Below the pieces are notes generated by a model. It saw only the letters and a list, made by a program, of their open reading frames with translations. It did not search any database and was not told the DNA's origin. DNA of 64,000 bases from the IMG/VR virus record IMGVR_UViG_3300030389_002443, positions 3,132 through 67,131 of that record; one strand, given 5' to 3'. This DNA comes from a virus. The position numbers were made by a program, and so were the translations under genes. Below, piece by piece: positions 1 to 64,000 of this stretch. Numbering within the stretch: position 1 is the stretch's first letter; each line of letters starts with the position of its first letter.

Positions 1-124
1 GTTTCCGTTCAGTTTGCTTCTCCACATCTTTAGCAGCCTCAGACATTGGCTCCGTTGTATTTCCATCACCATCAAGGTCTATGAAATCTGGCTTCTTTGC
101 CTTTAGGATGTCTTTCCAACTCAT
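1..124 (-). CDS. Partial ORF (runs off window edge), starts MSWKDILKAKKPDFIDLDGDGNTTEPM; probable virion internal protein
   Basis: Manual translation (not in ORF track); ATG at 124 preceded by GGTGA; W-x-D-I-L-K N-terminus and DxDxDG loop. Confidence 0.7.
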   Translation of the reverse strand, partial: MSWKDILKAKKPDFIDLDGDGNTTEPMSEAAKDVEKQTERK

Positions 125-133
125 GTTAATCAC

Positions 134-433
134 CTATAACATTGGATTGTCTTTTTTTGCATATACCGCCATCCTCTCGGCAACTTCCTTCATAAGTTTT
201 TTAAGTTTATTATCAGCCATGTTATATTGGGCTGCAATATCCATAGCCTCGACCATCAAAGATTTAGGTAAAAACCCACCATAAACTTCTGAATAGTTTG
301 ATACTATATCATTGTGAATTAATCCACTTATCACTCCATGAACATCCTCTAATGCTTTCTGAGTTTCTTTAATATCTTTAAGCAACTTATTGAATGTATC
401 AACATCATCTTTCAATATATCTTCCCACGCCAT
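134..433 (-). CDS. Hypothetical protein with MAWEDILK N-terminal motif
   Basis: ORF 134..448; internal ATG at 433 gives the same N-terminal motif as its neighbour. Confidence 0.7.
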   Translation of the reverse strand: MAWEDILKDDVDTFNKLLKDIKETQKALEDVHGVISGLIHNDIVSNYSEVYGGFLPKSLMVEAMDIAAQYNMADNKLKKLMKEVAERMAVYAKKDNPML

Positions 434-509
434 GAATTTCGCCCCCACGCTTTGACCCTCCTAATCCTACATTGGTCTTATAGTTTGGGAAGGATAATAT
501 GTTATCCGA

Positions 510-885
510 CACTTTTCAAAAAATGGGGTCAAATTTTTTTGGGGCTTGCAAAATTTTTTTAAAAGGTTTTATTCTATTTCCAGCGACAAAAGAATTAATC
601 AACAAATTTTCAACATAACATCTCTCCATAAAACCTCTTGTCGGAAAATTGTTATGGGCTAATAAGACGCATTGTTGTGGGCTTATAGAATGCATTATTC
701 CTCTTGGTAAATTTTCCCACAAAAGCCCGCATGATGAGAATCTTTTGATAAAAATCCCCACAAAAGAATGGCTGCGGGGATAAGCATCAACAATCGACTT
801 GAAAGAAAAGAAAAATAAAAAAATAAATAAAAAAAGTTTAAAAAAAAGTTTGTTGGTAAAACGGCTTTTAAAAAAAATTTTTGAA
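510..885. other. Non-coding A/T-tract-rich divergence region between minus-strand and plus-strand gene blocks
   Basis: Many A5-A9/T5-T8 runs; overlapping ORFs are low-complexity F/K-rich; coding strand switches here. Confidence 0.5.
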
Positions 886-886
886 G

Positions 887-922
887 GCAAAGACCCATAT
901 GGTTGTAGGCTTTGCATACCCC
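887..922 (+). repeat. Dispersed palindromic element copy 1
   Basis: GCAAAGAC-CCATATGG-TTGTAGG-CTTTGC-ATACCCC. Confidence 0.8.
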
Positions 923-939
923 AATCTTATCAGCCCATA

Positions 940-1004
940 GGAATAATGAATATAGTTATATATGTAGCAAGTAGTGGGCGGTATTATGCAAAGGAATAAT
1001 GCAG
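940..1004 (+). promoter_or_regulatory. Early TATA promoter with flanking GGAATAATG boxes, leaderless start
   Basis: GGAATAATG 940, TTATATA 956, ATG 986, GGAATAATGCA 993. Confidence 0.65.
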
Positions 1005-1141
1005 AAAAGAAATGGACAGTAAGAATGGAGTGTATATCTTATGATATATGGGCTAAGACCGAACAAGAGGCTATGGAACACCCCATGGTTTTCGATTGTG
1101 CTAATGTTGTATGGTTGAAAGCAGAAGAGGTGGTAGAATGA
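986..1141 (+). CDS. Small early protein (51 aa, MQRNNAEKKW...)
   Basis: Manual translation; ATG 30 nt after TATA start; stop overlaps next ATG. Confidence 0.55.
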   Translation: MQRNNAEKKWTVRMECISYDIWAKTEQEAMEHPMVFDCANVVWLKAEEVVE

Positions 1142-1263
1142 ATAACGATTATTTATTAGGTATAAGAAAAACAATAGTAAAAGCAATTCAAGAAGCAACA
1201 GACATAGACACAATAGAATATTGGACAGCAGAACTAAAATGTATAGATGAGGTGATAGAATGA
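1138..1263 (+). CDS. Small early protein (41 aa)
   Basis: Manual translation; GAGGTG RBS, ATGA coupling at both ends. Confidence 0.5.
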   Translation: MNNDYLLGIRKTIVKAIQEATDIDTIEYWTAELKCIDEVIE

Positions 1264-1415
1264 AAATAGTAGGTTTTGGTTTTACAGATTTTGGTGAAGA
1301 AGAATTTGAATTTAGAGTGTTAGGTCATGGAGGACTTGGTAAAATACAATTCAATATAAGATTACTATTAGAAGAATTTGAAGATGATATAGTATGGGAT
1401 GAGGTGACAGCATGA
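1260..1415 (+). CDS. Small early protein (51 aa)
   Basis: Manual translation; GAGGTGA RBS, ATGA coupling. Confidence 0.5.
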   Translation: MKIVGFGFTDFGEEEFEFRVLGHGGLGKIQFNIRLLLEEFEDDIVWDEVTA

Positions 1416-1606
1416 AGGATGACAATAGTATAGAGATACCCGATTATGTATTGACAAGTAGTAGAGGATACTTAGTGAATTATATTCTAAAAGAAATGAC
1501 AGATATCGAATTAAATAGAGTGGTGAGAAAGGCCAATGATATTCTCTATGAGCGTTTGTGCTACTTGAAAGAGAAAATAGAACAAGGCGTGGAGGTGATA
1601 GCATGA
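1412..1606 (+). CDS. Hypothetical early protein
   Basis: ORF track; GAGGTGA RBS; ATGA coupling. Confidence 0.6.
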   Translation: MKDDNSIEIPDYVLTSSRGYLVNYILKEMTDIELNRVVRKANDILYERLCYLKEKIEQGVEVIA

Positions 1607-2544
1607 AACAAGAACAAAAAGATTTTTTATCAAGTAGAAGACGATTAAGGAGAATGGTGGGAGGTTGGATTTCCCATGAGGCCATGGAAGTAATGAAAGA
1701 AGCAGGTTGGATATTCAAAACAGAAGGTATGAAAATTAATCGTGATTTACCAAATAATGTAGATAGTTTTCTTAAAATCTCACAAAATTATACTAGAGAG
1801 TATAGAATTGAAAAGTTATGTGGGATAACAACAGATAACATTGCTAATGCTATGGAGTGGTTAGAAAAACACGAAGACCATGTATTTAGTAAAGAGTATC
1901 GTGGTAGTAGTTGGAATCGTCAAGCAAAATTCATTATGATGAAAGAACCTATGACCCTATATAACCCTAATAGAAGATATAGAGGTAAAACAAGCACAGT
2001 TAAAGGTAATCAGTTTGTATTAGATATGGAAGATTTACATGAGTTAGTAGAAGAGCATCTTGAAGTTAGAGAGAAGTTGATTAATGATAAACAATTTGAA
2101 GAACAACAAGGAATCATTACACGTCATAAAAGAGATTTAATCCAATCAACAATTAAGATTAATGATTATATTATGACTAAAGAAGAGATAGCAGAAAAAG
2201 CCCTTCAAACATTTGATGGTTTCAGACGTGGTGTTAGTTGTAGTACACATGGGAAATGGGGTTTTAGTTTAGATTATATGGGCTTATATATTGACAATGG
2301 GAAGTTAAGAACATTTGATGAAGAGCATATCAAAAAATTATATCTTGAAAAACTTAGTGGGGTTACAATTAAGTCACTTGTTGATGAAATACCAGCACTA
2401 GTTGAAGAATACATGGGGCAACAGAAAATATACTACCAAGCCAGTAAAGATTGGCTAGAGGTAATGAGTAAATTATATGGCGGCATGTACGCAGTTTATG
2501 AGCAACACTATTATAGTGAACATGCAGATGTTGAGAGGTGGTAA
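1603..2544 (+). CDS. Hypothetical protein (about 313 aa)
   Basis: Long ORF; GGAGGTGA RBS before ATG 1603. Confidence 0.75.
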   Translation: MKQEQKDFLSSRRRLRRMVGGWISHEAMEVMKEAGWIFKTEGMKINRDLPNNVDSFLKISQNYTREYRIEKLCGITTDNIANAMEWLEKHEDHVFSKEYRGSSWNRQAKFIMMKEPMTLYNPNRRYRGKTSTVKGNQFVLDMEDLHELVEEHLEVREKLINDKQFEEQQGIITRHKRDLIQSTIKINDYIMTKEEIAEKALQTFDGFRRGVSCSTHGKWGFSLDYMGLYIDNGKLRTFDEEHIKKLYLEKLSGVTIKSLVDEIPALVEEYMGQQKIYYQASKDWLEVMSKLYGGMYAVYEQHYYSEHADVERW

Positions 2545-2545
2545 A

Positions 2546-2755
2546 ATGAAACGATTCCCTAAATCAAAAGGAAAGATACAGGCAGTTCAAATTTATATAA
2601 TGAAGTTCACTGATATAGAAGGGGATGGGCCAGAAGAATGGCTTAGGCGAAATGATGTGGATTCATATGGTGAACCTATTGTTTGCACAGTAGAAGATTT
2701 GGAATGGGCAGAATCTTATGTATGGGAAAGATGTCAGAAGTTGAGTGATTTATAA
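2546..2755 (+). CDS. Hypothetical protein
   Basis: ORF 2477..2755, start moved to ATG after GAGGTGG. Confidence 0.6.
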   Translation: MKRFPKSKGKIQAVQIYIMKFTDIEGDGPEEWLRRNDVDSYGEPIVCTVEDLEWAESYVWERCQKLSDL

Positions 2756-2913
2756 TGGGCTTGTCTAAACCATTAGAGGATTATACTATCCCAGAATTAA
2801 AGGCATTCATAAAAAGGTTCGGTGGGGAACATCACTCTTTGTGGAATTGGTCTAAGAAAGATTTGGTTATTTATTTGAGAACTATATTAGATAATAAGAA
2901 GTCAAACCCATGA
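2755..2913 (+). CDS. Small SAP/Rho-N-like helix-extension-helix protein
   Basis: Manual translation LEDYTIPELKAFIKRFG...SKKDLVIYL resembles the HeH pattern; TAATG coupling. Confidence 0.4.
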   Translation: MGLSKPLEDYTIPELKAFIKRFGGEHHSLWNWSKKDLVIYLRTILDNKKSNP

Positions 2914-2919
2914 GGCAGT

Positions 2920-2968
2920 GGAATAATGCAACAGACTTATATATGTGATATTGGTAGGGAATAATGCA
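2920..2968 (+). promoter_or_regulatory. Early TATA promoter with two GGAATAATGCA boxes
   Basis: Boxes at 2920 and 2958 flank TTATATA at 2937. Confidence 0.6.
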
Positions 2969-2980
2969 GGAGAGATACTA

Positions 2981-3247
2981 ATGGAAACAACATTGGCAAT
3001 AGATGAAATAAGAATGAACGAAATAATGGAAGAACTTGAAAGAGAAATTAAAGAAGTACACGCAATGAAAACCACAGCCTTTGAAAAAAGACATTGGAAT
3101 GATTGGGAAAAAGCACACGCAAGATTAAATGGACTATTTTTCTGTCGACACTTACTCAAAGGTAATAAAGAACTTTTGAATTGCTATCAAACTAATATTG
3201 AAGGTGTAAAATATAACAGTGGTGGATTCAGACTAAGGGGGAACTAA
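2981..3247 (+). CDS. Hypothetical protein
   Basis: ORF 2945..3247; AGGAG before ATG 2981. Confidence 0.65.
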   Translation: METTLAIDEIRMNEIMEELEREIKEVHAMKTTAFEKRHWNDWEKAHARLNGLFFCRHLLKGNKELLNCYQTNIEGVKYNSGGFRLRGN

Positions 3248-3248
3248 A

Positions 3249-3530
3249 ATGGGTTGGGAAGTATGGCAAAAGAAATATCATGATGGTCAGTTTATATTGT
3301 ATGGTTTTTTCTGTAATACAGCAGATGAAGCATTCGGAAGAGTATTTTATCTAAATGATTGTTATGACATAGATACGTTTTATGATGCATGGAAAGATGT
3401 TAATGAAGGGATAGACCCAAGAACAATTAGTAGTGATGTATTATGGGAGTGCATAATCAACATGAAAGAATACTTTGGCGAAGACATATCAGATTATAGA
3501 GAATCACCAATTATAGGAGTTGATGAATAA
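3249..3530 (+). CDS. Hypothetical protein
   Basis: ORF track, operonic spacing. Confidence 0.65.
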   Translation: MGWEVWQKKYHDGQFILYGFFCNTADEAFGRVFYLNDCYDIDTFYDAWKDVNEGIDPRTISSDVLWECIINMKEYFGEDISDYRESPIIGVDE

Positions 3531-3859
3531 TGTCTACAAGATGTAATATAGTTGTGAAGGACAATCCTTTTGGTAAAGATAGAGAACTTTGGTTTTACCG
3601 CCATTCTGATGGCTACCCATCTAGTGTATTACCAAGCCTTGAACCATTAATGGATAAACTAAGAAAGGGTGAAGTAAGAGATAATATAAGTCAGTTCGCT
3701 GGTTGGATAATTGTATTAGGCCATGAGGAATATGCCCATTATCAAAACGATTGGAAAGTTGGTGCATATGAACCCACCTTTGGTTTACATGGGGATGTTG
3801 AATATTTATACACAATTGATTTACAAAAGAAGACATTAACGTATGAGGAGTTTAGGTAA
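3530..3859 (+). CDS. Conserved phage-type hypothetical protein (MSTR...YxHxDGYP family)
   Basis: MSTRC start, YRHSDGYP motif, EYLYTID near C-terminus. Confidence 0.7.
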   Translation: MSTRCNIVVKDNPFGKDRELWFYRHSDGYPSSVLPSLEPLMDKLRKGEVRDNISQFAGWIIVLGHEEYAHYQNDWKVGAYEPTFGLHGDVEYLYTIDLQKKTLTYEEFR

Positions 3860-3907
3860 AATATATAAGACAATAACAGATAAGATTCATGGGGTTATCA
3901 CAGTAAT

Positions 3908-3979
3908 AGGGAGAAATTTGATTCTTTTGGTAATTATTTTCTGTCATAGTGAACGGGGATTCGTTCTCCCCTCTCCCTC
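3908..3979 (+). ncRNA. Degenerate tRNA-like element (possible pseudo-tRNA, GTC in loop)
   Basis: AGGGAGA/TCTCCCT 7-bp stem directly after GGGGA-TTCGTTC-TCCCC arm; D and anticodon arms pair poorly. Confidence 0.3.
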
Positions 3980-4028
3980 CCCCATATTGTTTGTTTCTAT
4001 CACCCTATAGAACTTTTATTTTTTTAAT

Positions 4029-4072
4029 GGGGCAACAAAGATAGAACCATATGGTGTTGTCTTTGCAACCCC
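4029..4072 (+). repeat. Dispersed palindromic element copy 2
   Basis: GGGGCAA-CAAAGA-TAGA-ACCATATGGT-GTTG-TCTTTG-CAACCCC. Confidence 0.85.
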
Positions 4073-4098
4073 ATCATTCTTATTGGCTGGTGTAGTTG

Positions 4099-4159
4099 GG
4101 AATAATGCTTATATATGGGGTATGATGTGGCTTTAATTATGCAAGGGAATAATGCAGAA
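4099..4159 (+). promoter_or_regulatory. Early TATA promoter with flanking GGAATAATGC boxes, leaderless start
   Basis: Box 4099, TTATATA 4109, ATG 4139, box 4146. Confidence 0.65.
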
Positions 4160-4681
4160 CTAACCAAGAATGAAAAGAAGATTCAGTTGATTGAGATGTT
4201 TCTCAAGGCTGAGAAGAAAACACCACCCCATATAAAAAAGGCTCTTAGGGCTTTAGTAAAAACTGCTAAAGAAGACATGAGTAATTTTGATGCTGTTTGG
4301 CAAGGGATAGTAGGAGTCTGTTCCTCACTACCTAGTTATGGAATTGAAAATCCTACTGGTAGAGGTAAACAAGGTGAACTACCATACGATGTAGATGTAA
4401 ACATCAGAACTATTTGTGAAGCAATATATGATATTAGTATAACCTCATATAAATCTAGTAAGATGTTAGCAGTTATGGCCAAAGGTAAAAACTACAGTGC
4501 TATTACTGCTCAAGAATATGCAGAAAAAGAAGTGAGGACAATAGAAAGAAATCTAAAAGACTGGTACAAAAACTATTGTAAAATAGGAACTGCTAGTTTC
4601 AAACCTAATGCAAGGACATGGGATGGTCAGTTGGTAAAAGGACTTCCAGTATTTGGTTATCCGAAGGAGGTGAAAGAATGA
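4139..4681 (+). CDS. Hypothetical early protein (MQGNNAE...)
   Basis: ORF 4115..4681; leaderless ATG at 4139 inferred from TATA spacing. Confidence 0.7.
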   Translation: MQGNNAELTKNEKKIQLIEMFLKAEKKTPPHIKKALRALVKTAKEDMSNFDAVWQGIVGVCSSLPSYGIENPTGRGKQGELPYDVDVNIRTICEAIYDISITSYKSSKMLAVMAKGKNYSAITAQEYAEKEVRTIERNLKDWYKNYCKIGTASFKPNARTWDGQLVKGLPVFGYPKEVKE

Positions 4682-4787
4682 ATCATGTAAAAAGAAAAGC
4701 GGCAAGAAGTAGATACTTGAGTAAATTCAAGGCTAGAAAACATTATGAAAATAATAAAGAAGAAATTAATAAGAAGGGGTTGAAAAA

Positions 4788-5030
4788 ATGAGAAAAGAAA
4801 AAGTAGATAAAATAGTATTCGGTGATTACATCGGTGGATATGATAATGGATGTAGAATTGTATTAAAAAAGGATTATGGCCATATAGAAGTAATCAAAAG
4901 ATGGGTTTCTGATGGTGGTCGAAATATGTCAAAAATTATATCATATCACTGGACTAATGAAGAAATGATTGAATTGATTGAGTTTTTCCAAAATGTTGAC
5001 TTAGAAGAATGGAAGGAGGAATTACAATGA
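4788..5030 (+). CDS. Hypothetical protein
   Basis: ORF track; purine-rich RBS. Confidence 0.6.
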   Translation: MRKEKVDKIVFGDYIGGYDNGCRIVLKKDYGHIEVIKRWVSDGGRNMSKIISYHWTNEEMIELIEFFQNVDLEEWKEELQ

Positions 5031-5260
5031 GTGAATACCACCACCTAATGCAACAAGGTAGTTTTAGTGAAACAATACTATGGGATGCTAGAGATAAACT
5101 TGACCCGCCAGCAAAAGGATTTGTTATGTTTGCATCATCTTGTCCCGAAACTAATATTCCATTCTTGATGAATAATTGGGATGTTGATGAAAAAGATATT
5201 GTTATTGTCCTATATGATGGGCATGAAACTATATGGTATCGTAAGGAGGATGATGAATAG
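5027..5260 (+). CDS. Hypothetical protein
   Basis: GGAGG RBS, ATGA coupling. Confidence 0.6.
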   Translation: MSEYHHLMQQGSFSETILWDARDKLDPPAKGFVMFASSCPETNIPFLMNNWDVDEKDIVIVLYDGHETIWYRKEDDE

Positions 5261-5261
5261 A

Positions 5262-5597
5262 ATGATTGACATAGACAAATATGAAAGACATACACCTACA
5301 CCTTGGACTGTTAATGTTCACACAATCGGTAAGGATAGGGAAATCACCGCAATAGTGATTGAGTCAAACATGACTACACATTCCAACTGTGTATTAGCAG
5401 AAGTCGAAGTTGAAAATAAATACGCTGAGGCCGATGCACAACTCATCGCAGACGCACCACTTCTCCTCGCAGAAGTCAAGCGTTTACGTGAAGAACTAAG
5501 GCTTACTAAGGAATGGTTAGACCAACTTTATGATGAGGAATTAGTGTCTGCGTTTAGGTTTCATGTATATGGAATCAATGATGATGGAGATGAATAG
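5262..5597 (+). CDS. Ead/Ea22-like phage protein
   Basis: HTPTPW ... ADAQLIADAPLLLAEVKRLR pattern. Confidence 0.55.
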   Translation: MIDIDKYERHTPTPWTVNVHTIGKDREITAIVIESNMTTHSNCVLAEVEVENKYAEADAQLIADAPLLLAEVKRLREELRLTKEWLDQLYDEELVSAFRFHVYGINDDGDE

Positions 5598-5598
5598 A

Positions 5599-5781
5599 AT
5601 GATTGACACAGACAAATTTACATTCGACTTATCAAAGTTAAGGTTACTTGAAACAGAAATGCAAGTAACAATTTGGAAGCATGAAAAGAGTGGTACACCA
5701 CAGATAATAATTGATGGGTTTAAAGATGCGTTGAATCACATTACAAAAGCGATAGACATATTGGAAAGGGATGACCTATGA
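5599..5781 (+). CDS. Hypothetical protein sharing its N-terminus with the upstream gene
   Basis: MIDTDK vs MIDIDK; 29-nt DNA repeat over both starts. Confidence 0.6.
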   Translation: MIDTDKFTFDLSKLRLLETEMQVTIWKHEKSGTPQIIIDGFKDALNHITKAIDILERDDL

Positions 5782-5984
5782 AAAAGGCTGACAAATACGA
5801 AGGATTGATTGATGCAGAAGGTTACGTTGACTACGATGGATTAGACCACCTACTAGCAGAAGTCAAGCGGTTACGTGAAGAATTGGATGCCGCAGAAGAT
5901 GTTATTCTATATGCTCTTGATAGAGTGGGTAACGATGATGATGCTAAGAAAGTATTTGAGGATTTCTTAGAGGGGATTAAATGA
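5778..5984 (+). CDS. Hypothetical protein with LLAEVKRLREEL segment
   Basis: 12-aa segment identical to one in 5262..5597. Confidence 0.6.
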   Translation: MKKADKYEGLIDAEGYVDYDGLDHLLAEVKRLREELDAAEDVILYALDRVGNDDDAKKVFEDFLEGIK

Positions 5985-6052
5985 TACCTAGATATTGGTG
6001 GAATGAATAACATGAGATAATAGGTTTTTATATGGGCTAATAGGTTTTTATA

Positions 6053-6097
6053 GGGTTGCAAAGACCTTACCATATGGTAGTAGTCTTTGGCTACCCC
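6053..6097 (+). repeat. Dispersed palindromic element copy 3
   Basis: GGGTTG-CAAAGAC-CT-TACCATATGGTA-GTA-GTCTTTG-GCTACCCC. Confidence 0.85.
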
Positions 6098-6293
6098 GCC
6101 AAAAAAAACGAAAAAAAAGAGGGAGGCCACTAAAAAGTGACCCCCCAATTTCGCCCTCGTGGGAACCATGGAACTGAACTATTTCAAGCCGATTAAGCAA
6201 CATTAACGAATAATGATTTACCCCCATGGTGATTAAGTACCGAGCCTAAATCTATCTCGTATTATTAGGTTTTATTCACCTGTAAAAATGACT

Positions 6294-7316
6294 CTATGCT
6301 TGTATAGGACTAAATTGCATTGAAAGGTCTAAGGCTCTCCTTTTAGAAGTTAAACCATCACCTAATAATGAATTTTCTAATCCTTTTGAGACTTCCTCTG
6401 GGGTCATATTGTAACCTTTTGATGAACTGACGCATTTTTGATGGTCAACCCAAAAAGTAAAGGCATTATATGCGGCCCAAGCGGTATTTTTCATATTACC
6501 TACTAGGTTAGTTTCATGTGACATATTTTGAATTAACTTAGTCAATATATTTTGACTTCTTGTAGTTAATTCGCCATCGTCATTATATGATAACTTAGCA
6601 GCCTCTATGAAATATGTTTCAATTTGTTCGGGTGTTAATTCTACATTCATTAAGTTTTGATAAAACTCTTTAGTCCTTTCAAAATCCTCATTGATAAGAC
6701 CTAATGCTTCTCTAGCAGCATCTACTTTATTGAACATATTTTTAGTATGTCTAATATTGTAAATTTCTCTTCTACTTCTACCATCTGCTAAAGCCATTTG
6801 TAAAGTATTATTGCAAACTACTCTTACGAATGTAGGCATAATTTTTACTGAACCGCTACCATCATGAGTATTAGTTAAAAGAAGGTAAGGGATTACTTCA
6901 TCACCTTCACCAATTTTTACATGATTTGGTAGTTTAGCCAATATCCAAATTGTTCGACCACCTTTCATTGAACCACATGTTTCATACATTGCTAACCCTT
7001 CTTGAACTATTTCATCAAAAAAGGCGAATGCGTCCACATTGTCAAGTACTTGGTACTTTTCACCAACTATCCCAAGAGGCAATTCATTATCGCTTCTAAC
7101 GGTAGCATATTTACTAGATATTGGTCTAAAGGAGCCATCTAACATCTTTTGGTAAACTAGTTCTTTTGTTACCATCCATTCAAGATGCGCTTTTTCAAGT
7201 GCTTCTTTTGATGTCATTAACCCTTCTACTTGTGTCCCTAACCCATGCCATGGGATTCCATTAGCATAAGCCATTTCTACTTGTCCATGCATGTTTGTAG
7301 TAAGATGATGAGCCAT
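6294..7316 (-). CDS. DUF932 / phage-plasmid (TIGR03299-like) protein
   Basis: PWHGLG, LGIVGEKYQVLDN, YETCGS..GGRTIW, LLLTNTHDGSGS, PTFVRVVCNNTL, IRHT, TAWAAYNA motifs. Confidence 0.85.
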   Translation of the reverse strand: MAHHLTTNMHGQVEMAYANGIPWHGLGTQVEGLMTSKEALEKAHLEWMVTKELVYQKMLDGSFRPISSKYATVRSDNELPLGIVGEKYQVLDNVDAFAFFDEIVQEGLAMYETCGSMKGGRTIWILAKLPNHVKIGEGDEVIPYLLLTNTHDGSGSVKIMPTFVRVVCNNTLQMALADGRSRREIYNIRHTKNMFNKVDAAREALGLINEDFERTKEFYQNLMNVELTPEQIETYFIEAAKLSYNDDGELTTRSQNILTKLIQNMSHETNLVGNMKNTAWAAYNAFTFWVDHQKCVSSSKGYNMTPEEVSKGLENSLLGDGLTSKRRALDLSMQFSPIQA

Positions 7317-7427
7317 TAAGACCACCCTCCACAACAAACAGACACTAGGAGATTTGCCTCTCCTCTAGCATAACATAACGTTGTATAACTATCTGTCATG
7401 ACCTAGTAAGAGATTACCCTATATATA

Positions 7428-7485
7428 GGGGTTGTCCAAAGACTAACAACCATATGGTTCAATCTTTGGATAGCGTAGCGACCCC
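7428..7485 (-). repeat. Dispersed palindromic element copy 4 (inverted, divergent promoter region)
   Basis: TCCAAAGA-CTAAC-AACCATATGGTT-CAA-TCTTTGGA; reverse complement matches copy 5 and its TATA context. Confidence 0.85.
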
Positions 7486-7535
7486 ATAAGTGCATTATTC
7501 CAAAGCATTATAAGGGGAAACTGCTAGGAGAGTAT

Positions 7536-7655
7536 ATGGCAGATAGAGATGAACGAGAAATTAAGAAAGAAATAGAAAAACTATGGGTAAATGCAACAAT
7601 TCAAGAATTAGAGTGTATTGAAGACTATGTATCTTACATACTAAGGTGGAGTTGA
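7536..7655 (+). CDS. Small early protein (39 aa)
   Basis: Manual translation; follows TTATAA at 7508 and AGGAG. Confidence 0.45.
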   Translation: MADRDEREIKKEIEKLWVNATIQELECIEDYVSYILRWS

Positions 7656-7875
7656 TTTAGAATGATTACAACATGTTGTGGGATTATGATATTTGTGCAT
7701 TTGGATTGTCCTTTCTGTGAGGTGGTAGAATAATGGCTAAATATATACTAACAGATTGGAAAGGATGCTATGAAGATGATGAACCCCATGTTTATATCTT
7801 CAAAAATAAAGATGAATTAATTGAAAAGTTATTAGGTTTTTTAGATGATGATATTAGATTAGAGGTGGTTAAGTA

Positions 7876-8172
7876 ATGGCACTAATAATTAGAACAGATG
7901 GTAGTACAGAGAAAATAAATAATCCTACCTTAGAACAATTACAAGAAGCAGTAGGAGGTCGCATAGAATATGTCCGTATTCGAGAAGGATTGATAGATGG
8001 GTCTAACTATATGTATTGTAATGAGGAAGGAAAAAATGAAGGGTTAGAGTATAATGAACATGCCACTATACTTGCAGAGGGTTGTATCATGAGTTGGGAT
8101 TTTATTGTAGGTAATGTGGTTGTAATGTTTGAAGGAGAAGATGGTAATCTTGGAGTTCTTGAGGAGGAGTGA
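7876..8172 (+). CDS. DUF3846-like protein
   Basis: TLEQLQEAVGGRIEYV ... CNEEGK..GL.YN..AT ... DFIVGNVVV. Confidence 0.8.
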   Translation: MALIIRTDGSTEKINNPTLEQLQEAVGGRIEYVRIREGLIDGSNYMYCNEEGKNEGLEYNEHATILAEGCIMSWDFIVGNVVVMFEGEDGNLGVLEEE

Positions 8173-8366
8173 TTAATTTGTATAAGATAATAAGATTTAG
8201 ATTTAAAGGTAACAATCGTGTAATAAAACGTAATCTTACCTTAGAAGAAGCACAAGCACATTGCAGAAGAGATGATACTAGAGGAGATGGTTGGTTTGAT
8301 GGGTATGCGGAGCAATAACATGAGATAATAAGAAAAGGTAGTTGTTTATAGGGACACTACGTTTTT

Positions 8367-8404
8367 TCAAAGATTGAACCATATGGTAAGGTCTTTGATA
8401 CCCC
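8367..8404 (+). repeat. Dispersed palindromic element copy 5
   Basis: TCAAAGA-TTGA-ACCATATGGT-AAGG-TCTTTGA-TACCCC then TATATATA. Confidence 0.85.
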
Positions 8405-8468
8405 AGTATATATAGGTAATTTTCTGACTATATCATGACACAAAAAAATGTGACAGGAGGCAATAAGA

Positions 8469-8753
8469 ATGACTGAAAAACCAAAAGTTAGTGTTGATAG
8501 GCACAGGATGACTGCGGGAGAAATAAGGACAGTTTTGAAAAATCATAAACCCACATATGTTTGGGGCATGATATCAGAAGGTAATAAAATTGAGTATCTA
8601 AGTTTACACTTTGATTTTCTAGGTGTTGAATTTACAATATACTCAACTCACAATTATCCTTGGGATGAAGATACTAATGTTGATTGGGGTCAATTCATAA
8701 TTGATGCAAGATTGAAAGGTATAACTGAAACCCATTATGTTGGTGAGGATTGA
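8469..8753 (+). CDS. Hypothetical protein
   Basis: AGGAGG RBS; ORF track. Confidence 0.7.
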   Translation: MTEKPKVSVDRHRMTAGEIRTVLKNHKPTYVWGMISEGNKIEYLSLHFDFLGVEFTIYSTHNYPWDEDTNVDWGQFIIDARLKGITETHYVGED

Positions 8754-8797
8754 TTAGATATATATCAGAACAATAAAAACGGTAAAACCGTCTACTT

Positions 8798-8827
8798 GTC
8801 CTCTAAGTGCTGCGGCATTTAGGGGAC
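8798..8827 (+). ncRNA. 13-bp RNA hairpin at 5' side of ncRNA cluster
   Basis: GTCCTCTAAGTGC-TGCG-GCATTTAGGGGAC with two G-U pairs. Confidence 0.5.
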
Positions 8828-8850
8828 TTCTTATATTCAATAATAAATAA

Positions 8851-9060
8851 GCGAGTGTGAAATAGAAATAACTCAAAAAGGCTTCGGCTAGGTTGAGGGT
8901 TATTATCTGTTGGCGTTACGAAACCTTGTATTTTACAAGGCAGGTTCGATAAAACAGTAAGTAAATAAGATAAAAAAGAATTAAAGATTACACCTATACC
9001 CCTTTAATGACTGTTATCTTATCTTACTGCGTAAGAGAAGGGTTCAATTCCCCCGCTTGC
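8851..9060 (+). ncRNA. About 210-nt tRNA-mimic structured RNA
   Basis: GCGAGTG/CGCTTGC closing stem, three long hairpins (one with C-UUCG-G), GGG-TTCAATT-CCC T-loop, T-rich tail. Confidence 0.65.
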
Positions 9061-9075
9061 TTTATTTTATTCTTT

Positions 9076-9147
9076 GAGGTTATCTCATATCAGATATAGG
9101 CAAGGGGTGTGTCACTTTCCCATCACGATTTGATATGAGGTAATCTC
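9076..9147 (+). ncRNA. 72-nt hairpin RNA with 20-bp stem followed by a poly-T terminator
   Basis: GAGGTTATCTCATATCAGAT pairs with ATTTGATATGAGGTAATCTC (3 G-U); T-run 9148-9165. Confidence 0.55.
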
Positions 9148-9169
9148 TTTTTTTTTATTTTTTTTGATA

Positions 9170-9194
9170 GGGTTCCAAAGACTTAACCATATGC
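9170..9194 (+). repeat. Dispersed palindromic element copy 6 (left half only)
   Basis: GGGTTC-CAAAGAC-TTA-ACCATATG. Confidence 0.7.
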
Positions 9195-9324
9195 TAAGAT
9201 TTTCCGAGAGTACCAATGCTTAAACGCATTTAACCAAACCCAATCTATAATAAACATCTCTCAATACGAACAATATATTGTTATCATTTTAGTTATGTTT
9301 TTATTAGGTGAGGAGTGGGTTGTA

Positions 9325-9650
9325 TATTATATAGTATATTATATTAGTATTAATGTATTATATTATCTATTATATATTGTATTAGTAAGGGAGGGTATTA
9401 ATCTCATCTATCTCACTTATATCTCATTTTAGGACTTATTAAAAATCTTTATTTTTTATATTGTTTTTAATGATTTTAATATATATATCTCATATCTCAT
9501 ATATCTCACTCATGTATGTGTGTGAAAAAAACCCCTTAAATGGCCTTGGGGGTGTTTCCTTTTATTTTTGACTGAGATGGTGAGATATGAGATATAAGGG
9601 AGCAGTGCAGCGTTTAGCCACTGAGATGAATAAGAGATGAGTGAGATGAA
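9325..9650. other. Candidate replication origin: AT-rich zone with inverted ATCTCA/TGAGAT iterons
   Basis: ATCTCA at 9401, 9410, 9421, 9487, 9494, 9503; TGAGAT at 9573, 9581, 9588, 9622, 9642; no ORF. Confidence 0.55.
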
Positions 9651-9732
9651 GCAGACGGGTAATTGCAAGAGATGGCTTCACCCCACGAATATATTGTAAG
9701 AGGGGCTTTTATTTAAAATTCGGGGAGTGTAT

Positions 9733-10566
9733 TTAGGTGACAATATTTTTTGCGAAAGTTGTGGCTAGATGTAAATCTTTGATTGGGTCTATTGGAATAT
9801 CGTTGTTGATGGCCCAAGTTACCAAATCTTCTGTGGCTAGATTAGCACCAGAATCTTTAGCAAAAGGACAGCCACCTAAACCACCAATACTAGAGTCAAA
9901 TTGTCTGATGCCCAAGTCATAGGCATGTTGTACATTGTCTAGAATAGGTTCTGATTTTTCATTGTGGTGGAGATGTATTGCCCATGTAGTTCCCATGTTT
10001 TTTATTAGGGGCGAAAGTTGTGAGATAGATTCTTTATTGGCTAGGCCAGATGTATCAGATAGGACAACAGTTGAGCCTAATATTGCCGAGGATTGTAATG
10101 TGCGTTTGAGATGTTCTGGGTCAAACTTTCCTTCAACTGGACAACCAAATGCATTAGAAACATAGACACGAATATCATCTTTAGGAATGCCGTAGAGCAT
10201 ACTTCTGTATCGTGAAAAGAGTTGTTCTAGGCTTATGCCAAAGTTATCTTTATTGAATGTTTCAGAAGGAGAAAGACACACATTGAATTTTTTAGCACCT
10301 ACTGAAATTGCACGTTTAAGTCCTTTTTCATTAGGTACAAGAACTCCAAGATTACAATCAAGGTGCGAAACTTTTCTATAGAGTGCATCACTGTTAGCCA
10401 TGTTCGGAACTTTCTTCGGATGGACAAAACTTCCAACTTCTATATTTTTTAAACCAGCGTTGTATAATAAATTAACCATAGTTACTTTGTCTTCTAAAGG
10501 GATTACAGATTTGATTCCCTGTAAACCATCTCTAGGGCCGACTTCGTAAATGGTTATTTTTTCCAT
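9733..10566 (-). CDS. hmgL: Hydroxymethylglutaryl-CoA lyase (DRE-TIM family)
   Basis: YEVGPRDGLQ, IEVGSFVHPKKVPNMA, HxH, DSSIGGLGGCPFA, NLATEDL. Confidence 0.9.
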   Translation of the reverse strand: MEKITIYEVGPRDGLQGIKSVIPLEDKVTMVNLLYNAGLKNIEVGSFVHPKKVPNMANSDALYRKVSHLDCNLGVLVPNEKGLKRAISVGAKKFNVCLSPSETFNKDNFGISLEQLFSRYRSMLYGIPKDDIRVYVSNAFGCPVEGKFDPEHLKRTLQSSAILGSTVVLSDTSGLANKESISQLSPLIKNMGTTWAIHLHHNEKSEPILDNVQHAYDLGIRQFDSSIGGLGGCPFAKDSGANLATEDLVTWAINNDIPIDPIKDLHLATTFAKNIVT

Positions 10567-10745
10567 CTCTTTACTCTCCTAACGATTATAGTAGACAATG
10601 ATACCCAAAATAAAACTTCTGCTGCAATTAGAATCCCTGCTACGATTGGGCCGAATTTGAATATGTCTCCGTTGAGGCAACCCTTCACTTGTTCGCAAAC
10701 ATCTGCCATTCTAGGGCCATCTATTGATGGTGGGTTAATGTTCAT
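10554..10745 (-). CDS. Small single-pass membrane protein
   Basis: Hydrophobic PIVAGILIAAEVLFWVSLSTIIV followed by basic tail. Confidence 0.6.
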   Translation of the reverse strand: MNINPPSIDGPRMADVCEQVKGCLNGDIFKFGPIVAGILIAAEVLFWVSLSTIIVRRVKRWKK

Positions 10746-11013
10746 TTTTATCCAATCCGTTTATTCGTGCGATTTGGCAACCATATCTTATTTTAGTTGT
10801 AGAGTCTAAATCCCAAAAGGTAACATTAGATTTGTTTTTATCGTTGATAGAATCTAAGTAAGCACATAGTTGTTTACGTGACATCTTTTGAAAATCTTCG
10901 TCAATGTCTAGACCTAAAATGTTACCATCATTTGGATAAGATACGAACTGTTCTATGAAGACATAAACCCATCCCATGAGTCTAAGAAAGGATTTAATTA
11001 TTCCTCCCAACAT
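10735..11013 (-). CDS. Hypothetical protein
   Basis: GGAGG RBS; overlaps next gene. Confidence 0.6.
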   Translation of the reverse strand: MLGGIIKSFLRLMGWVYVFIEQFVSYPNDGNILGLDIDEDFQKMSRKQLCAYLDSINDKNKSNVTFWDLDSTTKIRYGCQIARINGLDKNEH

Positions 11014-11267
11014 TCCTTAAACCTCCTTTAAAGTCTTGATTCAATTGTTCTTTTTCTACTTCATCAAATGTTATTTCTCCAACGTCAAATGTTATGACAT
11101 TTAGGAGGAAATACCAACTTAACGATAATAGAATTATTGCTGTTGCTCCCGCTATAAATAGTGTTGACATGACCAGCGCAAGTCGGTGTAGAAAATAAAC
11201 TAGTAGGTAAGATTGTGTGTGAAAACGTCCATTAGTTATTTATGTATGATTTGCCAGCGAACCTTAC

Positions 11268-11597
11268 ATGCAAAAAACCTACTCCTTCCACATCACTGAT
11301 AGTGAAGGGAAATGGAGAATACAATACGAATCTAAAAAGAATGCTTCTAGGATAAAATTGAAAATGATTAAGGCACTTTGGAAAGAAGAAGGGTTGACAG
11401 TGAATGGTATAAGAGATAAGATTGCAGAAACATCCACACACATTCCCACCTCTAATCAACTGGGGAATATCTTGCGTGGTTATGATTTATTCAAGTCGAC
11501 AGAGAAGACAACTGTTGCGTATATAGGAAGTCAATGCAATAGAGTAATGAAGTGGAGTTTAGATATGTCTTGTTTGAATTTTGAACAAGTCGCTTAA
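11268..11597 (+). CDS. Winged-helix DNA-binding protein (DUF3860-like)
   Basis: LTVNGIRDKI...IPTSNQLGNILR...W pattern. Confidence 0.55.
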   Translation: MQKTYSFHITDSEGKWRIQYESKKNASRIKLKMIKALWKEEGLTVNGIRDKIAETSTHIPTSNQLGNILRGYDLFKSTEKTTVAYIGSQCNRVMKWSLDMSCLNFEQVA

Positions 11598-11685
11598 TGC
11601 TTACTTTTCCGACATAACACGTTCTATAGAAAAATTTGTAAGTGTATTTTTGAGTGGTAACAATTTAGCCCATCTCGTGTGGTTA

Positions 11686-11741
11686 GGAACAATGCTTATA
11701 TATGGAATATATTCTCGTTAACAATATGCGAGGGAACAATG
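11686..11741 (+). promoter_or_regulatory. TATA promoter with variant GGAACAATG boxes heading the long plus-strand block
   Basis: Box 11686, TTATATA 11696, ATG 11726, box 11733. Confidence 0.55.
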
Positions 11742-12044
11742 ATGACTAGCAAGAAAATTAAGAAAATTAAGAAATGGCCAAGAGAGAAGAAACTAGAACT
11801 TAAATGGGTGCAAGTAAGCGAACACTGGGATAATCTTAGAGGAGAAAACCCGTCACTCGATTCAATTTTTAGTATTTTCATTCAACCTTGTCGTCATCCA
11901 GATTGTAATAGAGATAAAGTAGTGGCGAATAAATGTAATTACATTGTAGTTTCAAGAGACAACGATGATGAAGTTATGTGTGGAACACATCTTAAAATGG
12001 ATTACAGGATATGTAAAAATGAATCCTGTAAAGTATGTAATTGA
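11739..12044 (+). CDS. Cys-rich putative zinc-binding protein
   Basis: CRHPDC, CGTH, CKNESCKVC. Confidence 0.6.
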   Translation: MMTSKKIKKIKKWPREKKLELKWVQVSEHWDNLRGENPSLDSIFSIFIQPCRHPDCNRDKVVANKCNYIVVSRDNDDEVMCGTHLKMDYRICKNESCKVCN

Positions 12045-12054
12045 GGGGAAAATA

Positions 12055-12306
12055 ATGACAAATAGTAAAATAAAAATGGAAGAGAGAGAAGGAGAATGGC
12101 ACTGGCAAGTTAGTGTCGGAACATTCTTTGGATTAGGCGGAGAGACAGGAAGAGGTAGAAGCAATGACTATTGTGCGGCATACCAACAAGCATTTAATTT
12201 CATATTAAAGGTTGAAGATGAAGGGTATTTCAAATACTCACCGTATAAGGTAATATCATCTGCTTTGAGTGTGGTATCTGGTGTAACATATTTGGGGGTG
12301 GCCTAA
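12055..12306 (+). CDS. Hypothetical protein
   Basis: GAGGGG RBS before ATG 12055. Confidence 0.6.
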   Translation: MTNSKIKMEEREGEWHWQVSVGTFFGLGGETGRGRSNDYCAAYQQAFNFILKVEDEGYFKYSPYKVISSALSVVSGVTYLGVA

Positions 12307-12402
12307 TGGGTAAAAATTTACATGTAGTAGAATGTGAAGTAAGCGGTTGTAACGAACTATGTTATTATGGTTCAACTGTTTGTAGTCAAGGATGTGAAAA
12401 AC

Positions 12403-12912
12403 ATGAGTAGATGTCTAGAATGTTATCGTATATTAGATGATATGGAAAAATTTAAAATTGGAGATAAAAAATTAGGCCCTACTATCGTTACTGTAATGAA
12501 CCACAAATCTCATAAAATTGGAATGAGTATAGATTTAGGTGGGTTAGATTATAATTTGGTATGTACTACGTGTGGTACTACAAAAAGCATATCTACAAAA
12601 GGCACAACAAACCAAGTGATAGGTGTAGACACTTATGGTGGTGAAAGATTCGATATACATGAAAGTTTTATAGAAAAAGTTTTATCAAAAGATTGGACAT
12701 TTTATGAAGATACTAGGTCTGCTAAAAGAAAGGTAATTAGTAGTATTAACAAAAATATGGCTAAAAAATATCAACATCTTATTGAACAAATATTAGAGTT
12801 TGAATATAGAAATCAAAAGATAGATAAAATACAAATCACATATGAATCTAAAGGTCAAACTGATGCTAAAGTAGTAACTTTCTACAAAGACCTTGATGCT
12901 AAGAGATGGTGA
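12403..12912 (+). CDS. Hypothetical protein with two CxxC pairs
   Basis: CLEC and CTTC. Confidence 0.65.
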   Translation: MSRCLECYRILDDMEKFKIGDKKLGPTIVTVMNHKSHKIGMSIDLGGLDYNLVCTTCGTTKSISTKGTTNQVIGVDTYGGERFDIHESFIEKVLSKDWTFYEDTRSAKRKVISSINKNMAKKYQHLIEQILEFEYRNQKIDKIQITYESKGQTDAKVVTFYKDLDAKRW

Positions 12913-12918
12913 ACAAGA

Positions 12919-13143
12919 ATGATTGATTTTACAGGATTGGGTCGTATGAAAATACACGAACTAAAAGGTAGGCAATGCGTTCAGTTTTTCCCAGATGCGG
13001 GTAAGACAGTACAAGACATGCTAAAGGTGCTGGATGATGGCTTAAAAGGAACAAAAAGGCATAGAGGAATATTGATGCAATCAGAATCTTCTAGGAAGAA
13101 AGGATTGCCAGTTCCATGTGTTATAATATTCGAGGAGAGATAA
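12919..13143 (+). CDS. Hypothetical protein
   Basis: GGTGA RBS. Confidence 0.65.
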   Translation: MIDFTGLGRMKIHELKGRQCVQFFPDAGKTVQDMLKVLDDGLKGTKRHRGILMQSESSRKKGLPVPCVIIFEER

Positions 13144-13147
13144 ATAG

Positions 13148-13348
13148 ATGATTGATTATCTTTATACTTTGTATGTATTGGTGGGAATGTTGTCCCTTTA
13201 TGTTTTATATAGAATAGTGGTATTTTATTTGTTTGGAATGAATGCAACTATATTCAAAAAGAGCCTCGACAATAAGATACAAAAAAATAAAAAAAGAATA
13301 AAAGAACTTAGAAAACTTAGAGATGAATTAAAGGGTGAAAAGAAATGA
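13148..13348 (+). CDS. Small membrane protein with basic coiled-coil tail
   Basis: N-terminal hydrophobic stretch; K-rich C-terminus. Confidence 0.55.
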   Translation: MIDYLYTLYVLVGMLSLYVLYRIVVFYLFGMNATIFKKSLDNKIQKNKKRIKELRKLRDELKGEKK

Positions 13349-13463
13349 AGAGAAAATACAAGAGAAAAGAAATGAATTATGATAGACCGACAAACAGATT
13401 AGTCAAACCTACAAGGCTGGCAAAATCTTCCCCAAAGAAAATGGGTGGATTGAGGTTATTAAA

Positions 13464-13682
13464 ATGAATGGGTATTTTACTTATGATAGAAGTTGGGAGC
13501 AGATAGAAGCAATGCTCGACAAGGCTGAGAGAAAGCAAAACTTTCATTCAGTGGAGATGAGCAAGGAGTTACCTAAGAAAGAACGGATATTCCATATGCG
13601 ACAATTCAAAGCATTAGAAGGAGTAATTAAATCCTTACGTTGGGTGTTAGGGGATAAAAACATTGAACATCCGTTGGAGTGA
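13464..13682 (+). CDS. Hypothetical protein
   Basis: GAGGT RBS; LEGVIKSLRWVLGD helix. Confidence 0.65.
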   Translation: MNGYFTYDRSWEQIEAMLDKAERKQNFHSVEMSKELPKKERIFHMRQFKALEGVIKSLRWVLGDKNIEHPLE

Positions 13683-13939
13683 TAAGAATGATAGATAAAG
13701 AAACAATGAAAATGAATGGTGAAAAATTAGTAAAGTGCGAAACGTGTGATGAAGTGTTTCCATACGTTCCACAGAAAAGATTCTGTACAGCATGTAAGAA
13801 AAGAAGAAGATACCTTAGACAAAAAGATTATGCTAAAAGAGATTATGTTATTGCCAAAAGAAAAACGGCAGAGGCCATTGCTAAAAAGAAAGCATATGAT
13901 TATGCTAGAAGAAACCCATCAAAAGGTGTTGAAGAATGA
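13679..13939 (+). CDS. Basic zinc-finger protein
   Basis: CETC...FCTAC plus K/R-rich helix. Confidence 0.6.
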   Translation: MIRMIDKETMKMNGEKLVKCETCDEVFPYVPQKRFCTACKKRRRYLRQKDYAKRDYVIAKRKTAEAIAKKKAYDYARRNPSKGVEE

Positions 13940-14176
13940 GTGAAGTTATAACGTGTGTTTATAGAAGTCCGATTCAAGAGTGTCCAAATTGTGGTAATAC
14001 TGAAATAATGAAGTGTACATTTACTGGAGATGAAGTAGTCGAGGGTTATGTTACTTGGCATTGTGGTCATTACAGGAAGGTGAAAAAATGAAAAGGTATT
14101 TGTGTGTTTGCTACCCAAGTTTCCCAATGAAACAAGATTGGTTTTGTTCAATGTGTGATAGTGAGGTGATTGAAGA

Positions 14177-14440
14177 ATGAGATTTGAACTTAATGATGAA
14201 TCAAGTGACATAGTAGAATTTAGATTAATAGAAGATGCAGATATGCCACCAGTTATCATCAAGCAACATGAGCATGAAATGACAGTGGTAATCATGATTA
14301 ATCTACATCACAAGATATGGTTGAGTCTAAAACGCAAATCTATCGCAGGGGCTAACAAACAAATGTTTGCTCAGATAGATAGCATACTCAATGGGTATCT
14401 AGAAGAACAATTAAGGATGAAAGAGTTTGATGAACAATGA
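14177..14440 (+). CDS. Hypothetical protein
   Basis: GAGGTGA RBS. Confidence 0.65.
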   Translation: MRFELNDESSDIVEFRLIEDADMPPVIIKQHEHEMTVVIMINLHHKIWLSLKRKSIAGANKQMFAQIDSILNGYLEEQLRMKEFDEQ

Positions 14441-15222
14441 CAATAAAAAGTGCGGACAATTTGAAAAAAGACTGTTTTGGTAGAGACATAATAACAGCAA
14501 AAGTTTGCAATGTCCCTAAAAATAAAATAGTGGATTTTTGGAAAAACAGTCCCTTATCACATATGTTGAAATTTGGAGAGGACAATGAAAACCTTGTTTG
14601 TATGGCTTGTGGAATCCCAGAAAAGGAACTAGTAACAAATAATTATGGTGCTTTTGGTGGAATAAAAAAAGAAAATTCGATTAAGTGGTTAGACAGGGCG
14701 CATATTTATCCCGATATGTATGGGGGGTCTAAAAAACCTAATAATTTGCATCTATTGTGTAGAAAATGTCATGTTGAAAGTGAACTGTTAGAGGGATATG
14801 TATATTGGTTATGGATATATCTATGTTCTAAATTATATAAAGAAGGCTCAATGTTGGAATATGATTATGATGGCGGTAAAACATATTACGATGATTGTAA
14901 ATCTATCGCTAAATATGAATCACAAGCAAAAATTAGATATTGGTATGATAGAATTACAGAGTGGAATGTACATAGTGAAGAAAAGACGCCATACTCAATG
15001 TCTCAGCCACAAGCATGGACATTAATCAATGGCTCAAAATTCATGCCTAACACTTATTACGATATTGGAGAATTTAAAAATATAGAATTCATTCCAGTGG
15101 TGGATGAATGTAGGCAATGGGCTATGATTAGCGAGGAACATAAAAAACTAAACACCGCTACTATGCCTTTATTACAAACATTAAATTTTGAAACTCATAG
15201 AATTTGGAGGAATAAAAAATGA
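14437..15222 (+). CDS. HNH endonuclease domain protein
   Basis: CMACG ... RAHIYP...GGS...NNLHLLCRKCH. Confidence 0.8.
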   Translation: MTIKSADNLKKDCFGRDIITAKVCNVPKNKIVDFWKNSPLSHMLKFGEDNENLVCMACGIPEKELVTNNYGAFGGIKKENSIKWLDRAHIYPDMYGGSKKPNNLHLLCRKCHVESELLEGYVYWLWIYLCSKLYKEGSMLEYDYDGGKTYYDDCKSIAKYESQAKIRYWYDRITEWNVHSEEKTPYSMSQPQAWTLINGSKFMPNTYYDIGEFKNIEFIPVVDECRQWAMISEEHKKLNTATMPLLQTLNFETHRIWRNKK

Positions 15223-15473
15223 ACAAAAAAGAAATGGAAAAAGAATTACAAGAGACAAGCCAGAAGTTACTAACTGCTACTACGCAATTAGAGACTGCTG
15301 TACAGAACAACCAAAAATTAACACAGATGGTATTAGAGGGTAATGCACAAGTTGAGAACTTAAGTAAATTAGTTCTGCACTATGAGAAAACTCTAGGAAT
15401 AGCATTCTCAAGGTTAAATGAACGTTCCACTTTATATACTAGTGGCAGCATGAAAGAAATGGAGGAAGCATAA
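15219..15473 (+). CDS. Coiled-coil protein
   Basis: Heptad pattern; GGAGG RBS. Confidence 0.65.
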   Translation: MNKKEMEKELQETSQKLLTATTQLETAVQNNQKLTQMVLEGNAQVENLSKLVLHYEKTLGIAFSRLNERSTLYTSGSMKEMEEA

Positions 15474-15474
15474 T

Positions 15475-15675
15475 ATGCAACTTAGAATATTGAATGCAAG
15501 CGGGCATACGCCCTTAGAAGTAACAGCCGATGATGTATTGGATTACATCAGTGATTATCCTACACATTTAGTTTGTGTAGATGGAACAATTGTCAGCAGA
15601 CAAGCACTATCCGATTACGATTGGGATGGTGTAGAGACTGTTGATTTGATGCCATCTATAATAGGGGGATTTTAG
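15475..15675 (+). CDS. Ubiquitin-like (beta-grasp, ThiS/SAMP-like) protein with GG-F C-terminus
   Basis: 66 aa; MQLRIL first strand, VCVDG, terminal TVDLMPSIIGG plus one extra Phe; E1 and JAB genes within 3 kb. Confidence 0.75.
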   Translation: MQLRILNASGHTPLEVTADDVLDYISDYPTHLVCVDGTIVSRQALSDYDWDGVETVDLMPSIIGGF

Positions 15676-15710
15676 TCCACACATCATATGATTACCACCC
15701 TAAAGGTAAC

Positions 15711-15767
15711 GGAGTGTGGGGAGAGTGTGGATAGGCCTCTATTAGCCTTTGATGCTCCCCACATTCC
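15711..15767 (+). ncRNA. Structured RNA A (13-bp closing stem)
   Basis: GGAGTGTGGGGAG / CTCCCCACATTCC with one G-U; inner AGGC/GCCT hairpin. Confidence 0.5.
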
Positions 15768-15789
15768 ACTTTACATTCCTTAGTTTACA

Positions 15790-15875
15790 GGGAAGGTAGG
15801 GTAGTAGATTAAGGAAATAACACTTCGTTTAGAACTAACACCACGAGATGTTTGGTTCGCCATCCTTACCTTCCC
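15790..15875 (+). ncRNA. Structured RNA B (12-bp closing stem)
   Basis: GGGAAGGTAGGG / CCTTACCTTCCC with one G-U. Confidence 0.5.
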
Positions 15876-15912
15876 ACTTACAGGAAAAAATATAAAAAAT
15901 TAGGTGATTATA

Positions 15913-16083
15913 ATGAAAGACCATGACCCAGAATATGTTACAAGCAGACGCTCAACAGACAAAGTTATTGCTACTAAATGTAGGATATGTGGAGGTCAAT
16001 TAACTCACCCATTAGAAGCAAGGAAAGGATTTCATGACAAGTGTTTAAAGAATTACAAGTCAAAAACTTACGGGGTTAAATAA
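15913..16083 (+). CDS. Small zinc-finger protein (DUF6011-like), 56 aa
   Basis: Manual translation CRICGGQLTHPLEARKGFHDKC; AGGTGA RBS; TAATG coupling to next gene. Confidence 0.6.
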   Translation: MKDHDPEYVTSRRSTDKVIATKCRICGGQLTHPLEARKGFHDKCLKNYKSKTYGVK

Positions 16084-17270
16084 TGAAAGTAAACGGTTTA
16101 GAATTAGATATAAAATTTCAAATTAATGAGGTTAATACGGAACCAACGTTTGACGAATCGAGGCGTGAATTAAGACGACAATATTATGTAGACGAAAATT
16201 TAGAAACCGACAATAACAGATACGATGGGACTAAAAACTTACTCGTTGAAAATTTTTGTAAAGTTTTAGATAAAAATTTACCCCACGTTATTTACACAAA
16301 AGAAGTACCATTTAGTTATATTATGACATTTTTTATTAATGGGTTTCCTTTTATTTTTGAGAAATATGATAGCAGATTTAAATTGATGGGTAAAATTATG
16401 ACAAAGAAAGAAGCCTTAACTGCTATTGTGAAAACAGCAATGTATGGTGGAACTTCTAAGAAAGAAGGTGGGGATGTATTTTTATTCTTTAGTAAATATA
16501 TCGACACTCCTAATATAATAAAAAGGGCAATAGAAGAAAGGATAGTATATAGGTTCCCTCAATATGAGATAACTCCTATTTTCCAAAATGTTTTAATTAA
16601 TGTTCAAAAGGTGGGAAAGAAAAGATACGCTTTAGAAATAAGTGATAATGTGTGGGGAGGAATATCTGAAAAAGATTTGATAGCATTTATCAAGATACAT
16701 AGTCATAAGAAAAAAAATGTGCGTTCTAAATGGTGGAAAATAAAGCCAGAAAAATTATGGGAATATACAATTGGTGAAGCCCCAACAGAGTCTCAACTTA
16801 ATACTATGATTCAATTCTTATTACATAATAGAAAAGATAAAATTGTCGTAGACAAATCTATCGAGTTAGTTAAAAGTTTGACTAAATTCAAAGATATAAA
16901 AATTAGTCGAAGAGGGGAGCAACTGCAAGTGTTAGTGAGAGGTAAGGAAGCATATTGGTATATTCATGGTGAGATAAAAGATACTGTTCATGGTGGTTTG
17001 CAGGACGTGGCTACTACCTTGATAACTAAGTGCCTATCAAACGATATTCCTTGGTACAGTAGGTTTTCTGGGCCAGATGTTTGTATTGACAATTTGATGG
17101 GAGGTAGTTCCATTGGCGACCAAATTTATTCTAGGGCCATGGTATGTATGAATGATAATATATCTAAAAATACTGTCAGTACGATACGAAATAAACTTAG
17201 AAATTATGGTGATGAAATAATGACAATAGATTTTTTTGACGAAATAGAAAATATATGGGAGGAAGAATGA
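16083..17270 (+). CDS. Uncharacterised 395-aa protein in the Ubl operon; candidate E2-like or substrate component
   Basis: Long ORF; C-terminal GPDVCIDN...GDQ..SR..ND segment; function inferred from context only. Confidence 0.6.
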   Translation: MKVNGLELDIKFQINEVNTEPTFDESRRELRRQYYVDENLETDNNRYDGTKNLLVENFCKVLDKNLPHVIYTKEVPFSYIMTFFINGFPFIFEKYDSRFKLMGKIMTKKEALTAIVKTAMYGGTSKKEGGDVFLFFSKYIDTPNIIKRAIEERIVYRFPQYEITPIFQNVLINVQKVGKKRYALEISDNVWGGISEKDLIAFIKIHSHKKKNVRSKWWKIKPEKLWEYTIGEAPTESQLNTMIQFLLHNRKDKIVVDKSIELVKSLTKFKDIKISRRGEQLQVLVRGKEAYWYIHGEIKDTVHGGLQDVATTLITKCLSNDIPWYSRFSGPDVCIDNLMGGSSIGDQIYSRAMVCMNDNISKNTVSTIRNKLRNYGDEIMTIDFFDEIENIWEEE

Positions 17271-18100
17271 TGCGAAATTGTGAGGAGTGTAAATATACGG
17301 GAATGACTTTTGATGATAGGCTCGGTGAATGGGTTTGTGATGTATGTGGTTATGTCCAAGTAGAAAACTTTGAAGAAACTGTCTCTCTTAGCCATCACAC
17401 TACAGGCGAACAAATACGTGATGCTGATGGGTATGGTCACATTAATCCGAGTCAATACAGAAATTTCACTGCGCATGAAGAAGGTTATATGATATTAGGT
17501 GAATTCATTGATAGTGATATTATCAGAATAGAGTTTAGAAGTAACTATAACAATTTAGTAAATAACCATGTGTTTAGGGGATATTCGATTATAGAGAGAT
17601 GTGCGGCCTTAGCATATTTCACCTTGAAAGCAAATGGGGTTAGAGTAGACACGACATCTATTTCTAAAATTACTGATGTACCTAAAAAAAGAATAAGTCG
17701 TATTAGTAAAAAAATCGCTAACCATTTTGGACAATCTAGAATATTGTATCAAAGTAATCCAGAGGCAGACATTGATAAAGTTAGGCATGAATTAAATTTA
17801 TCCTTTGCTTTCGCTAACGATGTCAGAAAAGTTTACTACGCATTAACACAAAGTTTGGATGAAGTATTAGATACTAAAAGAAAAAGATTCATGGCAGGAG
17901 TTATATGGCTCACATTACAAATAAGGGGAGAAACTGGTAGGAATAAGGTTTCTATGGAGTCTGTAGCAATGGCACTAAAAAACAACAAAAGTAAAGCAAC
18001 GGTATCATACGGTTATAATGATATATTGCAAGCAATCAAATTAAACAAACAAATGGTAAATAAAATAACAATAGAACAATTAATAGAGGGAGCATGGTAA
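17267..18100 (+). CDS. TFIIB/TFB-like transcription factor
   Basis: Zn ribbon CEEC..FDDRLGEWVCDVCG; cyclin-repeat-like FRGYSIIERCAALAYFTLK and MAGVIWL..SVA. Confidence 0.75.
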   Translation: MMRNCEECKYTGMTFDDRLGEWVCDVCGYVQVENFEETVSLSHHTTGEQIRDADGYGHINPSQYRNFTAHEEGYMILGEFIDSDIIRIEFRSNYNNLVNNHVFRGYSIIERCAALAYFTLKANGVRVDTTSISKITDVPKKRISRISKKIANHFGQSRILYQSNPEADIDKVRHELNLSFAFANDVRKVYYALTQSLDEVLDTKRKRFMAGVIWLTLQIRGETGRNKVSMESVAMALKNNKSKATVSYGYNDILQAIKLNKQMVNKITIEQLIEGAW

Positions 18101-18101
18101 A

Positions 18102-18656
18102 ATGAGCAAGAGAGTATTAGTAATAGGTGCGGGTGGAATAGGTAGTAATTTAATCCCAATTCTTAGCAGAATAGGATTATACAACATCACTGTATTTGAC
18201 CCAGACATAGTAGAAGAAAAAAATATCACTTATCAAAACTTTAAGTTAGGTGAAGTAGGGATGAAAAAAGCAAATGTAATGGTTAAGTATAAAAAAGTAA
18301 AAGGTGAACCATATGCAATATTAACTAAAGAGCAAATTAAGGGATATGATTTGGTTGTATGTTGTGTTGATAACTTAGCAGCAAGAAGACTGCTATATGA
18401 TTATGATAAGCCTTGGTTGGATTTAAGAGCGCAAGGTAGAGGGTGTGTCCTTATCTCATATAAAACGCCAGTCGAAAAATATAACGAATTGTTAGCGGGG
18501 CCAGATGGTAATTTCTCATGTCAAGGAAATGAATGGGATGGTAAAGCAAAGGGTATCAATTGTATGCATTACGTTGTGGCTGGATTAGGCGCACAATGGA
18601 TTCAAAGATGGTTCGCTGGAGATTACGTTGATGATGAAATGGTGGTGTGGTTTTGA
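18102..18656 (+). CDS. ThiF/MoeB/E1-like adenylyltransferase
   Basis: VLVIGAGGIGS, FDPDIVEEKNITYQ, KKA, DLVVCCVDNLAAR, candidate catalytic SC; no CxxC zinc pairs. Confidence 0.9.
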   Translation: MSKRVLVIGAGGIGSNLIPILSRIGLYNITVFDPDIVEEKNITYQNFKLGEVGMKKANVMVKYKKVKGEPYAILTKEQIKGYDLVVCCVDNLAARRLLYDYDKPWLDLRAQGRGCVLISYKTPVEKYNELLAGPDGNFSCQGNEWDGKAKGINCMHYVVAGLGAQWIQRWFAGDYVDDEMVVWF

Positions 18657-19177
18657 ATTTAGAAAACGCAATAGTCAATCAAGAATGGAAACTAGAAATA
18701 GAAAGTGCGTGGCAAAGATTCAAAGATTGGGGGTATGTAAATAAATATCTTAGGGAAGATTTAACACACTATCTTAGACATACTAAAGCAGGTCAAGAAG
18801 TTTTAGATACTATTTGGGACATGAGTAAAACAGCATTTGATTATGATAGAGAAGTACAAGTAGTAATAGACAGCAACAATAAATTGTTCATTACTTTTGG
18901 TACTGGCTCATTAGTTTGGTTTCATGATAATGAAGAATTAACTGGTATGAGAATGCCCATCAAATGTTGGATTCATACTCACCCATTTGGTAAGGCTTAC
19001 TTTAGTGGAACGGATTGGAACACAATCAATACTTATGAGCCTATAATGGATTCAGCGATTGTCTTGGGTGGCGCAGAACGAATGACTTGGATTAAAGGAA
19101 AAAACGAAACATACTTTGAAGAATCTGTTCCAATTAATAAAGGGCCAGCAGCATTGGGCTTTTGGGAGGAGGAATGA
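18647..19177 (+). CDS. JAB/JAMM (MPN+) metallo-isopeptidase
   Basis: E (REVQ) ... H-T-H-x7-S-x2-D (HTHPFGKAYFSGTD). Confidence 0.85.
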   Translation: MVLNLENAIVNQEWKLEIESAWQRFKDWGYVNKYLREDLTHYLRHTKAGQEVLDTIWDMSKTAFDYDREVQVVIDSNNKLFITFGTGSLVWFHDNEELTGMRMPIKCWIHTHPFGKAYFSGTDWNTINTYEPIMDSAIVLGGAERMTWIKGKNETYFEESVPINKGPAALGFWEEE

Positions 19178-19410
19178 TGTTCGTGTTTGTCAAGAAGGTA
19201 GATGACCATTGGAGAATCGCAGTGGCCACAATCGAAGAAGTGGAAAACCATCAAGTAGATTGGTCAAACGATGAATTTTCAAGAGCCACCTTCTGGACAA
19301 AAAACGCAGGAGAGGCGTTGCTTGTTGCGGCTAGAATGTATCACTCTCTAAAAGAAGATGGGGTAATAGGGATTATTCCACTGGAGGACACAGCGAATGA
19401 AATGTTTTGA
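19174..19410 (+). CDS. Hypothetical protein
   Basis: GGAGG RBS; ATGA coupling with JAB gene. Confidence 0.6.
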   Translation: MMFVFVKKVDDHWRIAVATIEEVENHQVDWSNDEFSRATFWTKNAGEALLVAARMYHSLKEDGVIGIIPLEDTANEMF

Positions 19411-19502
19411 GTGTCGCCATTCTATATTGTGGGGAGAAGAAAGAGTTCCAGACAATAATGGTAGAATATATTGTAGTCAAGAATGTTTAAGCAAGAGGAG
19501 AA

Positions 19503-19868
19503 ATGAAAATGAAAGCAGTAGGTAAATGGGTATTGATTGAAGTAGAACAACAAGAAGAAAACGGTATTCTTATAGAAGAAGGTAATCGTGGAAAAATAGT
19601 ATCGTATGGTGCTGATTGTTGTTTCGTGAAAGACATAGCAGAAGGTATTATGACGGCCTTACACGAAAACGGTGAGATGTGGAAATCCCCACCAGAAGAA
19701 GTGTTTATACAAGGTTCGGCAGAAAATCCTTTCATTGGGGCTGAATGTTATTTTAGCCCTAGAAACGCTATAGATGTTGAAGGTTTGAAATGTGTAAGAG
19801 ACGCAGATATTTTTTGTGTTATACCTTTGGTTAGAACAATAGAAGTAGGTGGTGATACTTTATGTTAA
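19503..19868 (+). CDS. groES: GroES-like co-chaperonin with internal insertion
   Basis: MKAVGKWVLIE...NGILI...GKIVSYG ... DIFCV; directly upstream of GroEL. Confidence 0.7.
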   Translation: MKMKAVGKWVLIEVEQQEENGILIEEGNRGKIVSYGADCCFVKDIAEGIMTALHENGEMWKSPPEEVFIQGSAENPFIGAECYFSPRNAIDVEGLKCVRDADIFCVIPLVRTIEVGGDTLC

Positions 19869-21388
19869 TTGGTGATGAGGCAAGGGAAGTTTTCAAAACT
19901 GGTTTACACAAAGTACACACAGCAGTTGCCCCGACACTAGGGCCAGCAGCAAGAACAGTCGCACTAAAACGTAATGGTAGAACTATTGTAATTAATGATG
20001 GTGTTACCATTGCAAGAAAGGTTTGGTCAGAAGACCCTTATGAACAAATGGGTATTGATTTAATTTTAGGGGCAGCAGAAAACGCTCAATCTAAATCTGG
20101 TGATGGAACAACAACAGCGACAGTATTGGCTAATGCTATTGTTCAAAATTATGATTATAGTCGTGTTTCAGATTTTACTGAGTTATTAGAAAAAGACATT
20201 AAAAAAGTATGTGAGTTCTTATACAATAAAAAGAGTATTTGTAATTTAGAAGATGTTACTAATGTGGCTACTATCGCTGCTAACAATGATTCTGAGTTAG
20301 GTCAACTTATTCATGACGTGTTCAAACAAATAGGTAAAGATGGTGTAATCACTGTTGAAAAATCAGATACAAACCAAACAACATATAATATGACAGAAGG
20401 ATTAGAAATAGACAAAGGGTATTTATCTCATCTTATGATTAATGATGATTCTACGGGGGAAGCGATTTTAAAAAATCCTTTAGTATTATTAACGGATAAA
20501 GAAATTAAAAAGTTTGAAGATATATTACCAGCATTAAAAATAGCAGATGCTAATTCACAACCACTTCTTGTTATATGTAAAGAAATGGAAGGTAGTGCGT
20601 TATCTAATATCTTGTTAAACATAGTCCAAAAAAGAATAGATTGTTGTGTGGTTCGTGCGCCAGATTGGGGGCCGACACAAGTTGAACTATTAAGAGACAT
20701 GGCTGCTATTTGTGGGGCTAACCCATACTTGTCTACATTAGATATGGATTTAAGAAAAATCAAAAAAGATGATTTAGGGACTTTAGATAGAGCAGTAGTA
20801 AATAGATACAGTACTGTTTTAATTGGTAAACCACCAAACGAAGAAATATATCAAAAGAGAATAGGCGACCTTAATGCTATGTTAGAACAAGTAAAAGAGG
20901 ATTGGGAAAAAGACAAACTCAGAACAAGACTTGGTAGATTAACTGGTGGGGTGGCCGTAATAAAAGTAGGTGGTATGACTGAAACAGAAATTACCGAAAG
21001 AAAAGAAAGATTAGATGATGCATTAAATGCAAGTAGAGCAGCATTACAGGATGGTATCATTGCTGGTGGAGGATTTATGTTGAATCTTGCTACTATAGAG
21101 TGTGACATCAAAAGTGAAGCATTGAAAAAAGCATTATCAGAACCTATGAAAATTATTGCTAGAAATGCAGGTCAAGAAATTAGTGGTCAGTATGAAAGAG
21201 ATATTGTTGATGGTTATGGTTATGATGCTAAAAACAAAAGAATGATTAAAGACTTTTTAGATTTACAACATGGTATTGTTGACCCAGTTTTGGTTACTAT
21301 GAATTCATTGAGGGTAGCAGCATCTATTGCAAATTTGATATTATCAACAGAAGTAATTATTGCGGAGAAGGAACAAAATGGATTCTAA
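19862..21388 (+). CDS. groEL: Group I chaperonin GroEL-like
   Basis: TLGP, NDGVTIAR, GDGTTTATVLA, EGLEIDKGYLS, GGVAVIKVGG..E.E..ERK, GIVDP. Confidence 0.95.
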   Translation: MLIGDEAREVFKTGLHKVHTAVAPTLGPAARTVALKRNGRTIVINDGVTIARKVWSEDPYEQMGIDLILGAAENAQSKSGDGTTTATVLANAIVQNYDYSRVSDFTELLEKDIKKVCEFLYNKKSICNLEDVTNVATIAANNDSELGQLIHDVFKQIGKDGVITVEKSDTNQTTYNMTEGLEIDKGYLSHLMINDDSTGEAILKNPLVLLTDKEIKKFEDILPALKIADANSQPLLVICKEMEGSALSNILLNIVQKRIDCCVVRAPDWGPTQVELLRDMAAICGANPYLSTLDMDLRKIKKDDLGTLDRAVVNRYSTVLIGKPPNEEIYQKRIGDLNAMLEQVKEDWEKDKLRTRLGRLTGGVAVIKVGGMTETEITERKERLDDALNASRAALQDGIIAGGGFMLNLATIECDIKSEALKKALSEPMKIIARNAGQEISGQYERDIVDGYGYDAKNKRMIKDFLDLQHGIVDPVLVTMNSLRVAASIANLILSTEVIIAEKEQNGF

Positions 21389-21779
21389 GAAAGTAATATC
21401 TGTTAAGTTTCCTGCACCAGTGGGAGCAGAAGTAAAGTGTCCTATATGTGATGGTAATAAATGCATAGCATGTGATTGGTCTGGTAAATTATCAATCACT
21501 GTAGATGCTAAGGTTCCTATTCAAAGAGCGCACATTGTCAAGTATGTTGTAGATAATTTACAAACAATGGCTCAAGAGATAACTAAAAAATATGGTATGA
21601 CACCACAGATAAATACTAAAGAAGTAATTAAAATTAATGACGGTCAATATGAGATAGTTCAGATAAGTAGTATAGGAGGCGCATGTTGGATTGCTAATAG
21701 AATAGACGAATATGCACCACCACAATATTTTACGAATTACCAAGAGTTGACTAAGTTTTGTGGAGGAATGGAAATATGA
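21378..21779 (+). CDS. Protein with DnaJ-like CxxCxG zinc finger
   Basis: CPICDG..CIACDWSG. Confidence 0.6.
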   Translation: MDSKKVISVKFPAPVGAEVKCPICDGNKCIACDWSGKLSITVDAKVPIQRAHIVKYVVDNLQTMAQEITKKYGMTPQINTKEVIKINDGQYEIVQISSIGGACWIANRIDEYAPPQYFTNYQELTKFCGGMEI

Positions 21780-21997
21780 AAATGATAGGTAAGATACCAA
21801 GAGATATGAATAATGAAATACAGGTAAAAACTGGTAAATACAAAGGAATCGAAGTTATAGATATTCGTTGGTACTATAATAAAGATGGGGAAATGTTGCC
21901 AGCAACCAAAGGGTTTAGATGTAATCGTGATGAGTTTAAACATTTGATTGGTGTGTTAAAGAGGGTAGAAGGTGAGCAAGATGGACTTAGGGATTAA
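21776..21997 (+). CDS. PC4/YdbC-family ssDNA-binding protein
   Basis: YKGIEVIDIRWYY.KDGEMLPATKG. Confidence 0.85.
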   Translation: MKMIGKIPRDMNNEIQVKTGKYKGIEVIDIRWYYNKDGEMLPATKGFRCNRDEFKHLIGVLKRVEGEQDGLRD

Positions 21998-22181
21998 ATT
22001 AATATTAGTAAGGTTACAACAAGTTAGAGACCGAGTAGAAACTCTATATGGTGATATTGATAAATTAATTACTGATACTAATATGGAAACGAAAGAATTC
22101 CAAGTGGGTATGTTTTTGGGAATGGGTATGATTGTAGAACAACTTATGACTTTATTCCCAGATTTATTAGAGGAGGAATAA
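21981..22181 (+). CDS. Hypothetical protein
   Basis: AGGTGA RBS. Confidence 0.55.
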   Translation: MDLGIKLILVRLQQVRDRVETLYGDIDKLITDTNMETKEFQVGMFLGMGMIVEQLMTLFPDLLEEE

Positions 22182-22183
22182 AA

Positions 22184-22348
22184 ATGGAAGATGAAGAAAA
22201 AATAGATAAAATGCGGGAACTAGAATTAAGAGTGCAAGAGTTAGAAGAAAGGTTTGACTGGTTAAAAAAGAAATATGATTACGATTTAAATGCTATGGTA
22301 AAAGCACTGAGCGATTTAACAGGAGAACCAGAATTCAAATTTAGGTGA
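22184..22348 (+). CDS. Small coiled-coil protein (54 aa)
   Basis: Manual translation; GGAGG RBS. Confidence 0.5.
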   Translation: MEDEEKIDKMRELELRVQELEERFDWLKKKYDYDLNAMVKALSDLTGEPEFKFR

Positions 22349-23787
22349 TTAATTTGCTTTGGTCTGATTTCGCCAGAATGTGCGAAGCAATTCAAAATAG
22401 AAAATCGTCCAATGAAAAGGGGGCGATTCTTAAAACTTCTAATTTAATTGATGAGGCCAAACAAATACTTAGTTTGAAAATAGAACCTAATTTTATTAAA
22501 GATAAAAAAGCAATAGTTTGGATTGCTAAAATTTATGAAGTGTTGGAAGAAGATATATCTCAACAAATAAAAATACATGGAGATATTGGTGAAGGCATAA
22601 AATGGTATGTCGAAAATTCCAACAAGTCAGATTATACGGTAAAACAAATAAAACATCTATTAGAAATGAATTGTAGCAAAGTAGACTCGAATGCGTTTTC
22701 TTTGATTAAAGAGGCTTTTGAAAAAATGAGCAGTAATGAAATCAAATGGTTCATTCGTTATTGGTTAAGAAAACCTAGAAATGGAATAGATGATGGTATT
22801 ATGAGAAAAACATTTGGAGAACCTAAAGCACGTTTTCAAGTTGGTATTTTAGTACCACCTCAATTGTCAAGTCCACTCAAGGGCATTCCTAAAATTTGGC
22901 CTCTTATTATGGAATATAAATACAATGGAATCCGAGTGCAAATACATAGGCAAGAAGATATAATAATATTATATAATAGGTCTGGCAAAAACATCACTAA
23001 ATTATTTCCAGATGTAATTGAAACAGTAAGAAGTTGGGACAATGGTAATTATATTTTAGATGGAGAAATTTATCCAATAGAAAAAGGTAAACCTGCTGCC
23101 TTTAGAAATATAAATGTAAGAATACATTCTAATGATATTTCACAGGCTGTAGAAAAATGCCCAGTGAAATTAGTTGTATTCGATTATCTTTTTGAAAACT
23201 CCCCATTACGAGAAAGAATAAAGTTAATGGAAAATATAGTTCCAGAAAAATTTAGAACGGTTAGATATACAAACTATCCAGATTATGATTCATTTGAAAA
23301 ACATAAAAATTTATTTTATGCTCAAGCCATTTCAGATGGTTTTGAAGGTATTATGTTAAAGGATGCTAACGGTAAATACGAACCAGCGAAAAGGTCATGG
23401 TTCAAATTCAAGCCTTCTAAAATAGACTTAGATGTGGTTATAACTTCTGCTAGATATGGTGAAGGAAAAAACCAATCAGTGTTTTCTTCATTCGATGTTT
23501 CAGTCAAAGATGAAGGTAACTTTGTTGACGTAGGCACTGTTGGAGTTGGTTTTAGTGAAGAAGATTTAAAGATATTAACTAATAAATTAAGAAGAACAAT
23601 CATTAAATTTGATAATGGGACTTATGAGTTTTTACCTAGAATAGTTCTAAGTGTTTCTGCTGATTTAATTACTAAAAATAGTAAAGGATTATGGGGGCTA
23701 AGGTTTCCTAGAATGGTAGCAATCAGAGATGATAAACCAGTATCAGAAATTAATACGATTGAAGATGTTGTAAGTTATGTGAGATGA
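22345..23787 (+). CDS. lig: ATP-dependent DNA ligase
   Basis: EYKYNGIR (motif I), ILDGEI, FD, EGIMLK, WFKFK, LRFPR...RDDK. Confidence 0.95.
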   Translation: MINLLWSDFARMCEAIQNRKSSNEKGAILKTSNLIDEAKQILSLKIEPNFIKDKKAIVWIAKIYEVLEEDISQQIKIHGDIGEGIKWYVENSNKSDYTVKQIKHLLEMNCSKVDSNAFSLIKEAFEKMSSNEIKWFIRYWLRKPRNGIDDGIMRKTFGEPKARFQVGILVPPQLSSPLKGIPKIWPLIMEYKYNGIRVQIHRQEDIIILYNRSGKNITKLFPDVIETVRSWDNGNYILDGEIYPIEKGKPAAFRNINVRIHSNDISQAVEKCPVKLVVFDYLFENSPLRERIKLMENIVPEKFRTVRYTNYPDYDSFEKHKNLFYAQAISDGFEGIMLKDANGKYEPAKRSWFKFKPSKIDLDVVITSARYGEGKNQSVFSSFDVSVKDEGNFVDVGTVGVGFSEEDLKILTNKLRRTIIKFDNGTYEFLPRIVLSVSADLITKNSKGLWGLRFPRMVAIRDDKPVSEINTIEDVVSYVR

Positions 23788-23791
23788 TAGG

Positions 23792-24193
23792 ATGTTTACA
23801 AAAGAACAATTGCAGGGGATATTATTATCATTGGCCAAAACTGAAATTACTGTTCAACGGCAAGAAAGTAGAGATGTAGGTTTTGCTGTAAGATTAGCAG
23901 TTCATTTTAGAGCGAAGAATCTTGAGTTTGTTGAAGCATTACAAAGAACTTTTTTACAATATCAAATAGAAAGCAATCTAAGATTACATGAAAGTAAAAC
24001 TAGAAAGCAACCTATATTATCTGTTAGAAAACTCGAATCGCTATTAAGATTAAGTGATTTGATTCCTATAGTTCCAGATGCTTTAAGTCAATGGGATAAT
24101 TTCTTACAGGCTTTGGAGATAGTAGAACACGCTGAACATTTGAATCAAGATGGAATACAAGAAATCATAGAATTAAAGGAGGCGAATAAATGA
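23792..24193 (+). CDS. LAGLIDADG-fold protein, probably catalytically inactive
   Basis: C-terminal EHLNQDGIQEIIELK typical of single-motif LAGLIDADG proteins; N-terminal helix LQGILLSLA lacks the acidic residue. Confidence 0.5.
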   Translation: MFTKEQLQGILLSLAKTEITVQRQESRDVGFAVRLAVHFRAKNLEFVEALQRTFLQYQIESNLRLHESKTRKQPILSVRKLESLLRLSDLIPIVPDALSQWDNFLQALEIVEHAEHLNQDGIQEIIELKEANK

Positions 24194-25026
24194 GTTGGGC
24201 AGCGATGTCAAAAAAGGAGCAACCTATAATTGTTGTAGGGAAACCATCTACTGGTAAAACAACAATCGCTCTTTCTTTATTGGATGAACCTCTGATATTT
24301 TTTGCAAACGAATTTGAAAAAGGAGTTCCGAAAGACATACAGTTATTGATTGAGGATGTGCATCATAAGGCTAATACCGAAGAAATAGTTAATCATTTGC
24401 GTAAAACAAAGGCCAAAGTTGTTTTAACTTCTGTCGATAAAAAATCAATACCAGCAGCGATTAAAAAATTATGTAAAATAAAATTGGCTGGTTCTACAGT
24501 GCATTCCCCTTTTGCAGATATTGCTCCTAGAAGTGTGCCAGCACTAAATCCTAAAGTTGAAATTTTCGACATGTTAAAAATCTATTTAAGAAACAGAGAT
24601 AGAGATGAAGTTGCCAGAATCTTAAAGAGCAATCGACCACCAGATGTATTTCTCATGAATGCATTATCTGACCATGTTCACTTTAATAGATTATTATTTG
24701 TGGATGCTAAAGTTAAGCGCAGATGGAGACAACCGTACTTCTATGAGATGTTGGCTTATGCTTTTAGTGGTGGACACGCTGGAAGATTTTCAATGCCTAA
24801 GTTCGCTCAAGATAAAGAAAGGCGTAGAATATTAAGAAGATTAGGATTCAAAATTAATGAGTGGGGTCTTCTCATGGATATTGTTAATGGCTCAGAAAAA
24901 TTTAGACATTATACTCAAAAGAGATTAAACAATCAAGAATATAGATTGTTAGGTATTGGTGAAAAACCAATTACTAGAAAAAAGGTACGAAAGAAAAGTA
25001 AGAAAACATTGGAGGATTATATATGA
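24190..25026 (+). CDS. Clamp-loader large-subunit-like AAA+ protein
   Basis: GKPSTGKT, LLIEDV; adjacent to RFC small subunit; C-terminal PIP-like KKTLEDYI. Confidence 0.7.
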   Translation: MSWAAMSKKEQPIIVVGKPSTGKTTIALSLLDEPLIFFANEFEKGVPKDIQLLIEDVHHKANTEEIVNHLRKTKAKVVLTSVDKKSIPAAIKKLCKIKLAGSTVHSPFADIAPRSVPALNPKVEIFDMLKIYLRNRDRDEVARILKSNRPPDVFLMNALSDHVHFNRLLFVDAKVKRRWRQPYFYEMLAYAFSGGHAGRFSMPKFAQDKERRRILRRLGFKINEWGLLMDIVNGSEKFRHYTQKRLNNQEYRLLGIGEKPITRKKVRKKSKKTLEDYI

Positions 25027-25943
25027 AAAGCGAATTATGGGCGGAAAAATATAGGCCAACTAGATTGGGTGATATGATAGGGCAAGATAGTTTTAGACTA
25101 GATGCCGAAGGATGGATTGAGCATAAAGATATGCCACACCTTTTGTTATTTGGGCCAGCAGGAGTAGGGAAAACAGCAGCAGCAATGGTGTTGGGTAAAG
25201 AATTATTAGGAGAATACATGGATAATTTTTTAGAAATCAATGCTAGTGATGACAGAAAATTAGAAGTTGTTAGAACTCAAATAAGAGAGTTTGCACAAAC
25301 TATGAAGATTGGTGATGTTCCTTTCAAGATTATACATTTAGATGAAATGGATGGGATGACAACAGATGCTCAAAATGCATTGAAGAGAGTTATGGAAAGA
25401 TATTCTGAAAATGTCAGATTCATTATTACTTGTAATGATAGAAATAAAATTATTCATCCTATTCAATCGAGATGTGCCAATTACTTTTTCCAACGATTAA
25501 GTGACCAAAGAATTTTTGACTTAGTTATGCGATGTTTGAAAAACGAGCAAATTCCAAACATTGAGGAAAAAGTTTTGTTCCACTTTATAAGTGCGTACAA
25601 TGGTGATGTTCGTAGGGTGTTGACTGAATTGCAAGCGGCTTTGATTTCTGGACGACCTTTAGGGGTTCAAGTTATTCAAAGTTTCAAGGGTTATTCTGAT
25701 GTGGTTCACAAGATAATAGATGGTGATAGAATGAATGCATTGGAATTATTGTGTGACATGAATAAAGACGGTCAAACTTTACAAGAAATTTGTTCTGGAT
25801 TACATGAAGTAGTTATGAGGGACGAAATAGATTACAACAACAAATTCACTTTTTTGCGAGCCATAGGCGAAGCAGAATGGCGAAGCACTAACATGACACC
25901 AAGAGTTTTGTTGTCTTGGTTAGTAGCATCAATAAAAATATAA
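25023..25943 (+). CDS. rfcS: Replication factor C small subunit
   Basis: WAEKYRP, GPAGVGKT, EINASDDR, DEMD, AQNALKRVME, IQSRC, GDVR. Confidence 0.95.
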   Translation: MKSELWAEKYRPTRLGDMIGQDSFRLDAEGWIEHKDMPHLLLFGPAGVGKTAAAMVLGKELLGEYMDNFLEINASDDRKLEVVRTQIREFAQTMKIGDVPFKIIHLDEMDGMTTDAQNALKRVMERYSENVRFIITCNDRNKIIHPIQSRCANYFFQRLSDQRIFDLVMRCLKNEQIPNIEEKVLFHFISAYNGDVRRVLTELQAALISGRPLGVQVIQSFKGYSDVVHKIIDGDRMNALELLCDMNKDGQTLQEICSGLHEVVMRDEIDYNNKFTFLRAIGEAEWRSTNMTPRVLLSWLVASIKI

Positions 25944-25956
25944 TGGAGGAAAAAAT

Positions 25957-27273
25957 ATGTATTGGGAAAACAGTATAGAAGAAATAGAAAACACAGCAAG
26001 AGTTCTAGAAATGGAGGCTACTGCACTGAACGAAAAACTAGAAGAAATAGTGCTACAGCACAATCTGAATAAAGAAACAGATGGTCAGCAAATAATGGCT
26101 ATGTTTAGAAATTGGGCGCAGCAAGTTAGGAGGAGACAAAAACAAGGCACTCCTAATCTTTCTAATAACACTGGCTCTTTTGTCAAAAGAGGATTTGGTA
26201 TGTTTGTTGGTATGGATGAAGTTCGTAACAATATGCAATATCCTAGAGATATGATTAAGGCTGCTTGTGAGCATGATTTAGAAGCAGTTTATCGTGGTGG
26301 TATAGAAGTTAGTAGTAGACCATATGGTATTTCACTTACAACTAAAACTGAAACAGGTTATCAAATTAGTTATATTGCCAACGGAGAAGAAACAATTCGT
26401 GATAAAACTCTTGGTGGTAAATCATTAGATGAAAACTGGTTCAATAAAAACATCAAAGACAATTCTTGGGAATTTGAACTTGGTTGGGCTACTCCAATTG
26501 ATTTGACAGAAAGGTTTCAAAATGGTGACAAAAACCCAATGTATTCTAAACCATTGGCATTAACTGATAATACTAGGAGAGCATACTTTATTGGCCAAGG
26601 GCCGAATGATGAACTACCTAAATATTGGCCAATCCAACTTAGAGATAAAGGTGAGAGTTTAGTCGCTACAAATTTTTCAGAAAAGGTTCCATTATTTGAA
26701 CCAGTATATTTTACTGGTGTTTGGAATGAAGAAAGAAATATTGTTTATGGTACAAAAAACTCATTGGACACTTTATTAATTAATAGTAAACTACCAGAAG
26801 ACCATGATGATAAAATTGCAGTTACTCCAAATGTTTTGGATATGGTTAACAGTTGCATGGGTGGATTGACTACTAATTTGGTTAATTTAGATATGTACCA
26901 TAAAAACTCATTAACTAAATCATATGCTGAAAGATTAGTTATTACTGATGGTATGGTTACAAATATGCAACCATCTCCAAACAAACTTGGTAACAGAACT
27001 ATTTGGCTTGGTTCTTTAGATAATTACAGTTACGATATTGACCAATATGAAGATACAGTTTGTTGGTTGCCTTCTCACATTGATTTAGACTTTGGTGTAG
27101 GTAGTCAAGTACTTGTTATTGGAAGAACATCTCAAAGAGAAACTACAGATGAAGAAACTGGTGAAGTTACAATTAATCCAGTAACTATTAATGTTGCAGG
27201 ATTATTAGTATTAGAAAGAAAAGGTGAGCCTACAGTAGTTAGTGTAGAAAGCACTGATGATGATTGGTGGTGA
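25957..27273 (+). CDS. ssDNA-binding protein (RPA/OB-fold-like)
   Basis: C-terminal OB-like FGVGSQVLVIGRT; acidic-aromatic tail STDDDWW; position in replisome block. Confidence 0.6.
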   Translation: MYWENSIEEIENTARVLEMEATALNEKLEEIVLQHNLNKETDGQQIMAMFRNWAQQVRRRQKQGTPNLSNNTGSFVKRGFGMFVGMDEVRNNMQYPRDMIKAACEHDLEAVYRGGIEVSSRPYGISLTTKTETGYQISYIANGEETIRDKTLGGKSLDENWFNKNIKDNSWEFELGWATPIDLTERFQNGDKNPMYSKPLALTDNTRRAYFIGQGPNDELPKYWPIQLRDKGESLVATNFSEKVPLFEPVYFTGVWNEERNIVYGTKNSLDTLLINSKLPEDHDDKIAVTPNVLDMVNSCMGGLTTNLVNLDMYHKNSLTKSYAERLVITDGMVTNMQPSPNKLGNRTIWLGSLDNYSYDIDQYEDTVCWLPSHIDLDFGVGSQVLVIGRTSQRETTDEETGEVTINPVTINVAGLLVLERKGEPTVVSVESTDDDWW

Positions 27274-27401
27274 TTTCAAAGTCAATTGTTAGGTTGACAG
27301 AAGGTTTTTCCAGTAATAACAAGCAAAATCTTTCCTTTGCGGAAATAGTGGTTCCGTACCATGAACTTGTTCCCTTCAAAACAACTACAGGAGAAATAAA
27401 T

Positions 27402-28238
27402 ATGCAAAGTGCGTTTAAATTAGGAACTAATTCAGAAGATGAATTTAAAAAACAATGTGAAGAAATAGATAAAAGGTTAGCAGCCATGAACAAAAGAAAC
27501 CGTTCTTTTTTAAGAGTCGGTATTCATGGTGAACCTAAATCTGGAAAATCGGGTGTAGCCTTAGATTGTTTAACAGAAGAAGAAATCAAAGATGGTTGGA
27601 AAGTGATTGCGTTAGATTGGGATAACGGCTGTGAACCTACATGGAGAAACAACTGGGATTCTAGTGAACACATTATTGTTTTTGACCCTCACTGTTTTAA
27701 TGAAGATGGCTCTCCTAACTTTGCTCAAAGTGAAAAACTAGCAGAGGCTTTTGTTCGTAGAGTTAAGAATGGTGACTTCGGTGATAAGTATAAATTTGTA
27801 TTTGATGGTGTAGACAAATGGTTAGTTAGATGTTTTGATACTTTGACCAAAGGTAAAAAAGAAACAGATTTCAAATTTATTCCTATCCTATATGGTAAGA
27901 GAAACAGACATTATAATTTATTGTTAGATAAAGTGGATGCTTTAGAATGTGATGTATTTTTCATCACTCATATGAAAGATGTGTATGAGGGCATAAACAA
28001 TCCTAACCCAGTTGGTAAAGAAGCAGATTGGCATAAAAGCACTCCTGCTAGATTTAGCCATGAGATTAGGATGACTAAAACTAAAAAACTAAAAAGTGTA
28101 GAATATACGGCTGAAATCCTTTCATCTAAATCTAATACATTAAGTGTTGGTAAAACATTCAAAGTTTTAGAAGTTGACCATCAAAAGAATGAAGTTAATT
28201 GGAGCGGTATTCCTCCACTAAAAGAGGGAACAATATGA
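27402..28238 (+). CDS. RecA-fold ATPase (RadA/Sak4-like recombination protein)
   Basis: GEPKSGKS Walker A, FVFDG Walker B, FITH; AGGAG RBS before ATG 27402. Confidence 0.75.
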   Translation: MQSAFKLGTNSEDEFKKQCEEIDKRLAAMNKRNRSFLRVGIHGEPKSGKSGVALDCLTEEEIKDGWKVIALDWDNGCEPTWRNNWDSSEHIIVFDPHCFNEDGSPNFAQSEKLAEAFVRRVKNGDFGDKYKFVFDGVDKWLVRCFDTLTKGKKETDFKFIPILYGKRNRHYNLLLDKVDALECDVFFITHMKDVYEGINNPNPVGKEADWHKSTPARFSHEIRMTKTKKLKSVEYTAEILSSKSNTLSVGKTFKVLEVDHQKNEVNWSGIPPLKEGTI

Positions 28239-28990
28239 TAATAAATATGGATAGTTTTCTAAAGGCAATCAAGTATTGTACAATGAAGGGCAAATGGGGC
28301 GATAAAAGTGGTGAGTTATCATCTCAGATAACTTGTAAAGTCGAAGATAATAATTTATATTTGCTTAGTGCTAACAGAGCAAACTCTGTTGCTGTAGCAT
28401 ATAAGTTGGTCTTAGACAACGCAGAAGATGTTGAGTTTGTTTTAGATTTAGAAGTGTTGCCTATGTTGAAAACCTTTTCTGGTGAGGTTGAGTTTGAGGT
28501 TGATAATGTTTTGACAATATTGCAAGGTAGTGATTCTGCTACAGTTCCGTTAGTCGCTCATCATGAAAATGAATCAGCGATTGATAGATTTAGTCCTAAG
28601 TTAATCAATTGGATTGATGAAGGTTTTGGGCCAGACTTTACATTCGGTTCAACTAAATATGACTTAACAGTAAACTTAGATGCTGATAGTTTGACTCAAT
28701 CTATTAAGGCTTGTGACACAGTGGGCGCATCTAATTATATTTTGAACTTTCATCCAAATGAAAGATTATATTTACAAGCATCTAAAGGTCAAAGAAAAAT
28801 ATCTAACGAATTACAAATGAGAGAACATAGTGGTAACGCTGCTACTGTTCCTTTTGCAGCACCTATTCATGTTTTATTTCAAAGTGAAAACGAATGGGAT
28901 AATAGAATCAATTTGAGATTACATGATGACATGCCGTTATTTGCAAGTACAGATTTCGCTGCAATAGTAGTAGCACCATACATGAGTTGA
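28235..28990 (+). CDS. Sliding clamp (PCNA-like), divergent
   Basis: About 251 aa acidic two-domain alpha/beta pattern, C-terminal VVAP; between ATPase and PolB, RFC nearby. Confidence 0.7.
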   Translation: MIINMDSFLKAIKYCTMKGKWGDKSGELSSQITCKVEDNNLYLLSANRANSVAVAYKLVLDNAEDVEFVLDLEVLPMLKTFSGEVEFEVDNVLTILQGSDSATVPLVAHHENESAIDRFSPKLINWIDEGFGPDFTFGSTKYDLTVNLDADSLTQSIKACDTVGASNYILNFHPNERLYLQASKGQRKISNELQMREHSGNAATVPFAAPIHVLFQSENEWDNRINLRLHDDMPLFASTDFAAIVVAPYMS

Positions 28991-30636
28991 GATACATGAT
29001 TATCACACACAAAGATAATACTATTTATCTTAGATGGCGTGATGAAAATGGTAATAGATTAGAAAAAGAAGTTACTGATTTTAGACCATATTTTTATGTA
29101 AATTCTGATGAAAGAATGCCGCAAGCATATAATATTCGTGTTACTAATTCTCAAGGTAGAAAGATGAAACTACCTCAAGAGTTTGTTTACGAGAGAACCA
29201 ACCATGTCAATTTAGAAAAACAACCTTTGACTAAAGTTATGGTTACTAAATATAATGATATTAGAACCGCTAGAAAATACTTTGATAAAACATACGAGGC
29301 TGATGTAAGTTTCACTCATCGTTATTGTATTGATGAGATGACCGAAATACCAGAATATGATTTACGCAAGTGGTATTGGGATATGGAATGGATGACTACA
29401 GGAGAATATGATGGGGCAATAACAACTATTGCTGTTTATGATAATTATGCAGATTGCATAAACTTATACTATTGGACTCCCAAAGATGCTAAACTAGATA
29501 TGATTGTAGTAGATGCTGTCGAGTATCATTTTAATTCAGAAAAAGATATGCTTGAGGCTTTTGTTGCTGATGTAGAAGAACAAGACCCAGACATGTTGAT
29601 TGCATGGTTTGGGTTACAAGCAGATGTCCCTAAGTTATTTGAAAGGTTAGAAGAAAATAATATTGATATTGGTAGACTATCTCCTATAGGATTAGTTAAA
29701 CCTAGTAAGAAAGCATGGAATCAAATATCACCTATATCTCAACCTATTTATGGTAGATTGTGTCTAAACTTAGACCATGCGTTTGAAAGACAATGGAACG
29801 ATGCACAACGAGGAACTTTACCATCTACTGCTTTAGATTTCGTTGGCAATCTTTTATTTGGAGAAGGTAAAAAGAAAGAGTCTAAATTTACGGATAAAAA
29901 CGAATTCTTTAGAAGGGCTTGGTTAGAAGACACTCAAAATTATTTAGATTATAATATTCAAGATGTGGTATTACTAAAACGAATAGATGATGAAAACGCA
30001 ATATCAGAATCGATACTAGCATTACAACGATTACTAGTTGCACCTTTCGATGCTTGTTTCTATGCTTCTCACATGGGGGGTATTTATTTCATGAGACACG
30101 CTGATTGGAAAGTACCAACAGGCGATAAGGACGCTGAAAGAGTAGAGGTAACTGGGGCTATGATATTCGACCCAGAAATAAACAAAACACATGGTAGGCA
30201 TGATAATGTTGCGGCCTTCGATTTTGCACAACTATATCCTTCTATGATGATGGCTAGGAATATTAGTTGGGAAACTAAATCTCGTACACCTACAGATTTT
30301 GCTTGTAATTTAGCGACACCACAAGACTTTAGCCCTGTAATCAAAAAAGATATGAGGTATTATAAAACAGATAAACTAGGTTTGTTACCAAGGTCTGTTC
30401 TTAATCTTAAACGACTTAGAGATGAGTACAAGTCTAAAATGAAAAAGGCAGACTCTAAAGAAGAATATCAAAAATGGTTTAACAATCAGATGGCTGTAAA
30501 AAGACTTATGGCCAGTTTCTATGGTGTAACTGCGTTTCCTAAGTTTGGTTGGTATGACCCAGATTTGGCTAACAGTATTACTGCTAGTGCTAGAGAAGCA
30601 ATTAGACATGCTGCTAAAGTTGCGGAGGGATTATAA
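28987..30636 (+). CDS. polB: Family B DNA polymerase, N-terminal part (exonuclease, motifs A and B)
   Basis: FRPYFY, YEADV, WDME (ExoI), YNIQD (ExoIII), DFAQLYPSMM (A), KRLMASFYG (B). Confidence 0.92.
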   Translation: MRYMIITHKDNTIYLRWRDENGNRLEKEVTDFRPYFYVNSDERMPQAYNIRVTNSQGRKMKLPQEFVYERTNHVNLEKQPLTKVMVTKYNDIRTARKYFDKTYEADVSFTHRYCIDEMTEIPEYDLRKWYWDMEWMTTGEYDGAITTIAVYDNYADCINLYYWTPKDAKLDMIVVDAVEYHFNSEKDMLEAFVADVEEQDPDMLIAWFGLQADVPKLFERLEENNIDIGRLSPIGLVKPSKKAWNQISPISQPIYGRLCLNLDHAFERQWNDAQRGTLPSTALDFVGNLLFGEGKKKESKFTDKNEFFRRAWLEDTQNYLDYNIQDVVLLKRIDDENAISESILALQRLLVAPFDACFYASHMGGIYFMRHADWKVPTGDKDAERVEVTGAMIFDPEINKTHGRHDNVAAFDFAQLYPSMMMARNISWETKSRTPTDFACNLATPQDFSPVIKKDMRYYKTDKLGLLPRSVLNLKRLRDEYKSKMKKADSKEEYQKWFNNQMAVKRLMASFYGVTAFPKFGWYDPDLANSITASAREAIRHAAKVAEGL

Positions 30637-30863
30637 TGGTCAATGCTAAAAACAAATATCAAAGAATTATCAAACAAGCAATAGATATATTAGGTGATGA
30701 TGAAATGACCACTAGAGAACTTTATGATATTTATGTTGATAAACATTTTAGGTCATGTCCTACAATACAAGGATTAGGTATGATTTTAAAAAGACATAAA
30801 GAATTTGTTAGATTAAATAAATATGATTATCCTGCAAGATGGAGGGTTCGGGATGAGCAGTGA
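30636..30863 (+). CDS. Small winged-helix protein inserted in split polB
   Basis: MTTRELYD...CPTIQGLGMILKR...W. Confidence 0.6.
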   Translation: MVNAKNKYQRIIKQAIDILGDDEMTTRELYDIYVDKHFRSCPTIQGLGMILKRHKEFVRLNKYDYPARWRVRDEQ

Positions 30864-31098
30864 GGCTACACATATATGTAGAAGATGTAAAGGAACTGAG
30901 GCTTATAAAACAGTGATAAAAGGTAAGGGGTTAGTTGTGTGTGTAGAATGTGATTACGAATGGGTTCCACATGGTTATTGTTTACATTGTAGAAAAGCAC
31001 TACAACCTATTGGTTCTGCTAGAATGAATGGCGCACCACATAAGGATTGGAGTTCTAGAAAATATCACAAAAAATGTTGGAAGGAGTTGAATTTATGA
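30853..31098 (+). CDS. Double zinc-finger protein inserted in split polB
   Basis: CRRC/CVEC and CLHC/HKKC. Confidence 0.65.
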   Translation: MSSEATHICRRCKGTEAYKTVIKGKGLVVCVECDYEWVPHGYCLHCRKALQPIGSARMNGAPHKDWSSRKYHKKCWKELNL

Positions 31099-31898
31099 AA
31101 GTAATATACGCTCACACAGATTCTTTGTTTTGTCCTGTTGAGTCGATAGACCACGCTAAAAGCACATGTGATTATCTCAATCAACAGGTTAGAGAAATAT
31201 TCCCTAATATTCTTGGTTTAGACCAGCACCCAGTTACTTTAGAATTTGAAAAGTTTTATTCTTCTCTCGGTATAGGTATTACTAAAAATCGAAATGCTGG
31301 TTTCATATCTTGGAAAGATGGTGAACATTTGGATGAGCCAGAATTTGTAGTCACAGGTTTCTCTGTAAAAAAATCTACAGAAATACACATTGCAAAAATT
31401 GTGCAAGAGATGGTTTTGAAAATGTGGGCGAATGGCAAATCTGAAAAGGAAGTCACCAAATATTTAAAGCAAGCATACCAAAATATCAAGAAAGGTAAAA
31501 TAGAAATGGGTAGTTTTCTTAAAAGGTCAAGGCTTAGAAAATCTATTAATGATTATGCAACATTAGCGGGTGGAGTTGCAGGTGCAGTATATTACAATAC
31601 TCACTTGAATCCTTCTGACCCCATAACAGATTCTTTTATCACAATCAAATGCAATATATTATCTGGCCCTAAAACTGTTCCACTAAATGATGGGACTTCT
31701 AGGGTAGCGACTTATATTTCAGTCAAAGAAAAAAATGAACTATTGCCTTTATTAGAAGAAGGTAAGATAGAAATAGATTATGGGTATTATGCCGACTATT
31801 GTATTAACAAGGCTGACCCTATATACAAAGCAATGGGTTGGGATATGTATCACATTTACGCTGACCCGAAACAAAAAACATTGGAGGATTGGTTTTGA
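31095..31898 (+). CDS. polB: Family B DNA polymerase, C-terminal part (motif C, thumb, PIP box)
   Basis: Begins VIYAHTDSLF; LEFEK, KNRNAG; ends QKTLEDWF. Confidence 0.92.
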   Translation: MKVIYAHTDSLFCPVESIDHAKSTCDYLNQQVREIFPNILGLDQHPVTLEFEKFYSSLGIGITKNRNAGFISWKDGEHLDEPEFVVTGFSVKKSTEIHIAKIVQEMVLKMWANGKSEKEVTKYLKQAYQNIKKGKIEMGSFLKRSRLRKSINDYATLAGGVAGAVYYNTHLNPSDPITDSFITIKCNILSGPKTVPLNDGTSRVATYISVKEKNELLPLLEEGKIEIDYGYYADYCINKADPIYKAMGWDMYHIYADPKQKTLEDWF

Positions 31899-32065
31899 TG
31901 TTTTGGAAAAAAGAAGTTAGGGACGATAAAAAAATAACTAGAATGCAAATCAAAATAGAATCTTTGCAAGGACAGGTAAACACTCTAACAAACAATCAAA
32001 AAAAAATAATTAATTTAATATCAAAAATAGAACAGGTAATAGAAGAATGGAAGGAGGAATTATAA
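31898..32065 (+). CDS. Small coiled-coil protein (55 aa)
   Basis: Manual translation; coupled to both neighbours. Confidence 0.5.
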   Translation: MFWKKEVRDDKKITRMQIKIESLQGQVNTLTNNQKKIINLISKIEQVIEEWKEEL

Positions 32066-32925
32066 TGCAAGAATACACATATCAATGGAACTATCAATGG
32101 GCCGAAGACGAAGACAAACCAATTTTGAAGATTACTAAATCTTCACTAGGAACTTTCAATTGGTGTAAAAGACAATATTTACATCAATATATTGAAAGGC
32201 TTCCACAAGATACATCTCCAGCGATGTTGAAAGGTTCGATAGTTCACAATGCTTATGAGGCATTATGGGATGACTTTGATATTTCAAAAGCAGAAAATAT
32301 GAATGAAGAAGAACTTCATTTTTATTTTACTAGTTTATTTCCTATAGATGATTATGGTGAAGTTTATGATAATGTGATAGATTTTGAAATTCAAAGATTT
32401 TTACAATCAAAACAAGAGGGTACTTTATCTTCTTATGTTCCTTTGGAAAATGAAGTTACATTAGATGCTGAAATACTTATACCCTTTGATGCAGACCCCA
32501 CACATGAATTGAAAAGAAGTTATATTGTCCATTTACAAGGTATCATAGATAGAGTGTTTCAAGAAGAAGATATATGCTTCCCTATGGAATTAAAAACAGG
32601 GATTTGGAAAGATGCTAAACTTAGCCATATGCGTGGAGAGATGGCCTTTTATAAACTGTTAATGGATGAGCAAATAGATGAAAACGGTGAAAGATTGTTT
32701 CCCCCTGTAACAAAATGGGGTTGGTATTACCCAGAAAGTAACTATTGTTATTTAGAAGAAGTAAAATCAACTTCAATGACAGCGTTAAGAAAAAGACTCG
32801 CTAGATTAATATGGGGTTACGAGAACAATCATTTTCCTGCGTCATTTTATTATAGGACTTGTCAGAATTGTTCTTTTTTGGGATTGTGTGAAGCAGCAGG
32901 AGAAACAGGATTGGAGGATTGGTAA
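32065..32925 (+). CDS. Cas4/AddB-like PD-(D/E)XK exonuclease with Fe-S staple
   Basis: N-terminal Cys (WCKRQY), GSIVH, GIIDR, ELKTG, C-terminal CQNC...C. Confidence 0.85.
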   Translation: MQEYTYQWNYQWAEDEDKPILKITKSSLGTFNWCKRQYLHQYIERLPQDTSPAMLKGSIVHNAYEALWDDFDISKAENMNEEELHFYFTSLFPIDDYGEVYDNVIDFEIQRFLQSKQEGTLSSYVPLENEVTLDAEILIPFDADPTHELKRSYIVHLQGIIDRVFQEEDICFPMELKTGIWKDAKLSHMRGEMAFYKLLMDEQIDENGERLFPPVTKWGWYYPESNYCYLEEVKSTSMTALRKRLARLIWGYENNHFPASFYYRTCQNCSFLGLCEAAGETGLEDW

Positions 32926-33329
32926 TGAAAGATAAAATAATTCAAAAGATAGAAAAACAAGAGTGGAGGTTTGCAGACTTGTTAAAATTAAAAGAAGTCG
33001 CTAACCACTTAGCAGAAGAATTGTATATGGAAATGACTAATGCAGAGAAGATAAAATTAGTGTGGGAAAAAGATGTTCCCGAAGGAACCTTTGCTATGGT
33101 TTTTCCACCATTGGTAAAAGAACATTTAACTAAAGAGATTATGGCGGTATTTCAAAATAAATTCGAGTCTGCTACAGTTTCTTTTGGTGAAGGCGCACCA
33201 CCTATGATTGCAGAAGAAATACCACCCCCACCACCAGAACCAATAGAAGAACATATAAAAGAATCAGAGCCGCCAAAGGAAGGCGAGATAAAAACAAGAG
33301 GCGGTAATATCAAAGTAAAGAGGGTATGA
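32925..33329 (+). CDS. Hypothetical protein with Pro/Glu-rich tail
   Basis: GGAGG RBS; PPPPPEP. Confidence 0.65.
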   Translation: MKDKIIQKIEKQEWRFADLLKLKEVANHLAEELYMEMTNAEKIKLVWEKDVPEGTFAMVFPPLVKEHLTKEIMAVFQNKFESATVSFGEGAPPMIAEEIPPPPPEPIEEHIKESEPPKEGEIKTRGGNIKVKRV

Positions 33330-33330
33330 T

Positions 33331-33480
33331 ATGTTTGATAAAATAATAGACGGGCAAGATAAATTAAATGAAACATTAGAAAAAATACATGAAACATTAC
33401 AATTCAGTAATAGAATTTTAATGATGGTAAACGCAGTTAATATTGCAACCATCATCACAATATTTGTTTTGGTGTTTTGA
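33331..33480 (+). CDS. Small C-terminally anchored membrane protein (49 aa)
   Basis: Manual translation ending VNAVNIATIITIFVLVF. Confidence 0.5.
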   Translation: MFDKIIDGQDKLNETLEKIHETLQFSNRILMMVNAVNIATIITIFVLVF

Positions 33481-34490
33481 TGCGATTTCCTAGAGAGGTT
33501 TGGTTTGGGTCACATCTTTCCACAGACGGTCAATCCCCAAGGATTGTAGTTTGGAACAAAAAGGAATATGCTGACTTAGTAAAAATAAATAATGGTAGAA
33601 GAAATTGCTACACGAATGTTTATGATTACGAACAATTTACAGATAAGGTAGATACTTGGGGGAGAACTACAGGTGTACCTGTTCAAAGAACTGTTATATT
33701 AGATAGGATATTTTTAGATTTTGACGCTCACGATGACCAACTAGAACAAGCAAGAAAAGATACTTTGAGTTGTGCTAAGGTCTTATTAGATAATAACACT
33801 TTATTCGACATCATATTTAGTGGGAGAGGATTTCATGTCCACGTATATGGAGAAAGGGCTACTGACATCAGACAAATACAATCTTGGTTTAGACAATGGG
33901 ATTATGAAACTTTAGATGATTGTGGCGTTCAAATAGGTAGGCATAGAAGAATAGTCAATACTATGAATATGGCTTCACAACTGTATTGTATTCCTTTGAC
34001 CATCGAACAATTAGAAAATTTTACTGTTGACATGGCTAAAACCAAAAACAACACAAGAACTACTTATGGTGAAGAACTAGTTAAATGGCCAGAAGTCCAA
34101 GTGCTATCAGCAGCACCGAAAGAAATTGCACAAGTTAGAAAGTTAGGGAAGTTATCTGTATTGCCATGTTTGTATAACGCTATAATGGTTCAAAATCCTT
34201 CCCATACTGCAAGAGTATATCTTATATCTTGGTGGAGAACCTTGTTAGGTGGCGGGTCAACTACTGCTAAGATAGCAATAGAAGACCAACCAGTGGTTGT
34301 AGAAAAAATAATGAATGAATTAAAGTCAATCGAGGGATTAGGTCAAACCATCTGGTTAGATTGGAATGAAGCCCTCACTAGAAAATATGTGAAAGGTATT
34401 GTAAAAAAAGGTTACAATGCCCCTAGTTGTTCTGATATATTAATACCAGAAGGCTACTGTATAGGAAAATGTTGGAGGTTTCCAGAATGA
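33477..34490 (+). CDS. Archaeo-eukaryotic primase, PriS fused to PriL Fe-S domain
   Basis: FLDFD, FSGRGFHVH, then LPC..H..R..PSC..GYCIGKC. Confidence 0.88.
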   Translation: MMRFPREVWFGSHLSTDGQSPRIVVWNKKEYADLVKINNGRRNCYTNVYDYEQFTDKVDTWGRTTGVPVQRTVILDRIFLDFDAHDDQLEQARKDTLSCAKVLLDNNTLFDIIFSGRGFHVHVYGERATDIRQIQSWFRQWDYETLDDCGVQIGRHRRIVNTMNMASQLYCIPLTIEQLENFTVDMAKTKNNTRTTYGEELVKWPEVQVLSAAPKEIAQVRKLGKLSVLPCLYNAIMVQNPSHTARVYLISWWRTLLGGGSTTAKIAIEDQPVVVEKIMNELKSIEGLGQTIWLDWNEALTRKYVKGIVKKGYNAPSCSDILIPEGYCIGKCWRFPE

Positions 34491-34723
34491 AAAAAGTACC
34501 AAGGATAGAGAGAAAAAGAAGGTCTTATTGGCAAGATTGGGTAGATGAAATTATGAAAGACGGGAAAGAAAGAAGTTTGAAAGGTATTATAGAAGACCTT
34601 ATTGTTAGAAAAGGCACTCTATATATCCCTCAATCTGTAAGGTTAAGTAAATATCTTAGGAGTAATCCGATATATATTTATCACAAACCAAAACAATACA
34701 CTTTATTTAGGAGGGAAGATTAG
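34487..34723 (+). CDS. Small basic winged-helix-like protein
   Basis: RSLKGIIEDL...IPQSVRLSKYLR. Confidence 0.5.
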   Translation: MKKVPRIERKRRSYWQDWVDEIMKDGKERSLKGIIEDLIVRKGTLYIPQSVRLSKYLRSNPIYIYHKPKQYTLFRRED

Positions 34724-35418
34724 TGGCTTTAATTATTGATGATAGGGAAAAATCTACATTTTCTAAAATAATTGAAGAAAAGGCTGCTAAAATGGGAGTT
34801 CTAACGGAACGTAAAAGACTTGAAGTTGGCGACTACGTAATTGGTGATGTTTGTTTTGAGATAAAATCTTCTCAAGATTTTTTGCAGTCTGTATTAAACA
34901 AAAGAATTTGGAATCAAATAGATAACATGGACAGAAATTATCAAAGAAATTTTGTAGTTATTCATGGGACTGTATTGGATGCTGTTGATAAATTTATGAC
35001 TCATAGTACAGGGGGTGGTTCTGATTACCGCTCAAAATCTATTTGGCTAAAAAGCAAATTCATGGGGGCAGTGGGAAGAATAAGATTAGATTACGATGTT
35101 GATGTAATTTGGAAAGATAGTGAGGCTAGTGTTATTGATGAGGTAATAACAATTATCAAAATGTCTCCAAACAAGAGAGCAGTTATTGAGCCTACTATAA
35201 TTAAAAAAATAACTACAGAAGATGTTAGGGTAGATATGTTAGCCATGTTAAAGGGTCTTACTAGACCAAAGGCAAGATTGTTGTTAGAACATTTTGGTTG
35301 TATCATGGAAATAGGTGAGAACGAAGTTTCAGATATTCTCAAAATTAAAGGCATAGGTAAAGTAACTGCCGAAAGGCTATTAAACATATTAAATTCAGAA
35401 GAAAAGGTGGGACAATGA
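34723..35418 (+). CDS. ERCC4/XPF-type nuclease with HhH domain
   Basis: IIDDRE, LEVGDY, FEIKS..DF, IKGIGKVTA. Confidence 0.9.
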   Translation: MALIIDDREKSTFSKIIEEKAAKMGVLTERKRLEVGDYVIGDVCFEIKSSQDFLQSVLNKRIWNQIDNMDRNYQRNFVVIHGTVLDAVDKFMTHSTGGGSDYRSKSIWLKSKFMGAVGRIRLDYDVDVIWKDSEASVIDEVITIIKMSPNKRAVIEPTIIKKITTEDVRVDMLAMLKGLTRPKARLLLEHFGCIMEIGENEVSDILKIKGIGKVTAERLLNILNSEEKVGQ

Positions 35419-36974
35419 TAGACGGATTCGATGATGAGTTATATGATATAATGAATGATATTCCAGATGTAGACATAGAAAAACAAGATTATGAGTTACC
35501 TAAATTAGTAAAGGACTATGTAGATGTCGCTAAAGAATATTCTATTGAAAATGAATTTCCAGCAACCATAACTTTCTTTATGATACTTGGACAAATCCTA
35601 AAAGACTTTTATACTATCCCAGTTAAAGCACAACGTATAGACCCTAGAGTTCATTTTGCTTGGTTTCAAACAGCAAGAACTGGTAAAACTGCAATATGGA
35701 AAATGTTAGAGGCTATTTGCGATATGGTGTTTGGTAAGATTAATGACGATGATGAAAAGTTCAACACTTTTGAAATAGTCGAAGCAACTGATGCTGCACT
35801 CATTGGTTCTTTTGGGGCTAATGGGTCATTCGATAACACAACTAAACAAAGGTTTGAAAATTGGTTAGATGATGAAAATATAGACATAGAAGACTTTGAT
35901 GATGGTGATTTGGTTCAATTGATGACAGATGTGCCAGCAATTCCTAGAGATTTTACAGGGCCAGATGATGTAAGAATACAAAGGCAAATTTTCATACAAG
36001 GTGGTTTAGAAGGGAGCGGTCTTGCTCAATGGGATGAATTTGAATCAAGTGGTATATTCAAGAAAAAAGCCAATAATGAAAATGTATTAGTTTATCTTCA
36101 AAAATTTATGAATGGATTAGAAAGTAAATCTAATATTATTCGTAAAAGATTAGCAGGGGGCGATAAAGAAATTGTTTGTGATTGCCAACGCTCAATGTAC
36201 GCTACAACATATGTTCCTACTAATTTCTTAGAAATATTATTTAATAGTGGAGCATTACAAAGAGCATTAGTTTATGTTAGGGAAATAGATGAAGATATTC
36301 TCCATATTCAAAGAGATACATTTATTGACGGTTTAGGGGAAGAATTTGATGGTTTTCCAGAATGTGAAAGGTTTGCCAATGCATTAGTTAGAATTTATCA
36401 AGAAGTAGAAAAAAGATTTAATGAAGTAGGAGTTAAATCAAAGGTGTTTACCTTTGACCCTAATGCTAAAGAGGTGTTAAGATTATCTTATAATAAAATG
36501 GAATATGCGATAGTTAATCATCCACCTAAAGTAAGAAAACTTGCAAGGTCATTCCAAATCAATTTGATACAATATGAAATGATATTTTCTACTTTGATTT
36601 GTGCTATTGAGTCTGTCAACAGAACACAAGGTAAATTTATAGTCACTCCTAAAAATATGCACCAAGCAAGAAAAGTTGTTGAGCCATGTTATGATTATCT
36701 TATAGAGTGGTTACAAAACAGTATAAGAGGGGATGTTGTAACAGCAGAACTTCAACACAACGCTAGACTCAAAACATTTAGGGAAACATATGATGGATTA
36801 CAAAAGAAAGATGGTTGGGTAAATCAAAAAGAGTATTTACATGAAGTTGCGGCCCGAATGAATAAGGGAACGTCTACAATATACCGATATTGGAAAAAAG
36901 ATAAAATATCAGAATACTTTGAGAGCAAACAAGTAGTACGAACTACTTATATTAAATGGAGGAAGCAAGAATGA
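35415..36974 (+). CDS. Divergent MCM-like AAA+ helicase
   Basis: DPRVH..QTARTGKT, TDAALIGS, WDEF, SGALQR; C-terminal wHTH-like region. Confidence 0.7.
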   Translation: MIDGFDDELYDIMNDIPDVDIEKQDYELPKLVKDYVDVAKEYSIENEFPATITFFMILGQILKDFYTIPVKAQRIDPRVHFAWFQTARTGKTAIWKMLEAICDMVFGKINDDDEKFNTFEIVEATDAALIGSFGANGSFDNTTKQRFENWLDDENIDIEDFDDGDLVQLMTDVPAIPRDFTGPDDVRIQRQIFIQGGLEGSGLAQWDEFESSGIFKKKANNENVLVYLQKFMNGLESKSNIIRKRLAGGDKEIVCDCQRSMYATTYVPTNFLEILFNSGALQRALVYVREIDEDILHIQRDTFIDGLGEEFDGFPECERFANALVRIYQEVEKRFNEVGVKSKVFTFDPNAKEVLRLSYNKMEYAIVNHPPKVRKLARSFQINLIQYEMIFSTLICAIESVNRTQGKFIVTPKNMHQARKVVEPCYDYLIEWLQNSIRGDVVTAELQHNARLKTFRETYDGLQKKDGWVNQKEYLHEVAARMNKGTSTIYRYWKKDKISEYFESKQVVRTTYIKWRKQE

Positions 36975-37201
36975 ATTGGGAATACGATTTTATAGTATTT
37001 GATATAGAGAAGGGGCCAAAAATTATTCAAGAGGTTTTAAATACTCATGGTGCAGATGGTTGGGAATTGTGTTCCTTGTTACCTGTTGCTGGTGTAAAAT
37101 TATGTGCTTATATGAAAAGAGCAGTTGAGCCAGAAGAACCAGAAGGCAAAGAAGATGAGAAGAAAAAAGAACTGTTAAATCTTTGGAGCGATAAACAATG
37201 A
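36971..37201 (+). CDS. DUF4177-like protein
   Basis: WEY...LNTHGADGWEL...YMKR. Confidence 0.75.
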   Translation: MNWEYDFIVFDIEKGPKIIQEVLNTHGADGWELCSLLPVAGVKLCAYMKRAVEPEEPEGKEDEKKKELLNLWSDKQ

Positions 37202-37257
37202 ACACTACTACTTGGCTTTCAATTTATAATATAACGTCTTGTAGTAGGTGGTATTAA

Positions 37258-37845
37258 TTGAGTAATGTAATGGCCTTAGATTTGGAAACAAAAAATCTTT
37301 CCAATGAAATAGGCGGTTGGGGCAACACTCACATGTTTGTAGTTTCTACAGTTTGCACATATGATGGCACAACAATGAAAACTTACGCAGATGAAAATGA
37401 TATTCAAAAAGAAGGGGTGTTTCCTCTTAGACAATTAAAGTTTGATTTAGATGACCATTTTGAGAAAGGTGGTTTCTTATTAGGCCATAACATTCGTGGA
37501 TTTGATTTACCAGTATTAAGAGATTCACCAACGACACATATCGGTTGCATTCACAAATACTTAACAGAAAAAAGATATATTGATACTAGCACTATCTTGA
37601 ATAAGACTCAAGGAGAAAGATTCCATTTAGAAAATCTAGTTCATTATAATTTAGGAGAGAAAAAATCTTTAGAAAGTGTCCAAGCACCAGCATTGTGGAA
37701 ATCTGGAGAATATGACACTGTTATGGATTATTGTGCAAAAGATACTAAACTAGTATATGATTTATGGAAGCATGGTAAAGAAAACATGGTAAAGGCTTAT
37801 AGTCAAGTGCAAGATAGCGTAATTGAAATCGGGGTTGATTGGTAA
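37258..37845 (+). CDS. DEDD/RNase H-like 3'-5' exonuclease
   Basis: LDLET, GHNIRGFDLP, YIDT, YCAKD. Confidence 0.85.
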   Translation: MSNVMALDLETKNLSNEIGGWGNTHMFVVSTVCTYDGTTMKTYADENDIQKEGVFPLRQLKFDLDDHFEKGGFLLGHNIRGFDLPVLRDSPTTHIGCIHKYLTEKRYIDTSTILNKTQGERFHLENLVHYNLGEKKSLESVQAPALWKSGEYDTVMDYCAKDTKLVYDLWKHGKENMVKAYSQVQDSVIEIGVDW

Positions 37846-38123
37846 TGCAAAATTTTACTGGAACAGGATTTAGCAATGAGGAAATTAAAAAAGAAGATAT
37901 TGCAAAAAATATCAGAAATAAAGCAGATGCAATAATGTCATTGCGTGAAATGCATGTGTTACTTTTAAAGGTCGGTAAAGCAAGAATGGAACAAGGTGGT
38001 TTTTTTGAACTTGACAAAAATAGGTCAAAAAAGGCAGAACAAGAGGCTGACAGGTTAGAAGATGAGTTTAAACAACGAAAAACACAAATGATGGAATATT
38101 TACGAGATATGCCCCACGATTAA
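37845..38123 (+). CDS. Hypothetical coiled-coil protein
   Basis: TAATG coupling; ORF track. Confidence 0.6.
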   Translation: MQNFTGTGFSNEEIKKEDIAKNIRNKADAIMSLREMHVLLLKVGKARMEQGGFFELDKNRSKKAEQEADRLEDEFKQRKTQMMEYLRDMPHD

Positions 38124-38141
38124 AACAGGAGATGAAAAAGA

Positions 38142-38297
38142 ATGGAAACAGCAGAAGTAATGGCTTGGTTTTTCTTCTTAGTGGTAATATCTATATTGTT
38201 CTTCGCAGCCTTTGGCTCAAGCAATATTGATGAAGCAACTATCGAAGAATATATGGCAAGATTAATGGAACAAGAAAAAGATGGTGGAAGACGGTAA
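38142..38297 (+). CDS. Small single-pass membrane protein (51 aa)
   Basis: Manual translation WFFFLVVISILFFAAFG. Confidence 0.55.
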   Translation: METAEVMAWFFFLVVISILFFAAFGSSNIDEATIEEYMARLMEQEKDGGRR

Positions 38298-38299
38298 CG

Positions 38300-38443
38300 A
38301 TGGCTTCAATTAGGCAATACTGTCCTAATTGTAAAAAGTCAATCATTCCTCTGAGATTGATAGGGAAATATGTATCAGATAGGCCAGATGTAAAACTGTG
38401 GAACTGTAGTGAATGTTCCTACTTTTGGACTAACGCTCATTAA
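38300..38443 (+). CDS. Small zinc-ribbon protein (47 aa)
   Basis: Manual translation CPNC...WNCSECSYFW. Confidence 0.6.
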   Translation: MASIRQYCPNCKKSIIPLRLIGKYVSDRPDVKLWNCSECSYFWTNAH

Positions 38444-38446
38444 ATC

Positions 38447-38478
38447 CTCCCTCCCAATGATGCCTCTGGCGGAGGGAG
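38447..38478 (+). terminator. GC-rich hairpin at the end of the plus-strand block
   Basis: CTCCCTCC / GGAGGGAG directly after last stop codon; convergent region follows. Confidence 0.4.
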
Positions 38479-38965
38479 TGTGAGAAAAAAATATAATTGT
38501 GTTAAATGTAGTTATGCCATGTCGTATGATTTGGTGTTAACTTTATCTTTTTACTTTTGGACTTTTATTTTTGGATTGATTGTTAGTAAGCCTTCCAAAT
38601 CGAAAACCATCGTAAGCATCAAACCTCGAAGGCCGCCAAAACCAGAAGTGTTCCAGATAGAGAAGAAGTTTGAAAATACATAAAACTAATTTTTTTTAAA
38701 ATATTCTTTTGTTAAATTTTTGTAACGTGTATTTGTAAGTGAAAGTGAACAGAATTTATTTTGTGACGTGTTACAACTAAAAAAAGTGGCAACGCAAAGG
38801 TAGGGGTAGAAGGGGTATGTTTGGGTAAAATTGCACTTTTACTTTTTCAGTTTTTCAACTACAACATACACGAATAGAAAAAAACTAGAAATCATAGATA
38901 TTCCTATTAAAAATAAACCACATGTTTCTAAAACGGTAAGAGATAATCTTTCTGACATGTTTACC

Positions 38966-39457
38966 TCATAAACCTTTAACTATTATAGTTAAATTAGCCG
39001 TATCTGAACCACCGCTATTAGAACCCTCATATTCCATATTTGCATTATATACATTTCTATTCATACTAGATGATATTGTTATAGTCCCATTAGTATAATT
39101 TTGAGAACTAGATGTTGTATTACCTACAGCACCAATACCTGCACTATCTGAAGTTTCAGATAAAGTCCAACTATGTGTAGTAATTGCCCCACCACCACTT
39201 TGAGTTCCTCCATATGCTTTTAGTGTAAGCACCGTTGCAGAACCACTTTGTACAAATAAATCAGTATTATGAGCATAATCAAAGTCAGTTCCCGAACTAA
39301 TAGGTGAACCACCATAAAAAACATTCGCATCCGCACTTATAGTTATAGAATTTGTAGTTCCATCATCATCTTTAATTCTAACATTTTGTGGTGCGGCTAC
39401 AGCAGCAGCAGTAGTAACAGCGTAAGAATTAATAACAATAATACCCATATCAATCAT
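38966..39457 (-). CDS. Ig-like/beta-rich tail accessory protein
   Basis: S/T/G-rich beta pattern; coupled to tail fibre gene. Confidence 0.6.
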   Translation of the reverse strand: MIDMGIIVINSYAVTTAAAVAAPQNVRIKDDDGTTNSITISADANVFYGGSPISSGTDFDYAHNTDLFVQSGSATVLTLKAYGGTQSGGGAITTHSWTLSETSDSAGIGAVGNTTSSSQNYTNGTITISSSMNRNVYNANMEYEGSNSGGSDTANLTIIVKGL

Positions 39458-42420
39458 GTCCTATATCCATAAAGTGTAACCTTTAATCCTTTACCAGCAG
39501 TAGAAGAACCTATTTGGTCTATGTCAAAAGTTATCAAAGCATCATTCGCTAAAGAAGCATCACTAATTACTGCCGCAGTTGCCGCAGATGAAGAAGTAAG
39601 TTCACTAGCATCTATTGTTAATTTAGTAGAAAGTATTGTTGACCCTGCTTCATTTATATCCACTGTAATAGTTGAACCTACTGGTGCAGTATTAACAGTT
39701 GCTTTTACACCAGTTAGTGTCATAGCGAAAGGCATATTGAAACTTGCTTTACCATTTCCAGTTGTTAAATCAGTAGTTTCATCTGATAAAGAAATTATGA
39801 AAACTTCTTCTGATAATAGTATATCATTACCCGCATCATTTGTAAAATATAATGTATTAGGTGTATCATCATGAACCCATAATTGACCGTAAGCCGCAGT
39901 ATCAGCATCAGCATCGGCTTGTTCTTTTAATGTAAAAGCACCTTCAACTGTTAACTTTGTTTTAGGCGCATTAAGTCCAACGCCTACTTTATCAGCAGAA
40001 GCATCAACGAATAATAAATTAGTATCAGAACTACCTTCACATCTAAAGTCTATATCATCCGCTTGCTCATTGATTACTACATCTCTTGTAGCGGCTCTTA
40101 ATCTAATATATTCGCTAAGAGTTCCAGCCTCAATTAAATTAAAAGTCATATGACCGTCTTCTGAATCATCTGATGTATCATCCATTCCCGCTTCAATTGT
40201 AGCATAATTTACTTCTTGGGGTACATTACTATTATTGACTCCATCATTTTCTCCCCTAAATACAATTTGTCCTATAAGGTCATTATCATCTATATCTGAT
40301 GCTGCTGAATCTGCATCTCTAAATAATACAAGATTAGGAGCGGAAGTAGCCGCACTAGCAAGAGTTCCTTCTATTAATAAGTGGTCGCCCGAACCACCCG
40401 AAAGAATATGCAAAGGAGCAGTAGGAGCAGTAGTTCCAATACCAACGTTACCTTCATCAGTAATTCTCATTCTTTCTGTTATTCCTGCATTTGCGTTGTT
40501 AGTTGAAAAGGCCAGAGTGCCATCATTAACACCTGTTAGTTCATTTAAAGTAGAAATTCTAGCACCAATATAAGAAGTAGGCCCATGAGAATCATAATTT
40601 TTAAAATCTATTCTTGCATAATCTGTTCCCGTTGCGTTCCTTGCACCTTCAATGATAAGCGTCCTAGTGTCACTTAAATCAGCAGTTCTCGCTAAGGTTG
40701 TATCTCCTTTAACTTCTAATACTGTAGTTGGAGCATTAGTTCCAATGCCCACATTACCATCTGTGTGAATTCTCATTCTCTCTGCGGCTGTATCTGTTCC
40801 ACTTACTTTGGTATGGAATGTCATTATAGATGTTCCAGTTCCATCTCCACCACCAGATTTTAAGATTAAATCCCCACCATCTATGTTATTACCATTAGTG
40901 GATGTAGAACCCGCAGAGATAGTTAAGTCTCTACCTGCTGTTGTTGAAGTTGTTGCCGCTACACTTACTGTTGCATCTTGCCCATTTCCAAAACCAACAT
41001 CTCCACCTGTAACTGTTAAATCAGTTCCAACTGTTGCAGTAGTTGTAGTGGTTAATGCACCTGTAACTGCTAATGTGCTTCCATCAAAAGTTAAATTAGA
41101 TTCAGCATCTAACTCAGTTGTAGTAGAGCCAACAGTAACAAGTTCATTTTCAGTTGCATTATTTAATGCTGTAATAGGACTTGATACTATATCAGTCCCA
41201 TTGATTGCAAACGTTTTACCCGATGCTAAGTCTATACCACCGTCATCTATAGTTACTATATCTGTTCCATCAACATCAAAGATATATTTTCCCTTATTGG
41301 CAGTGGAGGAAGCAGCCGCAGTTGAAAACTTAACAAAATCTAAAGTTTGTGCGCCCGAATCAAATACTGATTGTATCAATAGTTTTTCAGCATCAGCACC
41401 ACCAATAGATAAACTAGGGTTTCCGTCATTAACATCTTCTAACAATTTCAAATCTGAACCATCAAAAGTTAAATGGTCTTCACCAGCAATGGCGTTTGAA
41501 CCAGTAACAGTTACTATTGTATTATTAGTTGAACCAGTTAAAGACGCTCCACTAGCACCTATATCACTAGCAACTTCAGAACCAGTTCTAAAATCTACAT
41601 TCCCACTACCATCTAAAACTAAAAATTTATCTGTATCTGTTCCAGCATTTACAACACTGCCTAAATTCAAAGTTCCTACAACAGAAGTAGCACCTAGCCC
41701 ATCAACAGAAAATACAGTTGTGTCACCGTCATCACCATCAGAATCATCATCCGATAAAATTTCAAATTTTTCATCTGCTGTATTATCTGCTAATATAAAT
41801 CTAATATCCGCATTTGCTATTTTATTTTTAAATACTGTTCTTGTTCCGTCACCAAAAACATCCATTACTGGAGTATATGCATTTGAATCTAAATAACCTA
41901 TTGATAGATTATTATCTGTTTTGTGTGATGTAAAAAACTGTGTTGGTAAACTTGCAGTTGCAGTATCGGCATCGTGAGCAACTTTAACTAAACCGATAGG
42001 AATGTCACCATCAGTCAATTCTGGAATGTCATCAACTGATGTTGATATTCTAACATCCATTGAATTATCTGCTTTGACTACTACTAGATGGTAGAAGTTA
42101 CCAGAAGTTGGTCTAGTTAATGGATGTGCGCTTAAAGTGCTTACTGAAACATATTCTCCATCTCTAAATATCTTACCTGCCGCAACTTCAACTGTTGGGG
42201 ATGTTCCACCAGCATAAGTGAAGTTGAACCCCATACTTCCAGCCGCACCATTTTTTAATGCATAATTTCCTGTAGCCGCAGAATACAATGCTTTGAAAAC
42301 CCCAGAATGTGGGAAATCTAGCCCATCTCTAATTTGCAGACTTGCAGTTTCATCACCAGTATTTGCTGGTGTTACTAATTGACTTATTCCTACCCCGTCA
42401 TTGTTAACTATTAATGTCAT
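39454..42420 (-). CDS. Tail fibre / receptor-binding protein
   Basis: Repeats ERMRI..DGNVGIGT.AP (x2) and N..VTV......E..LTFDGS.L (x2); T/G/D/S-rich. Confidence 0.8.
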   Translation of the reverse strand: MTLIVNNDGVGISQLVTPANTGDETASLQIRDGLDFPHSGVFKALYSAATGNYALKNGAAGSMGFNFTYAGGTSPTVEVAAGKIFRDGEYVSVSTLSAHPLTRPTSGNFYHLVVVKADNSMDVRISTSVDDIPELTDGDIPIGLVKVAHDADTATASLPTQFFTSHKTDNNLSIGYLDSNAYTPVMDVFGDGTRTVFKNKIANADIRFILADNTADEKFEILSDDDSDGDDGDTTVFSVDGLGATSVVGTLNLGSVVNAGTDTDKFLVLDGSGNVDFRTGSEVASDIGASGASLTGSTNNTIVTVTGSNAIAGEDHLTFDGSDLKLLEDVNDGNPSLSIGGADAEKLLIQSVFDSGAQTLDFVKFSTAAASSTANKGKYIFDVDGTDIVTIDDGGIDLASGKTFAINGTDIVSSPITALNNATENELVTVGSTTTELDAESNLTFDGSTLAVTGALTTTTTATVGTDLTVTGGDVGFGNGQDATVSVAATTSTTAGRDLTISAGSTSTNGNNIDGGDLILKSGGGDGTGTSIMTFHTKVSGTDTAAERMRIHTDGNVGIGTNAPTTVLEVKGDTTLARTADLSDTRTLIIEGARNATGTDYARIDFKNYDSHGPTSYIGARISTLNELTGVNDGTLAFSTNNANAGITERMRITDEGNVGIGTTAPTAPLHILSGGSGDHLLIEGTLASAATSAPNLVLFRDADSAASDIDDNDLIGQIVFRGENDGVNNSNVPQEVNYATIEAGMDDTSDDSEDGHMTFNLIEAGTLSEYIRLRAATRDVVINEQADDIDFRCEGSSDTNLLFVDASADKVGVGLNAPKTKLTVEGAFTLKEQADADADTAAYGQLWVHDDTPNTLYFTNDAGNDILLSEEVFIISLSDETTDLTTGNGKASFNMPFAMTLTGVKATVNTAPVGSTITVDINEAGSTILSTKLTIDASELTSSSAATAAVISDASLANDALITFDIDQIGSSTAGKGLKVTLYGYRT

Positions 42421-42851
42421 TATTCTACCTCCACTGAAAGAGTAATATCTATTTGGTCTGAATTATTAAAAGGGCCGATTGCATCAAAAGGAAATCTAGC
42501 CAACATTATACTTTCTACTGTTGCCTCTGTACCATCTGTATTAGATTCTCCAGTAATCTGAACACCTTCTAATCTCATCTCATCGAATTGATTATCTTGA
42601 GGTAACTCCCCGAACACACCAAATTCTCTAATCGCACTAGCAGCCAATTGACTACCTGTTACTGTTAATTTGAAATCTGTACTAGTATCACCAGTATTAG
42701 TAATTGTTAGTGTTTCATTTGCAGTCAAAATTGGAACATCCAATGTGTTTGCATTCGGGTTAGTAGTATCTCCACCTATCCCAACATTACCTGTCGTAAA
42801 AAAAGTTTGTAAAAATAAATTTACTTTTTTCTTAGCATCTTCTGTTATCAT
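42420..42851 (-). CDS. Tail tip / collar-type structural protein
   Basis: VGIG..T....TL, IREFGVF, MLARF pattern. Confidence 0.6.
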   Translation of the reverse strand: MITEDAKKKVNLFLQTFFTTGNVGIGGDTTNPNANTLDVPILTANETLTITNTGDTSTDFKLTVTGSQLAASAIREFGVFGELPQDNQFDEMRLEGVQITGESNTDGTEATVESIMLARFPFDAIGPFNNSDQIDITLSVEVE

Positions 42852-45800
42852 GTTAAATCCTCATCTAAAATTACGCTTGTCTCTACTGAACCTAAACTTG
42901 GGTTGAATCCCACGCTGTTAGTCGCTACATTAACTGCATAATTAAATCCAATGGTAAATGGACTACTAAACACACCTGTTTTAGTAGCAACTAGTCTTAC
43001 TCCTTTGATTTTCATAGTGTCAAAGAAGTTGTTTGTGTCATTGACTGATTTAAATTTACTTGCTCTTAAAAAGGCTAAAGTCTTTTTACTTTTAACCATC
43101 AGTTCAGCAAGTCTTTCACTAATCCCTTTATTGTAAGCCCCTATTTCTAATTCCATTATACCTAGATTATCATACCTTATTTCTAGTACAACATATCTAT
43201 CTGCGGGAATTCCTCTACTTGGAATATCTAAACTAATTATATCTCCAACTCTAAGATACTCTAACCCTACCATAGATATTTTAATCGTTATCCTAAAGTT
43301 ATTTTTGGCATAAAAGTCTAACAATTTATTTGCTTTAACATCTGCTTCTTCTTGAGTTCTTATAGTTTCATCAACTTCCTCAAAGGTTTTCTTTCCAACT
43401 TCTTTTATACTTGCGCCTAATCTTCTAATAGATTTAACCCCAGAACCATAAACTATTACTTCATTATAGAAATCGTATTGTGATTGTTCTTTAGACACAT
43501 CTATAATATTACTAGTTTCTTCTGATATACCATAACCCGAATAATCTAAATTAGCATTATCTGGTCTAATTTTTATTCCTTCTGAGGTGATAGTAATTCT
43601 TTTATCTTTAAATTCTGTTAAAAATTGAATGGCTTTGTAGACATCTATTCCTGTAAATTCTGGCCCAGTAAAGTATGGGTATTCTACAGTTGATTCTGTA
43701 AAATCAATATTGTTAATTTTCATTATATCTTCTACTATATCTTCTGTTTCCATAGCAATAGTGGCAGTAGAGGCTATGTTTGCTTTTACTGGGTTTCTTA
43801 TTTTAGAAGGTAATGGAGTTTTTACTGTAAATATTTCCCCAACAGAAACTATACCTGCCATTTTTTGACTTACTTTTTCACCAAAATTTATGTTACAAGC
43901 CGTCATCAAACCTGCTGGTGGTTTAGATACACTCATTTGTTTTCTTTCTTGCGCATCTCCGTCATTTAATAACACGTCATAAGACTTACCACTTTCAAAT
44001 CTTTTTCCACTGCCCCCATCTCCAAAAATAGTCGTAAAGTAATTGAAAGTTGGAGGGCTTGAATTTATATTAGTAACTCCTCTCGGAACAATATGAATAT
44101 CATCACTAGTTGAATCCATATTAACTAATACATACATAGATTGAACTGCTTCTTTATATCCAAATACCTCTCTTTTATCGCTTACATTTTCTCCATTCCA
44201 TAATTGAATATGTGGGACACTTGCATACATCTTATCATCAAAAGGTCTTTTCGTAGTAGAGGAACTTAGCGTGTATAGATTAATTGAAGATGGGGAATCT
44301 GGCCATAAACATGTTTCTGATGGTTTCATTACTTTATAATAATTAGAAATATATGGAGTACTAGTGTTGACATTATCTACAATCAACACATGTTCTCTAG
44401 TATCTGCGCCTTGTGATACGCTATGACTAATTACGTGCATAATATGTTTAGGTAACAATCCTTCTTCTGAGGCCATGAAAGAATATTGAGAATCATTAGC
44501 ACCAGTTCCAGCATTAGTCCAAGTTCCACCAATAGGGTATCTTCTAGTACTATCTGCTGAGTTTATGGTTCCTTGAGTTCTACCTTGATAATATCCTTCT
44601 GTAGATACAAGATAATACCCTGTTAAATTAGGAGCAAAAGCAAGCCAATGGTTATCATCCATTTCTGAATTATCTCCTTCTTTTATTGTTATTACTGCTT
44701 GCGACCCAGTATTAGATGATGTATCTAATCCACTTGGTTTGTGAGTCAATTGTGAGAGCGCACCGAAACTAACCCCTAAATTAGATTGAGCATATTGGCC
44801 TAAATGCAAATATGGTTTAAATAATATTTTAGCACCATCTGCAACATTGGTTGGTTTTTCTTCTGCATTAAATGTTACAGCAGCAAAATCTTTATCATAT
44901 GCTCTTTTAATTTTTGGATTAGAAATACCATTACTAATATTAGTAGTTTCTGCGAATTGAAGATATGGGGCAGAAGGAAACTCATTTGCACCATCGGAAT
45001 TAGAACGTAATTTTTTACTTGACATTTTTAAGTATATTCTGTTTTCTTTTAATATACCAGTACCAACAGCAGAATACAACGCATCTGAAACTGGGAAAGT
45101 CATACCAGTTGCTAATTGTCCACCTTCTTCATCTGCGTTATCTATAGTAAATCTATCTAAAACAACCCCTTTTAATCCACGATAAATATTTCTACCTTGG
45201 CTAAGATAATATAATATTTTAGAAGAATGAACTACATCTCCTTGTGCGTAATTTGCCTGTGTTCCTGCTGGTGCAGAATCGGGACTTATGAACATATAAT
45301 TGTTAACTGTAGTTGCCCTAAATATAGGTGGTAACATACATAATGCTAATGTATCATCGTTTCCTCTTTTTAAATTTTCATTATTTGCTAAGTCTTCTTC
45401 TGTTGCCCCAGTTAAAGTAATGTTAGTAGGAGTCACTACATTTGCAGTGCCAACATTGTGAACAATACCTACTTGCGCCCCTGCATTATCATACACTTTA
45501 TCTCTAGGGCTAAAACTCCAATTAGCATAAGTTCCATCTACAGTTATACTTGCGGAAGCACCAGCAGTTATTGCCCCGTCCACCAAAGTATCTGTTTCAG
45601 TTGGTGATAGAGGGAAATATGCTGAATTTGTAGAAGTTACTGAATTATCTGGTTTGCTAAACACTGCATTTGTTCCAGTTGGATTTTGTTCAATGTCATA
45701 ATTCTTTAAGGCAAAATTAGTATCTCCAACATATTTACCAGAAAATATTGCCCCTTTAGTTTGCGTTATATCATTAAATGTTGCTACATTTCCTTCCTTA

Positions 45801-48800
45801 TGGGCTAATATAGAATCTGCTGTTCCTATGCCACCCAATCTAGGTAACCAATATGCAGCGTTATTTGTAAAATCCGCATCATCTGTAAATCTAAGACAAA
45901 ATATATTTCCAGTATATTGGGTATCTGAGCCTGTGGGAAATTCCACTGCCGCACTAAATGTTAATTTATTATCAGCAGATGACGTTGCTGAACCATCTGT
46001 AGCGACTTTACCTAAAAATTCACCTCTGTCGGTATATATGTATGGCCACCCTCTATCATTAGTGCTATCATTAAAATCAGTATCAATTTGTGAAGCGGTA
46101 ACTGCGCTGCCATTTTTTGTAACTGTTGCTACAGTTGTACTATCCCATCCAGTAATAGCGTAATTACCATTAGTTAATCCTAAATTGTTTAATGTTTTTA
46201 ATGGTAAAAAATTAGGAACTGCTAAAGTGTCAGCATCATCAAATCTTTGTCTATTAGTGATTTCACTTTCATTTATTGGAGATTCTGGGTCAACTACATT
46301 AAAGTGCCAATCAAAGGTTAAATCTATCAACCTCATTAAACCAAACCTTTTGATTTGATTCCCAGTAATAGAGGACGATGTTATCGGTACAGTTTCAAAA
46401 GATTCATCCGTCATTTCATGTGATGATATAGAACCTACATAATTTTCATGAGTTACTTCTGATGAGATTCTTGCTCCAGAATCGTGTAATACTAGATTGT
46501 AATCTGTCAAATCTCTAGCAGAAAAACCTAAATGATTTGGCCTAGACATTGATTCTGGATATAAATCGCTTGCTGCGAAAATATGATAACTTATTCCTTT
46601 TGGGTCTATTTTATCTAATACAGTTTGTCCTTGTGTTACTGGATTATGTCTCCAGAATTCTAATGGATTATATTCACTAGTACTACTGGCTGATAGTGTT
46701 TTACTATCAGTAGAAGTAACAGCAGTAACTTGTTCAAATCCCCAAGGCCCACCAAGATTAGAATATTGAGTACCGTATGACATAGTTGAACTTGTCATTA
46801 ATTTTGGGAGTTTATCAAGTAATTGTTTGGTTTCGTTTCTTATTGGCTCGGATATAGTATTACTACCATATACTGGGCCGACTCCTCTAGTTTCTAAACT
46901 ACCTATCTTCTTTTGATTACTATAAGCAGTATCATAATAATCATAATCATAAGGGTACAATTTTGCACCCATTTGGACATCATTGGTAGCAGATGTTCTT
47001 CCGTTTATTCTTTGGCTAGATTTATATGAACTAGCATAAGCATGAATATTACCAACATCTCTACCATTATATTCTATGAATTTTTCACCGATTCTAATAT
47101 CTCTTGCTGCCCTATATAAACCACCTTTTTTAGATTTCTGTAAATCAACATAGCGATATATTGGCTTACCAAATCTAAAATTAGTTCCAGTTACAGTTAT
47201 GGTTAAAGATGTAGTCCATTCGGCATAATTGACTGCCCCATTTATTAATGGTTTTCTACTGTTACCTAAGACTGGATTAACTGCTTGTAATATGCCACCA
47301 TCATTTAACCCTTGAGTGTTTATAAAATATAAACCATGATTGTGTTGTGTAGAAACATAGAGTTGTTCATTTTCTGCTAAACTAACCCCATCTGGAAGTT
47401 TAGACTCTAACAAAATATCCCATTCTGTCGGGGTTTGTGCGCCAGCCCTTGCTCTAATCTTGTAAACGATTCCAACAAAAGTACCATCACTTTTGTAAAT
47501 AGGATTGCCTTCACCTATGTTTGTATTAGCACTTCCCGTATCTACAGTAATTTCATTTCTATGACCTGCACTGTAAGTTGAACCATCAAAATAAGTTTGA
47601 GAATTATCGTCATCACTAGCAGCATCTATTTGTGTAGTAGTTACCGTCACTGTTTCAAACCTAACATCTTCTACATTTCTATCAACTCTTGCTAAAATAG
47701 CAGGACAATTAGGGGCGAGTTCAATTATTGCTTCACCTTCACCACTTTCAATACTTACTATATTATAATGAGAAAGAGAATTAATTGTGTTTACTGCTTT
47801 ATTTCTAGCATTAGCAAAAAAACCAACATCAGTATCACCAATATCTCTAACGTTATCTAAGTAATATCCTCTAGCCCTACCGTCAGAATCATCACTAGTA
47901 TTAGCCAATAGTTTACCTTCTTTAGATGTGACTAAGTTAGAACTTGATGAAAATGTTAATTTTTTACCACTAGTAAAGAAAAATCCTTTATTAGACGCTC
48001 CTTTTAAAGAAGTTGGAGTATTTGTTAGTGTAGGATGAGATTGAATTGCCTTTCCAAAATAAACACTATTAGTATGATTTGAATTATATATGTTGATAGA
48101 TGATTTATACAAGGTTTGATTTCTTGCACTGTATGCGACTGAACCATCATCTAAAGTTATTGTATTACTAGAAATATTAGAAACTACCCCTATAAAATTA
48201 TAATCTCCAGCACTGCTAGTAAATACTAAATCTCCTGTACTTAATACGCTACCATCACTTACAGTAAATGATGTATCACCAATAAAAATTTCACCATCAG
48301 AATCATTAGTTAACGCAGTCCCAGTATCTTGAATTTCATAATATGGCCCAAGTGTAGAGTAAACCCAATCCTCTGAAAAAGTATAATTTTTATTAAGCAC
48401 TGGCCCTAACAATTTAGATACATCACTTCTACCAGTAATCATAAGTTTGTGCATTCCAAATTGTATTTTTTCTTCTATTGTTTCTACACTACCTTTGAAC
48501 ATTACTTTTTCTACAATATACGCACCAGCAAAATAATCTAGAATAGAACCAGTTTTCTTATTAGTATCTACTAGATTTACAGATGCTTGATGTGTAGTAC
48601 TTCCAGCAACATTTGTTAAAGTATCAATTGGAAAGTATGCTTGAGTTATACCATTAGTAGTTAATCCAGTAGTGGGTGAAAAATCTCTATCAAAATCTTG
48701 TATTTTTACGTATTGATTTTTAGAATCTCCATATTTTATTTTTATGGTTTGACCAGATAAACTATCATCTCCAGCCAATGTCAATTCTAACCCGTTGATT

Positions 48801-50890
48801 CTAGATTCTGCAAAAGATGTAAGTGCTGTACTATTGTATGAAAGAGTATCAGTCCCAATAACTATATCGGCAGACATAGGTAAAGAATCATAAGTTATCT
48901 CAGTATCTATTGGAAAATCTACCATAAGAGTAGAAGTTAGTTTTGACCAAGTTCTTCTAAATGCTTTAGCAGAAGTTAAATTTTCCCTAAGCCCACCAGA
49001 AGAAAACCCAGACTCATCTGATTCTCTATAATGTGAAATAGTAACTTGTTGTGAGCCGTTAGATGGCGCACCAACCGCACTTATTTTGTAACGGTTAGTA
49101 TTTATTCTAATAGTTTCAAAAGAACTACCAGATACTAGAAGTGTCCTTAAATCTTGACCTTCTTCTAAATCATCAAAAACGAGAATAGTATCTCCAGAGG
49201 ACTGTGAAGTAATTGTACCAAATAACCTAGACATTTCTAAATAACTAATATTACCAGATGCAACGACTTGTTTAAGTTCTATGGGGTCATTTGCATTTAT
49301 CTTTTTAGCCATAATATTATGTGCATCTAAAATTTCTATTTCTGCATATGAACCAGCAGAGGTTATAGAATTAGATAATTTGACATCAGAAACTCTAGGT
49401 ATTTTTTCATTTTTTATTGGACTGTCATCGTAATGTAAATATCGTAACGGGCCATCAGTTAGAAAATGGCCCTTTTTTCCACTTCTCTCTCTATTGATAT
49501 TAAGAAACATATTTGACCAAAGGTTTATGATTGCAGAAAAACTTTGATTGTAATCACCAGCAGTTGTACCAAAAGGAGTTCCATCTCCACCATTATCATC
49601 TAAATATCTTCTGTATTGCGTTGGTTGGCCACTACTAGCAAAACCAGTACCACCTGTCCCTCCACTACCTGTTACTGCAAAAGTCGGCTCATCTGCCGCT
49701 CTAAGATTGTCTACTAATAATCCATGATGATTAAATCTACCTGTGTCTGAAACAAAATTACCATATTCGGATTCAGTAGAAAATATACTTAAATCGTGAT
49801 ACATTGTATTATTATAAGTAGAACCATCATGTCTATTGATAGTTCTTCTTATTCCATACTTTGTATTATTATTTAATTGATTCTTATTATCTACCCTATC
49901 ATTGTAAAAATAAAATTTAGGAGAACTAACATAACAATATTCTATATGTTTTTGAATGGTAAGGTCATCTGAACCATCATCATCAGTATCAAAACTAGCA
50001 GTGCCATGTAGTAAACCATAAGCAACTGCCACTACATCTGTTCTTGTTTTTAGTGGCCCTTTATAAATTGCAAACTTTGTCCCTTTGGGAACGTCTGTAG
50101 GCATAGGAGGGTCGAATTCAAGATAAGAGTAGATGCTTGTATCGCTTTCTTCTGAATTAACAGAAGTAATTTTTGCCATATGGTGTAAGTTTTCATCATC
50201 TGCGTGAAGTATAACAAAATAATCATTTGTCGACATCCCAGAATTAACTGCTGATAATTCTTGTCCTAATACTTCTTGTTTATCAAATACATGAAGTCTA
50301 TATGATTCTGTTCTACTTAAATTAGATAAATAATCAGAATGAACATCCACTGTACTAGTTCTTCTCAAATTTTCATTATCTGCTAACGCCACTAAATTAT
50401 TTGTAGCCCCACCAGAACCATCATCAAAATATATTCTATGTCCACCAGAAATAGTTACTATATTTCTTACTGTGCCAACTAATGCGCCAGTATCGTCAAA
50501 AATGCTATCTCCTAATTTAAATACTAGATTAGGGTCTATTGTATCAACATCTACATATCCTTGAGAATCTGCACTTATTGCCCCATCTACTAATACACCA
50601 GTATCAGTATTTGGATATAATCTGTTCACTACAGCAGATAAAGTAGTATCTGTTGAGCCATCTGAATAAGACACCCCATATACGCTACTTGTATTGCCAG
50701 CACCAGTTGGATTGGTTGGAGTATTATAAATTTCATAACAAACCAGTTTATATGTTGCATCGTTAAATGTTCCCGCTCCAGCAGCAGTTTTCAAAAGAGG
50801 ATTAGTAGGAACAGAGGATTGAATGGTAGTTCCTGTCGGTGTAGACATAGGAGTAGAACCTGTTCCCATGACAAAAAAATCTAATGACAT
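42848..50890 (-). CDS. Giant tail tip / hub protein (2680 aa)
   Basis: Hub-like segments FKGSVETIE..ITGR and YNEVIVYG..LRVGDIISL..YVVLEIRY; repeated beta modules. Confidence 0.75.
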   Translation of the reverse strand: MSLDFFVMGTGSTPMSTPTGTTIQSSVPTNPLLKTAAGAGTFNDATYKLVCYEIYNTPTNPTGAGNTSSVYGVSYSDGSTDTTLSAVVNRLYPNTDTGVLVDGAISADSQGYVDVDTIDPNLVFKLGDSIFDDTGALVGTVRNIVTISGGHRIYFDDGSGGATNNLVALADNENLRRTSTVDVHSDYLSNLSRTESYRLHVFDKQEVLGQELSAVNSGMSTNDYFVILHADDENLHHMAKITSVNSEESDTSIYSYLEFDPPMPTDVPKGTKFAIYKGPLKTRTDVVAVAYGLLHGTASFDTDDDGSDDLTIQKHIEYCYVSSPKFYFYNDRVDNKNQLNNNTKYGIRRTINRHDGSTYNNTMYHDLSIFSTESEYGNFVSDTGRFNHHGLLVDNLRAADEPTFAVTGSGGTGGTGFASSGQPTQYRRYLDDNGGDGTPFGTTAGDYNQSFSAIINLWSNMFLNINRERSGKKGHFLTDGPLRYLHYDDSPIKNEKIPRVSDVKLSNSITSAGSYAEIEILDAHNIMAKKINANDPIELKQVVASGNISYLEMSRLFGTITSQSSGDTILVFDDLEEGQDLRTLLVSGSSFETIRINTNRYKISAVGAPSNGSQQVTISHYRESDESGFSSGGLRENLTSAKAFRRTWSKLTSTLMVDFPIDTEITYDSLPMSADIVIGTDTLSYNSTALTSFAESRINGLELTLAGDDSLSGQTIKIKYGDSKNQYVKIQDFDRDFSPTTGLTTNGITQAYFPIDTLTNVAGSTTHQASVNLVDTNKKTGSILDYFAGAYIVEKVMFKGSVETIEEKIQFGMHKLMITGRSDVSKLLGPVLNKNYTFSEDWVYSTLGPYYEIQDTGTALTNDSDGEIFIGDTSFTVSDGSVLSTGDLVFTSSAGDYNFIGVVSNISSNTITLDDGSVAYSARNQTLYKSSINIYNSNHTNSVYFGKAIQSHPTLTNTPTSLKGASNKGFFFTSGKKLTFSSSSNLVTSKEGKLLANTSDDSDGRARGYYLDNVRDIGDTDVGFFANARNKAVNTINSLSHYNIVSIESGEGEAIIELAPNCPAILARVDRNVEDVRFETVTVTTTQIDAASDDDNSQTYFDGSTYSAGHRNEITVDTGSANTNIGEGNPIYKSDGTFVGIVYKIRARAGAQTPTEWDILLESKLPDGVSLAENEQLYVSTQHNHGLYFINTQGLNDGGILQAVNPVLGNSRKPLINGAVNYAEWTTSLTITVTGTNFRFGKPIYRYVDLQKSKKGGLYRAARDIRIGEKFIEYNGRDVGNIHAYASSYKSSQRINGRTSATNDVQMGAKLYPYDYDYYDTAYSNQKKIGSLETRGVGPVYGSNTISEPIRNETKQLLDKLPKLMTSSTMSYGTQYSNLGGPWGFEQVTAVTSTDSKTLSASSTSEYNPLEFWRHNPVTQGQTVLDKIDPKGISYHIFAASDLYPESMSRPNHLGFSARDLTDYNLVLHDSGARISSEVTHENYVGSISSHEMTDESFETVPITSSSITGNQIKRFGLMRLIDLTFDWHFNVVDPESPINESEITNRQRFDDADTLAVPNFLPLKTLNNLGLTNGNYAITGWDSTTVATVTKNGSAVTASQIDTDFNDSTNDRGWPYIYTDRGEFLGKVATDGSATSSADNKLTFSAAVEFPTGSDTQYTGNIFCLRFTDDADFTNNAAYWLPRLGGIGTADSILAHKEGNVATFNDITQTKGAIFSGKYVGDTNFALKNYDIEQNPTGTNAVFSKPDNSVTSTNSAYFPLSPTETDTLVDGAITAGASASITVDGTYANWSFSPRDKVYDNAGAQVGIVHNVGTANVVTPTNITLTGATEEDLANNENLKRGNDDTLALCMLPPIFRATTVNNYMFISPDSAPAGTQANYAQGDVVHSSKILYYLSQGRNIYRGLKGVVLDRFTIDNADEEGGQLATGMTFPVSDALYSAVGTGILKENRIYLKMSSKKLRSNSDGANEFPSAPYLQFAETTNISNGISNPKIKRAYDKDFAAVTFNAEEKPTNVADGAKILFKPYLHLGQYAQSNLGVSFGALSQLTHKPSGLDTSSNTGSQAVITIKEGDNSEMDDNHWLAFAPNLTGYYLVSTEGYYQGRTQGTINSADSTRRYPIGGTWTNAGTGANDSQYSFMASEEGLLPKHIMHVISHSVSQGADTREHVLIVDNVNTSTPYISNYYKVMKPSETCLWPDSPSSINLYTLSSSTTKRPFDDKMYASVPHIQLWNGENVSDKREVFGYKEAVQSMYVLVNMDSTSDDIHIVPRGVTNINSSPPTFNYFTTIFGDGGSGKRFESGKSYDVLLNDGDAQERKQMSVSKPPAGLMTACNINFGEKVSQKMAGIVSVGEIFTVKTPLPSKIRNPVKANIASTATIAMETEDIVEDIMKINNIDFTESTVEYPYFTGPEFTGIDVYKAIQFLTEFKDKRITITSEGIKIRPDNANLDYSGYGISEETSNIIDVSKEQSQYDFYNEVIVYGSGVKSIRRLGASIKEVGKKTFEEVDETIRTQEEADVKANKLLDFYAKNNFRITIKISMVGLEYLRVGDIISLDIPSRGIPADRYVVLEIRYDNLGIMELEIGAYNKGISERLAELMVKSKKTLAFLRASKFKSVNDTNNFFDTMKIKGVRLVATKTGVFSSPFTIGFNYAVNVATNSVGFNPSLGSVETSVILDEDLT

Positions 50891-52089
50891 TACAAGTTCG
50901 CCTCCTCAAACCTATAATATAATAGTGTTGACCTAAAACTAGGGGCCAAAGTCTCTAATGTATCAAAATTACTTTTAGCATCTGATAATATAGCAAACTC
51001 GTGCAACTCCCCCATAAATTGTGTAGGTGTCCCAAATTGATAACCAGTTGGGCCAATGGTATTGTTAAGATTACCTAATCCACTTGCAGGGACTTGACCA
51101 ATGTAACTATCTGCTTGCTCAAAAGTAAATGCACCAACAACATCTATGTTCCCAGATTCTTTTAGTTCTCCATTTACATAAATAGATAAATGCTTAGTAA
51201 GGTCATTGTAAACTGCTGCTATGTGATAAGAGTTAAACATGTAAAATGCTTCTTTGTAAGCATCAGTATAAAGAACTGCTCCATCAGATAATGAATTAGA
51301 TTGGCTCATAGTAATAGTAGTGCCGCTTATACCAGTTACAGTGCCAATAGAAGTAAATGTAGTCCCACTCAAAGTGTATAATCTTTGACCTTTGTAAACT
51401 CTATATTGTGTAGTGGCAGTAAAATTAGCAGCACTTGATGTAGCCCCGTTTACAGTAGTTCCTGTTTTTCTGTATCTTGCTCTATTATCCCCCTCATAGG
51501 CATTATCATTATATGTTGTAGTTGGATATTCTCTTTGTGTCGATGTTCCTGTATGGTAAGTATTGGCAGATATAACATTATTTGAGGTTGTTAATGATTT
51601 AGTAGTGCCGTTATTATGAACTTGAAATTTCACTTGATATTCTGCGGGTTGATTTGTATTATGGTTTGTATTGTTAACTAAACTCAGACTAACATTTCCA
51701 TTGTAAAATAATGTCATTTCTTGAAGATAACGTAGTTCAACCCCACCTACTTGTATTGTCCCAGTGCCAGCATGAGAAGGAGAATATACAAAGTCTTCAA
51801 AATTACGGGGAGTGCCATCACAATTAGAGGGCATTGTTCTTCTGCTTGATAGAACTCCAGCATCACCTACTGGAGAGTTGATACCACTAGATTGTAATTC
51901 AAAATCAAAACCCCACCCATTTATTTCATATGGGGTAATAATAGTTTCAATTGTAAAACTACCTTCGTGTCCAAATAAACCATAGCCTTCTCCAGAAACT
52001 TGTGGAATTTTTATATGTCCGTTGCACATTACAGGAAAGACTAGTGCTTTCCTATTAGACACGTACATATTCATAGGCATAGTAATCAC
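50890..52089 (-). CDS. LamG/concanavalin-like domain virion protein
   Basis: FTIETII, YHIAAVY, IYVNG, FMGELHEFAI, LLYYRFEE. Confidence 0.75.
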   Translation of the reverse strand: MITMPMNMYVSNRKALVFPVMCNGHIKIPQVSGEGYGLFGHEGSFTIETIITPYEINGWGFDFELQSSGINSPVGDAGVLSSRRTMPSNCDGTPRNFEDFVYSPSHAGTGTIQVGGVELRYLQEMTLFYNGNVSLSLVNNTNHNTNQPAEYQVKFQVHNNGTTKSLTTSNNVISANTYHTGTSTQREYPTTTYNDNAYEGDNRARYRKTGTTVNGATSSAANFTATTQYRVYKGQRLYTLSGTTFTSIGTVTGISGTTITMSQSNSLSDGAVLYTDAYKEAFYMFNSYHIAAVYNDLTKHLSIYVNGELKESGNIDVVGAFTFEQADSYIGQVPASGLGNLNNTIGPTGYQFGTPTQFMGELHEFAILSDAKSNFDTLETLAPSFRSTLLYYRFEEANL

Positions 52090-52928
52090 CCAAGAGGAAC
52101 AGTTGCTACCTCAAATTCTAAATTAAATTCAACGTGTGGTTGCCCACCAACTAATGTAGTTCCAAAATTTCTAATGAATCCTTTTATTCCTTCTGCTGGA
52201 CTATCACTGGATGAACTAAATGGGTCTGGGTAAGGAGAATGACCTATAGTAAAATCGTTATCTAATTTATGGTTTTTACCTTTGTGTCTTGAACCAAAAT
52301 TAAAAGGAACCATCTTTGCACTGTCTACATTTCTAGTTGCTGCTGTTGCTATAGTGTCATTATGATACAGCCAATATTTAGAAACAAATGATGGATATAA
52401 AATAATCAACTCGTTAAGATTTTGTTGTCTTTGAACAATAGAAGAATCAACATAAGAATGAATCATTTGAGCAACTTCGTGTGCTGTCATCTCTACATCA
52501 ATAACATCAAACCCATTAGATTGGCTAAATTCATTCGGTGAAGTCCCACTATAAGTACTAGATGTTCTGTCTAGAGTAGTATCACTTAATGCTCCTGCGC
52601 CATCTATAGCATTCAAAGGATATGCTTTTTGAATACTTTGATTGGTAATAACTCCATCAATAGAAATACTTTTTTGCGTCATACCTAAATCTATACCTAA
52701 GTTTGTAGATTCACCTTTTGATATACCAGAAAAAGGTATAGGAAAAGACGGAACTTGTTTTGTAGTTGTTATGTTAATATTTTCTGCCTTTAATGCTATT
52801 CTATTTTGCATAGAAGCACCAGTAGCAGATATTACATCGCTATCTAATAATTGTGTTGGTTCTCTATTAGCCAATTGTAAAAAAACATGATGGCCACTTA
52901 ATCCTGTATTTGGGCTTGCAAAACTCAT
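52086..52928 (-). CDS. Distal tail (Dit-like) protein
   Basis: Directly after tape measure; IDLG..KSISIDGVI motif. Confidence 0.55.
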   Translation of the reverse strand: MSFASPNTGLSGHHVFLQLANREPTQLLDSDVISATGASMQNRIALKAENINITTTKQVPSFPIPFSGISKGESTNLGIDLGMTQKSISIDGVITNQSIQKAYPLNAIDGAGALSDTTLDRTSSTYSGTSPNEFSQSNGFDVIDVEMTAHEVAQMIHSYVDSSIVQRQQNLNELIILYPSFVSKYWLYHNDTIATAATRNVDSAKMVPFNFGSRHKGKNHKLDNDFTIGHSPYPDPFSSSSDSPAEGIKGFIRNFGTTLVGGQPHVEFNLEFEVATVPLG

Positions 52929-54541
52929 AATCTCACTCCCGTACTTGTACTCCTATTCATTTCTCTACTTACCATTTGCCCTACTCTCCTAGCAATATCT
53001 CTAAGTTCATTTTCACTTGCACCAAGACGGCCATTGACATGAACATTAATTGTATTACCGCCACCATTAGGTGTAACAGCAGAACCCTTGGGTAAATTGA
53101 CTATCTCTGGCCCACGTTCACCAACCAAGAATGCACCAGATTTAGTTACTGTTCCACCTGTGGCCAGCCCCACAATATTACTTATTCCGCTCCCTATTGA
53201 TTCCCCTGCTGCTACATATGACATACCAGAACTTACCAATCCCTCTTTTGCTGCTCCGAATTGACCTGTGAGGGCTAAGAAAACAGAACCTATACCTTTA
53301 CCGATACCAAACAATATTTGGGTGATGCCTATTACTACTTGAGAAAGACCTAATATGATTCTGGCTATAGTCATAATTGACGCAAAAGCAGCCATTGCAT
53401 TTTTGTAACCAGCACTATTTTTACTTAAACCTGCTTCTTGCAAAGAGGCAGCAAATCTAACTTTTACTTTTTCAAAGAAGGCACTAAAGTCAAATGTACT
53501 AAACCACTTAATAAATCTTGAAAGTCCTTCTATTAAAAACGCAAATATCTTTGGTAAAAAATCAGCAAGTCTAGGTATTATCTCGTTTATAGCAAAAGCG
53601 ACTAAATTTGCCAATCCTGTTAGAACAAAATCACCAAATATACTTAATACTTCGTTAAAAGTTTTTGTTGGGTCTGATAATGCTTTGAATAACTTAACAC
53701 CTGCTTCTACTACTGGTTTTAAATAAGAATCATAAAATTCTATTAATGTATTTTTTAATTTTTCAACTCTCCTTTTTAATTTAGCAGTATCTTTAAATGC
53801 CTCCATCAATGGTTTTCTAAACAGATAAATTGCTGCAACAATTAATCCAAATCCAATTAATCCCACAATAACTAATTTTGCTAACCCTCTAAAAACTAAA
53901 CTTACTGTCCTAGAAGGTAGACTGGCTAAAAAGTTAAATGCTCTTTTTTGAAGTGTGGCTACTTTTATATTTATTTCTGCTGCCCTTTGTTGTATTTTTT
54001 GAAATGGAGTTTTAATATATCCAAAATTTGCTTTTCCTTCTTCATTGATAAGCCCTACTTCTCTTGCTGTGTCTGTAGTCTTTTTCATTCGACTAAGAAC
54101 CTTTCCTGCTTTTTCTAGTTGCCCAGTCTCTCTAAGTCTGATGTATCTCTTTTCTAAAAACTTCATCTCTTCTTTATACGTTTTGAATAATTTACCTTTA
54201 CCACCTACTTCTTTTGCAAGTAATTCTAATTTTTCTTTTTGTGCTTTGTTTTCTTCTAACGCAATCATTCTTAAAGCGTGTTGTCTACCATATAATACTT
54301 TTAAAATAGCAGCACTTTCTTTGAGTGTTTTGACTTGTTTTTCTTGAACTTTATTATTTTCTTTTGTTTTTCCCATAAAAAACGCAACGGTATCTGTTAA
54401 ACCTTTAAGTCTAAACATAGCGTTTCCGATGGGGCCACCTAACCTCATCATCCCTTGATATAATGTGCCTTCACCAAAACCAGCAAGTCCTTTTCTAGCA
54501 TCTTGTGCCGCAGACTCTACTTCTCTAAGGCCATCTCTCAA
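52925..54541 (-). CDS. Tape measure protein
   Basis: Helical with hydrophobic segments; C-terminal LATGG.V..GAFLVGERGPEIV motif; follows chaperone genes. Confidence 0.85.
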   Translation of the reverse strand: MRDGLREVESAAQDARKGLAGFGEGTLYQGMMRLGGPIGNAMFRLKGLTDTVAFFMGKTKENNKVQEKQVKTLKESAAILKVLYGRQHALRMIALEENKAQKEKLELLAKEVGGKGKLFKTYKEEMKFLEKRYIRLRETGQLEKAGKVLSRMKKTTDTAREVGLINEEGKANFGYIKTPFQKIQQRAAEINIKVATLQKRAFNFLASLPSRTVSLVFRGLAKLVIVGLIGFGLIVAAIYLFRKPLMEAFKDTAKLKRRVEKLKNTLIEFYDSYLKPVVEAGVKLFKALSDPTKTFNEVLSIFGDFVLTGLANLVAFAINEIIPRLADFLPKIFAFLIEGLSRFIKWFSTFDFSAFFEKVKVRFAASLQEAGLSKNSAGYKNAMAAFASIMTIARIILGLSQVVIGITQILFGIGKGIGSVFLALTGQFGAAKEGLVSSGMSYVAAGESIGSGISNIVGLATGGTVTKSGAFLVGERGPEIVNLPKGSAVTPNGGGNTINVHVNGRLGASENELRDIARRVGQMVSREMNRSTSTGVRL

Positions 54542-54557
54542 GCCACTTATTGCGTCC

Positions 54558-54782
54558 CTATCTAATGCCAGATTTCTTCACCGCCTTGTCTATTTCTTTC
54601 GCTTTCATCGCTTCGACATTTGTGTGGATGAGTAGCATATCCATAAAGAGTTCTGATGGCATCTTGTACACCTCAAGGGGGCTTATCCCCAATCCTTTTG
54701 CAAGAGTATATACCATTATTCTGGATGACAGCCTAGCATCAACAGGTCTTCCTTGTAAAGCCTGTTTGATTACTCGTTTTTT
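54558..54782 (-). CDS. Tail assembly chaperone gpT-like extension, reached by -1 frameshift
   Basis: -1 frame open from the A AAA AAC site to TAG at 54558; contains LAKGLGISPLEVYKMP. Confidence 0.75.
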   Translation of the reverse strand, partial: KKRVIKQALQGRPVDARLSSRIMVYTLAKGLGISPLEVYKMPSELFMDMLLIHTNVEAMKAKEIDKAVKKSGIR

Positions 54783-55138
54783 TGGTCATCCCCCTGTATC
54801 ATATCTTGCATAGGATTAGGGAGTATTTCTTTTAATTGATTTCCGATATAAGGACTTAATCTTATATAGTCTATCTTTGATAATTCTGGTTCAGTTTTTT
54901 CTATGAAATTTTCGACCATAAACTTATACATTGCGTTAAGGTCTAAATTCATTTCACCTGTTTTGGCATCTAATTTCATAACAGAGTTCATGGCTTGTTC
55001 TACTTGTAACCATGTTGGCTCTTTTACCCATACCTTCAGATATTCGTCCGAATCGGGGGCGACTCGGATATAATGCTCTCTTGCTTGGCCAGCAAATAAT
55101 GCTGACTTGTTTGTTACTATTTTTTCCATTTTTTTCAC
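54770..55138 (-). CDS. Tail assembly chaperone gpG-like
   Basis: Between tail tube and tape measure; ends CAA AAA AAC GAG TAA. Confidence 0.75.
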   Translation of the reverse strand: MKKMEKIVTNKSALFAGQAREHYIRVAPDSDEYLKVWVKEPTWLQVEQAMNSVMKLDAKTGEMNLDLNAMYKFMVENFIEKTEPELSKIDYIRLSPYIGNQLKEILPNPMQDMIQGDDQKNE

Positions 55139-55149
55139 CTTTTACTTAC

Positions 55150-56043
55150 TTACATTGTTTGGTGTGAATATAATACATTGAACCATTCTGATTTAGTGAA
55201 AGGTTGTTTTTGTTGTGGGCCAGCAGGTGGTGGGTTAGCAGGTGGTGGGCCTGTTCTTGTTCCTGCTGGTGGTGTACCTGCTACTGGTCGTTTAATGTCT
55301 CTACCATGTAGTTTACCTTTGTTTTGTTCTGCTTGTAATTGTGCTTCTAATGCTTCAAGTCTTGGTCGTGCAGCAGGATTACCAGCAACTTCCGCTTTCA
55401 TTTGTTGTATCTGATTATTTAAATCTTGAATAACTTGTGGGTCTGGTCGAGCAGCCACATTTGCTTGAGTGGGTGATGGGACATTTGTTTGTGCGCCTCT
55501 TGGTTGATTGGGACTAGGTGTTACCATTTGCCCTAATCTTTGTTTGCCATATCCTGCCGCACTACGTAAAGCACCTAAACCACCTTTTACCCCTCTTAAT
55601 GCTAATTTACCTGCTCCTGCTGCTAACTGACTCCTATAACTTTGTCCTGCTGCACCGAATGGTACTTGATTTTGAGATGAGGCTTGATTATTTATATTCC
55701 TAATTTGCGCTGGAGTCATACCAGATTGTTGAAGGTATGTTACTTCTTCTCTACTTAAATTTCTAAATTGAGGGTGTGGGTTTGCTTTTGCTTGTGCTTG
55801 AAGTTCATTACCTTGTTCTGGTTTGAGAGTTATTGCATCTGCTCTCCCTTGTACTGCTTGTTGTGGTGTGGGCTTTCCTTGAGGTTGTTGTTGCCGTTGT
55901 TGCATTCGTTGTCTCTCTGCTGCTGTCGGTGGGCCTCGTCTTCTTCGAGTTTGAGGATTGGCTGGTTGAGCAATAGGAAGCCCTACGTCCAACGTACCTT
56001 GTTGCTTACCTCGTTGCTTAAGAATATCAAACCATTCACTCAT
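55150..56043 (-). CDS. Q/P/A-rich low-complexity protein with SEWF motif at both ends
   Basis: MSEWFDILK at start, KSEWFNVLY at end. Confidence 0.7.
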   Translation of the reverse strand: MSEWFDILKQRGKQQGTLDVGLPIAQPANPQTRRRRGPPTAAERQRMQQRQQQPQGKPTPQQAVQGRADAITLKPEQGNELQAQAKANPHPQFRNLSREEVTYLQQSGMTPAQIRNINNQASSQNQVPFGAAGQSYRSQLAAGAGKLALRGVKGGLGALRSAAGYGKQRLGQMVTPSPNQPRGAQTNVPSPTQANVAARPDPQVIQDLNNQIQQMKAEVAGNPAARPRLEALEAQLQAEQNKGKLHGRDIKRPVAGTPPAGTRTGPPPANPPPAGPQQKQPFTKSEWFNVLYSHQTM

Positions 56044-56185
56044 TTTCTTCAACTACTGTTTCTTCTTTTTTCTTTCTAGACTTGCGTTGTTTCTTTGGCT
56101 TAGGAGGATTTTTCTTAGCCTCTAATACTCTTAATTTAGGAATTGCTTCTCTACGATGAGATTTTAAATTAATTGTTTTTTCCAT
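56036..56185 (-). CDS. Small basic protein (49 aa)
   Basis: Manual translation MEKTINLKSHRREAIPKLRVLEAKKNPPKPKKQRKSRKK...; GGTGA RBS. Confidence 0.5.
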   Translation of the reverse strand: MEKTINLKSHRREAIPKLRVLEAKKNPPKPKKQRKSRKKKEETVVEENE

Positions 56186-56190
56186 CTAAA

Positions 56191-57948
56191 TCACCCTTGT
56201 AATACCCAGTGTGTTTTCACTGTGCATGAATTCAAAGTTCTAGGCATAATTGTAGCATCTACAATGAAAGGACTGTTATCTTCTGGTATTGGGAAGTTAG
56301 CCGCACTAATAAAATAATCTGTGAATTTCAATGTAATGTTTTCACCATTTTCTTTTGTAAAAAGTAACTCAATCATTTGTGCGCTAGTGCTTGGATTTTC
56401 TGCATCATTTAATAATTGGTCAAACAATAATGAATCTGTAACTAAACCACTTAATGTAATCTCATACATTCTTTGTGCTGGTAAAATTGATTTTGAACCT
56501 TTCTTATAATTACCGACAAATCTTTTTTCTTGTAAGTTATTGTTTATTGTTAATGTAAAGTTTGATATTTTCAAAAACTGTTGGCCGAATATGCTTAAAC
56601 TACCATCATGGAAAAAGAATGGTTTTAGGAACTCTTCTACACTAGCATTTGCTCCACCAGCACCAGAGCCAAAGTTGATTAAACTCCTATCATCTGTTAC
56701 TCCTCTTCTTGCTAAATAAGCCGCAGCGACAGAAGATGTATCATTACCTTGTGGTTTTATAATTTGCTTTGTCATTAAATCCATGCTCATTTTAAGTTCT
56801 TCACCTTCATTAGCCATTAAAGTTAAAGTATTGACTGTATTACCTGTTGCTATTCTTGTAAAAACTTCATCACTTACTGTTAATGTTTTTGATGTCCCAT
56901 CATTAGCAGTAGTCGAGTAACTTTGGTTTGTACCGTCTGATAACATTGATTGTGTAGGTGAACCTTTGTTGATTACATGTTCTAATGTAAAGGAAGGCAA
57001 TTCACTACCATTGGCTTCTCCAAAAGTATAGGTGATTGCATTATCTATTTCACCATCTGCTCCAACAGTTGAATGTGTTAGTAGTTCTAAAGTTTCAGTT
57101 GCACTTGCTACATGTGCTTCCGCAGTTATCCCTAAATCAGAAGGTATTGCTGGTGGACATGAAACATTGTCAACACTTCGGTAAAAGAACGGGCCTTGTT
57201 CTAACATCCCAGAATTATTTCCACTAGAACCATCATCTAAATAAAATCCAGTGGTGGTTGTTGTAACAAACATATCAGTATAGTTATCAACTCCTGTAAA
57301 TGTAGCATTTATATTAGTACATTTACCTAACGCATAATACAACCATGTTCCTTGATTAGCACTAACTTCAAAGGCCCCTCCTGCTGCGTTTTCCATTCCT
57401 TTAAATTGGAAAGTAAAATTTCTACTTCCTCCAAGAGCAAGATTCTTTTGTAATACTTCTATTTCTGGATTAGGGAAAGTAATAGTGTTTACTATTCCTA
57501 ACCAATTATCTGCGAGCAATGTAGGTTGGGCTTGACCACCATCATCATTTGTTTTAGGGCCGAAAACTGGCGCACCAAACTTTCTTATAATGATATAAGT
57601 ATTATCACCAGTTCCACTATGGTATTCTTCATTGAAATAAAGTTTATTATAACTGTTACCAGAAATAACTCTACTGTGTACGAGAGTTCCATCATCTTTA
57701 ATAAAATCAGCAATACAACCACTATAGACACTATCTGTTAACAAATATTTATCAGTAAATGCTACTCCACTGTTATTAAATTGAGATTTAAGGTCGGCTA
57801 AATCAAGTTCATATTGTCCTCTAGTTTTATCTGTGGACGTGGTTGAACTGCTAAATGCCCCGTCTTTAAATCCTAAAAATAAATCACTCTCTGGGACTAA
57901 TGTTACTGATGCACCAGACCCCATCCATACTTCACTATTCGTTACCAT
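56191..57948 (-). CDS. Major tail (tube) protein
   Basis: WLYYALG, LPSFTLE, FTLTINNNL, position before chaperones. Confidence 0.75.
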   Translation of the reverse strand: MVTNSEVWMGSGASVTLVPESDLFLGFKDGAFSSSTTSTDKTRGQYELDLADLKSQFNNSGVAFTDKYLLTDSVYSGCIADFIKDDGTLVHSRVISGNSYNKLYFNEEYHSGTGDNTYIIIRKFGAPVFGPKTNDDGGQAQPTLLADNWLGIVNTITFPNPEIEVLQKNLALGGSRNFTFQFKGMENAAGGAFEVSANQGTWLYYALGKCTNINATFTGVDNYTDMFVTTTTTGFYLDDGSSGNNSGMLEQGPFFYRSVDNVSCPPAIPSDLGITAEAHVASATETLELLTHSTVGADGEIDNAITYTFGEANGSELPSFTLEHVINKGSPTQSMLSDGTNQSYSTTANDGTSKTLTVSDEVFTRIATGNTVNTLTLMANEGEELKMSMDLMTKQIIKPQGNDTSSVAAAYLARRGVTDDRSLINFGSGAGGANASVEEFLKPFFFHDGSLSIFGQQFLKISNFTLTINNNLQEKRFVGNYKKGSKSILPAQRMYEITLSGLVTDSLLFDQLLNDAENPSTSAQMIELLFTKENGENITLKFTDYFISAANFPIPEDNSPFIVDATIMPRTLNSCTVKTHWVLQG

Positions 57949-57971
57949 TTTTTTTTCACCTACTTACTTAC

Positions 57972-58535
57972 TTACGGTAAGGCCACTGCATACTTTTGTA
58001 ATTCTATCTGAACTTTGTACCCAAACAGCCTTTTGGCTCGGTCATTCGACTCCGTTCTACCCCTTAAATATATAAGGTCGAAAGAATTAGAATCTCCACT
58101 AACTGTCACCTTCGCTCCTTTGCGATTCGCCTCAAGTCTATGACGGACAATTTTATACAAATTTTCTAGTCTATCTCTAGCAAAATTGGCATCACTTGCC
58201 CCTCTATCGTCTTGTATTGTGCGAATATGTAATGTTAATGTGTAGATTTCATTCCTAATATCATAGGCTACTGTAGGATAATTTATTGTCTGAGAATCCT
58301 CAAAAACTACTATGAGGTCAGAAGAAGATTCTCCAGCAGCCGCAGTAGATAAATCATAAGCCCTACCTTTGTTTTTTGTCATGTTGCGAATGTCTATAAT
58401 TGTTGGAGTTACTTGATGTGCAGCAGGTATAGATAATGAAGAAATTGAACCTGCCCATGTATTAGTTCCACCATATTGGCTAGTAGCAATATTAGTACCT
58501 TTTAACAACTCAACAACATAGGTTACTTCATCCAT
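57972..58535 (-). CDS. Tail terminator / completion protein
   Basis: Position between adaptor and tail tube; alpha/beta pattern. Confidence 0.55.
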   Translation of the reverse strand: MDEVTYVVELLKGTNIATSQYGGTNTWAGSISSLSIPAAHQVTPTIIDIRNMTKNKGRAYDLSTAAAGESSSDLIVVFEDSQTINYPTVAYDIRNEIYTLTLHIRTIQDDRGASDANFARDRLENLYKIVRHRLEANRKGAKVTVSGDSNSFDLIYLRGRTESNDRAKRLFGYKVQIELQKYAVALP

Positions 58536-58539
58536 AATA

Positions 58540-58695
58540 TCACTTTAATTTTCTTGCATCTTTAGCCCATAAATCTAACGCCTCAGATAGTATATCTTCT
58601 TGACTTAATCTTCTAGCAAATGCGCCAAACCCTGCCTCAGCAAACATAGCCTCTAAATCTTGTACATCTTTCATGTATTGTTTCAAAGACTTCAA
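58540..58695 (-). CDS. Small hypothetical protein (51 aa)
   Basis: Manual translation from TTG overlapping upstream stop; fills the gap. Confidence 0.45.
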   Translation of the reverse strand: MKSLKQYMKDVQDLEAMFAEAGFGAFARRLSQEDILSEALDLWAKDARKLK

Positions 58696-59810
58696 TCTAC
58701 CAACACCACCGTACTCTTGTATGCATTCAATGTTTCATTTGCTTCTAAAGTTAATAAATCATATTTTTCTCTAGGAGTAATTTGATTACCACTTTCACCA
58801 ATCAACACTGTTGAATCATCATGACGCAATATTTCACAACACGCTAATTTTGTAGCGGCTTCTGCAATACTTGCTGGCACTCTTTGATTACCTGCGATAT
58901 AAGTTACTCTTATTGAATTAGATAATGAAAATGGGAACTTTTTTCTAAAGAAGATTCTGCCTTCATGCCCTATTGTCCAGAAGTTACTCAATCTACCTAA
59001 CTCTTCTTTATCTGTAAATCCTGTAACAGTTATACCATGTGCGTTCAAAGTAGATGAACTACCATTAAGATAAATTAAACAATTAGCCCCATCATCACTA
59101 GGTAATAAAGACGATATTACTACTTTATTATTATTTTCAGAATCTAATGTTGCATAGAAAAAGTCTGATACTTGTTTAGCACCTGTACTATCAGTTTGTG
59201 CTTTTGCTTGAGTTGCACCAGTTAGTGTAGATGTGTTAGCAGGGAATGTTTCATTGATTAGTGCTACAAGTTCTTCTGCCGCAGTTTGATTACCATAAGT
59301 TGAATCAAATCTAGAATCAGTAGTTCCTGCTAATAAATTAAACACTAAACCACCATTAGGTAATTTAAGATTGATTTGTGTAGTATTACTTTGAATAGCA
59401 GTAAAATCATCAAAGTTAACTGTGGCAGTAGCAGATGCTAAATCCAAATAATTGTTTCCTTCGTAGATTTCTAACCTTATGAGTTTACGAATGTGTGGAT
59501 TATCTAACTGAACAAACCCTACATAATCTACAAAATCAGTAGGTATTGCAACTACATTACTTGTGAATGAAAAGTTGTGGTACTCATCTCTATAAATTAT
59601 AGGTCGCCAAGATGTTCCTGTGATACTATCTATCCTATCTTCTACATTTCTTATTATCGTACCTACTTCTGCTGAGGTAGGATTAGTTGAAGAACTGAAA
59701 GCAGGTATTTGTAACATTGCTGCTATGAGAGTATCTGTTGTATAATAGCCATCTCCATTATTATAATTAGGGGCTATTGCTGTCCTATCAGATGGTGATA
59801 TGTATTTCAT
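58692..59810 (-). CDS. Head-tail adaptor protein with inserted domain
   Basis: EDRIDSITG.SW ... IRVTYIAG..VPASIAEAATKLA. Confidence 0.7.
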   Translation of the reverse strand: MKYISPSDRTAIAPNYNNGDGYYTTDTLIAAMLQIPAFSSSTNPTSAEVGTIIRNVEDRIDSITGTSWRPIIYRDEYHNFSFTSNVVAIPTDFVDYVGFVQLDNPHIRKLIRLEIYEGNNYLDLASATATVNFDDFTAIQSNTTQINLKLPNGGLVFNLLAGTTDSRFDSTYGNQTAAEELVALINETFPANTSTLTGATQAKAQTDSTGAKQVSDFFYATLDSENNNKVVISSLLPSDDGANCLIYLNGSSSTLNAHGITVTGFTDKEELGRLSNFWTIGHEGRIFFRKKFPFSLSNSIRVTYIAGNQRVPASIAEAATKLACCEILRHDDSTVLIGESGNQITPREKYDLLTLEANETLNAYKSTVVLVD

Positions 59811-60943
59811 GCAGTGGCCTCCTCAATGTATCGCTTTAATGATTCCATATTATTTTTTAAATGTTTCCACAAATCATTTTTGATTTGTAAATCATCAGTT
59901 TTTATATCTCTCCCCACATTATCTAACGAAGAAGGTTTATCTGGAGAAAGCAATTCTTCTATAGTAGGCTCTCTTCTTGTTTCTCCTCTAGTTGGCTGGT
60001 AAGTTACTAATTCTTCTAGAGGAATTGCTTTGATTGTTGCTTTACCTAATAAGTCATTTTCTTTAATTTCTATTTTTATATCATAAGTAAAAATTATGAA
60101 CGGGTTTAATAAGTAATCAGAATTACTTACAGTGCCAACTTTATCCTTCCAAAACTTATCTTCTAATTCATTAAACCAATCAACACCATCAAAAAAAGCC
60201 TCTAAAATTTTTCGTTTTTTTGCCTTACTATCTTCACCTTGCAATTGCTCTTTTATTTTTTTTGCAAATCCTTTTCTACTATCAAATTTAACAGAGGCTA
60301 ATTCTTGTGGTTCTTTATAACTTCTACCCCACTTTATAGGGAATTCTTTACCTAGCATTTCTTTTAATTGTTCCTGTAAAAATGTTTTAGTAGATGGTTC
60401 TGGTAACGCAGTATAAGAAAAAATATTATCTTTAAATTGTACATTAGAATTTTGATATTCCATTTTTCTCCATAGGCTTTCTTCTCGTTTTATTCTAAAA
60501 TCCATAGGTGTTCTTTCTAAGAACGTTTCTGTTAATCGAGTCCTAAGACCTGTGAATTCTGACTTTGGAGTATTTATATTTTTAAATGTCCAATCCTTTA
60601 ATGCCTCGTCTACAAAATTAATATCTAAATTTAATTTCTTTTTACCATCCTCATTTGATTCAGTTCTTTTTTGCACTGCTGTATCTATTCTTTCATTTTC
60701 TAATTTTGTAAACGCTTCTTTTAGATATTCTTTGGTTCGTTCTAAATTAGGATTTTCTTTTTCTGAAAATCTTTCTTCAATGTCAGCCATATAAGCAGGT
60801 AATAAATTGCAAATAATTTCTCCCTTGTCATAACATCCTATGAGCCAATCTAAAAGATGTTCTTTAATATCATCCACATTTAAATTACTTTCAGCGAAAT
60901 CCCCTTTGTCGGGAAAAGGCATTTTGATTTTTGTATCACTCAT
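59807..60943 (-). CDS. Hypothetical charged protein
   Basis: Long K/E-rich ORF coupled to neighbours. Confidence 0.65.
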   Translation of the reverse strand: MSDTKIKMPFPDKGDFAESNLNVDDIKEHLLDWLIGCYDKGEIICNLLPAYMADIEERFSEKENPNLERTKEYLKEAFTKLENERIDTAVQKRTESNEDGKKKLNLDINFVDEALKDWTFKNINTPKSEFTGLRTRLTETFLERTPMDFRIKREESLWRKMEYQNSNVQFKDNIFSYTALPEPSTKTFLQEQLKEMLGKEFPIKWGRSYKEPQELASVKFDSRKGFAKKIKEQLQGEDSKAKKRKILEAFFDGVDWFNELEDKFWKDKVGTVSNSDYLLNPFIIFTYDIKIEIKENDLLGKATIKAIPLEELVTYQPTRGETRREPTIEELLSPDKPSSLDNVGRDIKTDDLQIKNDLWKHLKNNMESLKRYIEEATA

Positions 60944-61629
60944 GCTAACCACTTGGCCCATGCAGCCGCTTTACCAATTCCTTGCATAGCCGCACGACCA
61001 ATACCTAATCCACTAGATGGGGCAGTATATGATACCTGTCCAGTGTTAGGGTCTAACCAGTATGGATTACCATAGTTGTCATAACCTGCTGGCGGTACAG
61101 GATAACCACTTGTGTTATTTTGTTGCATAGCCAATTGCTGATTGATTTGTCCACCCATCGGTTGGCCGTTTATTTGGCCTTGCATCATCCCGTTATTTGC
61201 GGGCATACCTTGACCTGCTGGCGAGGCAGGACTTTGTGGGTTAAATCCTTGAGATTCTAAATAACTGTTTTTTGCTAACCTTCTTTGATTTACTACTTCC
61301 ATGTTTAGAGAAGCAGCAAGGATGGCTTGAATATCTAATTCAATATTTTCTTGTGTAATCCGTTCATATTCATTTAGACAATATTCATTTAGCCTCATTG
61401 TGCCACTTGCATTATCTACTGTAAATTCTATTTTAGATAACATTTTACTCATAACTCTTTCTACAATATCCTCTAAAAATTTCTCAATGCCTAAAAAAAA
61501 CTCATGGCCATGATATTGCAAAAATTCTTCTACATGATTGTCTTGCAATGTTAATAAATTATTCATTGCTTTGAAGGTATTTGTCTGTTGACCTTGTAAT
61601 GCTGTATTTAATGTACTACTTCTCACCAT
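60940..61629 (-). CDS. Helical protein with Q/G/P linker and C-terminal amphipathic helix (GTPase module)
   Basis: YPVPPAGYDNYGNPYW; GLGIGRAAMQGIGKAAAWAKWLA. Confidence 0.65.
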   Translation of the reverse strand: MVRSSTLNTALQGQQTNTFKAMNNLLTLQDNHVEEFLQYHGHEFFLGIEKFLEDIVERVMSKMLSKIEFTVDNASGTMRLNEYCLNEYERITQENIELDIQAILAASLNMEVVNQRRLAKNSYLESQGFNPQSPASPAGQGMPANNGMMQGQINGQPMGGQINQQLAMQQNNTSGYPVPPAGYDNYGNPYWLDPNTGQVSYTAPSSGLGIGRAAMQGIGKAAAWAKWLA

Positions 61630-62263
61630 TGTCTATCACTCCTACTAAATTTTCTATTTGTTTTAGTTTGCCTTGTATCTCCGACATTAATCTAACGTAT
61701 TGTTCTTTCGGAATCTCCCTCGTACCTTTTGGCGGCTCTATTAACCACCCTGCTGCTATTAGACTTGAAACTTGTGCTTGATTTAGGTCAGTCAGTGGCC
61801 CTTGTGATAGCATTGGGATTCTCGGCTTAGGAATATATCTTTTAAATTCTAAACCATGTTTATCAGCCAAAACTTCATCTTGAAGCATTTCAAATTGTTT
61901 ATACATGTTAGCATGTCTAGGACAATATGTTCCTTGTAGTGGTCGTCCTTTAGTTACTTCTGATAATATGATACCAGCCCTTAATGGGTCAGATGCATCC
62001 CACTCATGCCATGAACCACAAACCAGACACCTATTACGAATGTTATACTTGTAGCCAAACTTGAAAAGCAAAAATTTTCTTTTTTCTGGTAACAAAACTT
62101 TTCTCAATTCTTTTAATTTTTTTTTGGGGGCTGTATTTTCAAATCTGTATTCCATCATCGGCCCTGCTAATCTTGCGATTTTGCTAGGTTTGTCAAATGG
62201 ACTATGCGGTGAACTACTCCCTATTATTCCTGCATTATAATTTCCCTGCATCATTTTCATCAT
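61616..62263 (-). CDS. Putative zinc-binding protein (GTPase module)
   Basis: CLVCG ... YCPRH; C-terminal coiled coil. Confidence 0.65.
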   Translation of the reverse strand: MMKMMQGNYNAGIIGSSSPHSPFDKPSKIARLAGPMMEYRFENTAPKKKLKELRKVLLPEKRKFLLFKFGYKYNIRNRCLVCGSWHEWDASDPLRAGIILSEVTKGRPLQGTYCPRHANMYKQFEMLQDEVLADKHGLEFKRYIPKPRIPMLSQGPLTDLNQAQVSSLIAAGWLIEPPKGTREIPKEQYVRLMSEIQGKLKQIENLVGVIDNGEK

Positions 62264-62264
62264 C

Positions 62265-62930
62265 TCAATAGTCTTTTATCATTGTCATTACTCCACGATA
62301 TACCATTTCTGGGTCGGACTTTGCGCTCACGATGTACTTGTGAGTAGGTATTCCTTTATCATGTAATCGCTGCATACCGTATTTAAATGACTGAAATATA
62401 GGGTGGTCTTCTATTGGCCCTTCATGATTATGTTTTTTCCCCCACTTATCATATTTGTTTGCCCACAAACCTACTGCTTTAGGGAATTGTTTTTTCTTTT
62501 TACGTTTTTTGCCTATATACCAGTAATCGTCACAAACTAAATCTACAAGATAAGACCAAGCCAATTGGTTTTCTAAATTGTAAGTTTGTTCTAAATGTCT
62601 ATCATCAATCATGAAAATAATATAATCTACTTTTCTTTCTTTCATATCTTTTTTCCATAAATCCCAATACTTTGATTCCCCACCTATATCGGCAGTTTTT
62701 AAAGTTCTAGCATCACCATCTATCTTAACAGATTTTCTAGTGGCTCTTTGTAAACCAACTGTTCTCTTTTTAATATCGGCAACTTCGCCTCTTGTTCTTA
62801 ATTGATTGTGTAATGTTGTTTTACCAACTCTTGTAGCACCATATACACCAAAAGGTATAGTGTTTAATTTATGATATATTCCTAAAGCAATATCAGCAGC
62901 AACTACAGCAAATCCAGCCATTAATGACAT
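62265..62930 (-). CDS. Small GTPase, Arf/Sar1-like, with N-terminal hydrophobic helix
   Basis: G1 GATRVGKT, G2 RTVG, G3 DIGG, G4 NKYD, G5 SAK; switch-II Trp (DIGGESKYWDLW). Confidence 0.85.
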   Translation of the reverse strand: MSLMAGFAVVAADIALGIYHKLNTIPFGVYGATRVGKTTLHNQLRTRGEVADIKKRTVGLQRATRKSVKIDGDARTLKTADIGGESKYWDLWKKDMKERKVDYIIFMIDDRHLEQTYNLENQLAWSYLVDLVCDDYWYIGKKRKKKKQFPKAVGLWANKYDKWGKKHNHEGPIEDHPIFQSFKYGMQRLHDKGIPTHKYIVSAKSDPEMVYRGVMTMIKDY

Positions 62931-63136
62931 TAATGACCACCGAACCAACCCCACACCATTTCATATAAATTAATACCAAGTACACCAATCATATGACCTA
63001 ATAAGAAAGTAGCAACACTAGCAGTTACTCCCCAAAACCATGCTCTCATCTTGATAAAAAATAAATCAGCAGAATGCGCCCTACTCATATCATAGGCTAC
63101 TTGTTCGTTGCCTGTAATTGATGGGAGAAAAGGCAT
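62930..63136 (-). CDS. Small membrane protein (GTPase module)
   Basis: WFWGVTASVATFLLGHMIGVLGI; TAATG coupling to the GTPase. Confidence 0.7.
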   Translation of the reverse strand: MPFLPSITGNEQVAYDMSRAHSADLFFIKMRAWFWGVTASVATFLLGHMIGVLGINLYEMVWGWFGGH

Positions 63137-63145
63137 CTAACACAC

Positions 63146-63544
63146 CTACTGCTCTATTGATGCTAGGAATGTGTTTGGAACCTCATTATCTTGATTAACT
63201 TGTTTTTGTGGAGGTACATAGTTTACTCCATAATTATTCATAGACTCTCTAATCTTTTGTTTTTGTTGGGTTTCTCTTTGTTTCTTTTCCCAATAAACTT
63301 TAATCTTACGGTCTAATAACCATAGTTCCATTCTATCATTAACTGCTAAATCAAAACATGCTTTTAATCCCATGATTCCTCCAACTGTTAAAAATCCAAA
63401 TAGCACTGCATGTGCAAAATTTGTAAATGGTAATTCTGCACCATACGCACTATAAAAATATACATTCGTTCCAGATACCGCTCCTACAAACAATATCGTC
63501 ATTACAAGCCTTGTGTCTTTGTCCATTGCTGCCATCTTATACAC
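63146..63544 (-). CDS. Two-TM membrane protein with coiled-coil tail (GTPase module)
   Basis: LVMTILFVGAVSG and AVLFGFLTVGGIMGL; K/Q-rich helix. Confidence 0.7.
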   Translation of the reverse strand: MYKMAAMDKDTRLVMTILFVGAVSGTNVYFYSAYGAELPFTNFAHAVLFGFLTVGGIMGLKACFDLAVNDRMELWLLDRKIKVYWEKKQRETQQKQKIRESMNNYGVNYVPPQKQVNQDNEVPNTFLASIEQ

Positions 63545-63547
63545 CTC

Positions 63548-63823
63548 TCAGTAAAAGTTAATGAACATATTAACTGCTCCACTAACTTTTTTGAAGTAAA
63601 TACCATTAGTAACCATAACACCATGTAAATCTACATCTATCTTATCACCAGAAGTCAACCCTACTCTTGCTATTTCAGCACCGCTTGCCGCAGTATTATC
63701 ATATATTGCAATCTCTGCTGTGCTGCCACCAGACTCTTGTACAAAGAAACTAGCAACTCTAGCACTTCCTGTTAATACTAAAGTATCTGCTGTTAATTTT
63801 CCACTACTTCTACATGCTGGCAT
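63548..63823 (-). CDS. Small beta-sandwich virion protein
   Basis: IAIYDNTAASG ... GVMVTNGIY pattern; GAGGAG RBS. Confidence 0.6.
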   Translation of the reverse strand: MPACRSSGKLTADTLVLTGSARVASFFVQESGGSTAEIAIYDNTAASGAEIARVGLTSGDKIDVDLHGVMVTNGIYFKKVSGAVNMFINFY

Positions 63824-64000
63824 AGTATCTCCTCATTTACCCCAAAATACACCTGTCTATTAATAATATCGGTCAAAGATTTTCTTGTTGAAATTTTTCA
63901 TTGCGTAATGTTTCTCCCCACTTTCCACTAGCCATATCAAGATACAACTGGTCGACAATATTCATTTCTTTAGGGGTATAATCTAAATTCTTTATTAGCA

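What the first reader, a model, noticed from the sequence alone, without database searches (positions are those of the whole stretch)
8851..9060. 210-nt giant cloverleaf RNA with tRNA-like acceptor stem and T-loop
Seen: 5' GCGAGTG pairs with 3' CGCTTGC (with G3-U), preceded by GGG-TTCAATT-CCC. Three long arms lie between: 8861-8911 (AATAGA/TCTGTT, AATAAC/GTTATT, TCAA/TTGA, capped by C-UUCG-G), 8919-8948 (CCTTGTA/TACAAGG) and 8955-9029 (CAGTAAG/CTTACTG, ATAAGATAA/TTATCTTAT, ATTAAAG/CTTTAAT). There is no canonical anticodon loop or encoded CCA. Established: G3-U70 is the alanine identity element; tmRNA and YrlA-type Y RNAs are tRNA mimics; archaea lack tmRNA. Inference: an undescribed viral tRNA-mimic RNA processed by RNase P/Z, perhaps a decoy for anticodon nucleases or a ribosome/synthetase ligand.
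Basis: partly seen in the sequence, partly recalled or inferred. Interest (0 to 1): 0.76.

Follow-up and report, generated by a model that had tools for sequence, protein, structure and literature searches.

The report
Orphan tRNA-ended structured RNA in archaeal virus
A marine archaeal-type tailed virus carries a gene for a roughly 210-base folded RNA whose two ends close like the top half of a tRNA around three long hairpins; it matches no known RNA family and its job is unknown.

Summary
The described fold is real. Window 8851-9060 (+) folds into a terminal 7-9 bp stem, three long arms and a GGG/UUCAAUU/CCC hairpin. A 95%-identical metagenome variant (L089) folds the same way on its own. 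Between the two, 7 of 10 changed pairs stay paired, 2 of them by double compensatory change, and arm 1's UUCG cap becomes GAAA. A third variant, seen in sequencing runs, lengthens arm 2 and lacks the upstream ORF but keeps the RNA.

It is not a tRNA, tmRNA or any Rfam family. It is absent from the closest complete relative and from 37 of 37 related virus records searched.

The tRNA likeness is limited to the closing stem plus a consensus T-loop on a 3-bp stem. These parts never vary, so no covariation supports them.

The host context is magrovirus-like and archaeal. Expression rests on one 151-nt contig from an RNA library.

Best reading: an accessory viral ncRNA excised from an early transcript by tRNA-end enzymes. 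Function is unknown, and an anticodon-nuclease decoy is unlikely.

The parts
8369..8420 (+). Operator-like palindrome (AAAGA-N4-ACCATATGG on both strands), followed by a TATA-like run. Likely the promoter region of the transcription unit that holds the RNA.
   Evidence: The motif has 9 matches against 0.99 expected in the window, 7 of them at five sites between 4037 and 9194. The promoter role is inferred.
8469..8753 (+). Optional 94-aa ORF of no known family, upstream of the RNA.
   Evidence: No Pfam, PHROG or NCBIfam hit. DNA contigs of runs X2 and X6 join 8471 directly to 8778, so they skip the ORF while keeping the RNA.
8798..8827 (+). Hairpin B: 13 bp with a UGCG loop, followed by a U-rich tail. 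Either a leader hairpin of the precursor or the terminator of the ORF.
   Evidence: L089 shows one double compensatory change (8799/8826, U-A to C-G) and one G-C to G-U change (8809/8816).
8851..8857 (+). 5' strand of the closing (acceptor-like) stem, GCGAGUG. A8849-A8850 can add two pairs.
   Evidence: Pair probabilities are 0.86-0.99, and the duplex energy is reached by 0.9% of shuffles. It is invariant in all variants seen.
8861..8911 (+). Arm 1: helices of 6 and 8 bp, an internal loop, and a 3-bp tip capped by UUCG.
   Evidence: L089 shows 1 double change and 4 one-sided pair-keeping changes, 1 broken basal pair, and the cap swapped to GAAA with the stem kept.
8919..8948 (+). Arm 2: helices of 4 and 7 bp with a 3-nt loop (or 5 bp with a 7-nt loop UAUUUUA).
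   Evidence: The X6 variant has 15 nt inserted in the loop (after 8932 and 8933). By eye these add 4 complementary positions on each side.
8955..9029 (+). Arm 3: helices of 7, 9 and 7 bp, all Watson-Crick, with a 3-nt bulge, an internal loop and a 15-nt terminal loop.
   Evidence: All changes in L089 fall in the loops. No paired position varies.
9040..9052 (+). T-loop hairpin GGG-UUCAAUU-CCC.
   Evidence: The only Rfam hit is 13 nt to the tmRNA T arm, at 10.6 bits and E 0.06. The loop's 4th base, 9046, is A or G in the variants, the purine position 57 of tRNA. Pair probability is 0.6.
9054..9060 (+). 3' strand of the closing stem, CGCUUGC, followed by the U-rich UUUAUUUUAUUC. No CCA is encoded.
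9076..9165 (+). Hairpin C (20-bp outer stem, 9076-9147), followed by T9-A-T8. Likely the terminator of the unit.
   Evidence: The X2/X6 variant changes G9140 to A, turning a U-G pair into U-A.
9177..9194 (+). The next copy of the operator-like motif, which bounds the cassette on the right.
   Evidence: Collinearity with the relative G001 resumes at 9161.

Best explanation
Window 8851-9060 (+) is a genuine gene for a stable, independently folding non-coding RNA of about 210 nt. It lies in the flexible early region of a magrovirus-like tailed virus whose host is most likely a marine Group II archaeon (Poseidoniales).

Shown:
- A five-way junction, in which a terminal stem and an adjacent T-loop hairpin close three long arms.
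- Selection for the RNA structure on the + strand, in arm 1 and in the leader hairpin.
- The RNA is kept where the upstream ORF is lost.
- It belongs to no known family.

Inferred, about 40% each:
- It is transcribed from the operator/TATA region near 8369-8420 as a precursor of hairpin B, the RNA and hairpin C, ending at the oligo-T run 9148-9165.
- The acceptor/T-loop minihelix serves as a handle for host RNase P (cut at or next to 8851) and tRNase Z (cut just after 9060). CCA addition may follow.
- This would release and stabilise an RNA whose conserved unpaired parts are the working surface for a host or viral partner. Those parts are the 3' strand and internal loop of arm 1, the J2/3 stretch AUAAAA, and the 15-nt loop of arm 3.

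The likely role is host takeover or counter-defence during early infection. Charging with alanine is possible but is the least supported step.

The confidence given (0.45) is for the whole statement, including processing by tRNA-end enzymes. For the shown part alone, a real structured ncRNA of no known family, I would say about 0.8.
For: Fold and shuffle controls:
-.
- An independent consensus fold of the two variants gives the same layout.

Window against L089:
- 10 pairs differ. Of these, 2 change on both sides and stay paired (8799/8826 and 8865/8907).
- 5 change on one side and stay paired through G-U.
- 1 is broken, and 2 are gap-placement artefacts in homopolymer runs.
- Differences hit 12 of 194 paired columns against 25 of 172 unpaired columns.
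- The UUCG tetraloop is replaced by GAAA with the 3-bp stem kept.

Run variants:
- The arm 2 loop insertion extends the stem.
- G9140A turns a U-G pair into U-A.
- A9046G keeps the purine in the T-loop.
- The joint 8471>8778 removes the ORF but not the RNA (depth 29.5-31.7 in X6).
- One contig from an RNA library lies wholly inside the RNA (8887-9037, depth 2).

Other points:
- The closing-stem energy is reached by 0.9% of shuffles.
- No ORF longer than 41 codons covers the T hairpin.
- Archaeal replication genes: RFC small subunit, Hef/Xpf, ATP-dependent ligase and split PolB. With the GroEL-type chaperonin, this matches the magrovirus description in passages of PMC5434244.
Against: - The closing stem, T hairpin, arm 2 stem and arm 3 never vary, so no covariation supports the tRNA-like part.
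- Only two full sequences and one variant read from contig tables were available. The shuffle control on two rows is uninformative (238 of 500).
- The T stem is 3 bp, and the coaxial stack is 11 bp, not 12.
- The tRNA model does not score. Only 13 nt match the tmRNA T arm, at 10.6 bits against a gathering score of 47.
- In the precursor context the MFE prefers alternative pairings for both strands of the closing stem.
- Runs of 7 or more pairs between the flanks are common by chance (47%).
- Expression is not shown: one depth-2 contig in an RNA library may be carried-over DNA.
- No ends and no CCA were seen.
- The RNA is absent from the nearest complete relative and from 37 of 37 related records, 7 of them at least 90% complete, so it is dispensable.
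Confidence: 0.45

Rival explanations
1. It is a real structured viral ncRNA, but the tRNA likeness is incidental. The T-loop is only a folding module, as in many large RNAs. The ends are set by transcription start and termination or by other nucleases, and the RNA acts as a protein scaffold or sponge with no link to tRNA enzymes.
For: - All covariation lies outside the tRNA-like part.
- The T stem has 3 bp, and neither the tRNA nor the tmRNA model scores.
- The T-loop word is expected 0.54 times per window by chance.
- Hairpins B and C and the T-run are conserved with the RNA, so they may be parts of one longer RNA.
Against: - The T hairpin sits exactly where a tRNA has it, directly 5' of the 3' strand of the terminal stem.
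- Its loop fits UUCRA, and the one variable base stays a purine.
- U follows the 7th base of the stem, as U8 does in tRNA.
- The closing duplex is unusually stable (0.9% of shuffles).
Confidence: 0.3
2. It is a cis-acting 3' untranslated structure that stabilises or terminates the mRNA of the upstream 94-aa ORF, not a separate RNA.
For: - It lies between the ORF stop (8753) and the strongest terminator-like site (9076-9165), with no clear promoter of its own.
- RNA-library contigs of X20 run from the ORF into the leader up to 8850.
Against: - In runs X2 and X6 the ORF is deleted (joint 8471>8778) while the RNA is kept, at the higher depth in X6.
- By my reading, the start codon left in that form is followed by a stop after three codons.
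Confidence: 0.1
3. It is a disrupted or intron-bearing tRNA gene, or a decayed tRNA pseudogene.
For: - Archaeal tRNA genes can carry several introns (PMC4033280, search listing only).
- With the threshold lowered to 80% and introns allowed, ARAGORN reports a tRNA-Ile(aat) with a 123-nt intron at 8849-9063.
Against: - That model cuts across arms 1 to 3, which are supported by compensatory changes, and it has a 3-bp T stem and a poor D arm.
- ARAGORN at its default, with or without introns, finds nothing.
- I saw no bulge-helix-bulge arrangement when reading the fold.
- ARAGORN does find canonical tRNA-Met, tRNA-Leu and tRNA-Arg in related viruses.
Confidence: 0.04
4. It is a DNA-level element: an attachment site carrying the 3' end of a host tRNA gene, or an origin or protein-binding palindrome set.
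For: - Arm 3 is a perfect Watson-Crick inverted repeat.
- The region is a cassette that is swapped between relatives and bounded by operator-like palindromes.
Against: - The 21-nt T-arm plus 3' strand, with A or G at 9046, has no exact match in one genome each of 185,579 species.
- No integrase was found among the ORFs scanned.
- The changes in arm 1 and hairpin B keep pairs through G-U, which works on one strand only.
Confidence: 0.04

Closest known systems
Canonical tRNA (Rfam RF00005)
   Same: A terminal 7-bp stem with a G-U pair, U after the stem, a T-loop UUCRAUU closed by G-C, no encoded CCA, and a U-rich trailer as in archaeal tRNA genes.
   Different: - It is 210 nt long, with no D arm and no anticodon loop.
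- The T stem is 3 bp.
- It has three long arms in a five-way junction.
- Neither ARAGORN nor Rfam detects it.
tmRNA tRNA-like domain (Rfam RF00023), including the domain-only form of mycobacteriophage DS6A (passage of PMC4131195)
   Same: - An acceptor stem with G-U, a T arm and no anticodon arm.
- A virus-encoded precedent exists.
- The only Rfam hit is to the tmRNA T arm.
   Different: - That hit is 13 nt at 10.6 bits, against a gathering score of 47.
- It has no long helix 2.
- ARAGORN finds no tag reading frame. At a 70% threshold it gives only a spurious permuted call on the other strand.
- The host domain lacks tmRNA-SmpB.
tRNA-like processing handles: MALAT1 mascRNA and the murid herpesvirus 68 tRNA-miRNA RNAs (recalled, not read here)
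   Same: A tRNA-like fold inside a longer transcript recruits RNase P and tRNase Z to define RNA ends. Here too a hairpin follows directly downstream.
   Different: Those are eukaryotic or animal-virus cases with near-complete cloverleaves. Here only the acceptor/T half is tRNA-like, and processing is not shown.
YrlA-type bacterial Y RNAs (recalled; no Rfam match)
   Same: A non-coding RNA with a T-loop-containing tRNA-like module joined to other helices.
   Different: In YrlA the RNA ends form the Ro-binding stem, not the acceptor-like stem. I did not look for a Ro/Rsr homologue.

Membership tests
tRNA | Detected by tRNA gene finders or the covariance model | tested here: not met
   ARAGORN finds 0 genes in the window. 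Rfam gives no hit at gathering score and no tRNA hit at E up to 10. ARAGORN does find tRNAs in related viruses.
tRNA | D arm, and a 7-nt anticodon loop with U33 and purine 37 | tested here: not met
   Arm 1 (51 nt) stands where the D arm would be. The arm 2 loop read as 7 nt is UAUUUUA, with A33 and U37, and a natural variant replaces it.
tRNA | T arm with a 5-bp stem and a UUCRANN loop, stacking to 12 bp with the acceptor | tested here: inconclusive
   The loop fits, and position 57 varies A/G. The stem is 3 bp, and the stack is 11 bp, counting the G8859-C9053 pair.
tRNA | Mature ends made by RNase P and tRNase Z, with CCA and aminoacylation | not testable with these tools
   Only contigs could be laid, and they show no ends.
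tmRNA | Covariance model or ARAGORN detection, a tag reading frame and pseudoknots | tested here: not met
   The T-arm fragment scores 10.6 bits against a gathering score of 47. ARAGORN makes no tmRNA call by default. At a 70% threshold it gives only a permuted call on the opposite strand.
tmRNA | SmpB partner in the host | not testable with these tools
   Host genomes could not be reached. The literature passage says the system is not known in archaea.
Intron-bearing archaeal tRNA | Bulge-helix-bulge motifs whose removal leaves a cloverleaf | tested here: not met
   Reading the fold, I found no pair of 3-nt bulges 4 bp apart. The only intron model, from ARAGORN at an 80% threshold, cuts across arms supported by covariation.
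Any Rfam 15 family | Score at or above the gathering threshold | tested here: not met
   There are 0 matches in 64 kb. The best sub-threshold hits are C/D-box and H/ACA-box snoRNA models at 20-23 bits, with E from 0.29 to 5.3.

The most novel reading that the evidence does not exclude
An archaeal virus encodes a chargeable tRNA-like RNA. After RNase P and tRNase Z cleavage and CCA addition, the G-U-bearing acceptor/T minihelix would be alanylated. The three arms would then deliver it to the ribosome or to a host defence or quality-control factor. This would be a functional counterpart of bacterial tmRNA or of plant-virus tRNA-like ends, in a domain where none is known.
Probability: 0.08. Interest if true: 0.85.

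Novelty: new variant of a known kind. Interest (0 to 1): 0.55.

Why it matters
In the three paper searches I made, I found no structured RNA other than ordinary tRNAs described for magroviruses or other archaeal viruses.

Magroviruses are uncultured and abundant in the ocean (abstract and passages of PMC5434244). A virus-borne RNA that borrows the tRNA end-processing signature would give a first handle on RNA-based host manipulation in these viruses.

If it is processed or charged like a tRNA, it would widen the known range of tRNA mimicry to archaeal viruses.

If the tRNA likeness is incidental, it is still a new orphan RNA fold with natural-variant support, but of narrow distribution.

Tried and rejected
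Searches for homologues that found nothing:
- Exact words from the T arm, arm 1 and the arm 2/3 junction in IMG/VR.
- blastn against phage and plasmid records.
- The single-sequence covariance model R1 in 37 related virus records at E up to 10. Three further loci were not held. The model does find its own copy at E 1e-79.

Neighbour-gene routes:
- The HMG-CoA-lyase-like neighbour gave 2 loci, neither with the RNA.
- The 94-aa ORF and the DUF932 protein gave none.

T-loop word in 37 relatives: there were 34 hits, but 28 distinct sites after duplicates were removed. All lie in open frames of 100-640 codons or are canonical tRNAs. No family of giant tRNA-like RNAs came to light.

Host genomes could not be searched:
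- The chaperonin scan of genome contigs found no relative.
- A taxon name is not accepted as a centre.

Other points:
- A possible loop-loop pairing between the arm 3 loop and the hairpin C loop was rejected. L089 shortens both the C-run and the G-run, but X2/X6 shorten only the G-run.
- I saw no K-turn or C/D-box motifs when reading the sequence.
- Parts of the stretch have no cover in the RNA runs X19 and X20, which says nothing either way.
- Supplementary tables of the magrovirus papers were not opened. They may list RNA genes that I could not see.

Full report
**What is there.** Window 8851-9060 lies in a 540-nt gap between a 94-aa ORF (8469-8753, +) and the next ORFs.
- a closing stem GCGAGUG/CGCUUGC, with G-U at pair 3 and U-G at pair 6;
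- arm 1 (8861-8911), with a C-UUCG-G cap;
- arm 2 (8919-8948);
- arm 3 (8955-9029);
- a GGG-UUCAAUU-CCC hairpin (9040-9052), one base before the 3' strand of the closing stem.

The fold is better than shuffles: z -2.3, with 4 of 200 shuffles as good. It is also better than the reverse strand, which gives -44.7 kcal/mol and z -1.7.

The whole intergenic stretch 8754-9170 is far more structured than chance, with z -6.1 and 0 of 100 shuffles as good. This is because a 13-bp hairpin (B, 8798-8827) precedes the RNA. A hairpin with a 20-bp stem (C, 9076-9147), followed by T9-A-T8, comes after it.

**What it is not.**
- ARAGORN finds no tRNA or tmRNA in the window.
- Rfam 15 has no match at gathering score in 64 kb.
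- At E up to 10, the only related hit is 13 nt of the tmRNA T arm, at 10.6 bits against a gathering score of 47. The rest are chance-level snoRNA models.
- With its threshold lowered to 80% and introns allowed, ARAGORN forces a tRNA-Ile with a 123-nt intron. That model cuts through arms 1-3 and has a poor D arm, so I reject it.
- ARAGORN does find canonical tRNA-Met, tRNA-Leu and tRNA-Arg in related viruses, so the tool works in this group.
- No arrangement of bulges in the fold fits an archaeal bulge-helix-bulge intron site (my reading).

**The virus.** The window is part of a 67-kb IMG/VR record that is 71% complete. Its genes include:
- tail genes;
- a PolB in two ORFs;
- the RFC small subunit;
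- a Hef/Xpf-type nuclease;
- an ATP-dependent DNA ligase;
- a GroEL-type chaperonin;
- a ThiF-like protein.

This gene set matches passages of the magrovirus paper, which describes a replication module, and GroEL in groups B, B1 and C. That paper also reports tRNA-Leu and tRNA-Arg in group B, and proposes Marine Group II archaea as hosts (PMC5434244). The host is therefore most likely archaeal, but I did not test that directly.

**Relatives and variants.** The closest relative is G001. It is 92% complete, and its neighbouring HMG-CoA-lyase-like gene is 94% identical at the protein level. It is collinear up to 9161, then carries 1.6 kb of small ORFs instead of the RNA.

A covariance model of the RNA finds its own copy at E 1e-79. 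It finds nothing at E up to 10 in 37 related virus records, 7 of them at least 90% complete. Exact-word scans of IMG/VR found nothing.

A scan of metagenome contigs with the T-arm/3'-strand word found two contigs. L088 is identical to the window over the RNA, and 99.95% identical over its 2,034 nt. L089 is a roughly 95% variant of window 5972-9939.

The same word has no exact match in one genome each of 185,579 species. This speaks against an attachment site copied from a host tRNA gene.

**Evidence for the structure from variants.** L089 folds alone into the same five-helix layout, with z -3.26 and 0 of 200 shuffles as good. RNAalifold on the pair returns that layout too.

I compared the window with L089 over hairpin B, the RNA and hairpin C. 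Ten pairs differ:
- Two change on both sides and stay paired: 8799/8826 (U-A to C-G) and 8865/8907 (G-C to A-U).
- Five change on one side and stay paired through G-U.
- One basal pair of arm 1 breaks (8861/8911).
- Two are gap-placement artefacts in homopolymer runs.

Differences fall in 12 of 194 paired columns against 25 of 172 unpaired ones. The tip of arm 1 changes from GGC-UUCG-GCU to GGC-GAAA-GUC, a tetraloop swap with the stem kept.

Contigs of DNA runs from other studies (X2, X6) show a third variant:
- 15 nt are inserted in the arm 2 loop. By eye they add four complementary positions on each side, so 7 bp become 11. I did not fold this form, because that would need a joined sequence.
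- G9031A lies in a junction.
- A9046G lies at the purine position of the T-loop.
- G9140A turns a U-G pair of hairpin C into U-A.

The G-U-dependent changes place the selected structure on the + strand RNA.

**Limits.** With two full sequences, the shuffle statistics are uninformative (238 of 500). The closing stem, T hairpin, arm 2 stem and arm 3 never vary.

**How tRNA-like is it?**

For:
- The T hairpin sits exactly where tRNA has it.
- The loop is UUCRAUU, closed by G-C.
- U follows the stem, like U8 in tRNA.
- No CCA is encoded, and a U-rich trailer follows.
- The closing duplex (-13.4 kcal/mol) is reached by 0.9% of flank shuffles, and its pairs have probabilities of 0.86-0.99.

Against:
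- The T stem is 3 bp, and the stack is 11 bp.
- The T-loop word alone is expected 0.54 times per window.
- Runs of 7 or more pairs between the A/T-rich flanks occur in 47% of shuffles, and 9 or more in 8.9%.
- In related viruses, chance 7/7 closures within 400 nt accompany 12 of the 22 T-loop words that are not canonical tRNAs.
- In the 417-nt context the MFE uses alternative pairings, and only the centroid keeps the stem.
- The stem can extend by two A-U pairs. The label 'G3-U70' therefore depends on an unmapped 5' end.

**Genomic setting.** An operator-like palindrome (AAAGA-N4-ACCATATGG) has 9 matches against 0.99 expected. Seven of them lie at five sites between 4037 and 9194. Copies at 8369-8396 and 9177-9194 bracket the unit: ORF, hairpin B, RNA, hairpin C and the T-run.

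In runs X2 and X6, contigs join 8471 to 8778. This deletes the ORF but keeps the RNA, at depth 29.5-31.7 in X6. Another X6 contig has a different left flank at 9160, at depth 13.4.

The RNA is thus the constant product of an accessory cassette that is present or absent among co-occurring relatives.

**Expression.** Two RNA-library runs hold small parts of the stretch. Laid on it, X19 gives one 151-nt contig (depth 2) wholly inside the RNA (8887-9037). That contig carries G9031A, which also stands in the DNA runs.

X20 gives two contigs over the ORF and the leader, up to 8850. Its unaligned last 7 letters fit the AAT-insertion variant, which is my reading.

These are contigs, so they show no ends, strand or level, and carried-over DNA is not excluded.

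**Most likely mechanism.** This is inference. The unit would be transcribed from the operator/TATA region near 8369-8420 and terminated at the T-run. The acceptor/T minihelix would recruit host RNase P and tRNase Z to excise a stable RNA of about 210 nt, with CCA perhaps added.

The conserved unpaired parts would then engage a partner:
- arm 1's 3' strand and its CUAGGUUGA internal loop;
- the AUAAAA junction;
- the 15-nt loop of arm 3.

The loops of arms 1 and 2 are freely replaceable, so they are structural. This argues against an anticodon-loop decoy.

**Verdict.** The RNA is real, and I found no description of it in Rfam or in the paper searches. Its tRNA mimicry is a reasonable but untested reading, limited to one half of the molecule. 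It is known from one virus lineage only.

Noticed in passing
window 4037-4064, 6060-6077, 7450-7467, 8369-8396, 9177-9194: A repeated operator-like palindrome (AAAGA-N4-ACCATATGG, often on both strands) sits at the boundaries of small early-gene cassettes. It has 9 matches against 0.99 expected. It probably marks promoters or recombination points where cassettes are swapped between relatives.
   Followed up: partly
window 28987-30636 and 31074-31898: Family B DNA polymerase is split into two ORFs, about 440 nt apart. The first carries the exonuclease domain and the start of the polymerase domain; the second carries polymerase-profile positions 222-378. Whether the gap holds an intron, an intein remnant or a true split was not examined.
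   Followed up: no
window 18102-19177: A ThiF/E1-like ORF (Pfam ThiF, E 3.9e-19) is followed by an ORF with a weak JAB-domain hit (E 0.0048), just upstream of the GroEL-type chaperonin. This may be a ubiquitin-like conjugation pair in the virus.
   Followed up: no
window 9733-10566 (-): The neighbour gene resembles hydroxymethylglutaryl-CoA lyase (NCBIfam PRK05692, 205.6 bits, below the cut-off of 246; Pfam HMGL-like). It is an unusual metabolic gene for a virus, and two other IMG/VR records share it.
   Followed up: partly
window 8472-8777: The 94-aa ORF upstream of the RNA is present or absent among natural populations. Contigs of runs X2 and X6 join 8471 to 8778.
   Followed up: yes
window 42848-50890 (-): A single 2680-aa ORF lies in the tail-gene block and was not characterised.
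   Followed up: no
L092, L093, L095, L098, L100-L102, L104, L108, L109, L111-L114: The same 11-mer as the T hairpin (GGTTCAATTCC) recurs in 14 related virus loci, but inside a conserved open frame of about 280-360 codons. There it is coding sequence and unrelated to the RNA.
   Followed up: yes

What the first reader, a model, noticed from the sequence alone, without database searches (positions are those of the whole stretch)
15475..19177. Virus-encoded ubiquitin-like conjugation system: masked Ubl, E1 and JAB protease in one operon
Seen: a 66-aa beta-grasp-like protein ending IIGG-F, a ThiF/E1 enzyme with nucleotide-binding motifs and a candidate catalytic Cys (FSCQ), and an overlapping JAB gene with a perfect E...HxH-x7-S-x2-D motif. 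Between them, translationally coupled, are a Zn finger, a 395-aa unknown and a TFB-like gene. Established: Ubls need a free C-terminal GG for E1 adenylation; JAB/JAMM enzymes mature precursors and deconjugate; archaeal sampylation uses E1 plus JAMM without E2; bacterial Bil and CBASS Cap2/Cap3 use such chemistry against phages. No thiamine, molybdopterin or tRNA-thiolation genes are visible in the window, which argues against simple sulfur transfer. Inference: the virus carries its own protein-tagging cycle. The extra Phe makes activation JAB-dependent, and tagging could modify host or viral proteins (for example TFB), direct them to the proteasome, or counter host Ubl defence. I cannot confirm whether this has been described in related viruses.
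Basis: partly seen in the sequence, partly recalled or inferred. Interest (0 to 1): 0.9.

Follow-up and report, generated by a model that had tools for sequence, protein, structure and literature searches.

The report
Archaeal virus ubiquitin-like tagging kit
An abundant kind of ocean virus that infects archaea carries its own set of genes for a small ubiquitin-shaped tag, the enzyme that activates it, a probable transfer enzyme and a protease that trims or removes it, which suggests that the virus tags proteins in the infected cell, although nobody has tested this.

Summary
The window is a magrovirus-type tailed archaeal virus record (split PolB, RFC, ligase, GroES/GroEL, TFB). At 15475-19177 lie a 66-aa protein ending IIGG-F, a Zn finger, a 395-aa protein, a TFB homologue, a 184-aa ThiF/E1 and a JAMM protease, all on one strand.

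In related viral contigs with enough flank the set is constant: JAB 79 of 79, the 395-aa protein 48 of 48, TFB 47 of 48, Ubl 48 of 48. The Ubl keeps an invariant GG followed by 0-4 variable residues, folds as a beta-grasp and is almost lysine-free. The JAMM motif and the E1 Cys are invariant.

New here: the C-terminal domain of the 395-aa protein is predicted to have a UBC/RWD (E2-like) fold, at modest Z of 5-6, with an invariant Cys in the loop where I recall that E2s carry theirs. The kit therefore looks like E1-E2-Ubl-DUB, as in bacterial Bil, not E2-free sampylation.

Caveats: the E1 is minimal and has Tyr where canonical E1s have an ATP-binding Arg, the E2 call rests on a model, and the target and function are untested.

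In the papers I searched, only the ThiF gene has been noted. This scan has flagged similar kits on other viral DNA.

The parts
15219..15473 (+). 84-aa predicted coiled-coil ORF, 1 nt upstream of the Ubl start. Possible accessory gene; role unknown.
   Evidence: ORF. Only weak coiled-coil-type Pfam hits. Homologues lie upstream of the Ubl in L001, L003, L010, L016 and L029. One database protein (P0278) reads as a fusion of this ORF with the Ubl.
15475..15675 (+). Ubiquitin-like beta-grasp protein precursor, 66 aa, ending IIGG-F. The mature form is predicted to end at Gly65.
   Evidence: AF2 model with pLDDT 88.5, topology b-b-a-b-b-a-b and a disordered tail at 61-66. Foldseek top hits are ubiquitin (best E 2.3e-3, none at or below 1e-3). 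VIA-wide top hits are MoaD, Ubl domains and the Bil Ubl 8tyz_B, at Z 5.0-5.4. G64 and G65 are invariant in 39 of 39 aligned sequences, with tails of 0-4 aa. It has 0 Lys of 66 residues against a 7.0% background. No Pfam, PHROG, NCBIfam or PADLOC hit.
15676..15903 (+). 228-nt intergenic spacer with two long predicted hairpins and an A/T-rich TATA-like stretch about 25 nt before the Zn-finger gene. Possibly a terminator or promoter boundary between the Ubl and the enzyme genes.
   Evidence: Sequence. RNA fold -67.8 kcal/mol, z -3.39 against shuffles. No Rfam match. The TATA-like reading is my own inspection and was not tested.
15904..16083 (+). Small single-site zinc-finger protein (C-x2-C-x14-H-x2-C). 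The true start is probably the ATG at 15913. Accessory to the E2-like gene.
   Evidence: ORF. Conserved pattern P.Y...AT.CR.CG..L...E.H..C in 41 aligned sequences. A small CxxC..HxxC ORF ends just upstream of the E2-like gene in 45 of 63 loci and is absent in 18. No family hit.
16083..17270 (+). 395-aa protein. The N-terminal ~50 residues are predicted disordered and two alpha/beta units follow. The C-terminal domain (residues ~250-384, nt ~16830-17234) is predicted UBC/RWD-like, with candidate catalytic Cys334 (nt 17082-17084). Probable E2-like conjugating enzyme.
   Evidence: AF2 model with pLDDT 79.9. Foldseek against PDB gives weak but consistent E2, UEV and RWD hits (best E 0.022). VIA on residues 250-384 gives Ubc12, E2-25K and Ubc13 at Z 5.0-5.5 with 110-119 residues aligned. 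VIA-wide gives Ubc9 at Z 6.2 and UBE2F at 5.8. C334 is invariant in 44 of 44 aligned sequences and the Cys motif is present in 64 of 64 unique sequences. C334 lies in the loop between strand 309-313 and helix 344-356. No sequence-level hit to any E2 family.
17255..18100 (+). Viral transcription factor B (TFB/TFIIB) homologue with a Zn ribbon and two cyclin-like repeats. It is embedded between the E2-like and E1 genes.
   Evidence: Family profile against PDB hits TFIIB at E 1.1e-19 over positions 17-266. The four Zn-ribbon Cys are invariant. NCBIfam TFIIB scores E 1.7e-7, below its cut-off. It is present in 47 of 48 loci with full flank. A TFB is annotated in the genome map of the related family Aoguangviridae (PMC10768690, figure legend).
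18102..18656 (+). Minimal ThiF/E1-like adenylating enzyme, 184 aa: G-x-G-G-x-G loop, Asp33, Lys56, Asp90-Asn91, Arg95 and candidate Cys140 (FSCQG).
   Evidence: Pfam ThiF E 3.9e-19. Top PDB hits are Cap2, a ThiF-type protein (9egb), MccB, UBA5 and Uba4. PADLOC CBASS E1-E2 models reach E 6e-12 over the Rossmann segment. Invariant residues are listed. [FY]SCQG and KN-x-x-YQ are present in 67 of 67 sequences.
18647..19177 (+). JAMM/MPN+ metalloprotease, 176 aa, with Glu69, His110, His112, Ser120 and Asp123. Predicted to remove the post-GG tail and to deconjugate.
   Evidence: The motif is present in 69 of 69 unique homologues. The invariant residues are listed. Family profile against PDB hits AMSH-LP at E 1e-4 across the JAMM motif. 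Pfam Prok-JAB scores E 0.0048, below its cut-off. Present in 79 of 79 loci with at least 3 kb downstream.
19503..21388 (+). GroES-like (19503-19868) and GroEL (19862-21388) chaperonin genes directly downstream. They are a neighbouring proteostasis module and are not shown to be part of the system.
   Evidence: GroEL scores PHROG 6.2e-109 and Pfam Cpn60_TCP1 6.1e-39. GroEL follows the JAB in most related loci. The GroES label rests on my reading of the sequence and on the Aoguangviridae profile text, with no family hit here.

Best explanation
This is a virus-encoded ubiquitin-like protein conjugation and deconjugation system that belongs to the conserved early/replication-side gene block of magrovirus-type archaeal viruses.

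Proposed cycle:

(1) The 66-aa beta-grasp Ubl is made as a precursor with 0-4 residues after an invariant Gly-Gly.

(2) The JAMM protease removes the tail (Phe66 in this virus) and exposes Gly65.

(3) The minimal ThiF-type E1 adenylates Gly65 and may take the Ubl onto its single invariant Cys140.

(4) The Ubl passes to Cys334 of the UBC-like C-terminal domain of the 395-aa protein, which acts as an E2 and possibly also as a substrate adaptor through its N-terminal domains and the small Zn-finger partner.

(5) The Ubl is attached to lysines of target proteins, host or viral.

(6) The same JAMM enzyme can reverse the tagging.

What is shown here is the presence, conservation and synteny of the parts, the folds as predicted, and the motifs. 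Every chemical step, the order of steps and the targets are inferred.

My odds are about 0.85 that Ubl, E1 and JAB act together on the Ubl C-terminus, about 0.65 that the output is protein conjugation rather than sulfur transfer, and about 0.6 that the 395-aa protein is the E2.
For: Parts and motifs: ThiF E 3.9e-19. The JAMM motif is complete and invariant in 69 of 69 homologues, and the family profile hits the AMSH-LP deubiquitinase at E 1e-4. The Ubl model is a beta-grasp at pLDDT 88.5 whose best structural matches are ubiquitin, MoaD and the Bil Ubl.

Processing signature: GG is invariant while the residues after it vary in length (0-4) and identity among 43 unique sequences. This matches the way Bil Ubls are pre-processed by their DUB (abstract of 10.1101/2023.09.26.559546).

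Co-conservation: among IMG/VR loci with enough flank, JAB is present in 79 of 79, the 395-aa protein in 48 of 48, TFB in 47 of 48 and the Ubl in 43 of 48. The other 5 Ubls were found just beyond the flank, on the E1 strand as read from the coordinates. All genes found within the flanks are on the same strand.

E2 candidate: residues 250-384 align over the whole UBC core (110-119 residues) with Z 5.0-6.2 in two searches, one of them independent of Foldseek. An invariant Cys sits in a G-P-x-C-I-D-N loop between the fourth strand and the next helix. From recall, that is where E2s carry their catalytic Cys.

Lysine avoidance: the tag has 0 Lys in this virus. Of 39 homologues, 12 have none and 25 have one near the N-terminus, against 7.0% Lys in 76 window ORFs. 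This fits a tag that must not be conjugated to itself.

Deconjugation role: the JAB is kept in the six lineages whose Ubl already ends in GG, which fits a deconjugating role.

Sulfur transfer partners: no partner family appeared among the 80 ORFs scanned.
Against: The E1 is only 184 aa. An invariant Tyr replaces the Arg of the canonical NLxRQ ATP-binding motif. It lacks the N-terminal segment that carries the Arg finger in MoeB-type enzymes (recalled) and has no second adenylation, Cys or UFD domain, so its activity is not assured.

Cys140 aligns weakly with the second Cys of the MccB-type CxxC Zn motif rather than with a crossover-loop catalytic Cys (non-significant stretch).

The E2 assignment rests on an AF2 model with modest Z (at most 6.2, and the tool warns that Z under 8 can be a common arrangement). 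It also rests on no sequence similarity: no Pfam E2 family matched in 44 of 44 members scanned, and there was no PDB or PADLOC hit. I saw no HPN-like motif.

The Ubl is the size of ThiS or MoaD, and MoaD tops the VIA list.

The Ubl lies 2.4-6.7 kb from the E1 in related viruses. Here it is separated from the enzyme genes by a structured spacer, so co-expression is not shown.

The record is a fragment (CheckV 71%), so partner genes could lie outside it.
Confidence: 0.6

Rival explanations
1. E2-independent tagging as in archaeal sampylation. The E1 alone activates the Ubl and conjugates it, and the JAMM enzyme matures and removes it. The 395-aa protein is not an enzyme of the pathway. It would be an RWD-like scaffold, a substrate or an unrelated early protein.
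For: The E1 is of the small ThiF/MoeB/UbaA type and NCBIfam lists SAMP E1 UbaA among its weak hits (E 1.1e-9). The UBC-like call is only fold-level with Z at most 6.2, and non-catalytic RWD and UEV domains score as well as E2s.
Against: An invariant Cys lies in the loop where E2s carry theirs, within a conserved G-P-x-C-I-D-N motif in 64 of 64 unique homologues. The gene is present in 48 of 48 loci, next to TFB and E1. The UbaA equivalog cut-off is missed by far (38 against 450 bits).
Confidence: 0.18
2. Sulfur-carrier system. The Ubl is a ThiS/MoaD/TtuB-like carrier that the E1 adenylates and that is then thiocarboxylated to supply sulfur for tRNA thiolation or cofactor synthesis during infection. 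The JAB only matures it.
For: The small size of the Ubl, and MoaD, ThiS and TtuB among its structural matches. The E1's best NCBIfam hits are ThiF and MoeB models. GenBank annotators call relatives 'ThiF family' or 'thiamine biosynthesis protein'. Iyer et al. 2006 describe ThiS/MoaD-JAB-E1 clusters linked to sulfur assimilation (PMC1779556, passages).
Against: No rhodanese, ThiG/ThiH, MoaE, NcsA/TtuA or cysteine desulfurase family appeared among the 80 ORFs scanned. All ThiF, MoeB and UbaA model cut-offs are missed. The JAB is retained where no tail exists. The tag is strongly depleted in Lys. An invariant-Cys UBC-like protein is conserved in the block.
Confidence: 0.1
3. Interference rather than tagging. 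The viral Ubl, E1 and JAB act on a host ubiquitin-like pathway. They might strip host Ubl tags from viral proteins, or flood host enzymes with a decoy Ubl, as a counter-defence.
For: Bacterial Ubl systems (Bil, CBASS Cap2/Cap3) are antiviral (abstracts), so viral countermeasures are plausible. The E1's best PADLOC hits are CBASS E1-E2 models.
Against: A decoy or eraser would not need its own activating enzyme, an invariant-Cys E2-like protein and an invariant GG in every genome. No host system was examined here.
Confidence: 0.07

Closest known systems
Bacterial Bil system (BilA Ubl, BilB E2, BilC JAB DUB, BilD E1); Chambers et al., preprint 10.1101/2023.09.26.559546 (abstract read); PDB 8tyz
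   Same: The same four kinds of parts. The Ubl is made with residues after its C-terminal Gly and is pre-processed by the JAB DUB. E1 and E2 then conjugate it to lysines. The Bil Ubl (8tyz_B) is among the best structural matches of the viral Ubl (Z 5.2).
   Different: Bil is a bacterial anti-phage defence, whereas this kit is carried by an archaeal virus. According to that abstract, BilD has an inactive and an active adenylation domain plus a mobile Cys domain. The viral E1 is a single 184-aa domain with Tyr in place of the motif Arg. The viral E2-like domain sits at the end of a 395-aa multidomain protein with no sequence similarity to known E2 families. A TFB gene is embedded in the block.
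Archaeal sampylation (SAMP1-3, UbaA, HvJAMM1) of Haloferax volcanii
   Same: An archaeal setting, a beta-grasp tag ending in GG, a ThiF-type E1 and a JAMM desampylase. A Methanosarcina SAMP1 structure is among the fold matches (Z 4.5). In Haloferax a transcription factor (TBP2) carrying ubiquitin-like isopeptide bonds is degraded by proteasomes (PMC4895103, abstract).
   Different: Sampylation needs no E2 (recalled). The UbaA NCBIfam cut-off is not reached (38 against 450 bits). From recall, SAMPs end at GG without a tail. The viral Ubl has no sequence match to any Pfam or NCBIfam Ubl family.
CBASS type II Cap2 (E2-E1 fusion) and Cap3 (JAB)
   Same: Cap2 is the best solved-structure sequence match of the viral E1 (E 1.3e-6), and PADLOC E1-E2 models are its best defence-library hits (6.1e-12). 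Both have a JAB partner.
   Different: From recall, Cap2 conjugates a CD-NTase rather than a free Ubl. No CD-NTase or effector family appeared in the Pfam scans of the window. The similarity covers only the Rossmann segment (residues 2-64).
Prokaryotic Ubl-E1-E2-JAB operons of Iyer, Burroughs and Aravind 2006 (PMC1779556; passages read), the Bub pathways (PMC11601596, abstract) and the PRTRC cassette
   Same: Sporadically distributed gene sets that combine a JAB, an E1-like, an E2-like and a novel Ubl. The PRTRC ThiF model is among the E1's weak NCBIfam hits (7.3e-14).
   Different: Those sets are bacterial and mostly chromosomal or plasmid-borne. According to its abstract, Bub works through oxyester intermediates with a serine protease. 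The PRTRC cut-off is missed (51.7 against 144.75 bits).
Eukaryote-like Ub/E1/E2/RING-E3/Rpn11 operon of Caldiarchaeum subterraneum (PMC5654768, PMC3082918; search listings and abstract starts only)
   Same: An archaeal operon with a tag, E1, E2 and a JAMM protease. A small Zn-binding partner lies next to the E2.
   Different: The viral Zn finger has a single C2HC site and is not a RING. The viral parts have no sequence-level membership in the eukaryote-type families.
ThiF-JAB gene pairs of tailed bacteriophages, e.g. Bacteroides phage crAss001 gp76 (ThiF) and gp77 (metalloprotease)
   Same: tblastn with the viral E1 finds full-length relatives at about 26% identity in 82 phage records, including crAss-like and Flavobacterium phages. 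In crAss001 the ThiF gene (Pfam 8e-16) lies next to a Prok-JAB protein (E 4.9e-4) in the replication module.
   Different: Neither my Ubl profile nor my E2-like profile found a match in the 10.5-kb crAss001 locus. The phage proteins are longer (383 and 414 aa). They are annotated as 'thiamine biosynthesis protein'.
Earlier mention for archaeal viruses: RaFAH paper (PMC8276007; passage read)
   Same: It states that a MoeB/ThiF-family gene is among the most prevalent 'AMGs' of archaeal viral genomes and links the family to the first step of ubiquitination.
   Different: Within the passages matching 'ThiF' and 'ubiquitin' that I read, it names only the E1. No Ubl, JAB, E2-like protein or gene block is described there.

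Membership tests
ThiF/E1 adenylating enzyme superfamily (PF00899) | Score above Pfam's gathering cut-off | tested here: met
   69.2 bits against a cut-off of 28.1, E 3.9e-19.
ThiF/E1 adenylating enzyme superfamily (PF00899) | Gly-rich nucleotide loop and acidic residue for Mg2+/ATP (GxGxxG, D-N motif) | tested here: met
   G9, G11, G12, G14, D33, K56, D90, N91 and R95 are invariant in 25 of 25 sequences. G.GG.G is present in 66 of 67 (the miss is a 5'-truncated ORF) and C[VA]DN in 67 of 67. The role assigned to each residue is recalled from MoeB and ThiF.
ThiF/E1 adenylating enzyme superfamily (PF00899) | Conserved Arg of the NLxRQ motif | tested here: not met
   An invariant Tyr44 aligns with that Arg in the 9egb, MccB and Cap2 alignments. 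KNxxYQ is present in 67 of 67 sequences.
ThiF/E1 adenylating enzyme superfamily (PF00899) | Catalytic Cys in the crossover loop (for thioester-forming E1s) | tested here: inconclusive
   Only one Cys is invariant in that region (C140, [FY]SCQG, 67 of 67). Its equivalence to a catalytic Cys is not established. There is a weak alignment to the MccB CxxC motif.
Equivalog families ThiF, MoeB, UbaA, PRTRC-ThiF (NCBIfam) | Score above the curated cut-off | tested here: not met
   Best scores are 53 bits against 275 (ThiF), 51.7 against 144.75 (PRTRC) and 38.1 against 450 (UbaA).
JAMM/MPN+ metalloprotease | Glu ... HxH-x7-S-x2-D metal and catalytic motif | tested here: met
   E69, H110, H112, S120 and D123 are invariant in 41 of 41 aligned sequences. 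The motif is present in 69 of 69 unique sequences.
JAMM/MPN+ metalloprotease | Family-level sequence similarity | tested here: inconclusive
   Pfam Prok-JAB reaches 17.2 bits, below the cut-off of 25, and PADLOC JAB E 0.0033. The family profile against PDB AMSH-LP gives E 1e-4, but over 34 residues only.
Beta-grasp ubiquitin-like modifiers (Ub, SAMP, ThiS, MoaD, BilA) | Beta-grasp fold | tested here: met
   AF2 pLDDT 88.5, b-b-a-b-b-a-b topology. Nearly all of the top 50 Foldseek rows are ubiquitin or Ubls (best E 2.3e-3). VIA-wide top rows are MoaD, Ubl domains and 8tyz_B at Z 5.0-5.4. This is a prediction only.
Beta-grasp ubiquitin-like modifiers (Ub, SAMP, ThiS, MoaD, BilA) | Conserved C-terminal Gly-Gly on a flexible tail | tested here: met
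   G64 and G65 are invariant in 39 of 39 sequences. All 43 unique sequences have GG followed by 0-4 residues. The tail at 61-66 has low pLDDT.
Beta-grasp ubiquitin-like modifiers (Ub, SAMP, ThiS, MoaD, BilA) | Sequence membership in a named Ubl family | tested here: not met
   No Pfam, PHROG, NCBIfam or PADLOC hit. The profile against PDB has a best E of 0.3, to unrelated proteins.
UBC/E2 superfamily (incl. UEV, RWD) | UBC fold (helix, four-stranded sheet, helices) | tested here: inconclusive
   Residues 250-384 align to E2 cores at Z 5.0-6.2, rmsd 3.4-4.4 and 94-119 residues. Foldseek's best E is 0.022. The tool warns that Z under 8 may be a common arrangement.
UBC/E2 superfamily (incl. UEV, RWD) | Catalytic Cys in the loop after strand 4 | tested here: met
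   C334 is invariant (44 of 44, 64 of 64) and lies between strand 309-313 and helix 344-356. Residue-level superposition on an E2 Cys was not available. The likeness of G-P-x-C-I-D-N to the E2 active-site signature is recalled.
UBC/E2 superfamily (incl. UEV, RWD) | HPN motif and sequence membership (PF00179 or Prok-E2 families) | tested here: not met
   No E2 family matched among 44 members scanned at E up to 1. There were no PDB hits for the domain profile at E up to 10. I saw no HPN in the alignment.
Bil-type four-gene system | Ubl + E2 + JAB + E1 in one conserved gene set | tested here: met
   All four kinds of parts are conserved together, with the E2 call only probable.
Bil-type four-gene system | E1 with inactive and active adenylation domains plus a Cys domain; bacterial defence context | tested here: not met
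   The E1 is a single 184-aa domain. The host record is a virus. The architecture of BilD is taken from the abstract read.
TFB/TFIIB | N-terminal Zn ribbon plus two cyclin-like repeats | tested here: met
   Profile against PDB TFIIB gives E 1.1e-19 over positions 17-266 and archaeal TFB cores give 3e-18. The four Cys are invariant.
Sulfur-carrier pathways (ThiS-ThiF, MoaD-MoeB, TtuB-TtuC) | Partner sulfurtransferase or synthase genes | tested here: not met
   None appeared among 80 ORFs of the window scanned against Pfam. The record is about 71% complete, and host genes could supply them.

The most novel reading that the evidence does not exclude
They use it together with the TFB gene embedded in the same block to take over the host. 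For example, they could tag host transcription or defence proteins for the archaeal proteasome while the viral TFB redirects the RNA polymerase. That would be a prokaryotic-virus counterpart of the way eukaryotic viruses exploit ubiquitin.
Probability: 0.12. Interest if true: 0.9.

Novelty: new variant of a known kind. Interest (0 to 1): 0.75.

Why it matters
Ubiquitin-like tagging with E1, E2 and a deubiquitinase is known in eukaryotes, in a few archaea and, since 2023-24, in bacterial anti-phage systems. Here the kit sits on the virus side, in a lineage described as globally abundant (PMC5434244, passages read), and it is conserved in every related contig I could examine.

It offers a very small E1 (184 aa) with an unusual ATP-site residue, an E2-like family found in only 159 representative clusters out of 1.84 billion proteins, and a nearly lysine-free tag. 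All are small enough to express and assay.

If it tags host proteins, it would reveal a new mode of host takeover by archaeal viruses. It would also inform how E1-E2 cascades evolved from sulfur-carrier systems.

Related ThiF-JAB pairs in cultured phages such as crAss001 are annotated as 'thiamine biosynthesis'. They may be mislabelled members of the same broad theme and offer a culturable entry point.

Tried and rejected
Complex prediction of E1 + Ubl(1-65) + 395-aa protein(50-395). The verdict was 'no answer': median score 0.38, controls 0.00, 0.00 and 0.19, and the required margin was not reached. It counts neither for nor against binding.

Sequence searches for E2 membership led nowhere. 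Pfam on the single protein and on 44 members, PADLOC and NCBIfam, PDB profiles of the whole protein and of the C-terminal domain and the ESM Atlas gave no usable hit. BFVD gave only three unnamed relatives and a few weak giant-virus E2 rows (E 0.04-0.07).

The Ubl profile against PDB found nothing meaningful. A search for longer or fused Ubl forms gave 4 proteins, which look like an N-terminal miscall, a fusion with the upstream ORF and two reads that run on or diverge into unrelated sequence. I found no poly-Ubl form, which the tool rates as weak evidence.

For expression, no RNA holder was listed, and I did not use read laying. Rfam on 15000-19500 gave no match, and no tRNA was found in the window.

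A host comparison could not be made. I judge the Maricaulis and Altibacter MAG contigs to be magrovirus-like. My profiles confirmed Ubl, E2-like, E1 and JAB only on the Altibacter contig, and my ORF scan returned nothing on the Maricaulis contig. The other two loci are a 38%-identical E1 in an Archaeoglobaceae MAG without partners nearby and a distant actinobacterial E1. Whether Poseidoniales hosts carry a related kit is therefore untested here.

tblastn of the 395-aa protein against the phage collection found no match.

I considered and rejected three other readings. A phage tail-assembly Ubl/JAB (lambda TAPI/K type) does not fit, because the genes lie in the replication-side block on the strand opposite the structural genes. 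An MccB-type peptide adenylation does not fit, because the substrate is a folded beta-grasp with GG. A chance juxtaposition does not fit the conserved synteny.

Literature searches for a prior description (term look-ups within papers) found only the RaFAH remark on ThiF. One search was badly posed and gave nothing useful. A search for PDB codes 9EGB, 9EGC and 9EGD found no paper.

Full report
WHAT THE WINDOW IS

The window is part of a 67,131-base viral record that CheckV rates about 71% complete. It has about 34% G+C, and the strand bias switches near 38-39 kb.

Pfam and PHROG scans show a replication block on the + strand: ATP-dependent DNA ligase, RFC-like clamp loader, a family-B DNA polymerase split into two ORFs, a PD-(D/E)XK nuclease and an ERCC4 nuclease. 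A tail-tube protein lies among large unannotated ORFs on the - strand. The window also carries GroEL, an HNH endonuclease and an HMG-CoA-lyase-like gene.

This matches what two papers describe for magroviruses of marine group II (Poseidoniales) archaea and for the family Aoguangviridae: TFB, split PolB, GroEL/GroES and HMG-CoA lyase (PMC5434244, passages; PMC10768690, passages and figure legend). I did not place the record in a taxon formally.

CHECK OF THE OBSERVATION

All six ORFs are present at the stated coordinates on the + strand.
- The 66-aa protein ends ...MPSIIGGF.
- The 184-aa protein is a ThiF-family domain (E 3.9e-19, above Pfam's cut-off).
- The 176-aa protein has HTHPFGKAYFSGTD, which fits HxHx7Sx2D, and an upstream Glu.
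- The gene called 'TFB-like' is a real TFB. A profile of 39 homologues matches TFIIB/TFB structures at E 1.1e-19 across the Zn ribbon and the cyclin repeats.

Coupling holds for Zn finger/395-aa/TFB/E1/JAB, whose junctions overlap or abut. It does not hold for the Ubl, which is followed by a 228-nt spacer.

CONSERVATION

The E1 has 684 relatives at E of 1e-3 or better in the 5.8-billion-protein collection. The 120 best that were listed are 176-193 aa long, and several lie on 80-97 kb contigs. One bears the GenBank name 'putative ThiF family protein [Prokaryotic dsDNA virus sp.]'.

A scan of IMG/VR found 317 stretches that encode a relative, and 80 loci were kept. Profile searches of their ORFs gave these counts:
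- JAB in 79 of 79 loci with at least 3 kb downstream.
- The 395-aa protein in 48 of 48 loci with at least 6.9 kb upstream.
- TFB in 47 of 48 of those loci.
- The Ubl in 43 of 48 of those loci.

For the five misses I searched the whole records and found the Ubl in 5 of 5, a few hundred bases beyond the flank and on the E1 strand as read from the coordinates.

All genes found within the flanks lie on one strand in the order Ubl ... (Zn finger)-E2-like-TFB-E1 ... JAB ... GroEL. Variable inserts separate them: Ubl to E1 is 2.4-6.7 kb and E1 to JAB is -9 to 1580 nt. The Zn finger is accessory, present in 45 of 63 loci.

THE TAG

Among 43 unique sequences (the window plus 42), GG is always present. 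It is followed by nothing (6 sequences), by one residue (7) or by two to four residues of varied identity.

The AF2 model (pLDDT 88.5) is a beta-grasp with a disordered C-terminal tail. Foldseek's top rows are ubiquitin itself (best E 2.3e-3, 24-25% identity, none below 1e-3). An independent aligner ranks MoaD, several Ubl domains, the Bil Ubl of 8tyz, ThiS, Urm1, SAMP1 and TtuB at Z 4.2-5.4. No sequence family claims it.

It is almost free of lysine. This virus has none, 12 of 39 homologues have none, and 25 have one, nearly always at positions 2-6. The 76 ORFs of the window average 7.0% Lys. I read this as selection against self-conjugation, which is suggestive only.

Conserved surface histidines (GHT and HPTHW) are unexplained.

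THE PROTEASE

Glu69, His110, His112, Ser120 and Asp123 are invariant, and the motif is present in 69 of 69 unique sequences. The family profile aligns with the JAMM motif of the AMSH-LP deubiquitinase (E 1e-4). The six lineages whose Ubl already ends in GG still have the JAB, so trimming cannot be its only job.

THE E1

The Gly loop, Asp33, Lys56, Asp90-Asn91 and Arg95 are invariant. The Arg of the canonical NLxRQ motif is an invariant Tyr. This is visible in the alignments to 9egb, MccB and Cap2 and holds in 67 of 67 sequences.

The protein starts eight residues before the Gly loop, and I saw no CxxC pair. The only invariant Cys in the crossover region is Cys140. All curated ThiF, MoeB, UbaA and PRTRC cut-offs are missed. 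The enzyme is therefore a distinct, minimal branch. Its invariance argues for function, not decay, but its activity is not assured.

THE 395-AA PROTEIN

No sequence method gave a name. The AF2 model (pLDDT 79.9) has a disordered N-terminus and three alpha/beta units.

Foldseek returned weak but one-sided hits to E2 enzymes, BRCC45 UEV domains and Knl1 RWD domains. Re-alignment showed that residues 250-384 cover the entire UBC core of Ubc12, E2-25K, Ubc13, Ubc9 and others (Z 5.0-5.5). A search of 48,161 chains without Foldseek again put Ubc9 (Z 6.2), UBE2F (5.8), Ubc12 and RWD domains on top, and it also listed a CBASS E2 and the ASFV E2. By my reading of the descriptions, about 42 of the 50 rows concern this domain and nearly all of those belong to the UBC/UEV/RWD superfamily.

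These Z values are modest, and the tool warns against over-reading them. What lifts the case is Cys334. It is invariant in 44 of 44 aligned and 64 of 64 unique sequences, within G-P-x-C-I-D-N, and it lies in the loop between the fourth strand and the following helix. From recall, that is where E2s carry their catalytic Cys, and the motif resembles the E2 active-site signature.

The family is small and virus-bound. Only 159 representative clusters out of 1.84 billion proteins match at E of 1e-3 or better, and most of the longer ones carry the domain at the C-terminus of a protein of roughly 330-490 aa.

MECHANISM AND RIVALS

The best reading is an E1-E2-Ubl-DUB conjugation cycle, as set out under Best explanation. 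The sulfur-carrier reading is weakened by several results:
- No partner genes appeared among the 80 ORFs scanned.
- The tag is poor in lysine.
- The JAB is retained where there is no tail.
- An E2-like protein with an invariant Cys is conserved in the block.

The sulfur-carrier reading is not excluded, because host enzymes could serve. An E2-free, sampylation-like cycle remains possible if the UBC-like domain is non-catalytic.

The targets are unknown. TFB is constantly placed between the E2-like and E1 genes. In Haloferax, a TATA-binding protein carrying ubiquitin-like isopeptide bonds is degraded by proteasomes (PMC4895103, abstract). These two points make transcription takeover an attractive speculation, but it is unsupported.

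WHAT IS KNOWN

The closest worked-out system is bacterial Bil (abstract). Others are CBASS Cap2/Cap3, Bub (abstract), the operon classes of Iyer et al. 2006 (passages), archaeal sampylation and the Caldiarchaeum operon.

For archaeal viruses I found only two mentions. The RaFAH paper remarks that a MoeB/ThiF gene is a prevalent 'AMG' of archaeal viral genomes and links the family to ubiquitination (passage). A preprint on Asgard viruses reports E1-like genes (passages).

The terms ubiquitin, ThiF and JAB do not occur in the main text of the six papers I checked. These are the three magrovirus papers, the Aoguangviridae profile, the arTV taxonomy paper and the East China Sea paper. I did not read their supplements or figures, and these may list a ThiF gene.

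Related ThiF-JAB pairs exist in bacteriophages. The viral E1 finds relatives in 82 phage records. In crAss001 a ThiF gene annotated 'thiamine biosynthesis protein' lies next to a Prok-JAB 'metalloprotease'. My profiles found neither a Ubl nor an E2-like protein in that locus.

No look-alike of this window's proteins was indexed. I treat those notes as leads only.

VERDICT

The added result is a probable E2. I rate the finding as a new variant of a known kind and as of high interest, because the kit is constant across the related viral contigs I examined, belongs to a virus group described as abundant, is compact and is directly testable.

Noticed in passing
window 17256-17270, 19163-19177, 22170-22181 and other gene ends: Several ORFs end in Glu-Glu-Glu just where the next gene starts (395-aa protein ...IWEEE, JAB ...FWEEE, 21972-22181 ...LLEEE), and most JAB homologues end in EEE. 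The likely cause is a GGAGG ribosome-binding site for the downstream gene embedded in the coding end. GGAGG-ATG repeats appear in families D7 and D10.
   Followed up: partly
window 15676-15903: The spacer after the Ubl gene folds into two long hairpins (-67.8 kcal/mol, z -3.39) with no Rfam match. In the 85%-identical relative L003 the spacer is only about 105 nt, so part of it may be an insertion.
   Followed up: partly
window 21758-21997: A 79-aa protein with a PC4 (transcriptional coactivator p15 / ssDNA-binding) domain, E 1.1e-10. It lies a few genes downstream of the viral TFB.
   Followed up: no
window 28987-30636 and 31074-31898: The family-B DNA polymerase is split into two ORFs, with a 91-aa ORF (30823-31098) between them. 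This matches the PolB-NTD/CTD labels in the Aoguangviridae genome map legend.
   Followed up: no
window 9733-10566 (-) and 6294-7337 (-): An HMG-CoA-lyase-like gene (E 2.4e-22) and a DUF932 protein (E 1.7e-52) lie on the minus strand inside the mostly plus-strand early region.
   Followed up: no
window 956-1006, 4109-4159, 11696-11746: Three copies of a ~51-nt motif that begins TTATATATG and ends ...GGGAATAATG (61-76% identity to the reference copy). They may be promoter-plus-leader elements of early genes (families D2/D3).
   Followed up: no
window 42848-50890 (-): A 2,680-aa ORF with no Pfam hit lies in the structural block, next to a 988-aa ORF that also has no hit.
   Followed up: no
window 62265-62954 (-): A small Ras/Arf-like GTPase domain protein (MMR_HSR1 8.8e-7, Ras 2e-4) sits among the structural genes.
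   Followed up: no
L092 (Bacteroides phage crAss001, 81394-83792 in NC_049977.1): gp76, annotated 'thiamine biosynthesis protein, ThiF' (Pfam ThiF 8e-16), lies next to gp77, annotated 'metalloprotease' (Prok-JAB 4.9e-4), in the replication module. The viral E1 finds relatives in 82 phage records, mostly crAss-like and Flavobacterium phages. The annotation as thiamine biosynthesis is probably misleading.
   Followed up: partly
L083 and L084 (MAGs labelled Maricaulis sp. and Altibacter sp.): Two bacterial MAGs hold contigs that encode a 55-56% identical E1. In L084 my profiles also found the Ubl, the E2-like protein and the JAB. My ORF scan returned nothing for L083. These look like archaeal-virus contigs binned into bacterial genomes.
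   Followed up: partly
L086:7404-9204 (uncultured Actinomycetota MAG): A 522-aa ORF with a distant E1 match and a JAMM-like motif is followed directly by a 73-aa ORF ending ...LGGC. This may be a bacterial E1-JAB fusion with its own tailed Ubl.
   Followed up: no
protein P0278 (metagenomic, 146 aa): One database protein reads as the upstream coiled-coil ORF fused in frame to the Ubl. This hints that the 84-aa ORF at 15219-15473 is functionally tied to the tag, or it may be a sequencing artefact.
   Followed up: no
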